A stretch of 61,179 nucleotides of DNA from Candidatus Dojkabacteria bacterium (GCA_026415655.1 JAOAGR010000010.1:1-61179), one strand, 5' to 3'; positions 1-61,179 are shown, counted from the stretch's first letter. The notes: generated from the sequence alone by a model not told the origin. Numbers and translations: made by a program.

Positions 1-21
1 GTTTACTGTATAATCCTGATC

Positions 22-1080
22 ATGTCACAAAGTCAAAAATATAAAATAGATCAAGTTTACAATGAACAAACTTATTTAGAAGAAATTACCCTGACTATTC
101 CAAAATCAGAGTTTGATGAATATTTCAAAAAAGCATTAAAAGTAGCTAAGAAAGATTTTGCGGCAAAAGGTTTTAGAAAGGGTCAGGCTCCAGACAATGC
201 CGTTTTAGCCAATAAGCAAAATGAAATATTTGAGATGGCTATTACTAATGCTGCAAATAATGCTCTAAAGGATGTAAAGCTGGATCCATTACCATTAAAT
301 CAATTAGCTATAAAGGAAGTAAATTTGGATTCAGAAGGAAATATCCTGGTGAAGATGGAATATATTCCCAGACCTTATGTCGAAATAAGTGTTTTTGAAA
401 ATTTCCAGTTTGAAAAGGTAGAACCACAAAGTGTGACAGAAGATGAAATTGTAAATACGATAAAGAATATTTGGTATTCTGTTGTTTCTAAAAATAAGAA
501 GAATATAACAAAGGATGATTTTTCTGAACATTTGCTAGATGAAGAATTTTTTAAACATGAAGAATTTAAAAAATTATATCCTGATGTTAATAATTTAGAA
601 GAACTAAAGAATAAGATTACTGAAGAAATCCGAAAAAGCTATGAAAAATTAGCTCGGATAGAGACTGCAAAAAGAGTTAAGGAAAGAATTATTGAATTGG
701 CAAATTATACAAAAGTTGAAGGGTTGATAAATCTGGAGTTACGATCTAGGATCGAAAATTATCTTGCCCGTTACAAAAGTGCAGGAATAGATCCCGAAAA
801 GTATTTTGAACAGAATGGTATCACTATAGAACAACTGCGAGACGAATGGCGTCCTAATGTTGAAAAAGATGTAAAATACGAACTTTTTCTACAAGCATAT
901 GCAGAAAAAAATAATATCTCTCCAACAGATGAAGATTTAATGGAAGATGTGAAAAAATATAGTCAAGAATTAGTCAATTATTATGGCAATTTGAATACGG
1001 CTATTAGCGTGTTAAAATATACTAAGATAAATCAGATGGCAGAAAAAGATATTTTTGCCAAACTGGGAATAGAAATTTAG
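22..1080 (+). CDS. tig: Trigger factor (ribosome-associated chaperone)
   Basis: N-terminal GFRKGQAP ribosome-binding motif; C-terminal helical domain. Confidence 0.85.
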   Translation: MSQSQKYKIDQVYNEQTYLEEITLTIPKSEFDEYFKKALKVAKKDFAAKGFRKGQAPDNAVLANKQNEIFEMAITNAANNALKDVKLDPLPLNQLAIKEVNLDSEGNILVKMEYIPRPYVEISVFENFQFEKVEPQSVTEDEIVNTIKNIWYSVVSKNKKNITKDDFSEHLLDEEFFKHEEFKKLYPDVNNLEELKNKITEEIRKSYEKLARIETAKRVKERIIELANYTKVEGLINLELRSRIENYLARYKSAGIDPEKYFEQNGITIEQLRDEWRPNVEKDVKYELFLQAYAEKNNISPTDEDLMEDVKKYSQELVNYYGNLNTAISVLKYTKINQMAEKDIFAKLGIEI

Positions 1081-1084
1081 CGTT

Positions 1085-1321
1085 ATGACAAGGCAAGATA
1101 TACTATCAATTTTTTTGATTATAGTAAGTGTTCTAATGGTATTATCTGTATTAGCACAGCAAAGGGGTTCAGGTATAGGTAGCATTTTCGGTGGTGGTAT
1201 GAGTAGTTCTGGAGGTGAATATTATAGAGCTCGTCGAGGATTCGAAAAATTTTTATTTTATTTTACTATAGTTCTAGCTATTCTTTTAGTTGCTGGTAGC
1301 ATTGCGTATTACTATATATAG
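1085..1321 (+). CDS. secG: Preprotein translocase subunit SecG
   Basis: Two TM helices, QQRGSGIGSIFGG linker, RRGFEKFL motif. Confidence 0.9.
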   Translation: MTRQDILSIFLIIVSVLMVLSVLAQQRGSGIGSIFGGGMSSSGGEYYRARRGFEKFLFYFTIVLAILLVAGSIAYYYI

Positions 1322-1343
1322 ACTAATTTATCTAAATTAAAAA

Positions 1344-3029
1344 ATGGATATTTTAACTAGATATTTTTCTGTATTCAAAAAGAAATTTAGGTTTATATAT
1401 TCTTTTTTGTTTGTTTTTTTTATAAATCTATTAATTTTATCAATAGGGACGGTTTTGTTTTATGCTGCAAAGGATTATTTTTTATTACCAAAAGTTGATA
1501 GAGTAGTCGAAGGTGTATTGGTACCGACTATTTTTGTTGATAATGCGATTCTTTTTAATGTTGATCCTTTTCTGACGGATGATTATCCTGATGAAGTTTT
1601 GAATATGCGACAGAGCCTAAATCATCTATTATTCCCTACTTTATTTTATTCTGACTTGAATGGAAATTTACAAGAAAATATTGTTCAAAATTATAAAAAA
1701 TTATCAAATCAAACCTATCAGATCACAATAAAGAGTAATTTGACTTGGAGTGATGGCAAAGAAATAACCTCTCGTGATATTACTTTTACTATAAGTGCTA
1801 TAAAACAACTCTCCAGTCGTACTCCTTTTATTGAAAATGTCAATAATGGTGCTATCTCTATTACTGAAAATGATAAATATACATTCACCATAGATTTGGT
1901 TGCAGAAAATAACACTAGCAAACCAAATCCGTTTTTGATTGAAAAACTTGTATTTCCTATTTTGCCAGCACATAAATTTGAAAATTACTTATTTAATAAT
2001 CTTGTACAAATTAGTACTTCTGATTTTGGATTTAATCCCGTAACATCGGGAAAATATTTTATTGAACAGAAAACCAATGATGAGATAAGACTAAGAAAAA
2101 ATTCTAGATATTGGCTTACTAATGACTTGCCGAACGAATATCGGATGAAAATATATCGTGATAGTGAAAAATTAATAATGGATTTAAGATTAGGGAATAT
2201 TGATATTTTTAGAGATATTAATGTTTCATATAATGATGACTTTAGTGAGATATTTGCTAAGGATATTCATTTGACATCAAATTTACTTGGAATTTACTTC
2301 AATCTTAAAAATTCTAATAATTTTTTTAGTGAAAATACTGTTATTAGAAAAAATTATTTATCTTTATTGGCAAAACAGATATTTGAACAGAATGGGGATA
2401 TAGATATACTACCTATTTCAAAAAAGTCAATATATTATGATCAATCTTATAAAGATAATATAATCAACTATGATTTGAAGACACTAGAAGATGACTTGAT
2501 AAAACTTAAATTTGTGAAAAATGATAATGGTATATATGAAAAAGATGGATTTGAACTTTCTTTTCGTCTAACATTACTTGATGATCCAAGATACAAATCT
2601 GTATTTGAGGTTATCGAAAAAAATAGTCTAAAACTAGGCATCAAAGTTATACCAGATATTAAAACATCGCAAGATTATGATAATTTAATTAGAAATCGTA
2701 ATTTTGAAGCTATTATTTTTCCATATAAGGCAAGTGATGACTTATATACTCATTGGCATACTAATTTTATTAATTATCCTGGCTTAAATATCTCATCTTT
2801 TGGAACGAGTACCACAGATTTATTACTTGTAGAAAGCAGATTTGCAGAAGATCTCAATATTCAAAAAGATTATTATAAAAAATTTTTGGCTAGATATTTT
2901 GAAGAGATGCCAGCAATAGGCGTAGATTATAGTTATATAAGACTAGTTTTGGATAAAAAAATAAAACTTGCTCAAGATATTGATTATATTAATTCATCGA
3001 CTCAAGTTATCGAGATTATAAGAAAATAA
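1344..3029 (+). CDS. ABC transporter substrate-binding protein, family 5 (peptide/nickel)
   Basis: N-terminal TM; WSDGKEITSRDITFT and PVTSGKY motifs. Confidence 0.75.
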   Translation: MDILTRYFSVFKKKFRFIYSFLFVFFINLLILSIGTVLFYAAKDYFLLPKVDRVVEGVLVPTIFVDNAILFNVDPFLTDDYPDEVLNMRQSLNHLLFPTLFYSDLNGNLQENIVQNYKKLSNQTYQITIKSNLTWSDGKEITSRDITFTISAIKQLSSRTPFIENVNNGAISITENDKYTFTIDLVAENNTSKPNPFLIEKLVFPILPAHKFENYLFNNLVQISTSDFGFNPVTSGKYFIEQKTNDEIRLRKNSRYWLTNDLPNEYRMKIYRDSEKLIMDLRLGNIDIFRDINVSYNDDFSEIFAKDIHLTSNLLGIYFNLKNSNNFFSENTVIRKNYLSLLAKQIFEQNGDIDILPISKKSIYYDQSYKDNIINYDLKTLEDDLIKLKFVKNDNGIYEKDGFELSFRLTLLDDPRYKSVFEVIEKNSLKLGIKVIPDIKTSQDYDNLIRNRNFEAIIFPYKASDDLYTHWHTNFINYPGLNISSFGTSTTDLLLVESRFAEDLNIQKDYYKKFLARYFEEMPAIGVDYSYIRLVLDKKIKLAQDIDYINSSTQVIEIIRK

Positions 3030-3157
3030 TTGCATAAACAAATTCTATATTTGAACAATTAAAGTATTATCAGAAAATTTACAAAGATTGAATATTATGA
3101 TTTTTGGTTTTCTCGAGTATAAGAACTAGTTAATGTTAAAACAAAAAATTATTTTAA

Positions 3158-3772
3158 TTAATCAAATCCAAAAAGCTTTTGAAATATGCCTTTTATACCT
3201 TTTTGTGGTTTTTCTTCTTCGGCAAAAGGATCGTTTATATAGACATGTTGTTGATTTGTGGATGTATCTGGAGAGCTAACTTCATTACTTTGGAAGCTAT
3301 AATTATCTGATAAAGGATCGTAAGCAATGTTGTCTCTGCCGTATTGGTTGTTGAAAAATTCCTTATATTTTACTAACAGAGATTCTTGCTGTTGTACTTT
3401 ATTTTGGGCGATGGTGAGCTCTCTTATAGCGGAATCGAGCTTCATTATCATTGCATTGACATCTTTTGCTCTTTTTAATATTTCAGCATGTTCAGTGGAT
3501 TCATACATCATCTTAGCTATCTGGCTCTCTGTCAGATAGGTACTTGTAAGAAAATAATTAAGCCCATTAGGATCAGGATCACGCCCTAGAATAGTGCGAT
3601 AGAGTCTTTTTACCATCTCTTCGCGGCTTTCTGTACCTGTATTGGTGGTTGATGTGTTATAGTAATTTGTACTACTATTTTGACTAGTGTAAGTATATGT
3701 CGAATTGTTATTATTCGATGAATTGGATGTATATGAAGAATAACCGTAATTTGTCGTATTATTTGGATACAT
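3158..3772 (-). CDS. Hypothetical protein with N/S/T/Y low-complexity N-terminus and DUF4214-like segment
   Basis: VKRLYRTILGRDPDPNGLNYF resembles DUF4214. Confidence 0.5.
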   Translation of the reverse strand: MYPNNTTNYGYSSYTSNSSNNNNSTYTYTSQNSSTNYYNTSTTNTGTESREEMVKRLYRTILGRDPDPNGLNYFLTSTYLTESQIAKMMYESTEHAEILKRAKDVNAMIMKLDSAIRELTIAQNKVQQQESLLVKYKEFFNNQYGRDNIAYDPLSDNYSFQSNEVSSPDTSTNQQHVYINDPFAEEEKPQKGIKGIFQKLFGFD

Positions 3773-3828
3773 AAAAAAATTATATCACATGACATAGGGA
3801 TTGTAAATTTAGTATATTTATAAAGCTA

Positions 3829-4974
3829 ATGTCTAAGATATTTTTTGTGGTTTTAAATTTGTTTTTTATAGTTCTCTTCAATTTAGGCTTATATGTAAAT
3901 GCATTGAATTTGAATTTTATATCTTTTTATTTGTTTAATTATACAGATCGAATCAGGCCTAAAATTGTTGAAGAAATATGTCTTATTAATTTAAAAACAA
4001 ATACAAACTTAGAAAAAAGTGAGGCTAAAATTGTTCAAGAAATTTTATATTTTTTTAAAAAATTAAAGTTTGAGTATTCACCTGTTTTTGGCATGATTTT
4101 TGATACTGGCAATTATTACATTACATCACCGGATCCACAAATATATCCTATAAACACTGACGATGATGTTGGAAGGTTATTCTTATTTTTAATATCATAT
4201 AATAAAAATCAAAATTTTAGTCTAGGTATAAATAATTTTTATAAAAATTTCCTGAATACCTATCTAAAAAATACTGCCATTGATAGTCCTCAAGATTTGT
4301 ATTTGTGTACTTTTAAAATTGCGGAGATCAATGGTGAACTAGGATTTGCGCTAGAAAAACAAGCAAAATATGAACTGAATGAACAGTGGGATTTTTCTAA
4401 AGAAGATAGGAAAAATCATTTAACCTTTCATGAAGACAATGTCGTATTTGAACTGAATCAGGGGGAAATTTCAGAGATTGAAATAGAAATCAAAAATAAT
4501 TCAGATAAATATTTTTTATTATTGCCAAATTTAGAAAATTTGCTACTTTCATTTGAAAAAAATTCAAATCTTTTTATTAATAATGTTTGGCTAAATACTC
4601 GTACACCTAAAAAGATCGATGAACTTTTTATTAATTCTCAAAATACTCAGAAAGTACATTTTTCTGTAAAAGCTCCTTTGTTACCAGGCGAATATGAAGA
4701 AAATATTAATCTTATATATAACAACATTGTTGTAGATGAGTTAAAATTAAGTTATACAGTCAAAGATTTAGGACGAAAGATTTTACAAGTAAAACCTGGA
4801 TTAATAAAAATATTCATGTACGAAGAGCCTAATACTGCCTCAAAAATCATTGGAGAAATACCTGCAAATACTTATCTAGAATTTTTCGAAAAAATTGGAA
4901 ATTTTTATAAAATTAAATATGATGATCTCGAAGGATATGTTTCTTCGAATGCTGTTATCGTAATTAAGCAATAA
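3829..4974 (+). CDS. Membrane-anchored protein with C-terminal SH3b-like domain
   Basis: N-terminal hydrophobic helix; C-terminal YEEPNTASKIIGEI...YKIKYDDLEGYVSS. Confidence 0.55.
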   Translation: MSKIFFVVLNLFFIVLFNLGLYVNALNLNFISFYLFNYTDRIRPKIVEEICLINLKTNTNLEKSEAKIVQEILYFFKKLKFEYSPVFGMIFDTGNYYITSPDPQIYPINTDDDVGRLFLFLISYNKNQNFSLGINNFYKNFLNTYLKNTAIDSPQDLYLCTFKIAEINGELGFALEKQAKYELNEQWDFSKEDRKNHLTFHEDNVVFELNQGEISEIEIEIKNNSDKYFLLLPNLENLLLSFEKNSNLFINNVWLNTRTPKKIDELFINSQNTQKVHFSVKAPLLPGEYEENINLIYNNIVVDELKLSYTVKDLGRKILQVKPGLIKIFMYEEPNTASKIIGEIPANTYLEFFEKIGNFYKIKYDDLEGYVSSNAVIVIKQ

Positions 4975-4978
4975 AAAT

Positions 4979-5182
4979 ATGAGAATAATAGAATATCTGT
5001 ATTTATTGTTTATTCTTATATTTTTACCTGTGTTGGTCTCTGCTTTTTTTTATAATCCTATTTTATATTATAAATCAAGCCTTATTGATCAAAATAAATA
5101 TATATTTGCTTTTTTTTATATGATTGCTATATTAATAGGAATATCATATTATTTTTATAAAAGGAAAAATGTCCGTAGATAA
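4979..5182 (+). CDS. Small membrane protein
   Basis: Two hydrophobic helices; tightly packed in the + strand operon. Confidence 0.5.
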   Translation: MRIIEYLYLLFILIFLPVLVSAFFYNPILYYKSSLIDQNKYIFAFFYMIAILIGISYYFYKRKNVRR

Positions 5183-6068
5183 GAAGAAAACTGGACTAGG
5201 GCGAGGCCTATCTTCCTTGATCGGTGGTTCTTCGGTTGAAACTGAGACTAGAGATAGTGTTGAGGTTATAGAGATAAATCTTGACGATATAAAACCCAAT
5301 CCTTATCAGCCTAGACAGGCTATACCTGTTTCTTCCCTTGTTGAACTAGCTGATAGTATCAAGGAACATGGAGTTTTACAACCGATTCAAGTTATTAGGG
5401 ACCCAGTTGAGTCAGGAAAATATATAGTTGCGGCAGGTGAAAGAAGAGTATCAGCATCTAAATTGGCAGGCTTAAAAACAATACCTGCGATTATAAGGGA
5501 ATATACTAACGAACAATTAGCAGAAATTGCAATTGTAGAAAATGTACATCGTAAAGATTTAAACCCTATAGAAGAAGGATATGCATTTTTAAGGTTAAAT
5601 GTTGAGTTTAATTATACTTATGAACTAATTGCGCAAAAGGTAAATAAGACAGTTTCTTATGTAGAAAATAAAATACGACTTACGAAATTACCCAAATTAA
5701 TTCAAAATGCTATTACAACTGGAGAAATTACAGAGATGCATGGAAAGGCTCTTTTATCTCTAAACGATGAGCAAGCAATGATAGCTGCATTAAAGATTGT
5801 GTTGCGTAATAATTTAACTGCAAAAAAAACAGAAGAACTAGTACATCAGATTAGACTAGAATCACAAAAATCTAAAAATCCACTTCGTGCTTCAAGTCGG
5901 ATCCTGTGGGAGCAGAAATATAGCTTTATTAAGGAAGACTTGGAAAAAATTTTTGGTTGGAAAGTTAAACTCAAAAAAAACTCAAATGATGGCGGTTCAT
6001 TAATAATAAATTTTTCAAATGATGAAGAGCTTATCACTATTTTCGAACAACTTAAAAAAGACATCTGA
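5169..6068 (+). CDS. parB: ParB/Spo0J partition protein
   Basis: GLGRGLSSLI, PNPYQPR, GVLQPI, AGERRV, ENVHRKDLNPIEE. Confidence 0.95.
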   Translation: MSVDKKKTGLGRGLSSLIGGSSVETETRDSVEVIEINLDDIKPNPYQPRQAIPVSSLVELADSIKEHGVLQPIQVIRDPVESGKYIVAAGERRVSASKLAGLKTIPAIIREYTNEQLAEIAIVENVHRKDLNPIEEGYAFLRLNVEFNYTYELIAQKVNKTVSYVENKIRLTKLPKLIQNAITTGEITEMHGKALLSLNDEQAMIAALKIVLRNNLTAKKTEELVHQIRLESQKSKNPLRASSRILWEQKYSFIKEDLEKIFGWKVKLKKNSNDGGSLIINFSNDEELITIFEQLKKDI

Positions 6069-6468
6069 TATTGATACAAAGCCTGATTCTTCTCTTTCTA
6101 AATTTTTGCATGACAAATTAGAAAAGTTAGAACTCAAAAAAAATAAAAAGAAAGTAAAACTTAATAAAAACCAAATTTTAGCTAGTTTTCTTGCTAAAGA
6201 ACTTGATGCTAAAGATAATATAGGACTATTAAATCGTATCACTGTATCACTTGATCATATGATTATTATGCGAGCGCTCACGTATGTTAAGGATTATCCT
6301 GATGTAAAATCAAAACTTGCAGTTTTTATTTGGTTTTTAAAAAATAAAATGAATGCAAGTTTAAACCAAAATAGCAAAACGATAAAGCAAATTAGATTGT
6401 TTGGCAAAATATCAAAAAAATCAAAAAAGGGTTCTAAAAAAGATATAAAAAATAATCAAAGTAATTGA
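6019..6468 (+). CDS. Hypothetical basic protein (start uncertain, overlaps parB end)
   Basis: 149-aa Lys-rich ORF continuing the operon. Confidence 0.5.
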   Translation: MMKSLSLFSNNLKKTSDIDTKPDSSLSKFLHDKLEKLELKKNKKKVKLNKNQILASFLAKELDAKDNIGLLNRITVSLDHMIIMRALTYVKDYPDVKSKLAVFIWFLKNKMNASLNQNSKTIKQIRLFGKISKKSKKGSKKDIKNNQSN

Positions 6469-6507
6469 CAATTTAGTATACAAGGTATAACATAGCAATG
6501 CTTTATT

Positions 6508-8541
6508 ATGGAAGATCAGAGTCACATATTTTTAAATGTTGTACTTGGTGTTTGTTTAGTACTATTTTTTGCAAGCACCTTGTATGTATTTTCTAAAAAA
6601 TTTAATAAAATTCCTTATACAGTTTTATTATTAGTTTTTGGATTAATATTATCTCTGTTTGAGATTGAAATACTAAATAGCATTAAATTAACCCCAGGTG
6701 CTGTAATGTATATTTATCTACCTATACTTTTGTTTGAATCTGCTTTTAATTTTGATTTTGCTGAGTTTAAAAAAATTATTGCTCCGGCTACACTTCTCGC
6801 TACATTCGGTCTTTTGCTATCTGGAGTTATTATAGCATTACCTTTACATTTCATCTTTAATATTGATTTGACTGCCGCTCTACTTTTTGGTTTTGTAATA
6901 TCATCTACTGATCCTATTGCTGTCTTGACCATATTTAAAAATCTTGGAGTACCCAAAAAACTACAATTACTTGTCGATGCTGAGAGTTTTTTAAATGATG
7001 CAACTTCGGTAATCGCCTTTAAAATTTTGTCATCTGTGATCTTAGCAGCAACTGCAACTTTTTCAATCTTTGATAGTGCAGTGAGTTTCGTACAACTCGC
7101 ACTGGGAGGTGTTATTATTGGTACTATTTTTGGATATATATTCTCTTGGCTTATCGCACCAATAAAAAATGTAGCAGCTGTAGAGATAGTTCTGACTCTT
7201 ATTGTGGCTCATCTATCATTTATTGTAGCTGAAGATCTATTTGGTGCATCCGGTATAATATCTGTTTTATTTACTGGTTTGGTTTTGGGTAATTACGGAC
7301 GTAGAAAAATCTCGCCACAAGTGACAAAAAGTATGCATGATACTTGGGAGCTGGTTACGTTTATTACTATATCACTTGTATTTACACTCATTGGATACGA
7401 AATAAATTTGCTGCGTTTGATTAATAGTTGGCAATTTGTTGCTGTATTTTTAGCTGTTATGTTGATTGCTAGATCACTTTCTGTATACCTGATTGGAGGT
7501 ATTTATAATTTATTTGCCGACATGAGTTCTAAAATACCAGTTTCTTGGTTACATATAACTAATTGGGGGGGACTTAGAGGAGCACTACCTATGATTGTAA
7601 TATTATCTCTTCCTACTGATTATGAATATAGATCTTTATTTTTAGAACTGACACTTGCTGGTATTCTTTTTACATTGCTTGTCAATTCTTTAACAATTGA
7701 GTCTATTATAAAATTTTTCAAGATTAATGCTTTAGATCTACATAATAAATTAGAAATTTGCCTAGCACAATCAAAGATGCTTTCTGATGTTTATGATAAA
7801 ATAAAAGAATTTGGAAAGATCGGTCTTATTGAGGATAAACATATCCAAAATTTTGATAAGAAAATAAAAGAAAAAATTCACTCTATTTCTAATGATATGC
7901 AAAATTTATTAGCTAATAGTTTTCAAGATGACAATGAAAGGGATCAAAAGTTGTATGTGGTATTACAAAAATATTGTCTCAATGTAGAAAAAGCAGTTTA
8001 TACAGAAATGTTTGAAAATCAAAAAATAACCGAAGTGGTATATAATACTCTTATTGGTTCGATTAATAGGCAAATTAGCAAATTAGATCACGGCGAAAAT
8101 TTAGTTGATAAGGTACGGAAAAAAGATGAATTTCTGGCATCAATTGGTTCTAATAATTTAGAATTATCATTTTGGGATAGATTTTTATTTGTGTTAGGAT
8201 TTTTGAAAGGTTATGAAAAGATGAAGCAAATGTGCATTTATGCCTATCACAAAGCTAGGATATTAGGTGATATATATGTTTTAGAGGAATTAAATGGAAT
8301 TAAAGAGATGAATATATATCCTGTGAGTGTTATAAATCGTGTAATTGAATTTTATCTATTTTTACTTGAAAGAAACACAGATACTATCAAAAAGTTTGAA
8401 AAAAACAATCCATCTTGTGCAGCTGATGTCGATAATCTTATATTGGAACATGAGACAGAAAGGGTTTTGGAACATGATCTAGAAGAGTATAAGGAAAAAC
8501 AAATATTGTCATCAAGGGCAGTATCAAATATAAAAGTTTAA
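6508..8541 (+). CDS. Na+/H+ antiporter, CPA1 family
   Basis: LPILLFESAF, STDPIAV, ESFLNDAT, WGGLRGAL motifs; about 12 TM helices. Confidence 0.9.
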   Translation: MEDQSHIFLNVVLGVCLVLFFASTLYVFSKKFNKIPYTVLLLVFGLILSLFEIEILNSIKLTPGAVMYIYLPILLFESAFNFDFAEFKKIIAPATLLATFGLLLSGVIIALPLHFIFNIDLTAALLFGFVISSTDPIAVLTIFKNLGVPKKLQLLVDAESFLNDATSVIAFKILSSVILAATATFSIFDSAVSFVQLALGGVIIGTIFGYIFSWLIAPIKNVAAVEIVLTLIVAHLSFIVAEDLFGASGIISVLFTGLVLGNYGRRKISPQVTKSMHDTWELVTFITISLVFTLIGYEINLLRLINSWQFVAVFLAVMLIARSLSVYLIGGIYNLFADMSSKIPVSWLHITNWGGLRGALPMIVILSLPTDYEYRSLFLELTLAGILFTLLVNSLTIESIIKFFKINALDLHNKLEICLAQSKMLSDVYDKIKEFGKIGLIEDKHIQNFDKKIKEKIHSISNDMQNLLANSFQDDNERDQKLYVVLQKYCLNVEKAVYTEMFENQKITEVVYNTLIGSINRQISKLDHGENLVDKVRKKDEFLASIGSNNLELSFWDRFLFVLGFLKGYEKMKQMCIYAYHKARILGDIYVLEELNGIKEMNIYPVSVINRVIEFYLFLLERNTDTIKKFEKNNPSCAADVDNLILEHETERVLEHDLEEYKEKQILSSRAVSNIKV

Positions 8542-8554
8542 ATATTATTTTGCA

Positions 8555-8812
8555 ATGCCTAAGATAATGTATGATAAGTTCTTCTTGATTGAACTTTTAG
8601 GTGTCTTAGGTGCAATTATGATTCTTGGTGCATATTTTTTATTGTCTATAAATTATTTATCAGCTGATAATCTTTTTTATCAATTGTTAAATATACTAGG
8701 ATCTTTAGTTCTGCTTTGTTATAGTTTTTATAAAAAGGCATGGGCAAATGTTGGCATAAATTTTATATGGATGATTATAGGACTATTTGCTTTAGTTAGT
8801 ATTATTTTTTAA
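8555..8812 (+). CDS. Small membrane protein (CBU_0592-like)
   Basis: GAIMILGAYFLL...YQLLNILGS...W pattern; 3 TM helices. Confidence 0.6.
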   Translation: MPKIMYDKFFLIELLGVLGAIMILGAYFLLSINYLSADNLFYQLLNILGSLVLLCYSFYKKAWANVGINFIWMIIGLFALVSIIF

Positions 8813-9017
8813 TTTTTATTATTTATTATTCAATAAAATCTTATTCCCTAATGAAATTAAAAACATCTTTGGTTTATTAAAAAACAGAATTAAAATTATG
8901 TATAGGTATGACAAAACTTTAGTATTTTTTGAATAAATTTGTATAAATTTGAACAAAACACGTCGTCATTCCCATTTTTGGAAAAAACTATATATTTCAA
9001 TTTTGCTGAATCTAAAT

Positions 9018-9103
9018 TGGCGGAGAGGGTGGGATTCGAACCCACGATACTTTCGTATGCCGGTTTTCAAGACCGGTGCCATCAACCACTCGGCCACCTC
9101 TCC
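9018..9103 (-). tRNA. tRNA-Ser(UGA)
   Basis: Minus strand GGAGAGGTGGCCGAGTGG...CCGGT-CTTGAAA-ACCGG, long variable arm, GGTTCGAATCC, encoded CCA end. Confidence 0.95.
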
Positions 9104-9156
9104 AAGGCAAGTAAATAATATCATGTAATCTATTTAGAATAAAGATTTTATGGTGT

Positions 9157-9867
9157 CTAGATTTTCTTAATATCAAATGGCACGCCTCCCAATGGATGAT
9201 TAAATACCTCTGCTGCTGTTTTTTCTTTCATACTGTGAACACGAAGAAATAGTTCTATGAATGGATTATCAAATCCTGATGAACCTATGTTTATCGCAAG
9301 TTGTCCCTTATCTACAGCAAATCCACCTGTAGCTATGATCCCTTCCGTACTTATTTCATTAAGCGTAACAATTACTTTATCACCATCTTTTAAGCCCATT
9401 TTTTCTAGATCGGATTTCCTCATTGTGGTTTTAATGTTTCCGAATCCATCAATCCAAGCTACGAGATTATTGGGTATTTCTGGAATAGAATTAATATCGA
9501 TATTTTTGCCTAATACTGAGTAATCTTGTTCTATAATATGTGCAATCTTTTCTGGAAAAAAATCACGTGAGCGAAATTGTGAACCACTATCTGGACAGAT
9601 TACTTCTCTAAATTCAATAATATCTGATTTTACAAACCCAAAAGCATATTCACTATAAACATTGATTATTTCTACTCCATTTCTAAGTTTTGCATAAAAA
9701 ATCCCATTGTCTCTATTATCTTTTTTAGCTTTTTCAGTGTCTCTTCTGGGTGCCGCATTACCATATATTACCATGCGACCATTTTTGCAAGCATATGCAT
9801 ATTGTGCCGTTACAAAGCCGATAGCTATTGTGTCTAATGGCGGTACTTCGGTAAAATGAAATATCAC
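9157..9867 (-). CDS. SAM hydroxide adenosyltransferase (DUF62)-like protein; frame probably extends to ATG at 9984 through two stops
   Basis: WIDGFGNIKT and INIGSSG motifs; upstream in-frame IVCDY..G..YGEI resembles the family N-terminus. Confidence 0.6.
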   Translation of the reverse strand: MIFHFTEVPPLDTIAIGFVTAQYAYACKNGRMVIYGNAAPRRDTEKAKKDNRDNGIFYAKLRNGVEIINVYSEYAFGFVKSDIIEFREVICPDSGSQFRSRDFFPEKIAHIIEQDYSVLGKNIDINSIPEIPNNLVAWIDGFGNIKTTMRKSDLEKMGLKDGDKVIVTLNEISTEGIIATGGFAVDKGQLAINIGSSGFDNPFIELFLRVHSMKEKTAAEVFNHPLGGVPFDIKKI

Positions 9868-9951
9868 TTCATTGGGATTCTGTAGATGATTATAAAATTG
9901 ATTTAATATCTCACCATATTCTTAACCTCCGATTTTATAGTCACAAACTAT

Positions 9952-10491
9952 GTGTCAGAGAGTATTTTTATGTTGAAATTCCATGATAAAAATTATAAAT
10001 TATTTTCTGAATTTATATTCGGAAAAATGTCAATTTTTGTTTTAAGCAAAAAACACATATTTAAATATAGCTATTATTTACTAGTGATAATTCGTATTTT
10101 ACAAGCACCCTTTATATTATATTTCCCTTTTGTCATGATAATTTTATCAATCTTTCTAGATGCAATAGATGTAGAGTTTGCTCATCGTGTAGTGAGTAAG
10201 GCTACATATCAATTTGTAGATAAGTGGTTGGATAATTGGTGTTTTGCATTTGAGTTTATAATTGGATATTTCTTGTTTCCAGAATATCGGATTTTACTGT
10301 CTTTTCTTTTTCTATGGCGCACTTTTGGGACAATCCTTTTTTCAATATCTAAAAAACGTGAGTATTTTCTGATTTTTGGGAATTATTTTGAAAATATTTT
10401 GATATGTTTATTTTTGCATCAGATATTTCCCTATTTGGATTTGAACCTTATGTTTGTTATTGGGACATTGATAAAGATATTCCAAGAGTGA
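9952..10491 (+). CDS. Membrane protein, CDP-alcohol phosphatidyltransferase-like (likely start 10027; may extend to 10554)
   Basis: LDAIDVEFA...YQFVDKWLD motif; multiple TM helices. Confidence 0.55.
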   Translation: MSESIFMLKFHDKNYKLFSEFIFGKMSIFVLSKKHIFKYSYYLLVIIRILQAPFILYFPFVMIILSIFLDAIDVEFAHRVVSKATYQFVDKWLDNWCFAFEFIIGYFLFPEYRILLSFLFLWRTFGTILFSISKKREYFLIFGNYFENILICLFLHQIFPYLDLNLMFVIGTLIKIFQE

Positions 10492-10884
10492 TTTATAAAT
10501 GTTGCTCATTTGTCGCTTATGGAGGATATATTAGGATTTAAAAGAAATTGGTAATAAGAGATTATTAAAGAACTCAAAATTTACTATTTTAAAACAAGCT
10601 TGCAATTGATAAAAATAATATATTTAGTTACGATATTTTCATTTAAATAACAAAATTTTAAATTAAAACAAATAAGTTTGAAATAATTTGTTGATATAAA
10701 TTTGAGATGGATATTAAAAAATTGGGAGCAGTTAAGTGGGATGGAAATCAATGTAAAAAAAGTTTTATATGCAAGTAATTATATAATTATATTTGCTCAT
10801 TCCATTCACATATTTTTGTTGTGTAAATATATTGCTATACAATTACAATTATTATAAATTTAGTTAATTTTTGATTTTTTCTAG

Positions 10885-12615
10885 CTATTTCACCGTAACA
10901 CTCTTTGCCAAATTTCTAGGTTTATCTATAGGATTACCTCTTTTGAGTGCTACGTAATAAGTCAATAATTGACCGACAATAGTTGATAGGATACAAAATA
11001 TGGTTTCATCTTCGACTTTGATATGCATTACATTAATTTCACCAGTTGTTGAGATATCATTAGTTATTCTTATTATTTTAGCTCCTCTCGCTTCCACCTC
11101 TTTGGTGTTGGAGTAGATTGCAGGATTAGATTTTGGCATGATTGATATGACAACGGTACCCTCCTCGATTAACGCTATGGTACCGTGTTTCAACTCTCCC
11201 CCCATCATGCCTTCAGCATGAATGTAACAAATCTCTTTTATCTTCAGGGCTATTTCCCTGGCTATGGGATAACCTATCCCACGACCTAAAATGTATAAAT
11301 CATCGACTTTATATATCTCTTCCGCAATTTGGATTATTTTATCCTTTGTCTTGAATAAATTCTCGATGTGATTAGATAGACTCTCCACATCTACATCTAG
11401 ACCTAAGAGATGTGCAATATACATAAGTAAAACAACTTGATTTATAAAGGTTTTTGTAGCTGCAACACATACTTCTTGACCAGCGTATATATTCAATGAA
11501 ACTTCCGACATACGTTGGATAGTAGAATATGGTACGTTCACTATGGAAAGAATTCTTGCTCCTTTATTTTTTGCGTATTTCAGTGCCTCTATCACATCCA
11601 TAGTTTCACCAGACTGAGAAATTGCTATTACTACACTTTGATCATCTAATCCAACATAATTATCAAATTCCGATGCTATCAAAGTCTGAGCGTTTACACC
11701 TACTTTATGAAATAAATATACCCCAAACAACGATGCATGATAGCTTGAGCCAGCCGCAACAAATGTTATTTTTTTACTTGATCTAATTATTTCTAAAAAT
11801 TTGTTTAAATTTTCTTTTTGCTCATTTTTCAGACTAAAAATTAATCTCTCAATAACAGTAGGTTCCTCCATGATCTCTTTGATCATAAAATGATCATAAT
11901 CCTGTTTATCTTCTGTATGTTGTGTCCACCCTAACTGTTGTATTGTTTTTGTGATTTTATTCCCTTTTTTATCATAAAATTGATAATCAGAGTCTGATAC
12001 TATCGCAAATTCATCGTTTTCAAAAAATATACAATTATTTGTGGCATCAGAAAAAGCATAAATATCAGAAGCTAAATAATATGTGTCGTTGCCAATACCT
12101 AATACTAAAGGTGAATCTCTTTTGATAGCATAGAGATTATTGTCCCCTTGGATAGTCATCACAATAGCAAATTCACCATGTATATCTTTGAAAAATTCAA
12201 CGATTGCTGAGCGTATATCCATACTTTTTAATTTTTCTTCAAAATAATGAGCAATTACCTCAGAATCTGTTTCACTGGTAAATATATGTCCTGTTTTTTC
12301 TAACGTTGATCTTAATTCTTGATAATTTTCTATTATTCCATTATGGACAATTGCTATTTTTTTATCGCAAGATAAATGAGGATGTGCATTTTTATCAGTC
12401 ACACCACCATGTGTAGCCCAGCGTGTATGACAGATGATTTTATTTGTTAAATCACCATTTTGTGGTATTACTACTTCGCCGACTTGTTTTTTCAGATGTC
12501 CATCATAACAATATCCAAATGAATCATAACCCCTATATTCGAGTTTTTTTAATCGTTGTAGTGAATCTTTTACACTGAATCTATTTTGGGATATTATTCC
12601 TACTATTCCACACAT
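10885..12615 (-). CDS. glmS: Glutamine-fructose-6-phosphate aminotransferase
   Basis: MCGIVG, EYRGYDS, HTRWATHG, ISQSGET, PRNLAKSVTV. Confidence 0.97.
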   Translation of the reverse strand: MCGIVGIISQNRFSVKDSLQRLKKLEYRGYDSFGYCYDGHLKKQVGEVVIPQNGDLTNKIICHTRWATHGGVTDKNAHPHLSCDKKIAIVHNGIIENYQELRSTLEKTGHIFTSETDSEVIAHYFEEKLKSMDIRSAIVEFFKDIHGEFAIVMTIQGDNNLYAIKRDSPLVLGIGNDTYYLASDIYAFSDATNNCIFFENDEFAIVSDSDYQFYDKKGNKITKTIQQLGWTQHTEDKQDYDHFMIKEIMEEPTVIERLIFSLKNEQKENLNKFLEIIRSSKKITFVAAGSSYHASLFGVYLFHKVGVNAQTLIASEFDNYVGLDDQSVVIAISQSGETMDVIEALKYAKNKGARILSIVNVPYSTIQRMSEVSLNIYAGQEVCVAATKTFINQVVLLMYIAHLLGLDVDVESLSNHIENLFKTKDKIIQIAEEIYKVDDLYILGRGIGYPIAREIALKIKEICYIHAEGMMGGELKHGTIALIEEGTVVISIMPKSNPAIYSNTKEVEARGAKIIRITNDISTTGEINVMHIKVEDETIFCILSTIVGQLLTYYVALKRGNPIDKPRNLAKSVTVK

Positions 12616-12627
12616 ATTTTCATTTTT

Positions 12628-13833
12628 CTATTTTATATCTTTTGTGACTACTTCACCAGGCCGTGTAGTGGTATCGGGCCACATTTTTCTACCTGGATAG
12701 ATAGAAGTATTGATACCTGTATGTACTCTATCTGCTATGATGGCTCCCAATTTTTTTCTATTTGTGTTTATAAGTTGGTCTTTAATCTCGGAAAGTATAT
12801 AGCTTTCGTCATGTCTCAGATTTGCAGTTATAGTTCCAGCACCCAGGTTAACAAAATCACCGAGGATACTATCACCTATGTATGAAAGATGGGCGACATT
12901 AGTATTGTCACCGATTATACTGTTTTTGATCTCTACAGCATTACCTATCTTGCAATTATTACCAATGCTTGTATATCCTCTGATATAACAATTCGGCCCG
13001 ATAATGCAGTTTTCACCGATTATTACATTTCCTTCAATATATGCACCGGATTTAATTATGCTATTTTGACCTAGGATTATTTTTCCTTTGATTATTGCAC
13101 CTGCTTCGACTTGGCCCTGAATATCACTTTCGATATTTGATAGTAAAAATTCATTAATATCCAGCAAATTCCACGGATATGTCACAGGGAGCCAAGTTGC
13201 TATTTTTTGATAGTACACTTCTTCGTGTTCTATCAATTTATTTATTAGACTAATGATTTCATACTCTCCTCTTTCTGATAATTCAGGATCAAATTCAAAA
13301 ATTTTTCGATCAAGAACATAAACTCCAGTATTTGCAAGTCCCGGACCATATTCGGGCGGTTTTTCGTGTATTCTAACGATTTTTCCATTATCATCATGGA
13401 TAATTTTGCCATATTGGGATATATTTTCTACTTCGTGTACTAATATTGAATATCTATATTTATCTAGATTATTTGTTAAATCAGGACCGTAAAAATCATC
13501 GCCGTTGATTACTATAAATTTATCCCTAATCAAATCTTTACATCTAAATATTGCATCTCCAGTACCTCGCGGTTCATCTTGTTCTACAAATTTTATATTG
13601 TAATTTGGATAATTAGCGTCGATAAAGTTTTTAATTTGATCAGCATGATAATTTAATACCAAAATAATTTCATCAAAATAGTCTTTTATTTTATCTAAAA
13701 GGTGACCAAGCATTGGTTTGTTAGCAACTTTCAGCAATGGTTTTGGTTTCGTTATAGTAAGAGGATAAGTACGTGTGGATTTTCCTCCGCAGAGGATAAT
13801 GGCTTGTAGAGACATTTCACACGAGTATAGCAA
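12628..13833 (-). CDS. glmU: Bifunctional sugar-1-phosphate nucleotidylyltransferase/acetyltransferase (GlmU-like; likely start 13815)
   Basis: ILCGGKSTRTYPLT...PKPLL NTase domain plus hexapeptide repeats (HLSYIGDS, GAGTITAN); directly upstream of glmS. Confidence 0.8.
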   Translation of the reverse strand: MLYSCEMSLQAIILCGGKSTRTYPLTITKPKPLLKVANKPMLGHLLDKIKDYFDEIILVLNYHADQIKNFIDANYPNYNIKFVEQDEPRGTGDAIFRCKDLIRDKFIVINGDDFYGPDLTNNLDKYRYSILVHEVENISQYGKIIHDDNGKIVRIHEKPPEYGPGLANTGVYVLDRKIFEFDPELSERGEYEIISLINKLIEHEEVYYQKIATWLPVTYPWNLLDINEFLLSNIESDIQGQVEAGAIIKGKIILGQNSIIKSGAYIEGNVIIGENCIIGPNCYIRGYTSIGNNCKIGNAVEIKNSIIGDNTNVAHLSYIGDSILGDFVNLGAGTITANLRHDESYILSEIKDQLINTNRKKLGAIIADRVHTGINTSIYPGRKMWPDTTTRPGEVVTKDIK

Positions 13834-13887
13834 ATTTAAATTCTTTATGTTATAATTTTAATATAACGTATATTTATAATTAAATAA

Positions 13888-14632
13888 ATGGTTATGGCAG
13901 CATGTGAAGGTGCAGGACAATTAAGTAGGCGTGGTTTTTTGAAAACATGTCTCGTTTTGCTTTTAGCATTATCTGCATGTGGGTGGAGGCAGCCGGATTC
14001 TTTACAGGGACGGACCTATAACAATTTAATACAAACCGCAGAAGATTCTGCATTAAAAGAATTACTGAATCAATATAGGGGGTATATTACAATAGATCCT
14101 AATACAGGAGCTAAAACATTAAATGTCCAAGGGATTTGTACAGCCACTGGTGGTGTACCTCATGACTTCTTAATCTCAATCGAGCATCCATATGAACCAG
14201 AATATTCTAATTTGCAAAATTTATTTGAAACAATAAAAGAAAAGTTACGCGGATCGCTTCCTTTTTTGTGGGCACAAACCACCGAGACCTGCTCGTAATG
14301 AGAGGTTATATACAGCATATTCAACTTGGTCTGCAGGTTTTGCATCTTTGCAACTTAACAATTTAGTAAATGCAAAACGAATAGGAGAAAGATTAGGAGG
14401 GTATGATAATATACGTGGTGTAGAAGACTTACAGAAAAAAGTATTGGCTATGCATGTAAACGGAGATGCAAATAAAATTGATCCTTGGGTTGAAAGTACA
14501 TATAGCACTTATCTTCAATATAGAAATGAAGTTCAAGGTAATTCTAATAGAAATGAATCTCGAGGTAATGCTGTTATGAGTAGGAGAAGATTTTTACGAG
14601 CCGCAAGCGGTTTCTTGGTACCAAGAGTTTGA
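13888..14632 (+). CDS. Putative exported/lipoprotein ORFan, seen as ORFs 13888-14298 and 14348-14632; probably one frameshifted gene
   Basis: SRRGFLK plus LSAC lipobox-like N-terminus; second frame is open upstream across the T6 run near 14262-14267. Confidence 0.4.
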
Positions 14633-15667
14633 TAATGATAAAATATACTCATTTATTATCTCGTCTAAATTTCCTTCCATAATATTTTCCAAATCATACC
14701 AGGTTTTATTTATCCGATGATCGGTTAGTCTATTTTGTGGAAAATTGTAAGTTTTTATTTTGTCTGACCTATCACCTGTCTTTATTGCTGATTTTCTAAT
14801 ATTGGATATCTCACCTTGTTGTTTTTCTAGTTCCATCTGATATAGTCTAGCTCTGAGTACAGACAGAGCTGACTCTTTGTTCTTGTGTTGATCTTTTGTA
14901 TCTTGACATGTGACTATGAGGCCAGTTGGGAGATGTGTTATGCGCACTGCCGAGTCAGTAGTGTTTACACTTTGTCCGCCATGTCCCGCAGATCTAAATA
15001 CATCAATACGTATATCCTCTGGTTTTATTACTATTTCAATATCATCTATCTCAGGCATTACTACTACACTAGCAGCGGAAGTGTGAATACGACCATTTGC
15101 TTCAGTAACAGGTATTCTTTGTACTCTATGTACCCCCGACTCACCCTTTAACATTTTATAAACTCCTTTACCGATTATTTTGGCTATTATTTCCTTTATT
15201 CCACCAGTATCTGACTCTGAGATGCTAAGTACCTGTACAGTCCAACCTTTTGAATTGGCATATCTATTGTACATACGAAAAAGATCACCGGCAAAAAGTG
15301 TAGCTTCCTCTCCACCTGTTCCCGCTCTAATCTCTAAAATCACATTTTTCTCATCATTTGGATTTGGTGGTAAAAGTAGAAGTTGCAACTTTTGTTTTAA
15401 CTTTTCGAATTTTGATTGTAGACTTTCATTCTCGGCAGAGACAAGACCTTCTAGTTCGGGATCATTTTTTAGTTCTTCATTTTGTTCAATTTGTTTTTGA
15501 ATGTTTAAAATCTCTTCGTAAGTTTCAATAGTTTCTTTTAGCCTGTTGTATTCCGAAATAATAGATTTTGATTCTGGAGAATTAAAATCTGTAATATTTA
15601 ATACCTTAGAATTTAATTCATCAAATCTAGTACGTAAAGAAGATATATCAATATCTTCAAAATCCAT
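14594..15667 (-). CDS. prfA: Peptide chain release factor 1
   Basis: PVT recognition motif, GGQ motif, [23 protein letters not shown]. Confidence 0.95.
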
Positions 15668-15682
15668 AAATTTTATATAAAT

Positions 15683-16021
15683 TTATTTCTTTGACTTTTT
15701 AGCGACTATATCACTAAGAGACGGTTTCTCGCGAGCGATGACACCTACTCTATTTGCTAATCTCTGTTGTTTTGATTCTCGGATTTGTTTAATCTTTTCT
15801 TGTAATTCTTTTGCCTTTGCTATTTTCTCAGTAAAAGCTGATACTCTAGCATCTTTTTGAGTACCTTGATCTATTTTTTCACCTCTGTAAATAGGATGAC
15901 AATTAGCACAAGTACCAACTGTATAGTCATGTTGGATCGTAGATTCGACAGTGTAGGTGGCACCACATGATGAGCATGTGATATTTATTGTATAAGTTTT
16001 TGGATGTATATTTGCTTTCAT
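15683..16021 (-). CDS. rpmE: 50S ribosomal protein L31 (Zn-binding type) with C-terminal extension
   Basis: MKANIHP, CSSCG, CANCHP. Confidence 0.9.
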   Translation of the reverse strand: MKANIHPKTYTINITCSSCGATYTVESTIQHDYTVGTCANCHPIYRGEKIDQGTQKDARVSAFTEKIAKAKELQEKIKQIRESKQQRLANRVGVIAREKPSLSDIVAKKSKK

Positions 16022-16069
16022 ACAAAATTTATTTTGCGTATTATACCTATAAATTGAAATTTGTAAAAC

Positions 16070-17167
16070 CTATCTTGCATTATGTTTTACTATGATTATA
16101 TCACCATCATTTACTTCATAGTCTCTTCCCTCTTGCCTTACTCTACCCTGTTCGCGTGCTTTATTCCATGATCCTGCACTTATGAAATCATCATAAGAAA
16201 CACATTCTAAACATATAAAATTTTTCTCAAAGTCTGTATGTATGACACCGGCAGCCTGTGGTGCTTTTGTACCTTTTTTGATAGTCCATGCACGAGTTTC
16301 TTTTTCACCAGTTGTAAAAAATGTTATCAAACCAAGCATCTGATAACATACACGTGCGATTTTATCTATTCCTGATTCTGAAATACCAAAAGTCTTAAGA
16401 TAATCATATTGCTCCTCTTCGGACAAAGAAACTATCTCGGATTCTAATTTGACGCTTATGGAAACGACATGATCATCAACAGTTAAATCTAATTTATTTC
16501 TTAATTCTTCCTCTGTGAGGGTCAGATCTTGTTCATCAACATTAGATACATACAAAATAGGTTTATTAGTCAGTAAATGCAAATCAGAGATATCAAATTC
16601 GTTATGATTTTTCGCAAATGTATTGGCAAGATATCCGTTGTTCAAATGCTGATACAATTTTTCTAAATAATCTAAATACTCACTTAATTTGTTATCTTTA
16701 TTTGATTTTAGTTTGGCTTTTGTATCAGATATTCGTTTTGATAATGTTTCGATGTCTTTTAAAATCAATTCCTGGTTAATTATTTTTATATCTTCTGCGG
16801 GATGTATCCTGTTTTCAACATGAATTATATTTGGATCTTCAAAAAGTCTCACCAAATGAATTATCATATCTACTTCTCTAATATGACCTAAAAACTGATT
16901 TCCCAATCCTTCACCCTCAGAAGCACCTTTGACAAGACCAGCAATATCCCAAAATTCGATAGAAGTCGGTATAGTTTCAGCCGAATTTGAAAGTTCTGAC
17001 AATGTATTTAATCTTGGATCTTTGATCGGTACAATACCTATATTTGGCTCAACTGTTGCAAACGGATAGTTCGCTGCTAGTGCATTTAATCTAGTTATTG
17101 TATTAAATAAAGTTGATTTACCAACATTTGGTAAACCTACGATTCCTACAGATAATTTAGATGCCAT
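16070..17167 (-). CDS. ychF: Redox-regulated ATPase YchF
   Basis: GIVGLPNVGKSTLFN, ANYPFATVEPN, TRAWTIKKG, GVIHTDFE. Confidence 0.97.
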   Translation of the reverse strand: MASKLSVGIVGLPNVGKSTLFNTITRLNALAANYPFATVEPNIGIVPIKDPRLNTLSELSNSAETIPTSIEFWDIAGLVKGASEGEGLGNQFLGHIREVDMIIHLVRLFEDPNIIHVENRIHPAEDIKIINQELILKDIETLSKRISDTKAKLKSNKDNKLSEYLDYLEKLYQHLNNGYLANTFAKNHNEFDISDLHLLTNKPILYVSNVDEQDLTLTEEELRNKLDLTVDDHVVSISVKLESEIVSLSEEEQYDYLKTFGISESGIDKIARVCYQMLGLITFFTTGEKETRAWTIKKGTKAPQAAGVIHTDFEKNFICLECVSYDDFISAGSWNKAREQGRVRQEGRDYEVNDGDIIIVKHNAR

Positions 17168-17201
17168 AATCTGTATGATAATAACACAACGATGATTTTG
17201 T

Positions 17202-18767
17202 CTATATATTTTCGCTTACTGAGAAAATACGTTCTAAGGTTTGTCTATATTCTTTTGAATTTTCATCTAATAATTCTGGATAACCTTTGTCATACAAGTA
17301 TAATTGATGCGGATGTAATCTAAAATTTATAAGTTTGTTTTTATAAAAGATCAGTTCAATAAAAATACCTTGTCGTGTTTCTATACTCCACATCTGATCA
17401 AAAATATAATTTCCTACACCATAAAAAACTGGTTTATCATCGATAAACTCTATCTGCTGTACCCAGTGTACATGATCCCCAAGGATGATATCTACTCCAT
17501 TTTCAATTAATAATTTCGCTAGTGTCCTTTGATACGGTAGAGCCTCGGCCACATATTCGCGTCCACCCCAATGCATAACTGCAATTACAAAATCGGGATT
17601 TAATGCTTTTGCGTTATCGATATATTTTTTAATGCGTTCTATATTTGGCTCGTATTTGATAGTCCGACCTTGTGAATCTATTATCCAATCGGAAATATTT
17701 GCAGCACCGGGAGTGTTTTCATCCGCCCATTGATTTCTACCAGGTGTATCATTGAATGCAATAAAAACTAGTTTAAGACCATTTTTTTCTATCAGAACTG
17801 GTTTTGCTGCATCATCTCGCCCGATCAATGACGCGCCATTGTATAATATGTTGTTTTGACTTAGCAATTCTTGAGTACGTTTTAATCCATCTACTCCTCC
17901 ATCCATGATATGATTAGCGGCTAAAGAAAAATAATCATATCCTACAGAGACTACTGCATCAATAAATTTTTCATTGCCGATAAATTGTACACAGCTTCCA
18001 CAAGTAGCTCCATTTCCTTTCCCCAATACAGGAGCTTCAAAAGTACCTGTTAAAATATCAGGTTTAAATAAAATGCTTTTTGTGCCTTCAAACAACCTAG
18101 TGTAATCACCATTGTGTATTCGTCTTGTGAAAGTTTCTACACCACGCCCTGGTATCATGGATCCAGTATGAATAAGTATATTAAGATCACTATGGGAATA
18201 GTTTGTCTGATCATCAGTTTTTTCAGGTGAGATTTTTATCTCTGCATATGAAAGTAAATATTCATTCCCTTTTTTCTCTCTATCAAAAAGAAAGTGATTT
18301 TCGAAAGATAAAGCTTTAACTCGAATATCCAATTCATCAAGACTCAATATACCTACAGCATCTTTATCTCGTTGTATAGTATTATAAAAATCTTCAATAT
18401 TATCCAAATATTTTAGATTTAATGTAATGTTAAGTTTTTCTAATATTTGTGTAAGTGCTAGTTTGTCTTTTTGCAAAGCGTATAATTCTTTTATATTTTT
18501 TAATTCGTCAATATTTATATTATTTTTATAGTTTTTAAGATTTGTAACGGGTACAAAATACTGAGTAAATTTATACTCATATTTAGTTTCTTTTTCAGTT
18601 ATATAATTTTGTACATTTATTTCTGAGTTGGACTGTGAAAGTTTTCTGCTACTTTCCGAGTAATAAAAGAAATAAACTAATGAACCAATCAAAGATATGA
18701 TTATTAAAAGTATCAAAAAATACTTAAATTGATTTCTTCTCTTTTTGTTGTAGTTGTTAAGCTTCAT
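17202..18767 (-). CDS. CapA/PGA_cap family metallophosphatase-like protein with N-terminal TM anchor
   Basis: SLAANHIMDGG, MHWGGREY, IILGDHVHWVQ, YGVGNYIFDQ. Confidence 0.85.
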   Translation of the reverse strand: MKLNNYNKKRRNQFKYFLILLIIISLIGSLVYFFYYSESSRKLSQSNSEINVQNYITEKETKYEYKFTQYFVPVTNLKNYKNNINIDELKNIKELYALQKDKLALTQILEKLNITLNLKYLDNIEDFYNTIQRDKDAVGILSLDELDIRVKALSFENHFLFDREKKGNEYLLSYAEIKISPEKTDDQTNYSHSDLNILIHTGSMIPGRGVETFTRRIHNGDYTRLFEGTKSILFKPDILTGTFEAPVLGKGNGATCGSCVQFIGNEKFIDAVVSVGYDYFSLAANHIMDGGVDGLKRTQELLSQNNILYNGASLIGRDDAAKPVLIEKNGLKLVFIAFNDTPGRNQWADENTPGAANISDWIIDSQGRTIKYEPNIERIKKYIDNAKALNPDFVIAVMHWGGREYVAEALPYQRTLAKLLIENGVDIILGDHVHWVQQIEFIDDKPVFYGVGNYIFDQMWSIETRQGIFIELIFYKNKLINFRLHPHQLYLYDKGYPELLDENSKEYRQTLERIFSVSENI

Positions 18768-20254
18768 TCGTATCTTACTAATCTAGAATTTTCTTTTATA
18801 CAATTTACAACATCGTATACAAATCCTTTGAGATAAGTACTTTCTTTATTTTCAAAAGCTGGAGCAAGCATCTGTATCCTACCTATCTCGCCAAATGGGC
18901 TGACTACTGATTTTTCACCAGAAAAATAAATCAAAAAATCTTCATTATTGTGGATATCAAGGATAGAATGAGATCTTTTTACAAAGCAAAGATTTGTCCA
19001 GCCATTTTCATTTAATTTAAATACGGCAGGATATTCTTCTTCATCACCTTCTAACAACGCAGATTCATTTGGGGTACGACCTCGAATACGATATAAACCA
19101 CTTGGAAATTGTTCTATTACCTGTAAGTCAAAATTGTAAAGATTACGAAATATAACCTGACTTGCATTGATATTGGGATTGTTAAGATAGTTATATTCTA
19201 ATTTATCATTTGATCTAATAAATTGATAAATTGAATGATTTATCCAATCTTGCTCATCTTGTTTCATAAGTATAAGTTCCTCATCAAAATTATGTTTCAA
19301 AAGAGTAAGTATATGCCAGAGCATGATTGGTACAATTTTGTTCTTCCTTTGAAGATAACTAGCATATGACATAGATGCTGTCTGCCGAGCATTTACTTCT
19401 ATGACAAATATTTCTAATGTATCTTTATCAATAACAAAATCAACTCCAAACCCCCCAATAAATCCTAAAGTACTTAATTTTTCACCAATAATCATTGTTT
19501 TATTTATAATCTCTTCCTTTGTCTTATCATCTAGATGCCTACAGCTAAAATCATTACCAACTGTACCTCCTCTTGAAGCAGTAAGCCCCGCAATCCCGGT
19601 AATTTGTTCGGATATTCCTCCTACAACTATTCCATACGGTGTCACAACCGCATTTGTTGTATATGATGGTCCGTTGATCCTTTGTGATATTTTTACGACA
19701 CGTTTTGGATATTTATTTTTTACTAGATCAAATTCTTCTTTACTATCTATAAAAAATGTCGAATTACCGGTATGACCAAACATAAACTGTATCACAAATT
19801 CGTTTCCCAATTTGTATTTTATGCTTTCATATTCTAAATCTTCCAGTCTTTCACTAATTTCATTTCTTGGAAATCTAATTTCATTCAAATCAGAAAATAA
19901 CCATACAATATTAATTTTATTTTCTATTTCTTTTTGCAATTTATAGGAAACATTAATTAGATTATACCCATAAAACTGTGATGATGATTCTATTTCACCA
20001 GAATTTTTAAACACAATTACATTTAATTCCCTATTATCGAACAATTTTATATATTCTTTTACTTCACTTAGAGAAATTAGCTTTTCTGTGCTATTGGAGT
20101 ATGGAGTAACAAAATTTTTAATATTTACACCTTCGTTTGCTATAGAAAAAGCAATCTGACTGTTATCAGAATAAATAATATGAAAACCTGGTAAAAGATC
20201 TTCTACACCACAAGCCCTTTCGGGATCAGAAGTAATATAAAAAATTTGTTTCAT
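18764..20254 (-). CDS. ATP-grasp domain protein (PGM1/peptide-ligase-like)
   Basis: GGTVGND, GGFGVDFVID, VIEVNARQTAS; ATGA overlap with the CapA gene. Confidence 0.7.
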   Translation of the reverse strand: MKQIFYITSDPERACGVEDLLPGFHIIYSDNSQIAFSIANEGVNIKNFVTPYSNSTEKLISLSEVKEYIKLFDNRELNVIVFKNSGEIESSSQFYGYNLINVSYKLQKEIENKINIVWLFSDLNEIRFPRNEISERLEDLEYESIKYKLGNEFVIQFMFGHTGNSTFFIDSKEEFDLVKNKYPKRVVKISQRINGPSYTTNAVVTPYGIVVGGISEQITGIAGLTASRGGTVGNDFSCRHLDDKTKEEIINKTMIIGEKLSTLGFIGGFGVDFVIDKDTLEIFVIEVNARQTASMSYASYLQRKNKIVPIMLWHILTLLKHNFDEELILMKQDEQDWINHSIYQFIRSNDKLEYNYLNNPNINASQVIFRNLYNFDLQVIEQFPSGLYRIRGRTPNESALLEGDEEEYPAVFKLNENGWTNLCFVKRSHSILDIHNNEDFLIYFSGEKSVVSPFGEIGRIQMLAPAFENKESTYLKGFVYDVVNCIKENSRLVRYE

Positions 20255-20266
20255 AATTGCATTTTA

Positions 20267-21013
20267 TTATTTTTGTTCTAATTCTTCATCACCAAAACTG
20301 GTTACAGGATTGTAGTAACTATAAAAAAGTTCAATCAGTTCTTTTGTATTCAATTGCTTTGCCCCTAATCCAATCCTAGATAAAAGGCGCATTATAGAAT
20401 CACGCTTTGGTATAAGACTCATGTATGCTTTGTCCACTAATTCTTGCGCATTAGGAATCTCAACAATCCTTTTTCGCCCTAAAATAAGATCTACAAATTT
20501 TTGAAATGGATTCAATTGATCTGCAGTAAGTACCCCAGAACGATGTAATAAAACGACAAAAAATCTTTTTTGTAAAATATTATTTTGTACAACAAGAGTT
20601 TTTACAAATTCGATATAGTATCGCATTTGTTTGCGTAACTCCTGAGATTGAAGACGCTTGTAGTTTTCTTCAAGATATTTCAGATATCTTCGCATATTTA
20701 TAGGTTCGGTATGCACTACAACTTGTAACTCAAAATTAAGAGAATTTATCAAATCAGCAAATGCTCCAATTTTTGCATTTTGCTCATACACTGACATCAA
20801 TTGAAAATTTACAGCAGTAGTTTCTATCACCATTGCTACATCACCATTTTTTAGCAACACAACATCATCAAAAATATCATATATATCTAAGTGATCCTGT
20901 GTAGCAGCTGTTACTTTTTGTTTATCGGGATCACTTAAAAAGAAATCATAAAGTGGCTTAAAGAAATTGGATACAACATCTCTCTTTACATTTTCTGGTG
21001 ATAAATTCGCCAT
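20267..21013 (-). CDS. TraC/TrsE (VirB4 N-terminal)-like protein
   Basis: ATQDHLDIYDIFDDVVLLKNG...VIETTAVNFQL pattern; follows a PrgI-like gene. Confidence 0.6.
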   Translation of the reverse strand: MANLSPENVKRDVVSNFFKPLYDFFLSDPDKQKVTAATQDHLDIYDIFDDVVLLKNGDVAMVIETTAVNFQLMSVYEQNAKIGAFADLINSLNFELQVVVHTEPINMRRYLKYLEENYKRLQSQELRKQMRYYIEFVKTLVVQNNILQKRFFVVLLHRSGVLTADQLNPFQKFVDLILGRKRIVEIPNAQELVDKAYMSLIPKRDSIMRLLSRIGLGAKQLNTKELIELFYSYYNPVTSFGDEELEQK

Positions 21014-21019
21014 GCTAGA

Positions 21020-22963
21020 TTAAACATTAAATATCAATAATTTCGGTGAAATTACTCTGTTTTTTATGTTTACACCAAAATTGGCAATATTTTTGTTCAT
21101 GTAATATATATTTATAAAATAAATACCTGGATTCAAGGATGAATAAGAATAAAATACTCCGTATTGATCAGATTTCGTCTTATTTATTATTTCATTCTTT
21201 TGGTTACGAATGACGATGTCAGCACCAGCTATAGGTGTACCGTCTAAAAGACATAAAACCCCATTTATTGTATTTGGTATATTGATTAAATTACTTTCCA
21301 TGGGTATGTTAATGGCCACTGGCAAAGTTTCAAAATCATACACTTGTAAATCTTTTATATATTGATTACGAAGAGCTGGAGTTATCTGATAACGTTGGTT
21401 TGTAGTTTGAGAAGTAGTTAAGTTATTTGTCGAAACAGAATGATTTTGATTTGCTTGTGAATTTGGTTGTACCTGTATATATACATTGTTATCAGAAATA
21501 GTTTGTGTCTGGACATTCTGTTGTACATTTTGAGATGTATTTAAAGTAGAAGAGTTATTCGATTGTATCCCAGGACTAACAAGGTTTATATTAGTCTCTT
21601 CATTTTTATATGAATTTTCTGTCTTTAGATATTCAGGCTGTGATGATTGATCTTGTACATTATTTGAGATGGCATTTGTTTGTTGAGAATTTTGGGTGTT
21701 TTGAGAAATATTGGAAGTTATATTGTTTTGATTAGCATTTTGTTCTTGAGAAATAACGATATCGACCAAGGTATCATCGCTTGTTTTCGGTTTCATTGCA
21801 TCAAATTTATGTTGTGCACTTAAAACGGTAGCACTACTAGCATTGTTTATTGATATATCTACTAATTTATCAAACATAGAATTGGTATGAACAGGTAAAT
21901 TGTTTTTGCCACTGGCAGGTTCATTCGAACTAAAATTTAGATTAGGCTTAATCGAAGAACTAGTACTTGACTCTATTTTAAACAAGGAAGGATCATATTC
22001 ACCATCAAATACATCAGAATTAATATTTTGTTTTTGTGCTTTTTCTTCGGCTTCCTTTCTTTTTCTCTCAAGATATTCTTCATGATCAGCAGGAAATATA
22101 TTTATCGGCACGGGGTCTACGGGATCATATTCTATCTCTAATTGATTAAACAGTTTGCTCCTCTGATACACTTCTATATGGTATTTTCCTTTGGGATATT
22201 CCAATTTCGTTTGAAAATCACCGCTACTACCAGTATTCATCTCCTCCAATTCAACATTATCTTTGATTAATAATACAACCGCGTCTTTTACTGGTCTTGC
22301 TTCGTTGTCTTCGACGGTACCAATAATATAGCTTTTGACTTCGACATCATTTTCATTTTGTTTGTTTTCCTTAGTTATATATTTTACTTTTGGCTTCTGT
22401 GCTAAATTTGGTTGAGATTGTGATGCTAAGTTGTTTAGATTTACATTATTAAAAATAGAACTTGAGTTAATATTTGATGAATTTTGTACAGTCATATTAT
22501 TAATATTTACTTGAGTTTGTAAAAACTGTTGCTCAGCTACATCAAGATTGGTTGGTTGGGCATTAGCGTTATTTTGTTGTTGGAGAAGAAATTCTTCATC
22601 TTTTCCCTCTAATGGATCATACCCATATTGAAAAATACGAGCCTTTTCTGCAGCTGATTTTAGATAAAAACCTTTTTTGTGCCATACACGCCGTTGGGGA
22701 GAAACCATAGCCTCCAGATAATTTGAGACGAATACCTCGAAGGGTTCGCCATTAAACGGCACAAATATAACAATAATAGCTATGATTCCAATTACAAGAG
22801 GAATATAAATATTATATGGTGATGGCAACAACAAAAATAGTCCAATACATATAAAACCGACTATTGCAGCGGTAATAAATTGCTTTACTGTAAAAAGGTC
22901 AAACAATTTAAGTTCTACTTGCATTATATTTTGAGGTACAGGCCTGACACCATAAGTTGCCAT
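21020..22963 (-). CDS. PrgI-family protein with low-complexity linker and two beta-sandwich (carboxypeptidase-regulatory-like) domains
   Basis: PVPQNIMQVELKLFDLFTVKQF N-terminus, 2 TM helices, Q/N/S-rich middle, G..PI.GA.I.I...T..D..G.F repeats. Confidence 0.6.
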   Translation of the reverse strand: MATYGVRPVPQNIMQVELKLFDLFTVKQFITAAIVGFICIGLFLLLPSPYNIYIPLVIGIIAIIVIFVPFNGEPFEVFVSNYLEAMVSPQRRVWHKKGFYLKSAAEKARIFQYGYDPLEGKDEEFLLQQQNNANAQPTNLDVAEQQFLQTQVNINNMTVQNSSNINSSSIFNNVNLNNLASQSQPNLAQKPKVKYITKENKQNENDVEVKSYIIGTVEDNEARPVKDAVVLLIKDNVELEEMNTGSSGDFQTKLEYPKGKYHIEVYQRSKLFNQLEIEYDPVDPVPINIFPADHEEYLERKRKEAEEKAQKQNINSDVFDGEYDPSLFKIESSTSSSIKPNLNFSSNEPASGKNNLPVHTNSMFDKLVDISINNASSATVLSAQHKFDAMKPKTSDDTLVDIVISQEQNANQNNITSNISQNTQNSQQTNAISNNVQDQSSQPEYLKTENSYKNEETNINLVSPGIQSNNSSTLNTSQNVQQNVQTQTISDNNVYIQVQPNSQANQNHSVSTNNLTTSQTTNQRYQITPALRNQYIKDLQVYDFETLPVAINIPMESNLINIPNTINGVLCLLDGTPIAGADIVIRNQKNEIINKTKSDQYGVFYSYSSLNPGIYFINIYYMNKNIANFGVNIKNRVISPKLLIFNV

Positions 22964-22984
22964 ATGTTAATTAGTGTAAAACTA

Positions 22985-23698
22985 TTAGTATTTTAATACA
23001 AGTTCTACAAAATCTTTATCACTTAATGTACTGTTGTGTAAATTAATATCTTTTTTTAAAGGAAAAAATAGATTTAAAATATAAGGATCAGAACATCTTG
23101 ATATACCTGCCGGTGTATATGTTTTGTTTACAAACTTGGAAACATAGAGTATTGGGTCCCAGTTACAATATATATTTATAATCCTTAATCTATCAGAATC
23201 AATTCTTGATTTTATATTTTCATCTTCGATTTGCCAGTCATTAGGAAAATCTCCTTGTACAAAATAGATATTTCTTACAGAATCGGATAAATTAAATTTT
23301 TTTAAATAATTAAATATCATAAAAGCTCCCATTGAATGTCCTACTAAAACTTCAGGTTGAAAATCCATTATCATATCATTTAATCTTTTCAGCACCTCAG
23401 TACTAATAGATTTTTCCTTCTCATAATTATAAATTTTTAATGCCGATTTAATATCGAAAATATTTTCTTTTTCTTCTAATACATCTTTTATATCAGCGTA
23501 CCAGACAAAAAGTTTTGCCCAACCTTCTTTGATTAGTTCTGTAAATGCAGGAAAACCTATATCAAACTTTCTCTTTTCTAATTTATCATACATTTTTAGA
23601 GCTTCAAGAATGCTAAAAAGTAGATCCATTCCAAAGCCATGAACTAGTAAAATTTTTTTCTTTCTATCCTTGTAGTTCATATTTTGTTTCATATTCAT
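22985..23698 (-). CDS. Alpha/beta hydrolase-fold protein
   Basis: LVHGFG oxyanion motif and GHSMG nucleophile elbow. Confidence 0.65.
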   Translation of the reverse strand: MNMKQNMNYKDRKKKILLVHGFGMDLLFSILEALKMYDKLEKRKFDIGFPAFTELIKEGWAKLFVWYADIKDVLEEKENIFDIKSALKIYNYEKEKSISTEVLKRLNDMIMDFQPEVLVGHSMGAFMIFNYLKKFNLSDSVRNIYFVQGDFPNDWQIEDENIKSRIDSDRLRIINIYCNWDPILYVSKFVNKTYTPAGISRCSDPYILNLFFPLKKDINLHNSTLSDKDFVELVLKY

Positions 23699-24767
23699 TT
23701 AATATTTGTTTTATTTCATCTAGCGAATTTACACGCACAAGTAAACTTCTTAATTCTTTTGCATGGGGTAGTCCAGAAAAATACCAACCTAGATGCTTTC
23801 GCATCTGTATAATGCCATGTTCACCTTTGTATTTAAAACATAATTCTGCATGTTTAATCGCATAATTTTTTAATTCTTTAAAACCATATTTGTATTCACC
23901 TAATTCTTCTTCTATTTCAGTCCAAGGTATTGATTCGTAAGGTGTATCGATGTATTTCCGTACAAAATCTTTTAATTTATCAATAGATTTTTTGCTAAAA
24001 ACTTTCGGATTACCAAAACTACCACGCCCTATCATAACTCCATCAACTTTGTATTTTATAAATTTTTCAAACGCTTGATAAAGAGTTTTTACATCACCAG
24101 AACCAAATATTTTTACTCTGTCAAAACTAAACTTATATGAGTCTCTAACTAATTTAACAAATTCACCTATTCTATCCCAATTCGCAAATCCAGTATACAT
24201 CTGTTTTAATGTACGACCATGAATAGCAATTGCTTTTGCACCTGCTTCTATCATCTTTATTCCATGAGTAAACACATCTGTATCATTTACTACACCGAGC
24301 CTCATCTTGCAACTAACCTCAATTTCTTGATTAGTATTGGGTTCAATCTGTCTTAATTCGTCATTTGCAGCTTTTATGGTGCTTTGAACTATTCTATAAG
24401 CTTTTTCAGTATCATTCATAAGAGCACATCCACCACCTTTATCCACTACATTATGAGCCGGACAACCCATATTTATGTCGATAGCACGATATCCCATCCG
24501 CACAACGATACGAGTAGCTTCATAGAAGTCATCTGGTTCACTGCCAAATAATTGGACTATTGTTTGACAATTTGATGTAAATTCCAAATCTTTTAACGCT
24601 TTTGGATTTTGATAAATAATACTTTTTACATTTACGAACTCAGTATATGTCAATGGCAATCCACCTTCGTTAGCTATTACCTCTCTAAACGCCCTATCTG
24701 TAATGCCATCCATCGGTGGACACAGAACCAATGGATAGTCAAGATTATTCCAGGAAAAAATATTCAT
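23664..24767 (-). CDS. dusB: tRNA-dihydrouridine synthase
   Basis: PMDGITD, IDINMGCP, IHGRT, VMIGRG, MRKHLGWY. Confidence 0.9.
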   Translation of the reverse strand: MNIFSWNNLDYPLVLCPPMDGITDRAFREVIANEGGLPLTYTEFVNVKSIIYQNPKALKDLEFTSNCQTIVQLFGSEPDDFYEATRIVVRMGYRAIDINMGCPAHNVVDKGGGCALMNDTEKAYRIVQSTIKAANDELRQIEPNTNQEIEVSCKMRLGVVNDTDVFTHGIKMIEAGAKAIAIHGRTLKQMYTGFANWDRIGEFVKLVRDSYKFSFDRVKIFGSGDVKTLYQAFEKFIKYKVDGVMIGRGSFGNPKVFSKKSIDKLKDFVRKYIDTPYESIPWTEIEEELGEYKYGFKELKNYAIKHAELCFKYKGEHGIIQMRKHLGWYFSGLPHAKELRSLLVRVNSLDEIKQILNEYETKYELQG

Positions 24768-24770
24768 TTT

Positions 24771-25454
24771 TTATTCTCTTAAAAAGGAAGGATCTATCCT
24801 TGGTATAAAAACAGGATCCCAGGATTTCTTTTTCTTGGATTCTACAATTTCATCAACAATTCCATATTCTAATGCCTCTTTTGCATTTAACCAGTAATCT
24901 CTTTCTATGTGTTTACGTATTAGTTCTTCTTTTTGACCAGTAAACTGCTGTAAATACTTAAGCATTAATTCTTTTGTCCTAAGTCCCTGTAAAGCAGTAA
25001 TTTCTATATCGGAAATTTGACCCTGCACTCCCGTAAGTGGCTGATGTATCATAACTTCTACATTTGGAGTGGCAAATCTCTTCCCCTTAGTGCCTGCAGC
25101 TAGTAAAAAAGCCCCCATAGATGCACACATGCCTATACCAACTGTTACAACATCACAGGAAACTGATTGCATAGCGTCAAATATAGCTAATCCCTCTGTT
25201 ACACTACCACCAGGACTATTTATGTAAAGGTAGATATCTTTTTTAGGATCTTCCTTTTCCAAAAACAATATTTGTGCAACAATTAGCCCACCAAGACCTG
25301 AATGAATCGGACCATTTATAATCACTATACGATCCTTTAATAATCTCGAGTAAATATCATAGGCACGTTCACCACGATTAGTGTTTTCTATGACAGTTGG
25401 TACTAAATAACCCAAATTTATGTCTTTTTTCAAATTTTTCTTTTTCATAATCAT
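24771..25454 (-). CDS. clpP: ATP-dependent Clp protease proteolytic subunit
   Basis: [34 protein letters not shown]. Confidence 0.97.
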
Positions 25455-25558
25455 TGATATTTTAGTACGAATTTATAAAAAGTGCTAGCAGATAATTGTA
25501 TCATTTGCTAAGTTTTGTAAAATGGCGATTAAGGTAATTAAATAGTAAAATACATTTT

Positions 25559-27325
25559 ATGATAATAAAACAACTGACCAACCTAGAATTAAAAAATCAT
25601 ATTCTATTTAAAATTAAAAATCTTTTAATAGAATATATCAACATAAATTCAGATACAAATCAAAATCTTGATGAAAATGAAATAAATGTTTATTTCAATC
25701 AAGAAAAAAACAAAAAAACTGATATTAGTACCACGATATCATTCAAACTGGCTAAAATATTTAAAAAATCACCAATATTAATAGCTCAAGAAATTGCTCT
25801 GTTTTTTCAAAATCATGGTTTCGATGCATCAGCAGAAAATGGCTATGTAAATATAAATTTGGACATTAGTAATGTTTATGATGAGTTAATGAATCTTGAA
25901 AATAATCTTTCTTCCACAAAACCAATGTTTGATCTTGGAAAAAACAAAAAAGTATTTGTGGAATTTTGCTCCCCTAATGCATTTAAATCTCTGACAGTTG
26001 GACATCTTAGAAATACTATAACAGGGCATGCTATTGCAAGAATGATAGAAAATCTCGGGTTTGATGTCGTTAGGATGAATTATTATTCTGATATGGGTTT
26101 ACATATTGCAAAAACTATATGGGCTTTAAAACAAGAAAATATTGATGTTGAGTCAGAAGAAATTACACGCTTAGACGAAAAGGAGAAAATGAAGCTTATT
26201 TTAGGTTTATATGTCAAAGGCAACGATGCTTATGGCAAAAATGAAAATATTAAAAAAGAGATTGATGAATTGAACTATATAATATACAAAAAAACTGATC
26301 AAAAAGTTAATAAAATTTTTGATATTTTATTATCTTGGAGTCTTGATCATATTTTAAATTTTCTTAAATTTTTGAATATTGATGAATTTGATAAACACTA
26401 TAGCGAGTCAGAAGCAGCAAACCATGCAAATGAACTTATTTCTAAGTTTATCGGAGACATATTCATAGAAGATCAAGGTTCGATCATTTATCGAGATTCA
26501 AATGGAATAACACAAGTTTACATAAATTCACGTGGTATACCTACTTATGGCGCCAAAGATTTTAGTCTCGCAAAAATAAAAATTAATGATTTTGGTTTAC
26601 CAGAATTTTCAATAGTATTGACATCGGTTGAACAAAATGACTACTTCAAAAATCTCATAGAAGCCATTAACAAAGCTTTCGAAGAATTGAATGGTAGATA
26701 CTACCATATAGGATACGGTTGGGTACTAGGTCCTGATGGTAAAAAGACAAGCACAAGACTTGGTAATGCAAAAGGAGCCTATGATCTCATCAGTGAAGCC
26801 ATTGAAGAGGCAAAAAATAAAATCGCAGAATCCAAGACCTATACACAGCAAGAAATTGATCAAATAAGTTACATAGTAGGTATAGCCGGTCTTAAATTTT
26901 TCTTTTTATCTCATGAATTACAAAACAATTTAATTTTTAATCCAAAAGTTTTTTTGTCTTTTGATGGATTTTCTGGGCCCTATATACTTTACAGTTTTGT
27001 TAGAGCAAGAAATATAATCTCAAATGCAGAAAAAATATCAAAACATATTGATACTGAAAAATTTACAGAAAGTGAAATAGAATTATTAAAGAAACTTTAT
27101 CAATTCACAAATATAGTTTTTGAAGCTACAGTAAACATAGAACCACATCATATAGCAAGATATCTTTATGATATTGCTGTACTTTTTAATGAATTTTATA
27201 AAAATAATCGAGTTATCGATGAAGATAAAGTTTATATAAAACGCCTAAATATAGTCAGAATGTATTCTAAAATACTAGAAAAGGGATTATATCTTCTTGG
27301 TATCGATACTATAGATAAAATGTAA
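25559..27325 (+). CDS. argS: Arginine--tRNA ligase
   Basis: SPNAFKSLTVGHLRN (HIGH-like), GFSGPYILY, anticodon-binding domain. Confidence 0.92.
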   Translation: MIIKQLTNLELKNHILFKIKNLLIEYININSDTNQNLDENEINVYFNQEKNKKTDISTTISFKLAKIFKKSPILIAQEIALFFQNHGFDASAENGYVNINLDISNVYDELMNLENNLSSTKPMFDLGKNKKVFVEFCSPNAFKSLTVGHLRNTITGHAIARMIENLGFDVVRMNYYSDMGLHIAKTIWALKQENIDVESEEITRLDEKEKMKLILGLYVKGNDAYGKNENIKKEIDELNYIIYKKTDQKVNKIFDILLSWSLDHILNFLKFLNIDEFDKHYSESEAANHANELISKFIGDIFIEDQGSIIYRDSNGITQVYINSRGIPTYGAKDFSLAKIKINDFGLPEFSIVLTSVEQNDYFKNLIEAINKAFEELNGRYYHIGYGWVLGPDGKKTSTRLGNAKGAYDLISEAIEEAKNKIAESKTYTQQEIDQISYIVGIAGLKFFFLSHELQNNLIFNPKVFLSFDGFSGPYILYSFVRARNIISNAEKISKHIDTEKFTESEIELLKKLYQFTNIVFEATVNIEPHHIARYLYDIAVLFNEFYKNNRVIDEDKVYIKRLNIVRMYSKILEKGLYLLGIDTIDKM

Positions 27326-27328
27326 AAA

Positions 27329-28657
27329 TTATTCTTCATTTTTATACCCTGTAACACGGATACAAATTCCCATTGCAGACATCAAAGAAACTATAGAACT
27401 ACCACCAAGTGAAATAAATGGAAGTGTCTGACCTGTCATCGGTGTTAATCCAAGATTTGACCCTATATGCAAAAATGTTTGTACTACAATCCAAACTGAT
27501 GTACCCACTAATATAATTTTATATTCTTGATTTCCAATTCGGTTTGCAGCATCTACCATTCTCCAAGCAATAAAAAATAGCAATCCTAAAACTATAGAAA
27601 CAACTAAAAATCCGTGTTCTTCTGCCATAATACAAAATACACTATCATCGCTAGATGATGTTTTGGGCAGAAAGTATTTTCCAATGGATTTTCCAGCACC
27701 TACTCCAAAAAGTCCCCCACTCCCACATGTAATCAATGTATTGTGAAAATGATAAGAACAATCAGGATTATTGGGACAGTCCAAAAAACGACTATTTCCT
27801 GTAGTAATATATTCATACCAAACGGCGATACGATCCATACGATACGCAAACAAATTTATAAACAAAATACTTCCCAAAAAACCTAGAAACAAAAAAATAA
27901 TAATAACCAAAATTTTCCATCTATTTAGTGATGAAACAAAATATACAGAAAGAAGAATCGAAAATAACACTAATGACGTCCCAAGATTTGTATTACCTAC
28001 CAAAACAAGTATAATAGATAGAATTGATATTGTTAGAATCTTAAATTCTCTAGACTTTAGATAATCCATTAATGAAGGGTATTTTTCAATTTTACTAAAT
28101 GTCTTGGCACTCAATAAGATTAAAAATAATTTAAGAAAATCAGAAGGTTGAAATTGGACGCCAAATATTTCTATCCACCTTGCTGCGCCATCCACTGACT
28201 CTACAACACCAAATAATGCCAATGTTGAAAGAAAAATAAGTATTCCCGAAACAGTCAAGAATCCAAAAATGCTGAATTTTATTAATAAATCAGTACGAAT
28301 AAAATAAAAAAAGCAAAAGAAAACAATACCTACAATAATTTTTTCTATATGATTGAAAAAAAACCAAAATCTATCCGAAGTATAAAAAGAAGCTGATACT
28401 ACTGATGCGCTAAAAATGACAAGTATACCTATAATCAAAATAAAGACAAACGAAATAAACAGTACAATATCTCCTGAGAAATTAAAATTGAATAATAATC
28501 CTAAATTAATAGAATTTTTTTTCTCATTGGTTTTCTTTTTAAGGCTAATTTTATTATTTTTCTGTTTTTTTGTACTAAATATCTGTGCAAATTTATAACT
28601 AAAACGGCTGTTTTTTGTTTTTTTAGATCTATTATTTTTTTTCGACCATAAAAACAT
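27329..28657 (-). CDS. ftsW: FtsW/RodA SEDS-family peptidoglycan glycosyltransferase
   Basis: GAARWI, FQPSDFLK, GSGGLFGVG, GQTLPFISLGGSS. Confidence 0.85.
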   Translation of the reverse strand: MFLWSKKNNRSKKTKNSRFSYKFAQIFSTKKQKNNKISLKKKTNEKKNSINLGLLFNFNFSGDIVLFISFVFILIIGILVIFSASVVSASFYTSDRFWFFFNHIEKIIVGIVFFCFFYFIRTDLLIKFSIFGFLTVSGILIFLSTLALFGVVESVDGAARWIEIFGVQFQPSDFLKLFLILLSAKTFSKIEKYPSLMDYLKSREFKILTISILSIILVLVGNTNLGTSLVLFSILLSVYFVSSLNRWKILVIIIFLFLGFLGSILFINLFAYRMDRIAVWYEYITTGNSRFLDCPNNPDCSYHFHNTLITCGSGGLFGVGAGKSIGKYFLPKTSSSDDSVFCIMAEEHGFLVVSIVLGLLFFIAWRMVDAANRIGNQEYKIILVGTSVWIVVQTFLHIGSNLGLTPMTGQTLPFISLGGSSIVSLMSAMGICIRVTGYKNEE

Positions 28658-28659
28658 CT

Positions 28660-30237
28660 CTAATCGATAACTGAGTGCAGTAAATTACGGCTATTTTGCA
28701 TGGGTGTAGGTATTGGTAGTCCCATTACATTTAGAATAGTCGGTGCGATATCACAGAGTGCCCCCATAGGTAACTCTATCGGTTTAGCACCGGGTCCCAC
28801 ATATATGAAAGGCACAGGATTAGTAGTATGTTCTGTGTGAGGTTTACCGGTAGATGGATCTATCATAACCTCAATATTTCCATGATCAGCAGTAACAAAG
28901 ACGGCACCACCAACAGCCAAAGTATTTACTATAATACGATCAAGATTATAATCAGCAGCTTCTGCTGCTTTTACGGCAGCATTAAACACACCGGTGTGAG
29001 CCACCATATCAGTCGCGGCGATATTTACCACAATAAAATCATAAATATTAAGTCTGATTTTTTGTACCAATACCTCCGTCAGCTCATAAGTACTCATCTG
29101 AGGCTTCAGGTCATAAGTTGCGACTTTGGGTGATGGAACAAGAACTCTATCTTCCCGTTCAAATACAATCTCTCTACCCCCATTAAAAAAGAAAGTAACA
29201 TGAGCAAACTTCTCTGTCTCCGCTATACGAAGTTGTCTAAGTCCGCTTTCAGAAATTACTCTACCTATTGGCACTGTTACATTTTCCGGATCAAAAACAA
29301 GATGCATATAAGGTGTCAAATTTTTATCATATTGGGTCATACCAATAAAGAAGATATTATTACGTCGATTACAGTCTATCTTATTAAAATCTGGCTCAAT
29401 AAACATTTTTGTCAACTGCTGAGCTCGATCTGCACGATAATTTACAAAAAATACCACATCACTGTCTTTTATTGTATCCACACCACCTTGAGCATTTAAT
29501 ATCAAAGAGGGTTCTATAAATTCATCTGTTATGCCACGTGAATAGGAAGTTTTTACAACCTCTTCAATACTTTTAAATTTTTCGCCAACACCTTCGACTA
29601 TAAGATCATAGGCTTTTTTTGTTCTATCCCATTTGTTATTTCTATCCATTGAAAAATATCGACCAATGATAGATGAAATCCTTCCAATACCAAGCTTTTT
29701 GCATTCAGCCTCAAGCATGGACAAAAAATTTAGCGAAGAATCTGGTGGCGTATCCCTACCGTCAGTAAATGCATGGATAAATACCCTTTTACCATCGAAT
29801 CCATGTTTTTTTAATGTATAAAGTGTTGCAAAGTAATGTTCTAAGGCCGCATGTACATTTCCTGTTGATACGCATCCCATTATATGGAAATTGGAGTTAT
29901 ACGTATTGCAATGTTTTATTCCATTAATAAGAGTTTCATTATCAAAAAAACTGCCATTGTTTATGGCAGAATTGATACGAGGCAAAGTTTGATAAACTAT
30001 TTTTCCTGCACCAATATTAGTATGTCCAACTTCACTATTTCCAACTACTCCATGCGGCAGTCCAACAGCTGATCCCGATGCGTGTAACAAGGTATGAGGG
30101 AAGGTTTTTATAAGACGGCTAAAAGCTGGCATATTGGCTGCAGTAACAGCATTACCTGGATATGGCGGCGCTATTCCAAAACCATCAAGTATTACTAAAA
30201 CAACAGGTTTAGGTCGTTTCTTGATTTTTGGTGTCAT
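28660..30237 (-). CDS. gpmI: 2,3-bisphosphoglycerate-independent phosphoglycerate mutase
   Basis: VILDGFG, GNSEVGH, DGRDT, ETEKFAHVTFF, TADHGN. Confidence 0.97.
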   Translation of the reverse strand: MTPKIKKRPKPVVLVILDGFGIAPPYPGNAVTAANMPAFSRLIKTFPHTLLHASGSAVGLPHGVVGNSEVGHTNIGAGKIVYQTLPRINSAINNGSFFDNETLINGIKHCNTYNSNFHIMGCVSTGNVHAALEHYFATLYTLKKHGFDGKRVFIHAFTDGRDTPPDSSLNFLSMLEAECKKLGIGRISSIIGRYFSMDRNNKWDRTKKAYDLIVEGVGEKFKSIEEVVKTSYSRGITDEFIEPSLILNAQGGVDTIKDSDVVFFVNYRADRAQQLTKMFIEPDFNKIDCNRRNNIFFIGMTQYDKNLTPYMHLVFDPENVTVPIGRVISESGLRQLRIAETEKFAHVTFFFNGGREIVFEREDRVLVPSPKVATYDLKPQMSTYELTEVLVQKIRLNIYDFIVVNIAATDMVAHTGVFNAAVKAAEAADYNLDRIIVNTLAVGGAVFVTADHGNIEVMIDPSTGKPHTEHTTNPVPFIYVGPGAKPIELPMGALCDIAPTILNVMGLPIPTPMQNSRNLLHSVID

Positions 30238-30350
30238 ATATCAAATATTTAGTCTAATCAATATAACAAAAAGTAAATTGATTATCTATGATGAATTGAG
30301 AAAATTATTTAAATTTGCAACTTTGTTAAAAAGGTATCGACTTTGTATTT

Positions 30351-31079
30351 TTACCTTCTTAAACTTTCCACCAACTCTATCGGCAAAGTGAAGATAATTG
30401 TCTTTGCAGGATCAGAACTTATCTGTTCTAGTGCATTCAATGTACGTATAGTAATGCCACCTGGTACTGAGTTAATTATTCTAGCTGCTTCTGCAATACG
30501 TTGTGCCGCTATAAGTTCTCCCTCAGATTTTACCACGATAGCTTTACTTTCCCTTGCTGCCTCAGCTTCTCGAGCCATTGCGGTCTTAATAGCAGCATCT
30601 ATCTCGATGTCCTGTAATTTCAGCTCTTCAATCCTTACACCCCAAGGATCAGTAATCTGTTCAACGATTTCCTTAATCTTATCAGCGATACTATCCCTCT
30701 GACTAAGTAATACATCAAGAGTAATGTTACCGATAATATCTCTAAGCGTAGCTTGAGCATAATTATTTACAGCCAATGCAATATTTTGTACTTGCAAGTA
30801 TGCTTTTTCTGGTGATATAACACGATAATATAAAACTGCATTTATCCTGACAGAGACGTTGTCAGAAGTAATAACCTCCTGACGTGGTACATCAGATGTA
30901 ATCGTACGCATATCGACTTTTATAACACTTTGAACATAAGGAATAATCCAATTCAATCCTGGTCTTTTTTGACCTGAATATTTACCAAATGTAAAAAGGA
31001 GTCCAAGCTCATATTGATTTATGATTATGAATCCTTTGAAGAATAAAATTACCAATATAACAAAAAAATAAATAAACAA
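30351..31079 (-). CDS. SPFH/Band 7 (stomatin-like) protein; true ATG probably 31096, one base out of frame
   Basis: PGLNWIIP, DVPRQEVITSDNV, AREAEAARE. Confidence 0.9.
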   Translation of the reverse strand: MFIYFFVILVILFFKGFIIINQYELGLLFTFGKYSGQKRPGLNWIIPYVQSVIKVDMRTITSDVPRQEVITSDNVSVRINAVLYYRVISPEKAYLQVQNIALAVNNYAQATLRDIIGNITLDVLLSQRDSIADKIKEIVEQITDPWGVRIEELKLQDIEIDAAIKTAMAREAEAARESKAIVVKSEGELIAAQRIAEAARIINSVPGGITIRTLNALEQISSDPAKTIIFTLPIELVESLRR

Positions 31080-31319
31080 AAAAATATTAGTTCCATGATC
31101 TATAATCTTATCTAATTTTATGATTTTGTCAATTTCATAATCATTTTTGCATTATTCGAAATTTATATCTCAAAATTTATTAATCTTTTTATATTAATTG
31201 ACTCAAAACCAAGCAAAATATACGTTTATTAAATCTTACAATGTGGTGTGGCTCGAATCTTAAGTCACTCTAATCTTGAATAAAACATGTATAAATTTTA
31301 TGTTAAAATTTTATTGAGA

Positions 31320-31396
31320 CGGGGAGTAGTTCAGTTGGCTAGAACGCATGATTCGGGTTCATGAGGTCGGAGGTTCAAGTCCTCTCTCCCCGACCA
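31320..31396 (+). tRNA. tRNA-Pro(CGG)
   Basis: CGGGGAG/CTCCCCG acceptor stem, CATGA-TTCGGGT-TCATG anticodon arm, GGTTCAAGTCC, CCA end. Confidence 0.95.
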
Positions 31397-31459
31397 AAAA
31401 ATTAAGTTTTTAACGGAAATATATATTTTTGGTTAATCATGTAATAGATTAAGCAATAT

Positions 31460-32794
31460 CTAACTAATCACATTCAAAAATTGATTGTAATTCGCATCTA
31501 TTAAAGTATATTTTTCATCTGTATCTTCAATTTCATCGTACCCCATCGGTATTGGTACTTTTATCCCCAATTTACTTTCCAAAACCTCTGGAAACTTACC
31601 GGGATGAGCTGTTTCTAGATTGATAATTAGAACATTTTCATCAGAATCTTCACTAAGGTATTTTTCTGAAGCACAAATTGCTACCGCTCCATGTGGTTCA
31701 ATAAGAGTATGATATTGGTTGTAAAATCTTACAATAGTATCTATGGTCTCTGTGTCACTTATCGAATAAGCGATGATATCATTATGTATCCTATCATAAT
31801 CAGGTTCAATTCGTATATTTCCTGTTTCATCAATATGCCCACCATAAAAGTCAACTATCCTCAGGATGTTATTTGGCTTACCTACATTCATTGCGTTAGA
31901 AATAGAATTTTTTGACATCTCTGCAGGTCTGTATTCATGAGTTTTTAAAAATCTATAAAATACATCATTTTCATTTACTGCTACAACAAACTTTTCGATA
32001 TTTAAACCCATTCTTTTTGCGATAATCCCAGCGGTCACATTTCCAAGATTACCAGAAGGAACAGAGAAAATAATCTTTTTATCCAAAGTGATAAGACGAG
32101 AATACAGATAGAGATAATATACTGATTGTGGTAGAAGTCTACCTATGTTTATTGAGTTAGCAGATGTAAGATTAAGATGTTTCAGATCTGGATCAGCAAA
32201 AGCTCTTTTTACAAAAGTCTGACAATCATCAAATTTGCCTTTTACTGCAATTGGAAAAATATTTTTATCAAGGGTTGTCATCTGTTTTCTCTGAAAAGGA
32301 ACTACCTCATCAATTGGAAATAAAATAACAACCTTAATGTTTTCCATACCATAAAAAGCGTGTGCAATTGCCGAACCTGTATCACCAGATGTTGCTACTA
32401 GAATAGTTATTTTACGATTTTGTTTTTTAAGAAAATATTCCATAAATCTAGCAAGCGATCTACCTCCAAAATCTTTAAATGAAGCTGTAGGACCTTGATC
32501 TAATCTTGCAATCAAAAAATTATCATTTACTTTTTCGATTGGTATATCAAAATTAAATACTTTTTCGGCTATTACTTTTAGATCAAATGGATCAATCTCA
32601 TCAGATAAAAATTTCTCAAAAAATAATGCTCCAATTTCTGCTAAGTTTAAATCTTTTAATCTATTTATCTCTTCAGTAGAAAATGTTGGAATATACTGAG
32701 GCATGTATAATCCCTTGTCTGGCGCTTGACCTAAAAATATGGCTTCTTCAAAAGTTACTTTTGGCGAAATCTTATTCGTACTATAAAATAACAT
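31460..32794 (-). CDS. thrC: Threonine synthase
   Basis: GPTASFKDFG (PLP lysine), ATSGDTG, NSINIGRL, PSGNLGN, TAHPGKF. Confidence 0.92.
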   Translation of the reverse strand: MLFYSTNKISPKVTFEEAIFLGQAPDKGLYMPQYIPTFSTEEINRLKDLNLAEIGALFFEKFLSDEIDPFDLKVIAEKVFNFDIPIEKVNDNFLIARLDQGPTASFKDFGGRSLARFMEYFLKKQNRKITILVATSGDTGSAIAHAFYGMENIKVVILFPIDEVVPFQRKQMTTLDKNIFPIAVKGKFDDCQTFVKRAFADPDLKHLNLTSANSINIGRLLPQSVYYLYLYSRLITLDKKIIFSVPSGNLGNVTAGIIAKRMGLNIEKFVVAVNENDVFYRFLKTHEYRPAEMSKNSISNAMNVGKPNNILRIVDFYGGHIDETGNIRIEPDYDRIHNDIIAYSISDTETIDTIVRFYNQYHTLIEPHGAVAICASEKYLSEDSDENVLIINLETAHPGKFPEVLESKLGIKVPIPMGYDEIEDTDEKYTLIDANYNQFLNVIS

Positions 32795-32802
32795 GAATAA
32801 GT

Positions 32803-33270
32803 TTATATTATCTCTAATATTTTTTGAATAATTTCATCAAGCTCTAGATCCTCGCAATCAACAGTATAATCAGCATATTTTTCATAAAGAATAATTCTCT
32901 CTTCGAAAAGTTGTTCGATTCCTTTATTTTTTAGCCCAACAATACCACCTCTTTGTTTTGGCAAACGAGAAATGATGGTTTGGAGGCTTTGAGATAAATA
33001 GACTATTTTCGAACACTTTCTGAACTCTTCCATTAATTTGGAATTGTATACAACACTACCACCCGGAGATAAAACTGCTCGATACATTGGGAGCTTTTCT
33101 AAAACTCGTTTTTCTTCGATTTCCAAAAAACCTTCATCACCTAATTCATCTAATATCTCTTGTAGTTTGCGACCTTCCGTAGCTTCTATATAGTCATCAA
33201 AATCAAAAAAATCATAATTTATATTCTGTGCTAATTTTTTACCGATATAACTTTTACCTGCACCGGGCAT
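32803..33270 (-). CDS. aroK: Shikimate kinase-like protein (true ATG probably 33308, shifted at a poly-A run)
   Basis: GMPGAGKS P-loop, DFDDYIE, LSPGGS, LFEER...YEKYAD. Confidence 0.75.
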   Translation of the reverse strand: MPGAGKSYIGKKLAQNINYDFFDFDDYIEATEGRKLQEILDELGDEGFLEIEEKRVLEKLPMYRAVLSPGGSVVYNSKLMEEFRKCSKIVYLSQSLQTIISRLPKQRGGIVGLKNKGIEQLFEERIILYEKYADYTVDCEDLELDEIIQKILEII

Positions 33271-33361
33271 GCCTATAAGAGTAATGCTTAGATTTTTTTT
33301 ATTGACATAGAAAACTAAATAAATTCTAAGACAATTATAGCTTAATTTGTAAAAATTTTAT

Positions 33362-34126
33362 TTACTTTTGAACGTACATTACACACCCAGATCTTCTGTA
33401 CAAACGATATTTTTTTATATCTTTCAAATTTAAAAACTGCATTGGCATATCTATTGGTAATAATGTTTTTTCATTACTTGAATTAGGAATATAACTTAAA
33501 AGATGATTCCAAGAAATAATTTTAAAGGCAGGAGGAAATGAATAAATAAAAATCTTTTTTATTTCTTTTTTTCTTCTTAAAATTCCTTTCTTGTACAGAT
33601 ATAAAATATTATTTTTAAATTTAAGCACTAACTTTCTATGCATAATAATTGGAGAGTTCAAAAAGTAATTTGATAATGCAGTTTTAGGCGATTCAAAATG
33701 AATTTCTTCTAGTTTCCCTGTAAATTTACAAACTGTAAGTCTAATAAATTCTATATCAATGCTAGTTCCATAATAAAATTCCCGAAAAATACGATAAATC
33801 TTATCTATTATTTTCACTGGATAATACTCATCATTCCAAAATAAATGATAATTAAGAAAGATTTTATTATTTTTTCTATCATCAATCACGGATACTGCAA
33901 TCATTTGTAAATAAGTTGGTTTTAAGTTAATATCAGAAAAATTTTTATCAATGTAAATTATTGGTTTAAATATTTTCGCTAGTTTATCGACTCTTACTTT
34001 CTTATTTGCAATCTTTACTTTTTCTCCTTCTGAGATAAATGCAAAATTGTTTTTTCTGGAATGAAATATGTGAAATATTACAGAACTAGAAATTGCTATA
34101 AATCCCCAAACCAGTATGTCAGACAT
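33362..34126 (-). CDS. Hypothetical basic protein
   Basis: 254-aa ORF; no recognised motif. Confidence 0.5.
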   Translation of the reverse strand: MSDILVWGFIAISSSVIFHIFHSRKNNFAFISEGEKVKIANKKVRVDKLAKIFKPIIYIDKNFSDINLKPTYLQMIAVSVIDDRKNNKIFLNYHLFWNDEYYPVKIIDKIYRIFREFYYGTSIDIEFIRLTVCKFTGKLEEIHFESPKTALSNYFLNSPIIMHRKLVLKFKNNILYLYKKGILRRKKEIKKIFIYSFPPAFKIISWNHLLSYIPNSSNEKTLLPIDMPMQFLNLKDIKKYRLYRRSGCVMYVQK

Positions 34127-34184
34127 AATTCTTAATAATTTGTTATTAATTTATATTAAAAATCTTGTAGAAATTTTTTAATTT

Positions 34185-35636
34185 TTGTATACTCAGTCTA
34201 TGAAAGTCAAATTTGGTACTTCCGGTTGGCGAGGTATCATCGCTAAAGATTTTACTTTTGAGAATCTAAAAATTTGCTTACAAGCAATAATAAAATATTT
34301 CAAAGAAAATAACTTGTCATCTGTAATCATCGGCTATGATACAAGATTTTTAGCAGAAGAATTCGCAAGATACGCTGCTACTTATCTAGCATCAAACGAA
34401 ATAAAAGTTTATTTCTGTGATAGAGATACTCCAACACCAGTCATAAGCTATGAGATAATACATAGGAAACTTGATGGAGGTATACACTTTACAGCATCAC
34501 ACAACCCACCTATCTATCAAGGTCTCAAATTTATTGGATCAAACGGCGCTAGTCCGCTAAAGGAAGTTACATCCCGTATAGAATCCTATATCGAAGAGAT
34601 ATACCCGAATCGTGCTCAGATCGAAGAACCAATTATTTCATTTGAATCGTTATTAGAATCTGGAAAAGTCCAAATAATAGATCCTAGCAAAGATTATATT
34701 GAATCAATAAAAAAATATATTGATATCGATGTCATTAGAAATGCAAATATCACAGTAGTTTATGACGCAATGTATGGTACGGGTCGTGACTATACTGATA
34801 AAATATTAAGAGATTTAGGTGTAAATGTAATAAGCATAAATAATTATCGCGATGCTTTATTTGGTGGGCATGCCCCAGAACCATCTACGAAAAATCTTAC
34901 AAAACTGTCAGAAACTGTATTATCAGAATCTACAAATAATAATTTAGTAATAGGTATTGCAAATGATGGAGATGCCGATAGATATGCTGTAGTAGATTCA
35001 GATGGAACATATGTGGATGCAAATTATCTTTTAGCTATTCTTTTTGACTACGCACTCAAATATAAACCTACTTGGAAAGGGAGTGTAGTGAGATCTGTTG
35101 GTACAACTCATCTAATAGATAAAATTGCGGAAAAGCACAGTATCAAAGTACACGAAGTACCAGTTGGATTTAAGTATATTGGTGATATTATGCTAAAAGA
35201 AGATATTATTGTAGGTGGTGAAGAATCAAATGGGCTTTCTGTAAATGGCCATATTCCAGAAAAAGATGGTATCTTAGCTTGTCTTTTGTTTGTAGAGATT
35301 TTTGCAAGAATAAAAGTGAAATTCGGTGAATACATTCAAAATCTAATGACACAATATGGTAGTTTTGTCCCAATTAAAGCCAGTGTAAAACTCACAGAAG
35401 AACAAAAAGTAAAACTTATTGATATATTAGAAAATGACAAAATAAAAGAATTAAATGGACAAAAAGTAGTGAAAGTAAATAAACTGGACGGAATAAAATT
35501 GATTACCGAAGACGGAACATGGGCACTTTTGAGATTTAGCGGTACTGAACCACTTGTTAGACTTTATGCTGAGAGTAGTAACCACGAAAAAACAGAAGCA
35601 TTAATCAGTTACATAAAAAATTTAGTAGTAACTTAA
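34185..35636 (+). CDS. Phosphoglucomutase/phosphomannomutase
   Basis: FGTSGWRG, TASHNP, DGDADR, GGEES, RFSGTEP. Confidence 0.95.
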   Translation: MYTQSMKVKFGTSGWRGIIAKDFTFENLKICLQAIIKYFKENNLSSVIIGYDTRFLAEEFARYAATYLASNEIKVYFCDRDTPTPVISYEIIHRKLDGGIHFTASHNPPIYQGLKFIGSNGASPLKEVTSRIESYIEEIYPNRAQIEEPIISFESLLESGKVQIIDPSKDYIESIKKYIDIDVIRNANITVVYDAMYGTGRDYTDKILRDLGVNVISINNYRDALFGGHAPEPSTKNLTKLSETVLSESTNNNLVIGIANDGDADRYAVVDSDGTYVDANYLLAILFDYALKYKPTWKGSVVRSVGTTHLIDKIAEKHSIKVHEVPVGFKYIGDIMLKEDIIVGGEESNGLSVNGHIPEKDGILACLLFVEIFARIKVKFGEYIQNLMTQYGSFVPIKASVKLTEEQKVKLIDILENDKIKELNGQKVVKVNKLDGIKLITEDGTWALLRFSGTEPLVRLYAESSNHEKTEALISYIKNLVVT

Positions 35637-35703
35637 GTATGATAGTAATCACAAAATATGTAAAATAAATTTTTACTCTTTAATTTGTATTTTATTTATT
35701 GTC

Positions 35704-36057
35704 TTAATCGCTTATATCATTAGGATCTTGATTTTCTGATGAACTCAAAAATAAAGACATAAGATGTATAATACTAGCGACAGCAGACCCAATAGCGGCA
35801 TACGCCACAGGATTATATGCTGTACCGTAGTAAAAATTAGATAATATAAGTCCTGGTAGAGCAGACAACGCACAACAGGGCACAGTGATAACCAAAGGAG
35901 AACCAGGTGGTAGTTTCAATAATTTTGATAAGATCTCTGATAAACCACCAAAAGCTGCCCCTGCTAATATACTTATTGCAAATGGATTTTGTATAACAAC
36001 ATTTAAATATTCTTCCATAATATAATAAATTTTACCAAGACATTTTATAAATTGCAA
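35704..36057 (-). CDS. Hypothetical membrane protein
   Basis: Three hydrophobic segments. Confidence 0.45.
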   Translation of the reverse strand: MQFIKCLGKIYYIMEEYLNVVIQNPFAISILAGAAFGGLSEILSKLLKLPPGSPLVITVPCCALSALPGLILSNFYYGTAYNPVAYAAIGSAVASIIHLMSLFLSSSENQDPNDISD

Positions 36058-36193
36058 TATACTGATCTATAATATCATTTATAAAATATTGTATTTTCAT
36101 AATATATAAATATTAATGTATATTGTAAAATCAAAACACAAATCAAAACATATTAAAATATTAGTATGATTACCATATAATAAGTAAAATAAA

Positions 36194-37207
36194 ATGTTTC
36201 ACTTTATAAGTAAACTATTCCAATCAAACTCCCAACCACTTATCCCTCAACAATCAAATAATAACGACTTAAATGATAACCTTGCAAAGAAGTACAAAAG
36301 CTTACCCACAATAGATGATGTAACAACTATTGATGAAGTAAAAGAATTAATAAAACAATACGATTTAGACAATTACTTGGATGCTTTATTAGGACAGATA
36401 AAATCGGAAATAATCATAAGATTAGATAAAGAAGGAAGAGGCAGGATAGGATCCTCAAGGCTTGGTGGATATCCAGACTTGCCTATGGGAATGGACTGGC
36501 CAAAAGGTGATTGGAATAGACCATTGTCTTTTGTTGCTCAAATAAATTTAGAAGAATTAAGAGATATACAGATAGATATAAATTTCCCAAGATATGGTAT
36601 TTTATATTTCTTTGCTGAGTATGGAAATGAAGATTTTGGTACTAAAAAATCACATTCGAAAAAATTTCGTGTGATTTATACAAATGATCCCAAAAACACA
36701 TCTCCATTTTATCCTAATTCAAACCAAGACAAACATTTTCAAATATTTAAAGAATATTCGGTTAATTTTCGGACTAAACATGGACTTCCATCTTCCTCAA
36801 GTGATTTTATATTTAATCTTTTTGCCGAAAAACATAATGATCACAACCGTTATGAATTAATGGTTCCTAGAGGAAAAAATAATTATCACAAAATGTTTGG
36901 TCATCCAAGTGTATTACAATCCGATATAGAAGAAATATGTGAAGCGATTTATAGAGGATATGATTATGATAATGATCTTTTATGGCGTTCATTTAATTAC
37001 CATGATAAATATGATCAGGAGTTAGTTAACAGTATCGAAAGTGAAGCCAAAAATTGGATACTACTATTACAAGTTGACTCTGATCCGAGATTAAATATTA
37101 ACTGGTCTGATAACAGTGGCAGAACATTTTACTGCATTCGTAGACAAGATCTAGAAAAAGGCGACTTCAGTCATGTATGGTGCGTACAACAACCATTATT
37201 TTATTGA
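36194..37207 (+). CDS. YwqG/DUF1963 family protein
   Basis: SSRLGGYPDLP, PLSFVAQINL, GILYFF, LLLQVDSD, FYCIRRQDL. Confidence 0.85.
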   Translation: MFHFISKLFQSNSQPLIPQQSNNNDLNDNLAKKYKSLPTIDDVTTIDEVKELIKQYDLDNYLDALLGQIKSEIIIRLDKEGRGRIGSSRLGGYPDLPMGMDWPKGDWNRPLSFVAQINLEELRDIQIDINFPRYGILYFFAEYGNEDFGTKKSHSKKFRVIYTNDPKNTSPFYPNSNQDKHFQIFKEYSVNFRTKHGLPSSSSDFIFNLFAEKHNDHNRYELMVPRGKNNYHKMFGHPSVLQSDIEEICEAIYRGYDYDNDLLWRSFNYHDKYDQELVNSIESEAKNWILLLQVDSDPRLNINWSDNSGRTFYCIRRQDLEKGDFSHVWCVQQPLFY

Positions 37208-37439
37208 AATTATGGATGAAAAATTACTAAATGGCGAATATCATGATCTAGATGATTTTATATCAAAATATATCCTATCTGATGAAGCAATAGTTTATAA
37301 ATGGAATAAGATCACTCCTCGTCAAAGGGATGAATGGATATGCTTTATCACAAGCGCCAAAAAACATGAAACAAAAGAAAAAAGAGCGTTAAAAATGTTA
37401 AATTTTCTTAAATCTGGAAGAAATGAATCTTGCTGCTGA
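37173..37439 (+). CDS. YdeI/OmpD-associated family protein; probably extends to 37487 through a TGA
   Basis: WNKITPRQRDEWICFITSAKKHETKEKR; CC*PGCMHR continues in frame. Confidence 0.7.
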   Translation: MYGAYNNHYFIEIMDEKLLNGEYHDLDDFISKYILSDEAIVYKWNKITPRQRDEWICFITSAKKHETKEKRALKMLNFLKSGRNESCC

Positions 37440-37643
37440 CCTGGGTGTATGCATAGAATTAAATTAGATCAGTTCACGTCTCTTTAGTATTTTGCTACAT
37501 ATATTTGTGTAAAATATTATAAGTTTGATCTATATACATTTCTAAAGGTTTTGCTTTACTCAAAAATTTAAAAACACACCCAACATATTATATTCAAATT
37601 AAAAATAAATATCATAATAAACTTCTATAAATCAGCAAATATA

Positions 37644-37994
37644 TTATACATTTTTATCATTTTTTCCACTGATATTTTTGTTATCGTCATGATATTTTAG
37701 ACCTGCCCATATAGCACAACCTGTAAGACCACCAAGCATCAACGCTAATTTATAGGGATCCATAGGAAATAACAAGGGTATCGACAAAAAAGCAAGTGGA
37801 GCTGCAAACTTAGCAATCAAAGAACAGTGTTCATTCAAAAACGGTAAGTTAGTTTTTGTCCCTAAATATCTAATCCCATCAGCAAGTACATGAGAAGCTA
37901 CCATCTGCGAAGTTAGACCCGCTGCCGCAGCAATTACCCCATAGAAGAGAGGATGATTTTTAATTGCTTCGACTATATCAAACCAAGATTCCAT
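37644..37994 (-). CDS. Hypothetical membrane protein
   Basis: Hydrophobic helices; overlaps the end of the upstream gene. Confidence 0.45.
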   Translation of the reverse strand: MESWFDIVEAIKNHPLFYGVIAAAAGLTSQMVASHVLADGIRYLGTKTNLPFLNEHCSLIAKFAAPLAFLSIPLLFPMDPYKLALMLGGLTGCAIWAGLKYHDDNKNISGKNDKNV

Positions 37995-38949
37995 AGTATT
38001 TAATTTTATAGTATACGATGATTTCTGTCAATCCTTCCTCCAACCTCACCCTCGGCCTCCAATCCAAAAGCTTCATAGCTTTTGATATATCTGGTTTTCT
38101 CTGTTTTGGATCATCTTTGGGTAGATCGCAGAATATTATTTTTGATTTAGCATTTGTCATTTTAATTACCATCTCTGCCAATTCTAGTATTGTAAATTCT
38201 TCAGGGTTACCGATATTGATTGCTTGAAAAGGTATATCACGTTCCATATATCTGATCATTCCGTCCAATAAATCATCTATGTATTGAAACGACCTTGTTT
38301 GTGAACCATCACCATAGATAGTGATATCTTCATTATTTAACGCCTGCAGAACAAAATTAGTGATTACCCTACCATCTTGTGGATCCATAAAAGGTCCGTA
38401 AGTGTTAAATATACGTACTATCTTTATATCAAGATTAAAAAGTCTATGATATTCATAACAGATAGTTTCAGAGATTCTTTTTCCTTCGTCATAACAACTG
38501 CGAGGACCGATAGTGTTTACATTGCCACGGTAATCCTCATGTTGTGGATGTACCAAAGGATCACCATAAATCTCCGATGTTGATGTATGCAATACTTTTG
38601 CTCCATATCTTTTTGCAATCTCAAGAATATTCATCATTCCTTCAGTATTTACCGTGATAGTTTCCAAAGAAAGATTCATATATCTGGGTGGTGAAGCTGG
38701 ACATGCAAGATTATAGATTTCGTCTACTTTTTGAAATTGTCCTAATAATCTATCCAATTCATCTTTTTCAGCTATATCAACTTCAAAAAAATAATAATTC
38801 GGATTATCCTTGTATATTTCAGATTTCCATTTTTCGGAAGATGAAAAATTATCAATTCCTATCACGACATGACCTTGTTTTAATAACAGTCCGACTAGGT
38901 TTGTACCTATAAATCCTGATGAACCAGTAACTAAGATAGTTTTAGACAT
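37978..38949 (-). CDS. UDP-glucuronate decarboxylase-like NAD-dependent epimerase
   Basis: VTGSSGFIG, LACPASP, STSEIYGDP, RSCYDEGKR, DDPKQRKPDI. Confidence 0.92.
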   Translation of the reverse strand: MSKTILVTGSSGFIGTNLVGLLLKQGHVVIGIDNFSSSEKWKSEIYKDNPNYYFFEVDIAEKDELDRLLGQFQKVDEIYNLACPASPPRYMNLSLETITVNTEGMMNILEIAKRYGAKVLHTSTSEIYGDPLVHPQHEDYRGNVNTIGPRSCYDEGKRISETICYEYHRLFNLDIKIVRIFNTYGPFMDPQDGRVITNFVLQALNNEDITIYGDGSQTRSFQYIDDLLDGMIRYMERDIPFQAINIGNPEEFTILELAEMVIKMTNAKSKIIFCDLPKDDPKQRKPDISKAMKLLDWRPRVRLEEGLTEIIVYYKIKYYGILV

Positions 38950-39066
38950 TGTTTAATTATAAAGATTTTTATATAAAATTAAATAACCAATTCATTTTGT
39001 TATTTTATAATTTTTATTTGAAACCAAAAAATAATCAACTTCATAAGCGAATAAATAGCAGTTACG

Positions 39067-39840
39067 TTATTTACATTTATCCCACAATCCCTTATATTGT
39101 TCTCTAGCCTTTTTTTGAGCATCTAAAAATCTATCTTGGTATTTTACATCTGGAGGAAAGGTACTGACCTGAGCATAACCTTCGGCTACAAGTTTTTCAT
39201 TCACCATAGTTCCATCATCTAAGTACACATACCGCAATAAACGTCCATATTTATCCGTCTCACTCACGTCTTTTTCTAGCTTTACCTTTTTATTTAATAC
39301 CAAACTCGCATTGAAACTTTTCGCTTCTTCATAAAAACATCTATCTCCCTCAGGTGTATTTACGCCAATATATCTTATTCTCTTTGTTTCATTATTGATT
39401 ATTACATCAATTGTATCTCCATCGATAACTTTCGTAACATAAGCATCTGAAAGTTGAGTATTTTGGTTATTTATTGTGATGTTTGAATTAGAATCTGTTG
39501 AACTGTCTGTTTTAGTTTTAGATTCGTTAGAATTAATCTCTCCATTATCATCACTCTGTTTTTCATTTTTATTTTCTTGTGTTGGATTGATTATAGTATT
39601 CACATTTTGCAATTCTCTTTGGATTACACTACCTGATTGGAACAGAAAGGAAAAAAGAATAAAACAGCATAAACAAATGATACATAGGAAAATTATTACT
39701 AAGACAACAGCAAATATGCCCATTTTGGACCTAAAACGCCAAGCTAACGCTATAAATTTTCTATTACGTTCATCGGCAAAAAAACGAATTACGGAATATA
39801 TAAATTGCTTATTAATTCTGAAATTCTTTAAATTATTCAT
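39067..39840 (-). CDS. Membrane-anchored thermonuclease (SNase family)
   Basis: VIDGDTI, RYIGVNTPE, DKYGRLLRYVY, AQKKAREQYKGLW. Confidence 0.9.
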   Translation of the reverse strand: MNNLKNFRINKQFIYSVIRFFADERNRKFIALAWRFRSKMGIFAVVLVIIFLCIICLCCFILFSFLFQSGSVIQRELQNVNTIINPTQENKNEKQSDDNGEINSNESKTKTDSSTDSNSNITINNQNTQLSDAYVTKVIDGDTIDVIINNETKRIRYIGVNTPEGDRCFYEEAKSFNASLVLNKKVKLEKDVSETDKYGRLLRYVYLDDGTMVNEKLVAEGYAQVSTFPPDVKYQDRFLDAQKKAREQYKGLWDKCK

Positions 39841-39915
39841 CGCAGATATTATAGTGAATTAAATTTTAAACTTACAAATCACAATTTATAAAAATAAATC
39901 AACAATCTGATAAAA

Positions 39916-40653
39916 TTGAACATGGTACAAAAGGCTAAAATCTATATTCCAACAGCTCAAACCAAATTAAAACCCGAATCACAAGTATATGTTCACATGG
40001 TGCGTGAAACTTATATTATGAAAATCATCGAGGCAGGCGGTATACCAATCGTTATTCCATCAATTGATAATGAAGATATCATCAATTTGGTACTCGATGA
40101 GGCTGACGGCATACTACTAACCGGCGGCAGCGATATCGACCCACAATTGTACAATCGGGAAAGGCATGAAAAAACAGTGATGAAAGAACCACAAAGGGAC
40201 ATCTTCGAAATATCATTAGTGCAAAAAGCTATGAGTGCTAGAATCCCAATATTAGGCATATGCAGAGGTGCTCAGATATTGGCTGTAGCAAACGGCGGTG
40301 AGCTATATCAACATATACTAGATATAACCGATACAAAACACGGTGCAGATGATTACGATGATTTATTTAAACCAGAGTTTAGACATAAAGTATTTGTACA
40401 AAAAGATTCTAAGGTATTTGAAATTATCAAAACCGAAGAGATAGAAATCACATCTGCTCATCATCAAGCAGTAAAAAACCCAGGCAAAAATATGCGCATT
40501 GTAGGCACAACGGCTGATGGTATAACTGAAATAATTGAGCATGAAGATAAAGACTATTTTTGTATAGGGTTTCAGGGGCATATTGAAACACAATCGGAAG
40601 ATGCAATAAAACAAATATTTCTTCCATTTATTGAGAACTCCAACAAATATTGA
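39916..40653 (+). CDS. Gamma-glutamyl-gamma-aminobutyrate hydrolase family (peptidase C26)
   Basis: LLTGGSDIDP, PILGICRGAQ, SAHHQAV, QGHIE. Confidence 0.88.
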   Translation: MNMVQKAKIYIPTAQTKLKPESQVYVHMVRETYIMKIIEAGGIPIVIPSIDNEDIINLVLDEADGILLTGGSDIDPQLYNRERHEKTVMKEPQRDIFEISLVQKAMSARIPILGICRGAQILAVANGGELYQHILDITDTKHGADDYDDLFKPEFRHKVFVQKDSKVFEIIKTEEIEITSAHHQAVKNPGKNMRIVGTTADGITEIIEHEDKDYFCIGFQGHIETQSEDAIKQIFLPFIENSNKY

Positions 40654-41020
40654 ATGTCTGTTATGACGAATATAGTTATCAAATAATGTTTGCCACTCTA
40701 AAATTTCTCATCACTAGCCTTGATTAATAGAATAAGTTCAAACACACAGTAGAGTTTTAGATTATCCGAATTAAATTCAGTTCATCTGGTGGGATTTAAT
40801 TAATATAAAGACAACAAAAATCATGTATTAATAAAAAGCAACTGTTACAGAATATCTATGAAAATAATTAAATACAATGAAACAGTAAAGACGTTGTTAA
40901 TGTCAATGGAATTACCTAAAAAAGCATGTTCTTCTATATGTTTTGTTTTGATATCAATACCCAAATGTTTCTTTTTTATTAAACATTTTTTATTAGATAA
41001 TAGTAAAATCTGTTTATATC

Positions 41021-41584
41021 ATGAATGAAACAGATATATTACAAAAATTACGCCAAATCATATCAAAAGGTAAAGACAAAGTTTTAATTATCATTGGTGG
41101 TGCTCCCGGTGCGGGAAAAACAACATTAGCAAAAAAAATTGCAGATTTTATTGTTCATAAAACTAGAAGTTTAAAAATAAGACATATCGATATAGATGAT
41201 AAAAAAGAAAAAGAATTATTTTTAAGCACTCGCGGTACCGATGAACAATGGCCATCCTACAAATGGGAAGTATTTCACAACAAAATAAACGAATCATTAC
41301 AGAAAAACAATATAACCATTGCAACCGCAACATTTAGTAGACATACCGATAGACAATACTACGAGGACCTTTGTAATAAATCCAACATAGAGTTTTTGGG
41401 GATATGGTTAGAAATTGATTTACTTCAATCTATCAAACGCCAAAAATACAGAGCACAAAGTGAAGGACATATAGACCCTGTAGATACGATAGAAGAGAGG
41501 GCAAAATTGTGGTTTGAAAAATATAAAGATGAAACATCAAAAGACAAATTTTCTATTAAATGGAGCATGTTAAAAGCTAAATAA
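41021..41584 (+). CDS. P-loop kinase (AAA_33-like)
   Basis: IIGGAPGAGKTT Walker A. Confidence 0.65.
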   Translation: MNETDILQKLRQIISKGKDKVLIIIGGAPGAGKTTLAKKIADFIVHKTRSLKIRHIDIDDKKEKELFLSTRGTDEQWPSYKWEVFHNKINESLQKNNITIATATFSRHTDRQYYEDLCNKSNIEFLGIWLEIDLLQSIKRQKYRAQSEGHIDPVDTIEERAKLWFEKYKDETSKDKFSIKWSMLKAK

Positions 41585-41593
41585 TAAAAACAT

Positions 41594-42292
41594 CTAGTTG
41601 CCTTCATAGACCACTTGAATTGGTAAATCAATTATTTCACCATTCTCAATAATAACATCCGGACCGAATATACCTTTTAAGGTACCTCGAAACTTTGCGG
41701 ACATAATAACAGTTTTTGCATTCTTTTCATCCCACTTTGTGAATTCAAGTGTAAAATCAGTTTTCTGTTCTGGTAAATCATCTTGATATGCATTCGTGAA
41801 GTTTTTTCTAGAATATAAAACCTCCAAAATACCAGAATATTTACCTAGCCCGGGCTTAAATTCTTTTATAGTTATCATTATACTTTCGGGTTTTTCTTTA
41901 CCTCTAACTTCTCCAAAAGCTAAAATAAGAAAAGGAGAATCTACCCCAAGTATCTTATTTCCATTAGGATAAAACTGCGATCCTCCATACTGAGTTATAC
42001 CATTCCAATCTTCGTGATTTACAACAGCCTTTAGATAAACTTTATTTAGATCCGAATTATTTGTAGTAGTCGTTGGATATTCTGTGTCAGTCGTATCTAT
42101 CTGCTTATTTGTATTTTCATCAGTCGTCCTCGGATCTTCTGTACTCATATTTTGTTTAAATGATTTATTTTCATCTCTATTTGTAAATAAATTATATACC
42201 AATAAGGCAATTACTACCGATGCCACAACAACTACTGACAAAACTACACCCACTATTAATAAAACTTTTTGGTTTTTGATTATATTTTCCAT
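41594..42292 (-). CDS. Hypothetical membrane-anchored exported protein
   Basis: N-terminal TM, T/N-rich linker, beta-rich C-terminus. Confidence 0.5.
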   Translation of the reverse strand: MENIIKNQKVLLIVGVVLSVVVVASVVIALLVYNLFTNRDENKSFKQNMSTEDPRTTDENTNKQIDTTDTEYPTTTTNNSDLNKVYLKAVVNHEDWNGITQYGGSQFYPNGNKILGVDSPFLILAFGEVRGKEKPESIMITIKEFKPGLGKYSGILEVLYSRKNFTNAYQDDLPEQKTDFTLEFTKWDEKNAKTVIMSAKFRGTLKGIFGPDVIIENGEIIDLPIQVVYEGN

Positions 42293-42652
42293 AATAAATA
42301 ATAAACTAATTTAGAAATATAATATTTTAATTTAATAAAATAATCTTGTTTCTCTTTTGCGATTTTTTTAATTTTTGATCCTACATAGGTAAATAATAAT
42401 ACTTAGTCGCATCTTTTCATGCAAACTTATTGTTAACAAAACTAACAGTAGAATCTCATTACAACAATATTTTTAATACTACGCTTCTATATTTTTACTA
42501 CTTTGGTTAAATATTTTGAAATTTAATTTTTTTAAAATATCAAAAATTCCTATTTTTGATAAAAATGATCCCAAGAATAATTTATTTCATTGTCATAAAC
42601 AAATAAGAATAATTTATAATACATATAAAATCTAATTACTAAATAAAAAACT

Positions 42653-44164
42653 ATGGCTAAAGAAAAACACGCAAATTTAGAAGAACAACTTTTCAAAGCA
42701 GCAGATAAGCTGCGTAAAAATATTGATGCAGCTGAGTATAAACATGTAGTTTTAGGGGCTTATATTTTTTAAATACATTTCCGATAGTTTCAATGAACTA
42801 TACAATAAACTTGCACAGGATGAATTTAGCGATCCAGAAGATAGAGATGAATATAAAGCAGAAAATATCTTTTTTGTGCCAGAACAAGCAAGATGGAGAC
42901 ATATCCAAGCTAAAGCTAAGCTTCCAACTATCGGACAAGAACTTGATGATGCAATGGAAGCCATAGAAAAAGAAAATCCAGAGCTTCGCAATGTTCTCCC
43001 TAGAGTATATGGGAAACCAAATCTGGATAAAGCTTCACTTGGTCAGTTAATCGATTTGATTTCAAATACCGAGCTCAAAGCTGCAAGTGAAGATGCCAAA
43101 GACCTATTTGGACGTGTTTATGAATACTTCCTTGGTGAATTTGCAAATGCCGAAGGAAAAAAAGGAGGGCAGTTCTATACTCCAAAATCTATCGTAAAAC
43201 TAATGGTAGAGATGATTGAGCCGTATAAGGGCCGTGTGTATGATCCTGCTTGCGGGTCTGGTGGTATGTTTGTGATGAGTGAAAAGTTTGTTAAAGAACA
43301 TCAAGGAAGCATAAAAGATATCACGATTTACGGACAAGAATCAAATCAAACAACCTGGAAACTTTCCAAAATGAATCTTGCTATACGCAATATCAACTCG
43401 CAATTTGTAGTTTGGAACACAGAAGGAAGTTTCATAAAAGATGCTCATCCTGATCTCAAAGCTGATTATATTCTTGCTAATCCCCCATTTAATCAATCTG
43501 ATTGGGGCAGGAGTATTTGCAAGGTGATGCTAGATGGAAATATGGAGTACCACCTGCTGGAAATGCGAATTTCGCCTGGATACAGCATATGCTCTATCAC
43601 CTTGCACCTCACGGTGTGATGGCTACAGTCCTTGCAAATGGATGTTTAAGCTCTAATACTTCAGGCGATGGTGAAATCAGAAAAAATCTGATACGAAACG
43701 ACTTGGTAGAATGTATTGTTGCACTCCCAAAACAGCTTTTTTATAATACTGGAATCCCTGCTTATATATGGATACTTCGCAGAGAAAGAAAATCAAGAAA
43801 AAATGAAATTCTTTTTATTGACGCCTCAGAAATGGGGTATATGGCAGACAGAGTTCATAGAGTGTTGAGTGATGAAGATATCAAAAAAATATCTGAAACC
43901 TATCACAACTGGAGAAAAAATCCTGAAAAATACGAAGACATCAAAGGCTTTTGTAAATCCGCTGACCTAAAAGAAGTTGAAAAACACGGGTTTGTGCTCA
44001 CTCCCGGAAGATATGTAGGAATTCCTGATGTACAAGACGATGGAGTACCTTTTGAAGAAAAGATGAAAGAACTTACAAGCAAACTAAAAGAACAATTTGA
44101 AAAAGAAGCAATAATGAACGAAAAGATAAAAAAACAACTGGCAAAGATTGGGTTTAATTTATAA
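42653..44164 (+). pseudogene. hsdM: Type I R-M methyltransferase subunit with two frameshifts (G4 at 42755-42758, G4 at 43504-43507)
   Basis: [21 protein letters not shown] from ATG 42653; [22 protein letters not shown]; frame switches at the G runs. Confidence 0.85.
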
Positions 44165-44176
44165 AGGGCAAATAAT

Positions 44177-45403
44177 ATGACTGACAAAAATTCACACAAT
44201 TCCCAATTCACAATCCCTAACGGTTGGGTAGAGACGACACTGGGGGAGGTGTGCGAGATAATAATGGGGCAATCCCCAAAGGGAGAAACTTATAATTTAG
44301 AGGGTAATGGTTTACCTTTTTATCAAGGTATAACAGAGTTTGATGAAAAATATGTAAAAATTAAAACTTACACATCAGAGCCAACAAAAGTTATAGAGCC
44401 AAATACAATTTTGTTTAGTGTTCGTGCTCCAGTTGGAAGGGTAAATTTTACAAAACACAAGTCTTGTATTGGTCGTGGAAATGCAGGCTTGAAAATGAAT
44501 AATGGAAATCAAGAATTTTTATTTTATTTATTGAGATTCTTAGAAAAGCAAATACAAAATAGAACTTCTGGAACTGTTTTTGATTCAATTAGTGGCAAAG
44601 AATTAAAAGAAATCACAATAATTGTTCCAACAAATCCAAACGAACAAAAAGCTATCGCCTCTGTCCTCTCAGCTTTTGACGATAAAATTGAGCTTTTGAG
44701 AGAACAAAACAAAACACTGGAAGAGATCGGACAGACAATTTTTAAGGAGTGGTTTGGGAAATATTCACCAGAAAGACCTGAAGAGTTGCCAGAAGGATGG
44801 AGAGTTGGGAAGTTGGGAGAAGAATTTGATATTACAATCGGAAGGACTCCACCAAGAGCAGAATCTCAATGGTTTTCAGATACACCAACAAGTAAAAAAT
44901 GGATTTCGATAAAAGATATTGTAAATAGTGGAACATACATTTTTAATAGTTCAGAATACTTAACGGATGAAGCAATAGAAAAATTTAATATTCCAATTAT
45001 CCCAGAAAATACAACTATTTTGAGTTTTAAAATGACTGTTGGAAAACTAACAATTACAACTGAAGAAATGCTTTCAAATGAAGCAATAGCACATTTAAAA
45101 TTGAAAAATGATTCTGTTTTGAGCTCAGAATTTATTTATTTATGTTTAAAAAATTTAAATTTCAATGCACTTGGTAGTACTTCATCAATTGTAACGGCTA
45201 TCAATTCAACAATGATAAAAAATCTTGAAGTTATTATTCCATATCATGAAACTATGAAAAAATTTGACGAAGCGATTCAGCCAATTTTTGCTAAAATAAA
45301 AGATAATTCAGAACAAATCCAAACCCTCGCTCGCACTCGTGATACACTGTTGCCGAAATTGATGAAGGGTGAGTTGAGGGTAAGTGGGTTTGGTAATAAT
45401 TAG
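44177..45403 (+). CDS. hsdS: Type I R-M specificity subunit (two TRDs)
   Basis: IPNGWVETTLGEV, EQKAIASVLSAFDDKIEL central helix, LARTRDTLLPKLMKGE. Confidence 0.93.
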   Translation: MTDKNSHNSQFTIPNGWVETTLGEVCEIIMGQSPKGETYNLEGNGLPFYQGITEFDEKYVKIKTYTSEPTKVIEPNTILFSVRAPVGRVNFTKHKSCIGRGNAGLKMNNGNQEFLFYLLRFLEKQIQNRTSGTVFDSISGKELKEITIIVPTNPNEQKAIASVLSAFDDKIELLREQNKTLEEIGQTIFKEWFGKYSPERPEELPEGWRVGKLGEEFDITIGRTPPRAESQWFSDTPTSKKWISIKDIVNSGTYIFNSSEYLTDEAIEKFNIPIIPENTTILSFKMTVGKLTITTEEMLSNEAIAHLKLKNDSVLSSEFIYLCLKNLNFNALGSTSSIVTAINSTMIKNLEVIIPYHETMKKFDEAIQPIFAKIKDNSEQIQTLARTRDTLLPKLMKGELRVSGFGNN

Positions 45404-45435
45404 GGATTTGATTATGATAAAACAGAATAAAAATT

Positions 45436-45460
45436 GTAAAGACGCGTTGCAATGCGTCTC
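45436..45460. repeat. Degenerate REP-like palindrome
   Basis: GTAAAGACGCGTTGCAATGCGTCTC. Confidence 0.65.
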
Positions 45461-45896
45461 GAAAAAACATGGGCGATGCATCTCAAGAAATAGACATTAC
45501 ATCTCGAAATATAGGCATTTCGTACCTATAGATAGGCAATCTGTCCCCACGAAAAGCGAACCAGCCGAAAAATTCCAAAACAAATACCGCATACAGTCAA
45601 CCAGATTAAAAGGATATGATTATTCACAAAACGGGGCGTATTTTATCACCATTTGCACCAAAAACCGTGAACGTTTTTTCGGGGAAATTTACAACTGAAA
45701 AATGATATTGTCGGAAATGGGTAAAATTGTCGTCAATGAATGGATAAAAACCCCAGAAATACGAAAATATGTAAAATTGGGGGAATGGGTAATAATGCCA
45801 AATCATTTTCATGCAATTGTAATTTTAAATAATGAATATGATGATTATAACAATGACAATGACGATAACGGTGATGGTAACGGTAACGGTGACGAC

Positions 45897-45924
45897 GTAG
45901 AGACGCATTGCTATGCGTCTCTAC
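45897..45924. repeat. GTAG-type REP palindrome inside the RAYT ORF
   Basis: GTAGAGACGCA-TTGCTA-TGCGTCTCTAC, perfect 11-bp inverted arms. Confidence 0.85.
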
Positions 45925-45932
45925 GGAATAAA

Positions 45933-46037
45933 AATGCGTCTCTACAAAATAACAATGCGCCTCTACAAAATGACCATGCGTCTCTGCAAAATGACCATGC
46001 GTCCCAACATAACGGCAATGCGTCTCTACAGAATAAC
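45933..46037 (+). repeat. About five 21-nt tandem repeats derived from the REP right arm
   Basis: Units like AATGCGTCTCTACAAAATAAC encoding NASLQNN variants. Confidence 0.75.
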
Positions 46038-46332
46038 AACAATAATGCGTTTTCAAACCATAATAACGACAATGCATCATTATATAATTGCAACGAATAT
46101 AAAAACAAATTTGGGCCACAATCAAAAAATTTATCTGCAATTGTTCGTGGATTTAAAGGTGCAGCAACAAAACAAATTCATTTATTAGGATTTTCCAATT
46201 TTTCATGGCAATCAAGATTTTATGAACACATCATCAGAAATGAAAAAGAATATTATCGTATTGCTGAATATATCATCAACAATCCTCTAAATTGGAAAAC
46301 TGATGATTATTTTATAATTTAATAACTTTACT

Positions 46333-49300
46333 ATGCCTACACTAAACGAATCACAAATAGAACAAATCTTGATAGGTTTGCTAAAATCACAAGGCTACGA
46401 ACATTTTTACGGTCCGGACATTGCTCCATATTCTTCTAATCCCCAAAGAGAAAGTTTTGCTTCTGTAGTGTTTGAAAGTCATCTGAAAGAATCATTAAAA
46501 AGACTCAATCCTGATGTGCCAGAATCTGTCAGACACGAAGCCTACCAGCACATTATCAAGCTTGAATCATCGGACCTTATGGATAATAATGAAAAGTTCC
46601 ATAACTACCTAACAGATGGAATCAATGTAGAATATTTCAAAGATGGAAACAGCAAAGGAATAAATGTTCGATTACTTGACCTTGAGAATATATCAAATAA
46701 TAGCTTTTGGGTAGTCAATCAATTTGTCATCAAGGAATCATCCACTTTAGGGGAAAGAGGGGCTGAAAAAAGACTTGATGTTGTAATCTTCGTCAATGGG
46801 CTTCCTTTAGTTGTTATAGAACTAAAAAGTCCAATTGATGAAAAAGCAACACTTGAAAAAGCCTATACACAAATCCAAAACTACAAAAAAGCTATTCCAA
46901 GTATTTTTTACTACAATGCACTTTGCATTATTTCTGATGGGATAGATGCCAGAGTTTCGTCTGTTTCTGCACCGTTCTCTCGCTTTCTTCCCTGAAAATC
47001 ACCCGAAAAAAGTGAAAATAGCAAACTGCCGGAAATCAAAATCATGGCAGAAAGAATGCTAAATAAAGAAGTGTTGCTTCGCCTTATCAGATACAACACA
47101 GTATTTGAACAAGAAGAGATAAAAGATGAAAAAACAGGGCTTTTTTCGGTTGTAAAAGTCAAAAAAATCGCAGCTTATCATCAATATTATGCAGTAGAAA
47201 AGGCTGTAAAAGAAACACTTAGAGCTACACATGAAAAGGAAGGAAATAGAAAGATAGGTGTAGTATGGCACACACAAGGATCAGGAAAATCACTTTCAAT
47301 GGTTTTTTATACTGGGCAAATCGTCGTCCATCCAGAAATGAAAAATCCAACCATCGTAGTTTTGACTGACAGAAACGACCTTGATAATCAGCTTTTCACC
47401 ACTTTTGGAAATTGTAAGCAATTGCTTAGACAAACTCCAGTCCAAGCAGAAAGTAGAGAACATTTAAAAGAATTATTGAAAGTAGCAGGTGGTGGGATAA
47501 TTTTCACCACTATACAAAAATTTGCTCCTACCGAGGGAAATGTTTATGAAACACTATCGGAGAGAACAAATATTGTGGTTATTGCAGATGAAGCCCATCG
47601 CAGCCAGTATGGATTTAAGGGTAGAGTTATCGAAACAGAAGATGGATCAGAAATTAGATATGGAAACGCAAAGTATGTAAGAGATGCTCTACCAAATGCA
47701 TCATTTATTGGCTTTACCGGCACTCCAATAGAAAAAGAGGACAAATCCACTAGAGGCGTTTTTGGTGATGAAATAGATATTTATGATATAAAGCAAGCTG
47801 TAGATGATGGAGCAACAGTGCCAATTAGTTTCGAATCAAGACTTGTAAAAATTAAGCTTAACGATAAAGTCGTCGGTAAAATAGACTATGCAATTGATGA
47901 AATTGAAGGCGCAACTCCGGAACAAATAGAAAAGGCCAAACGAAAAAACGCCCAAATAGATGCAATCGTCGGGCATCCAGACAGATTAAAAGATATTGCA
48001 AACGATTTAGTTACACACTTTGAAGCAAGACAAAAAGCCTTTGAAGGTAAAGCAATGATTGTATGTATGACCAGACAAATTGCGGTCAATCTCTATCAAG
48101 AAATAATAAAACTTCGTCCAGAGTGGCACAATGAAGATCTAATGAAAGGCACAATTAAAGTTGTTATGACTTCTAGTAGTGATGATCCAGAAAGTTTTCA
48201 ACCACATCATACGAGCAAAGAAGACAGAAAGAAACTTGCAGTGAGATTCAAAGATCCAAACGATGAATTAAAAATTGTAATTGTTCAGTCCATGTGGCTT
48301 ACTGGTTTTGATGTGCCTTGTTTGCATACGATGTATATTGATAAAAAAATGCAAGGTGCAAATCTGATGCAAGCCATTGCTCGTGTCAATCGTGTGTATA
48401 AAGACAAACCCGGCGGACTAATTGTTGATTATATTGGTATTGGACAAGATCTAAGGGATGCAATGGCTGTTTATATTCAAAGTGGTGGCGAAGGCTAAGC
48501 AGTGCTTGATATTGAAGAAATTATTAAAGAGATGAAAACGAAGTTTGAGATTGTAGAGCAGATGTTTCATGGATTTGAATATAAAAGATATTTTAAAGTG
48601 GATAATAGTGAAAAACTAAAAATTTTACTCGATGCAACAAACTTTATTTTGAAGAATGAAAACCTAAAAAATAAATTTCTTTCTGAAGTTATGGCCCTTT
48701 CAAAACTTTATGCAATGGCAGTTCCTAGTTATGAATCACAAGTAATAAGAGACGAAGTGGCATTTTTCCAAGCTGTAAAATCTCGTATAAATAAATTTAC
48801 TCCAAGTGGGGGTAAATCAGATAAACAAGTAGAAACAGTAATAAAACAAATAGTTGATGAAGCTTTGGCCAGTGATGGAATAGTTGATATTTTTGAAGCA
48901 GCAGGAATCAAAACCCCGACAGTGGGCATTTTGTCAGATGAATTTTTGCTTGAAATCAAAAACATGGAGCAAAAAAATCTTACTTTTGAACTTTTAAAAA
49001 AATTAATCAGCGATGAAATAAGAATAAGAAAAAAAAGAAATTTGGCACAAGGAAAAAAGTTCAGTGAAATGCTCCAAAATGCTATTAAAAGATATCACAA
49101 TAACCAAATAGACTCAACTCAGATCATTCAAGAATTATGTGAAATTGCTCGTGAAATGAAACTAGAAGACAAAAAGGCGGAAGACTTAGGACTTACCCCA
49201 GAAGAATATGCATTTTACTGCATTCTTGCAAAAAATGAATCAACAAAATTTTTAGAGGATCACAAAATGAAAGAACTGATCCATGTAATAGTTGATACAA

Positions 49301-49476
49301 TTCGCAAAAATGCAACGATAGATTGGGAAAAAAGAGAAGATGTAAGAGCAAAACTTCGTTTAACTGTTAAAAAAATACTAATGAGATATGGTTATCCACC
49401 AGATCTTGCAAAAATTGAAGCGGAGAGAGTCATTGAACAAAGCGAATTATTTGCAGCTGAACTAATAAACCAATAA
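46333..49476 (+). pseudogene. hsdR: Type I R-M restriction subunit with in-frame TGA (46993-46995) and TAA (48496-48498)
   Basis: LDVVIFVNGLPLVVIELK nuclease motif, [32 protein letters not shown]; all three ORF pieces share one frame. Confidence 0.9.
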
Positions 49477-49678
49477 ATCATTTCAACTTAATTTGAATCC
49501 ATAAAAACCTTCTTTCTATAAAGGTAAAATGAGTTCATCAAGATTTCGACATATATTGATTGCTTAATAGATAAAAATATATATCAACAATGATAGTCAG
49601 ATAAAACATCGTAATATTCTGGAATATCATAATCCTAAGAGGATGATCTAACAAAGTGAGTAATATTCATTAAAAATT

Positions 49679-50695
49679 TTATTTATTTGCAGCCTTTCTG
49701 AGTCTATTCATTATTGCCCTACCTATTCCTTCTTCAGGAAATATTTCAGAAATTATTACATCTACACCTACGTGATCGAATTCTCTCAACGCATCGAAAA
49801 TATTTCTTGCAACAGCATTTAGATCATTTCTCGATCCAACACTTATCACTATATCAGCTTTATCTTGATACATACCTTTTGTTTCATCAGTGGTCAAGAC
49901 CCCAACTTTGTTACCTTGAGATTTGAACCTTTCTAGCAAGGTTATAACATCATACGCTAAAATCAACTCAGCCTCAGGTGCATAATGTCTATATTTCATA
50001 CCTGGAGATATAACTTGTGATTCAGTTTTATTAGATGAAAACAATCTAACATCGGATAATACTTCAGTTATCTGTTCGAAAGTAATACCTCCCGGTCTCA
50101 AAATAGTGTATGGCTTTGATCTCATGTCAATTACAGTTGATTCTAGTCCTACAGTACATTCACCTCCATCTATAATCATATCTATTTTACCATTAAAATC
50201 CTCTATTACATGCGATGCTTTTGTTGGTGATGGCCTGCCCGACAAATTGGCTGATGGTGCTGCAATAGGTACACCAGATCTTTTTATCAATTCTAATGCA
50301 ATCGGATGATTGGGCATTCGGATGGCTACAGTTTCTGTAAACGCAGTCGTTTCATCAGGTACGATATCTTTTTTGTTCAAAACAACACTCAAGGGTCCCG
50401 GCCAAAACTTGTTTACTAACTTTTCAACATCTTTATGCACATCTCTAGCCAGTTTGTATAGCTCCTGGATATCAGCGATATGTACGATCAGAGGATTATC
50501 TATCGGTCTACTCTTTGCATGAAAAATTTTTCTAACTGCATCAGCATTCAAAGCATTAGCACCTAGCCCATAGACAGTCTCTGTAGGAAAGGCTACAAGA
50601 CCACCCATTGTTATAACTTCAACAGTATAATCAATGTAAATATATGAAATGTCATTGGAATCTATCTTAAATATAATGGTATTCATAAAAATCAA
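49679..50695 (-). CDS. sua5: L-threonylcarbamoyladenylate synthase (Sua5/YwlC, with C-terminal Sua5 domain)
   Basis: VAFPTETVYGLGANA, NPLIVH, APSANLSG, SPGMKYRHYAP, MNRLRKAA. Confidence 0.93.
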   Translation of the reverse strand: MIFMNTIIFKIDSNDISYIYIDYTVEVITMGGLVAFPTETVYGLGANALNADAVRKIFHAKSRPIDNPLIVHIADIQELYKLARDVHKDVEKLVNKFWPGPLSVVLNKKDIVPDETTAFTETVAIRMPNHPIALELIKRSGVPIAAPSANLSGRPSPTKASHVIEDFNGKIDMIIDGGECTVGLESTVIDMRSKPYTILRPGGITFEQITEVLSDVRLFSSNKTESQVISPGMKYRHYAPEAELILAYDVITLLERFKSQGNKVGVLTTDETKGMYQDKADIVISVGSRNDLNAVARNIFDALREFDHVGVDVIISEIFPEEGIGRAIMNRLRKAANK

Positions 50696-50790
50696 ATATC
50701 TAATTAAACCTTGACGTTAAATAATAAATTATACACTATACACTATATACTATGATCTTGACATTTGCTTCGAAGATGATAAAATGAATT

Positions 50791-53127
50791 ATGGTAAATT
50801 TAAAATTCATATTCAAGATTATTTTTTTTCCTTACAGGTTGTATATTATCCGCTATAATATTTATATCAAATAATCCTGACCAAATAGTACTTGCCAATC
50901 CAAATGCTTTCAAAATCACAGTAAAGACAAATAATCCTGGATCTAGTGCAAGTAATCAGTTTACAATACCTACTACAGGTGGAGGATATAATTATAATGT
51001 AGATTGTAATGGAGATGGTACAAATGAATACATAAATCAGACTGGCAATGTGACATGTACATATTCATCCCCAGGTACATATCAAATATGGATAACAGGG
51101 ACATTTCCAAGAATATACTTTGACGACACCGGAGACAAATTAAAGTTATTATCTATAGATCAATGGGGAAATATAGTATGGCAAAGCATGGAAAGTTCAT
51201 TTTCCGGATGTTCAAACATGGTATTAAATGCCACTGACGTACCGAATCTGTCTAATGTGTACAGTATGGCACTCATGTTTGCTAACGCCACATCTTTAAC
51301 GACTAATTCTGCGATGAGTTCTTGGAATACTAGTAATGTTCAAGATATGGGCGGAATGTTCGCTGGAGCCACATCATTTAATCAGCCAATAGGCTCTTGG
51401 AATACTAGCAATGTTCAGGATATGAGTTACATGTTTTATGGAGCCACTTCATTTAATCAACCAATAGGTTCTTGGAATACAAGTAATGTTCAATATATGA
51501 ATGGAATGTTTTCTGAGGCCACTTCATTTAATCAGCCAATAGGTTCTTGGAATACAAGTAATGTCATAGATATGTATGAAATGTTTTTAGAAGCTACGTC
51601 ATTTAACCAACCAATAGGTTCTTGGAATACTAGCAATGTTCAGGATATGAGTTACATGTTTTATGGAGCCACTTCATTTAATCAACCAATAGGCTCTTGG
51701 AATACTAGCAATGTTCAGGATATGGGTGCAATGTTTTATGGGGCTACATCATTTAATCAACCAATAGGCTCTTGGAATACTAGCAATGTTCAGAATATGA
51801 GTTACATGTTTTATGGAGCCACTTCATTTAATCAGTCTATAGGTTCTTGGAATATAAGTAATGTCATTAATATGTTATATATGTTAAGCAATTCGAACAT
51901 AGATGTTAATAATTATGATGCTACACTAACTGGTTGGGCTTCACAATCTGTTCAGCCGAATCTCGTTTTAGGAGCAAATGGATTAAAATATGGATTAAAA
52001 TATTGTAGTGCTGTTTCAGCTAGAAATACATTAATAAACGCACCCAATAATTGGACAATAAATGGAGATACACTTGATTGTGCTCCAACTGTTACAAATG
52101 TTACTTCTTCCACACCCGATGGAACATATGGAATAGGAAATACAATATTCATTCAGATTCAATTTAGCGAATTAGTAAATGTAACAGGTACGCCAACATT
52201 AGCTTTAAATAGTGGAGGTAGTGCAACATATACTTCGGGATCTGGAAGTAACACATTGACATTCACATATACTGTGGCATCGGGACATAATAGTGCAGAT
52301 TTAGATTATGTGAACGTCAATGCTTTATCTTTATCAGGGGAAGTATAAAAGATTCAGGAATGAATAATGCTGTATTAACTTTACCAACGCCAGGAAGTGC
52401 AAATTCGCTTGGAGGTAATAAAAATATAGTCATAAATACAACGTCATCTCCATCTCCTTCTCCATCTCCTTCTCCATCCCCAACACCTACACTTAATCCA
52501 TCCCTTACTACTACTCCATCTCCAACTACTGGTGATATTAATCCTTTAATAGTTATATACGGTTTGTATCCGGCATCGAATAACAACGGAATAGTATATA
52601 TAACCACAAACACTCCTTTCAAAATGATTATCTCGCAAAGTAAATCGGGTAACGCACCATATAATTATGAATTCAAAGGTGTATGTTCAGGTACATCTAA
52701 TAACAGTTCATCAACTTCGTTTCTATCGAATAGTATTAGCATCAAAGATCCTGGTGAATATATATGTATAGCTAAAGTAATAGATTCAGACGGTGATAGT
52801 GCAATAGAGTCAGTTAAGATTATTGCTATGAGTGAAACTCCTGTCGCTACCAACATGCCTACACCTACTCCAACATCTACTCCAACAATAGCTCCCACGT
52901 CACCAGATACAACGGAAAAAACTATTACACCCAGTCCAACAACTAATAATGAGTTAGAAGTAACCGAAACGAATCCAATTGACACTACAACGACAACGAA
53001 CACGGCCGAATCTAAGAATAATAGTCAACAAAATAATCCATTTAATTTTTGGTTGCTGTTGATACCGATAATTTTGATATTGATTGCATTATTTGGATAC
53101 TGGTATTATAAAAGGGAAAATAAATGA
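50791..53127 (+). CDS. BspA/DUF285-like surface protein with 25-aa repeats, Ig-like segment, P/S/T linkers and C-terminal TM; two apparent frameshifts (T8 50822-50829, G4 52337-52340)
   Basis: ORFs 51050-52348 and 52360-53127 join if single indels are corrected; ATG 50791 then gives a signal peptide ([17 protein letters not shown]...). Confidence 0.75.
51320..51880 (+). repeat. Seven full plus one partial 75-bp tandem repeats
   Basis: [25 protein letters not shown] units; first at 51320, eighth at 51845 (7 x 75 bp). Confidence 0.92.
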
Positions 53128-53178
53128 TATATCCATTGAAAACTTATTTATACTCAAGGTTCTCATAGTAAGCTATAT

Positions 53179-53442
53179 TTATGGATGAGAATGTGGTCTC
53201 CACCGAATAATTCCACGGTTATCACGTCTTACTTCGACCGCACATTCATTATCATCATCAAGCACTAGTATTTCGGGTATGTCTATTTCATCCGGTTGAC
53301 GATCAAAAAATGATACTGTAGATCCTTTCAGTCCTCTTATTTCATATTCGATTCTGATAACTTCTTGAGGTCCATAACGAAGACATAGGAACTCTAATAT
53401 TATTTTTAATAAACAAGGATGACTAAGACATAGCATCTTCAC
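53179..53442 (-). CDS. Hypothetical protein
   Basis: 87-aa ORF only. Confidence 0.35.
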   Translation of the reverse strand: MKMLCLSHPCLLKIILEFLCLRYGPQEVIRIEYEIRGLKGSTVSFFDRQPDEIDIPEILVLDDDNECAVEVRRDNRGIIRWRPHSHP

Positions 53443-53457
53443 ATTAAAAAGATGAAA

Positions 53458-54651
53458 TTAGTTATCAAAAATACAATCCTTACCTGGTGGTCTTTTACTA
53501 TAAACAAAAAACAAAAGAAAACAATTAGGCAGTAAAAACCTATCTATAAGATTAGAAGCTGCCGACCACCAATATGACAGGTGAATTAATAAAAATAGAA
53601 TAGAACAAATCAAAATAAATATTTCTAATCTTGTCTTCCACGGCCTTACGAAAAATAATAAGTATACGAAAAAAGCATAAGAGGGTATTAGTTTCCATAC
53701 ATTAACCAGAAGATATGACAATGAAAATGAACTAGACTCTGCAAAACCATATAATGATTGCTTATAAGCCACGTTATTTGGTGAATTTATAGATTCCCAC
53801 CACACGTATCCATTAAAAAAAATACTTCCCGAGACCCAATAATTCCATAAAATTTGTGGAATATATACTATAAATACACCCAGGAATAGAAAAAAAACTT
53901 TTTTATATCTTTTGAGAAGACTAAATCTAGAACTATAGGAAGTAATAATATAACAGAGGTTGTTCTAATAAGAATCGTTGCCCCAAAAAGGAAGCCTAGT
54001 AAAATAAAATTTAAAATTTGCTTTTGGAATAGCGTTTTTACAGAATTAGATTTAAGCCTATAATAAAAGTGATAGCTAAGTAACAAAAATAAAATTGCTA
54101 AAGGTTCTGATAGCGGAACTAATCCTAAAAAGTTATATTTTAGTAAAGGATCCACCGCAAATAATATATTGTTAAAATAATAAAATGCAATGATCAGAAA
54201 GAGAATAAGAGATTTTTTATAATTTAGACGACGAAAAATAAGAAAAAAAATCGCAGGAACGATTATAAATGCCTGTATAAAAATCACCTCATCCATAATC
54301 ATTCGCCAATCATTTGTGAAATTTTCTAAAATAATAAATGGCATATAAAATGCCGGATATCCCAAAGTATAGGGATATTTAGCATTTTCACCGGCTAAAA
54401 TGTTGTAAGCCAATTCAAACATATAGTCTTTGATCTCCGAAATTTTCCAAAATCTGGGACTCGAATAACCATGAGCCATTTTGTGATAAAAGAAAAATAT
54501 TGATTAATAAGACAAATGCAACGACGCAATAAGCAATGCGGTTACGAATTAATCTGCTTTTCAAACTATTAAACAAAGACTTAAGTTTCATATTATTAGG
54601 TATTATAATATCTAATTTTGAATAAGAAAATATATTTTGAATAATGCTCAA
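53458..54651 (-). pseudogene. GT-C/PMT-like membrane glycosyltransferase split into three ORFs by frameshifts
   Basis: GDQRLY...YTLGYP, LSEPLAILFLL, LIRTTS pieces join across indels near 54420, 53890 and 53825. Confidence 0.6.
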
Positions 54652-54667
54652 ATAAGATCAAATTATT

Positions 54668-55408
54668 ATGAAAAAGTTATCGATAATAATGCCCGCGTAC
54701 AATGAGGAAAAAACTCTGAGGGCTATAGTAGAGAAAGTGATTGAAGTGAAACTACCTGATGGATTTGAAAAAGAGATTATTATAGTTAACGATTGTTCAA
54801 AAGACAAAACGAAAGAGATAGCCGAAGAATTGGCAAAAACCTATAATAACATTATTTTGACAAATAACCCTCAGAACATGGGCAAGAGCCAATCTGTACG
54901 AAATGGTATCTTAAAATCTACTGGCGATGTAGTGATTATTCAAGACGCTGATTTAGAATATGAGCCGAGCGACTTTGCAGAAATGTTAAAAATGATGATA
55001 GAAAACGGATATGACGTTGTGTATGGAAATAGATTTGGCAGATCAAACAAAGTAATATATTGGCAAAATTACTTTGGAAATTTATTTTTATCCTTCATAT
55101 CAAATATATTTACTTTCCCACGTATCAAAACATATATTCCAGATATGGAAGTTTGTTATAAAATGGTCAGAGGTGATGTATTACGCGAGATTGCTCAAAA
55201 TATAACTTCAAAAAGCAATTTTGGTTTTGAACCCGAAGTAACAGCAAAACTATCAAAATACAAAATCACCGGAAGACCTCTTAAATTTGGCATATATCCG
55301 ATTTATTATTATGCGAGATCCATAGCTGATGGTAAAAAAATGAAAGCTATTGAAGATGGTATAAAAGCATTAAAAGAGATTGTTCATTATAATATTATTG
55401 ATAAATAA
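54668..55408 (+). CDS. Glycosyltransferase family 2 (polyprenol-phosphate glycosyltransferase-like)
   Basis: SIIMPAYNE, VNDCSKD, IQDADLEY, FGFEPEVTA. Confidence 0.92.
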   Translation: MKKLSIIMPAYNEEKTLRAIVEKVIEVKLPDGFEKEIIIVNDCSKDKTKEIAEELAKTYNNIILTNNPQNMGKSQSVRNGILKSTGDVVIIQDADLEYEPSDFAEMLKMMIENGYDVVYGNRFGRSNKVIYWQNYFGNLFLSFISNIFTFPRIKTYIPDMEVCYKMVRGDVLREIAQNITSKSNFGFEPEVTAKLSKYKITGRPLKFGIYPIYYYARSIADGKKMKAIEDGIKALKEIVHYNIIDK

Positions 55409-55555
55409 GTTATATAGATTTTACTCATAAAATAACTACAATTTTGGGCTGAAAATTTATTTAACAATATTCGGTTCTACAAATTATTATTTGTCTCTTT
55501 TGTTGGTACAAGTCAGCAATACCTTAGATAAACAAAGCATTATCTAATTAGCAAA

Positions 55556-57046
55556 CTAACACTGAATTATAATATTAGTTTTGTAAATACTTTTGTTTAT
55601 TACAATAAGGGAAATAGCATTTAACTCATACAATGATAGATTTTTACTGTTACAAAATTCATTTTTACTCAAAATATTTTCTTTTTGATTCAGAATTTCT
55701 GCTTTATATTCATTAAAAAATCCATTAGATGTATTTCTATTCACATGCCTAAGTCCATAGACTTCTGCATATAAGGCATTAAGATTACGCAAAAACACAG
55801 GAAATTCTTCTTTTCCCCGATCTATCACTACAGATAAAGGATAAGAACCTATAGAATTCGTATTGTCTAAACTCAAAATTATTCTTTCTGAGTTAGATAA
55901 AGGTATTAAATTACCAAAAAGTGCATGTGATGTACTAAAATACGAAGGGTAGAAAAACAAAATAAATATTACAACTAATTTAAAGATACTTCCCAATTTT
56001 ATATTATTTTTAATATCGAGTATGATTTTTATCATTAAACCAAATAATGGATATACAAACGGGAATAGATAAATCAAAAATCTTCTATCATTCCATTCAT
56101 ACAATACTATCCAAAAAACTAAGGTTATGATGCTACTGATTATCATAAATAAAAAAAGCTTTTTATCTACTTGGATTTTCTGATTAAAAATATAAAACAA
56201 AGGCAATATAAAAATAATCAAACCAAATACGCTAAATGAGTTGATAAAATAATAAAGCATCGAATTAAAATTTGGATCAATTAACTGAAATTGCATTTGC
56301 ATTACACTCGTGTATAAAGGGTCTCCATATCGAAACCATTTGTATAAAAGATATATACCATTAGGCAATGCAAATATAAGACCATTTATAGCCAAATTTT
56401 TTAAGATATTAATCACATATTTTTTTTCCAACCTTGGTTTACTAATCAAAAACATATAGATAACCCAAGCTGGTATCAGAAATGGTGAAAAATTTTGGAA
56501 AGTCCAAGAAATCCCAAGCAACAAAAATGAAATCTTACAATTATTATTCACAAGATAATAAAAGGCCATCACAATTAATGTCATTGCATACAAATCAGCA
56601 AGTATCAACAGGCTAAAACTCTGAATAAAATAATTCCACATAAGAACTAAAACTATAAAATAAGAAATAAATCTATTTTGCAGTAAATGATAAGTTATCC
56701 TAAAAATATAAAGGAGAAATAAACCAAGAACAATCTGATTTAATAATGGGAGCAAGTATAATATCTTGAGATTGTATAACATATGAATTATTAAAGACAA
56801 AGCAGGTTGACGCACAGATGTTTCATTAGAATCGAAAAAACGTATTCCATTTGCCAGCCAATCGAAGCTATCAGGAGTAAAAAATTTGTAGTTTGACAAA
56901 AATAATTCTTGGTCTAAAGGGGTAGCTAAATAAAATTTGATAAACAATAAAATAAATATTAACGACCAGAAAAATATTCCATAGTATCGTAGAGCAAAAG
57001 ACATTATATTTTTTTTAGAAAGTATCAGCATGACTTTTAGTTTCAT
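55556..57046 (-). CDS. Multi-pass membrane protein, GT-C-like
   Basis: TPDSFDW acidic motif after TM1, about 11 TM helices, WNDRRFLIY. Confidence 0.6.
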   Translation of the reverse strand: MKLKVMLILSKKNIMSFALRYYGIFFWSLIFILLFIKFYLATPLDQELFLSNYKFFTPDSFDWLANGIRFFDSNETSVRQPALSLIIHMLYNLKILYLLPLLNQIVLGLFLLYIFRITYHLLQNRFISYFIVLVLMWNYFIQSFSLLILADLYAMTLIVMAFYYLVNNNCKISFLLLGISWTFQNFSPFLIPAWVIYMFLISKPRLEKKYVINILKNLAINGLIFALPNGIYLLYKWFRYGDPLYTSVMQMQFQLIDPNFNSMLYYFINSFSVFGLIIFILPLFYIFNQKIQVDKKLFLFMIISSIITLVFWIVLYEWNDRRFLIYLFPFVYPLFGLMIKIILDIKNNIKLGSIFKLVVIFILFFYPSYFSTSHALFGNLIPLSNSERIILSLDNTNSIGSYPLSVVIDRGKEEFPVFLRNLNALYAEVYGLRHVNRNTSNGFFNEYKAEILNQKENILSKNEFCNSKNLSLYELNAISLIVINKSIYKTNIIIQC

Positions 57047-57166
57047 TATACAGCAATTATATCAATTAGATAGTTAATATGTTACCACCAATGATTGTTA
57101 TTTTATTTTACATAAGTGTGTATTTGTGAAAATATATTTTTTGCAGTATAATTATAAATTATAAAA

Positions 57167-57604
57167 ATGTCGCAAGAATTAAGAGCAAACGCATCAAAAA
57201 TATTACAAGAAAATAAGGATACAATAGCACAAGTTGGTGGAGGAATATTATTGGGTGTGGCGTCTGCCGCTGGCCTTCCTTATCTTCAGGCACACATTCC
57301 AATTCTAACGTATGAATACGTTCCCATAACACCAATCCTTTTATTTATAGGATCAAAGGCATTTCTTTCTCTCAATAACAAATTTCATTTTGCAAGGCAT
57401 ATATCCCCAAGAGTAAATGACTGTTTTAACGGATTAAACCGGATACTTCCTCTATCTTTTGTACTGTCATTTGCTATATCTTATTTCGGTGTAGGTATGT
57501 ATACTTTAGATATATTTCCTGATTCCTGGTCATGGTTTTCTGATGATTTATTTAAACAAATTAAAGAGTTATTTCCTGAGTGGTTACAACCATTTATACC
57601 TTAA
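57167..57604 (+). CDS. Hypothetical membrane protein
   Basis: Three hydrophobic segments. Confidence 0.5.
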   Translation: MSQELRANASKILQENKDTIAQVGGGILLGVASAAGLPYLQAHIPILTYEYVPITPILLFIGSKAFLSLNNKFHFARHISPRVNDCFNGLNRILPLSFVLSFAISYFGVGMYTLDIFPDSWSWFSDDLFKQIKELFPEWLQPFIP

Positions 57605-57800
57605 TTGAATATATATAAAATTATTCACATAAAATTTTTTAAAATCAATATTACCTGCATTAGGTTCATTTGCGTCTTGTTTATTTATTTCAATATTGAT
57701 CATACGTAAGATAATCCAACATGTCAATCATAAAAAACGAAAAAGGAGATATTGTACATTATAAATTTTTAATTAATTTGTAATATTATATAATATTACA

Positions 57801-58298
57801 ATGGATTTAGATAAAAAAATCCAAATTTTAAAAAGTCTTGGCATAGATGAGGTAAGCATTGCCGAAACAGGTATCAATAAAACAATACTTATTACAAATC
57901 TTCTAAAGGTTGATACAGATAATCTTCGCAAAATGGTGGAATATATAATTGAAAAGCCAAAGCTTCGAAATCTTAGTGTATTAGATAAAGTCAAATATCT
58001 CGCTGGTATGATTAAGAATAATTCTCGAAATAAAATGCACTATGAAGATATTATTAAACAAAAAATTGAAAGTATTAAAAAATTAGGTGTCAATGAGGCA
58101 TCAATAGCAGAAGAAGGAATAAATAAAGTTCAATTATTTGTAAGTATTTCTAGTGTCGAACCTGAAGATCTTGAAAAAATGGTCGGTATAATTCTAAGAA
58201 AAAGAAAATTGGCAAACGCATCCTTACTCGATAAAGTTAAATATCTTATAGGAATGATAAAAAACTATAATATTGCTAAAAATATTAAGTTTGAATAA
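57801..58298 (+). CDS. Hypothetical protein made of two similar ~75-aa domains
   Basis: KSLGIDEVSIAETGINK...LDKVKYLAGMIKN versus KKLGVNEASIAEEGINK...LDKVKYLIGMIKN. Confidence 0.65.
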   Translation: MDLDKKIQILKSLGIDEVSIAETGINKTILITNLLKVDTDNLRKMVEYIIEKPKLRNLSVLDKVKYLAGMIKNNSRNKMHYEDIIKQKIESIKKLGVNEASIAEEGINKVQLFVSISSVEPEDLEKMVGIILRKRKLANASLLDKVKYLIGMIKNYNIAKNIKFE

Positions 58299-58329
58299 TA
58301 TAGTATTACATACGGTTTCTTAATAAAGA

Positions 58330-58965
58330 ATGTCAAAAGACAGTTGGATACAAGACGATTGGCTATGGTTTTGGGGGTACATCATAGATGGTGAAAAAGT
58401 ATGTAGAGATGGTACTTTTCGAAAACTAGTTATGAGTTATTTAGAACTAGGCTACACCCTAATCAACGGTCCAACAGTTCCGTTTGATGATCCTCAAAAT
58501 AAAATCACTGATCTTAATGACATAGAAAAAGCGATCACTCGTGCCTGCAATTTTGACCAACGAAATAATAAACTGGTATTTTGGCGTCCTTTATTTGAGT
58601 TTCGAATGAAACTGTATAATCATCCTACAAACGTGTTGCTATGGGTACTTGACACTGATCTTGATCTTATCTTGGGGCCCAACTATGATGCTGGCGAAAA
58701 AAACATTATGGAGTTTATCGATTTAATCGAAGTTGTGCTGGAGACTATACCTACTGATTTTGGTTGTCTATTTACAAAAGACTCTCCACCAGATGAAGAG
58801 GATGTCGTCGAAGGTAGGATTCCGAATGTCTATCCTATAACCTACTTTTCAAATAAATTAATCGAAAAATATAAAGAGCAAATTATTCGATTAGGACCTG
58901 AAATCAACATTGAGATCTGTAGGGGAAGGATGATAACACTAAGCATTAAAGGAATATTGAAATAG
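58330..58965 (+). CDS. Hypothetical acidic protein, possibly a toxin-immunity protein
   Basis: Acidic and aromatic-rich; PNVYPITYFS...E.I motif reminiscent of immunity families. Confidence 0.45.
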   Translation: MSKDSWIQDDWLWFWGYIIDGEKVCRDGTFRKLVMSYLELGYTLINGPTVPFDDPQNKITDLNDIEKAITRACNFDQRNNKLVFWRPLFEFRMKLYNHPTNVLLWVLDTDLDLILGPNYDAGEKNIMEFIDLIEVVLETIPTDFGCLFTKDSPPDEEDVVEGRIPNVYPITYFSNKLIEKYKEQIIRLGPEINIEICRGRMITLSIKGILK

Positions 58966-58966
58966 A

Positions 58967-59674
58967 CTATTTTTGATCACTTCTCCATTGTAATGGTGGA
59001 TATATCATAATAGGTATCCCCACCCTAGTTTGTAAAAATTCAAATAACTTTTTTCTCTTATTGAAATCCACATTGTTATATAACGCGTAATAAAGATCAA
59101 GCTTGTAATCATCGCCCCAATATCCTAGCTTTTCACGAGCATACAGATATGTATCAAAACTACCTGTGATGGGTATTTGTATTCCTGGTCTAAATTTGAA
59201 AGCTATACACAGAAACTCATTTTCATACACCTCAGGTAATAAAAAAAGATTAGCAGGAGCGTAGACTAATGTACCAATCTTTGACAATGTTCCAACAGCA
59301 TTTACTACACCAGGCATCATCATCTCTTGAATAGCGATAAATTCGAGATCGGAATATTGATATCGATATTTTTTACCATCAGCTGTATGGACCTCAAACC
59401 CTTGTAAATCAAAAACAACACCCGAATTACCTCTATTGAAAAAGAATTGAAGTATATAATACACAGGTCCCAACATACCAAAGCCTATTCCACATAGGCT
59501 AACAAGGAAGTTCTGATCATTAAAAGCCAAAATACCTATGAGAAAAGAAAGAAACGAGAAAAATGCGATAATTATTTTTGTCCAATCTGACTGGCGTAAG
59601 TCTATTGAGTTCATAATTGGCATAATAAGTAATGCGAAACATATTGTCAATTTGTAATCTTTGTCAACATACAA
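58967..59674 (-). CDS. Hypothetical membrane protein (start uncertain)
   Basis: Two to three N-terminal TM helices plus a soluble domain. Confidence 0.5.
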   Translation of the reverse strand: MYVDKDYKLTICFALLIMPIMNSIDLRQSDWTKIIIAFFSFLSFLIGILAFNDQNFLVSLCGIGFGMLGPVYYILQFFFNRGNSGVVFDLQGFEVHTADGKKYRYQYSDLEFIAIQEMMMPGVVNAVGTLSKIGTLVYAPANLFLLPEVYENEFLCIAFKFRPGIQIPITGSFDTYLYAREKLGYWGDDYKLDLYYALYNNVDFNKRKKLFEFLQTRVGIPIMIYPPLQWRSDQK

Positions 59675-59790
59675 AAAATAAACTTGACCACGGTAAAAAT
59701 TGATTATCGAATGTCAATATAGACAATATAGTGGAATTTTCTATTTTCAATCCGGCCACTCCAACAATGCCCTAGTCTCCTGAGAGTTGT

Positions 59791-59826
59791 GTTTTTATTC
59801 CCATATGTCCCAAGTTGTGGTAAATC
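59791..59826 (+). CRISPR. Isolated CRISPR repeat, 34/36 identical, degenerate 3' end (TAAATC versus TAAACT)
   Basis: GTTTTTATTCCCATATGTCCCAAGTTGTGGTAAATC. Confidence 0.9.
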
Positions 59827-59906
59827 TCCCGTTCTTTCCATATATCTTTTCCCTTTGAATAATATAGGTATAAAAATATACTTCATATTTTTACCAAGTC
59901 ACAGTA

Positions 59907-59915
59907 TGGTAAAAT
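59907..59915 (+). promoter_or_regulatory. Extended -10 promoter motif upstream of the HNH ORF
   Basis: TG-G-TAAAAT ending 13 nt before ATG 59929; context GTCACAGTATGGTAAAAT resembles the repeat 3' end. Confidence 0.5.
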
Positions 59916-59928
59916 TAACAAAACGACA

Positions 59929-60420
59929 ATGCCAATATGTCATTTTAGTTTCTCAGAATGGAAGGAACGACATTGCAATAGGCACCATGTGATCCCCCAG
60001 TATCTCGGAAGAAGAAATCCATTTTACACCGATTTTGTTGAAAACGAATACAATATACTACCCGCTCATATTACCGTACACATAAACATCCACGCCCTCG
60101 CACGTCGAATTATTCGTGAATTGCCTTTCCAAGGGCAAGAGGTACCTGTAGCATCTTTTTGGACCGTGACACAAAATTTACACAGATTCAGAGACCTTCC
60201 TCCTAACACAAGAGAAATGGTCCGCTCAAATCTCATAAACTGCCTAGGGAATTTGCAACGCAGTGGGTTGATGAGTGATATATCGGCCGAACACCCATGG
60301 TTTTTAAATTTCCAAGGTTTAGAGGAACTATTAAAAACAGAATGTGAAAGCATAGATTATAATGTTGTTTTTCCGAATTTATCGACATCGATTTTAATTT
60401 CTTACTCCAAAACACAATAA
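59929..60420 (+). CDS. HNH-motif protein between the isolated repeat and the array
   Basis: RHHVIPQYLG...ENEYNILPAHITVHINIH matches HHxxP...N...H...H. Confidence 0.6.
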   Translation: MPICHFSFSEWKERHCNRHHVIPQYLGRRNPFYTDFVENEYNILPAHITVHINIHALARRIIRELPFQGQEVPVASFWTVTQNLHRFRDLPPNTREMVRSNLINCLGNLQRSGLMSDISAEHPWFLNFQGLEELLKTECESIDYNVVFPNLSTSILISYSKTQ

Positions 60421-60580
60421 CATTACAATATGGTTTTAAGGGCATCCATAATCGATGAAGGACTACATAAACCCCAATTCGTCTATACAGATACTGTTAC
60501 TGTTAGTATAAACGATGTCGAATCACTGAGCTGTGCAACGGACTATTGCACTACTTGAGGTGATTATAAGCGCTGTTTTG

Positions 60581-60947
60581 GTTTTTATTCCCATATGTCC
60601 CAAGTTGTGGTAAACTATGTTCTGATAATAACCAAGAATATTACCAGTTTTTATTCCCATATGTCCCAAGTTATGGTAAACTAATAAATTGTTAGTACCA
60701 TCTGACAAATACGTTTTTATTCCCATATGTCCCAAGTTGTGGTAAACTTGATTTACCTTTCTAGATGTACAAAATTTGCGTTTTTATTCCCATATGTCCC
60801 AAGTTGTGGTAAACTCCAAAATTTGATGGTTTGATCACACCTATTGTTTTTATTCCCATATGTCCCAAGTTGTGGTAAACTTATTTCCTGGCTTATTTGA
60901 GACTTTAAACCGTTTTTATTCCCATATGTCCCAAGTTGTGGTAAACT
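60581..60947 (+). CRISPR. Type II-C-like CRISPR array: six 36-bp repeats, five spacers (30, 30, 31, 30, 30 bp)
   Basis: Repeat GTTTTTATTCCCATATGTCCCAAGTTGTGGTAAACT at 60581, 60647 (one G>A), 60713, 60780, 60846, 60912; resembles the Campylobacter jejuni II-C repeat at both ends. Confidence 0.95.
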
Positions 60948-60962
60948 CTACCACAACTTTTT
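60933..60962 (+). terminator. Hairpin formed by the last repeat and its flank, followed by a T run
   Basis: AAGTTGTGGTA-AACTC-TACCACAACTT then TTT. Confidence 0.5.
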
Positions 60963-61010
60963 CCTTGTCCCAATCGAAAAATTCTGCATTCTAAACGCCA
61001 GAAAATTCAT

Positions 61011-61178
61011 CTAAAATAATGCACATTGCTTATCACTTATCAATTTTTCTTTTGGTTTAGTCTTACCTGTGATGATACGCATATACTTAAACTGTCTCTC
61101 CGTCAGTATCATAGCCCTTATAGCCCCTCTTTTGGGCGCATATCCTTCAAGTCGTTTCATATACTTATCTACCATAAC
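61011..61178 (-). CDS. cas2: CRISPR-associated Cas2, 3' part (truncated by window edge)
   Basis: Manual translation VMVDKYMKRLEGYAPKRGAIRAMILTERQFKYMRIITGKTKPKEKLISDKQCALF*, matching the type II Cas2 C-terminal pattern; next to the array. Confidence 0.8.
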   Translation of the reverse strand, partial: VMVDKYMKRLEGYAPKRGAIRAMILTERQFKYMRIITGKTKPKEKLISDKQCALF

Positions 61179-61179
61179 C

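Follow-up and report, generated by a model that had tools for sequence, protein, structure and literature searches.

A compact orphan cassette bounded by two repeats at the cas-distal end of a type II-C CRISPR array from Candidatus Dojkabacteria

The DNA analysed here, referred to as the window, is a contig of 61,179 nucleotides from Candidatus Dojkabacteria bacterium (GCA_026415655.1, JAOAGR010000010.1:1-61179). A scan of the entire 61,179-bp contig for the 36-nt repeat GTTTTTATTCCCATATGTCCCAAGTTGTGGTAAACT delivered seven copies, all located on the plus strand and starting at 59791 (34/36 identical positions), 60581, 60647 (35/36), 60713, 60780, 60846 and 60912, and shuffled sequence gave 0 matches. 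The last six copies form a regular array of six repeats and five spacers (60581..60947, plus strand, defined by repeat matching), with intervals of 30, 30, 31, 30 and 30 nt. The interval between the isolated copy at 59791 and this array measures 754 bp (59827-60580). Repeat matching thus confirmed the 34/36 copy in array orientation that the original prediction had reported, interval measurement confirmed the 754 bp in a spacer position with regular repeats from 60581 onwards, and the predicted 163-aa ORF with an HHxxP...N...H...H string is present in the ORF list. Each repeat of the regular array ends at its 3' side in TGGTAAACT, an extended -10 sequence, and consequently each spacer is expected to have its own promoter, the activity of this repeat-embedded element being predicted from its sequence. 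The 3' half of the last repeat can pair with an inverted copy of itself located immediately behind it, ahead of a T run (60933..60959, plus strand); this predicted hairpin may act as a plus-strand terminator, as a palindrome at the leader-repeat junction, or as both. Neither protospacers for the array spacers in IMG/VR nor the exact repeat core in the genome, metagenome and viral collections searched could be found.

A cas2 gene beside the array had been assumed in the original prediction, and its 3' half was indeed detected on the minus strand (61011..61179, 55 codons, truncated by the contig end), ending 63 bp from the last repeat. The fragment matches TIGR01573 (E=5e-4) and PADLOC Cas2_II (E=2.3e-10), and its best PADLOC profiles are type II Cas2 models. 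Since the 61179-bp contig ends inside cas2, cas1, cas9 and a tracrRNA are not visible; the longest ORF on the whole contig comprises 677 aa. That the contig breaks off within cas2 may point to variation between strains or to a disruption of the gene.

Related arrays were retrieved by a looser pattern, in which the first bases of the repeat had to occur twice at array spacing. This gave about 13 related arrays with about 140 repeats, located on contigs of mostly 31-34% GC, and two of these arrays stem from genomes labelled Patescibacteria group and Candidatus Dojkabacteria. The related repeats share the common 5' end GTTTTTATTCCC, and their 3' ends read TGCTATAAT, TGATATAAT, TGGTATAAT or TGGTAAACT, each of these being an extended -10 promoter sequence. 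L027 and L029, the closest relatives, carry the repeat end TGGTAAACT and are in this respect identical to the array at 60581-60947. In the relatives the locus order is tracrRNA, cas9, cas1, cas2 and array, with the repeats being antisense to the cas genes, and neither csn2 nor cas4 was found in the related loci examined. Their Cas9 proteins comprise 1073-1117 aa, reach PADLOC E-values down to 1.5e-185 and contain Pfam HNH_4 and RuvC_III. The Cas2 fragment of the window shares 36-47% identity with Cas2 of these related II-C loci (tblastn E 5e-15 to 1e-8), and the window itself combines 36-nt repeats, spacers of about 30 nt, an array antisense to the cas genes and a promoter-like repeat end. The proposed II-C-like nature of the array is therefore supported by relatives that share the 5' end of its repeat, possess cas9-cas1-cas2 without csn2 or cas4 and encode a matching Cas2.

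Immediately upstream of cas9, the relatives contain an anti-repeat that matches the repeat at 23-29 of 36 positions, and behind it come AAGG, a GC hairpin and a terminator; compared with shuffled sequences, their tracrRNA folds gave z-scores of -5.4 and -4.3. No convincing anti-repeat was detected in the 61-kb contig, where duplex and alignment scans stayed at background level. Given that relatives place the tracrRNA upstream of cas9, which is off-contig here, this absence is to be expected and provides no argument against a II-C system. Two stretches were considered as anti-repeats and rejected: a 15-nt stretch within the 754-bp block (59862-59876, 87% complementary), which is at background level in both scans, and a sequence just after the array (60945, 22/36), which is at background level as well and is better read as terminator or leader palindrome. 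Hairpins of the same type as that at 60933..60959 occur with compensating sequence changes in L027/L029, L023 and L007, and the array-end sequence of L016 resembles it as judged by eye.

The relatives also reveal the polarity of the array. L023 and L072 have their cas-distal spacers in common and differ toward the cas2 end. Thus the array grows at the cas2 side, in line with the cas2-proximal growth that had been presumed, and the 754-bp block occupies the oldest position. Over about 130 spacers, the related arrays keep to a length of 29-31 nt without intermediate sizes, and in none of the ~13 arrays (~140 repeats) did we find an interval of excess length, an additional repeat outside the array, or a relative of ORF163 or of the block.

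The isolated repeat (59791..59826, plus strand, 34/36) departs from the consensus at its 3' end, where the final two bases read TC rather than CT and the -10 hexamer is changed from TAAACT to TAAATC, and its 5', tracrRNA-pairing part is intact. It lies outside the regular array, 754 bp away, yet inside the locus. On its outer side follows an orphan gene on the minus strand (58967..59614, 215 aa as called in other assemblies, with the longest ORF extending to 59674), which gave no family match in Pfam and other profile searches and forms the chromosomal border of the CRISPR locus. Two independently assembled Logan contigs, L001 and L002, with 99.5-99.7% identity to the window over 6.3 kb, contain the same flanking gene beside the same repeat, and both stop at window position 59820, inside the isolated repeat, because a k=31 assembly graph must branch there. 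Since both carry the start of the repeat, it sits at the same chromosomal site in other samples. In six relatives the outer array end is visible, and there the terminal repeat has a degraded 5' end (with a change at position 1 in 6/6) and an intact promoter end. The copy at 59791 shows the opposite, an intact 5' end and an altered -10 element, and this reversed pattern is an observation that speaks against a passive insertion of the block as well. A direct repeat copy would, if transcribed in antisense, pair with the repeat part of the crRNA, and the isolated repeat was therefore considered as a tracrRNA anti-repeat on the minus strand. This reading was rejected: the minus strand beside it does not fold like a tracrRNA (z +0.45) and shows neither nexus nor terminator, and relatives place the tracrRNA upstream of cas9. 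With the anti-repeat reading ruled out, the copy is a standalone repeat unit at the border of the locus, most likely the cas-distal terminal repeat of the array.

The block that replaces the oldest spacer (59827..60580, plus strand, 754 bp) has a GC content of 37.4% compared to 31.3% for the contig, which places it in the top 3% of the contig's 754-nt windows. Its ends abut full-length repeats exactly on both sides, and the junctions read GTGGTAAATC/TCCCGTTC and GCGCTGTTTTG/GTTTTTATT, with the slash marking the boundary. Neither terminal inverted repeats nor a significant internal repeat remnant was found in the block, and neither a target duplication nor a recognisable mobile-element gene was detected at it. 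A mobile element was rejected as an identity of the block, given that it lacks inverted ends and encodes no member of a transposase or phage family. A candidate degenerate repeat at 59886-59916 was discarded as not significant, since its alignment score is reached by 1.9% of background windows with the contig's own repeat; with the L027 repeat the value is 0.6% of background, before correction for multiple tests. Rfam searches and RNA folding of the block region gave no match and no significant structure, and neither DNA nor protein matches to the block exist in phages, plasmids, IMG/VR (also searched with a 23-mer of the block) or the related loci. The cas2 fragment has a GC content of 36.6% and a GC3 of 36%, similar to the block, and on the basis of this GC3 the block may share its origin with the CRISPR island. 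The block ORFs and the cas2 fragment are recorded in no assembly, the annotation of the source record included, whereas neighbouring genes are recorded elsewhere. A pre-insertion allele with an empty site was not found, the near-identical strains L001 and L002 being the only ones to reach the site and stopping inside the isolated repeat.

Within the block lies ORF163 (59929..60420, plus strand), a 163-aa orphan with an HH..P...N...H...H string that is oriented in the direction of crRNA transcription. An ORF of this length occurred in 13 of 20000 random sequences with block composition and in 2/20000 with contig composition, so that a chance ORF is very unlikely. Its GC3 of 36% (44 host ORFs: 23.7 +/- 3.7%, maximum 33.5%) and its codon score of -0.02 (host: 0.148 +/- 0.04) are both outside the range of the 44 host ORFs, though the score is still the best of the six frames. 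In all likelihood ORF163 codes for a protein or did so until recently. The end of an extended -10-like element, TGGTAAAAT (59908..59916, plus strand), is separated from the ATG of ORF163 by 12 nt. Shine-Dalgarno sites are missing from the host genes, in which TATAAT is often located 8-14 nt upstream of the start codon, and the spacing of TGGTAAAAT to ORF163 fits this short-leader or leaderless layout. Because of this placement ORF163 looks expressible in the host, with TGGTAAAAT as its putative promoter. No terminator was found between ORF163 and the first array repeat, and therefore read-through into the array is plausible. Nine nucleotides after the ORF163 stop begins a putative 42-aa ORF (60430..60558, plus strand), which may be a second cistron; it has no family match and is absent from the protein collection. 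For ORF163 itself no homologs were found among more than 15 billion proteins, and neither 5.8 billion clusters nor a library of 1.84 billion representatives yielded one; IMG/VR, phages, plasmids and the related loci contained no relatives either. Three matches in the 1.84-billion-protein library were rejected, as they are translated tandem repeats.

The original prediction described ORF163 as an HNH-motif gene. Its string HHVIPQ...NEYNILPAHITVHINIH has the spacing HHVIPQ-(16)-N-(2)-N-(4)-H-(3)-H-(3)-H and thus presents His, Asn and a metal-binding His in canonical HNH spacing, as a string pattern only. Such an HNH-like string occurred in 43 of 100000 composition-preserving shuffles, with the pattern being defined post hoc. 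However, no HNH family was found in Pfam even at E <= 10, neither with full-length ORF163 nor with two N-terminal fragments, and searches of NCBIfam, PHROGs, PADLOC and PDB sequences gave nothing relevant. A fragment of the Cas9 HNH domain was considered as well and rejected, since there is no similarity to the HNH region of the related Cas9. As ORF163 has no homologs, AlphaFold2 had to be run without an alignment, and the resulting models (pLDDT 36.0 for the full length and 42.2 for residues 1-80) are too poor for fold comparison; a helix at residues 44-64 is the only predicted element. With every profile search negative and the string motif standing alone, the HNH assignment is not supported, if still conceivable, and the case warns against taking short His motifs for HNH domains.

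To explain this arrangement we favour, with confidence and reservation in about equal measure, a passive interruption of the array, whose oldest end would have taken in foreign DNA that is tolerated there. About 0.75 kb of compositionally foreign DNA would have split the cas-distal end of a type II-C array, probably that of a Patescibacteria-like genome, leaving its outermost repeat, the copy at 59791, behind as a standalone unit. The cassette would consist of an AT-rich 100-nt promoter region with the extended -10 element, ORF163 and possibly the 42-aa second ORF. Since no empty-site allele was found, its route of entry is one that we infer: most likely illegitimate or repeat-mediated recombination at a repeat-spacer junction, with the breakpoint probably within the last two bases of the outer repeat, where the consensus is departed from. 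The interruption would be tolerated because each repeat has its own promoter, which makes the five remaining spacers independent of upstream transcription. The oldest position of the array is presumably also the least selected one, which would help the insert to persist, and the insertion may thus be neutral. Nothing ties ORF163 functionally to Cas9 or makes it a recognisable HNH nuclease.

Several rival scenarios could be envisioned. It is unlikely, in our view, that the block is simply the original cas-distal flank of the CRISPR island and that an ectopic duplication or recombination event placed a copy of a repeat at 59791, 754 bp from its source; just as unlikely is the corollary that nothing was ever inserted into the array and ORF163 is the island's neighbouring gene. 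Standalone repeats in type II loci were reported to result mostly from spurious repeat duplication or recombination (PMC10120712), and an ectopic copy would fit this report. In addition, the block resembles the cas2 fragment and a 211-aa neighbour in GC and GC3, and the isolated copy is without the 5' degradation that is typical of the terminal repeats of relatives. However, the would-be terminal repeat at 60581 is then a perfect 36/36 copy, whereas position 1 is changed in 6/6 relatives, and a homologous flank gene is present in no relative. The cas2-like GC and GC3 also speak against passive insertion, given that the block could have belonged from the start to a CRISPR island obtained by horizontal transfer. 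Rather improbable appears the integration of an oversized prespacer, a 'giant spacer', by Cas1-Cas2 at the leader end of a then young array, to which five normal spacers were added later. This would account for the full-length direct repeats that bound the block exactly, for its oldest position and for its foreign composition, and indeed exact full-length repeats at both ends, which would also be expected from an integrase-type event, are a point against passive insertion. Yet the relatives hold their spacers to 29-31 nt over ~130 spacers with no intermediate sizes, and a newly duplicated repeat would not deviate at its two final bases, as the left repeat does. No type II integrase is known to accept about 750 bp. 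The original suggestion that an oversized fragment had been integrated into the array may hold, but its outcome is indistinguishable from ordinary recombination. The absence of inverted ends, target duplication and a mobile-element gene is a further observation against a passively inserted element. We consider it similarly improbable that the arrangement is an assembly artefact, in which a repeat-flanked fragment of another strain or locus was threaded into the array of a metagenome-assembled contig. The contig derives from a MAG and ends inside cas2, the isolated repeat is where three independent k-mer assemblies come to an end, and the block ORFs are the ones missing from other assemblies, in which neighbouring genes are recorded. 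On the other hand, a unique repeat variant (AAATC) is located exactly at the junction, ordinary reads, like the k-mers used by modern assemblers, exceed the 36 nt of the repeat in length, and even if the block were misplaced, there must be a molecule in which these repeats flank it.

Other scenarios assign the cassette a function. We strongly doubt that it is a working part of the CRISPR locus, be it an addiction or guard module or an anti-CRISPR-type gene, or else a true giant spacer. If it were a working cassette, transcription might start from the repeat-like extended -10 element, the mRNA 3' end might be set by tracrRNA and RNase III at the first array repeat, and expression or stability might depend on the presence of Cas9-tracrRNA. 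In its explicit form, this scenario would make ORF163, alone or together with the 42-aa ORF, a toxin, addiction module, anti-CRISPR or regulator, and its transcript would be controlled or processed via the flanking repeats with tracrRNA and Cas9, comparable to CreTA or crRNA-like regulators; we regard this as very improbable. It is consistent with the orientation of ORF163 along crRNA transcription, the repeat-like TGGTAAAAT, the lack of a terminator ahead of the first repeat and the tracrRNA-pairing 5' part retained by the isolated repeat. However, in type II systems the guide is located on the 5' side of the repeat, and neither the 30-mer ahead of the isolated repeat (59761-59790) nor the final 30 nt of the block (60551-60580) recurs elsewhere in the contig, even if reduced to a 10-nt seed, and the block region gave no significant RNA structure and no Rfam match. 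There is no mini-array at the block either, but a single repeat with the next one 754 bp away, and the arrangement of isolated repeat and gene is absent from all of the ~13 related arrays. Regulators of the crRNA-like kind beside arrays are known from other CRISPR types. They depend on a mini-array and on a pseudo-spacer with partial complementarity to a promoter, and as a rule they are conserved from locus to locus (PMC10120712). A CreTA-like circuit is thus without support, because neither flanking pseudo-guide has a target in the contig, and the proposed Cas9-dependent CreTA analogue did not hold, with one repeat, no guide target and no conservation. The idea that ORF163 is an HNH homing endonuclease using CRISPR arrays as a safe harbour fared no better and is, to us, hardly credible. 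The HNH-core spacing of its string, rare in shuffles if judged by a post hoc pattern, would fit such an enzyme. However, it has no profile match, does not resemble the HNH domain of related Cas9 and yields no usable model, and homologs near type II repeats or cas9 were found neither in the databases nor in the ~13 related arrays, so that there is no sign of spread.

Should the cassette be a passenger, as in the passive interruption that we favour, then repeat-promoter arrays can bear gene-sized interruptions at their oldest end and retain the other spacers. If instead uptake by Cas1-Cas2 were true, the locus would indicate that a type II adaptation complex can integrate DNA of gene size, and if a coupling to Cas9 were true, it would represent the first equivalent, within type II, of toxin or guard modules regulated by CRISPR. 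Besides the cassette itself, the comparison outlines a little-described type II-C family, found partly in MAGs of Patescibacteria and Dojkabacteria, in which the tracrRNA is located upstream of cas9 and a leader-repeat palindrome changes in step with the repeat sequence. One might speculate that this palindrome bears on the recognition of the integration site.

Compared with known systems, the locus is closest in layout to type II-C loci with repeat-embedded promoters, which Zhang et al. 2013 and Dugar et al. 2013 reportedly described in Neisseria meningitidis and Campylobacter jejuni. It shares with them 36-nt repeats and 30-nt spacers, relatives with cas9-cas1-cas2 and without csn2 or cas4, an array antisense to the cas genes, repeats that end in an extended -10 sequence (TGnTATAAT or TGGTAAACT) and the joining of new spacers at the cas2 end. 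In contrast to these systems, the tracrRNA of the related arrays is located directly upstream of cas9 and the leader side bears an inverted copy of the repeat's 3' half. Like the standalone repeats of type II loci (PMC10120712), the copy at 59791 lies outside the regular array and inside the locus, and it probably results from the recombination tendency of repeats. It differs from them in being a single near-perfect repeat, 754 bp off, with a gene-sized orphan cassette in between, without a partner repeat or a partially complementary target, and conserved only among strains with >99% identity. An ectopic repeat beside a small gene within a CRISPR locus is also what it has in common with CreTA/CreR of type I and V-A systems. 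However, the locus described here has no mini-array, no complementarity between guide and promoter and no conservation in relatives, and it belongs to type II, which depends on a tracrRNA and has its guide on the 5' side of the repeat. Nothing in it demonstrates a new mechanism. CRISPR arrays interrupted by mobile elements, for example by IS insertions, are known, and as in these arrays several hundred bp of non-spacer DNA lie between repeats that are intact on both sides. Unlike them, the block has no transposase, inverted ends or target-site duplication, and its payload is an orphan ORF with a promoter-like element. Thus, while interrupted arrays and standalone repeats as such are already known, the locus represents an unusual variant of both, a compact orphan cassette bounded exactly by two II-C repeats.

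At the cas2-proximal end of the array, the last and newest repeat is directly adjoined by a second, inverted version of the 10-12 nt in front of its -10 box, the putative promoter hexamer inside the 3' end of each family repeat. Together, this repeat and the adjoining inverted copy form a hairpin (60933-60959) that has the -10 hexamer itself as its loop. The same arrangement was found in L027 and L029, the closest relatives by repeat, as well as in the related type II-C contigs L023 and L007, and L016 appears alike by eye. Across this family the stem covaries with the repeat sequence; its arms are AAGTTGTGGTA/TACCACAACTT (window), CTGTTATGG/CCATAACAG (L027), TCCGCTATGC/GCATAGCGGA (L023) and CCTGCTGTG/CACAGCAGG (L007). 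Two roles could be envisioned: the hairpin could act as an array terminator, mark the leader-repeat junction for the integrase, or do both.

Beyond the array, cas2 is broken off mid-gene by the contig end (61011-61179). No protein with the Cas2 C-terminus of the window is recorded in any assembly, and the neighbouring genes are present in 4-5 contigs. Taken together, these observations hint at a cas operon that is strain-variable or disrupted in this lineage. On the other side, the stretch 53500-59820 is 99.5-99.7% identical to the sister strains L001 and L002. Upstream of it (break at about 53400-53543), the glycosyltransferase genes of the window and of these strains differ, and therefore the region adjoining the CRISPR locus is a strain-variable glycosylation region. 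At a distance of about 10 kb from the array there are type I restriction-modification genes (44177-49476), which encode an HsdS specificity subunit and a SWI2/SNF2 ATPase resembling HsdR.

Other genes of the window (51050-53127) encode a surface-type protein with about eight tandem 'SWNTSNVxDMxxMF...ATSFNQPIG' repeats and, after it, a protein rich in Pro, Thr and Ser that ends in a C-terminal membrane anchor. Within a minus-strand cluster, a 647-aa protein carries an N-terminal PrgI-family domain (21020-22963), and this may represent an apparatus for conjugation or one resembling type IV secretion. The genes of the window (with starts at, for example, 3772, 36194, 57167 and 57801) lack Shine-Dalgarno sequences and TATAAT often lies 8-14 nt 5' of the ATG, which suggests that leaderless or very short-leader mRNAs are widespread in this genome.

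A tandem array in the Cyanobacteriota MAG contig L053 (1593-2570) has the GTTTTTATTCCC start of the type II-C family. Its 'spacers' are near-identical GCTGAGTGCTGA repeats, and it is a satellite-like repeat rather than a CRISPR array. One spacer of the related locus L041 (reverse-strand position 6540) is identical over its full length (30/30) to positions 952-981 of L011, a distinct metagenome contig of 1.3 kb; L011 represents either a protospacer or the L041 array assembled a second time.

In the type II-C relatives, cas9 is directly preceded by a tracrRNA on the same strand (L029, 5301-5395; L041, 310-405; L016, 242; L056, 91; L072, 2416). Its layout comprises, in order, the anti-repeat, AAGG, a GC hairpin and a terminator, and its predicted folding is highly significant, with z values of -5.4 and -4.3.
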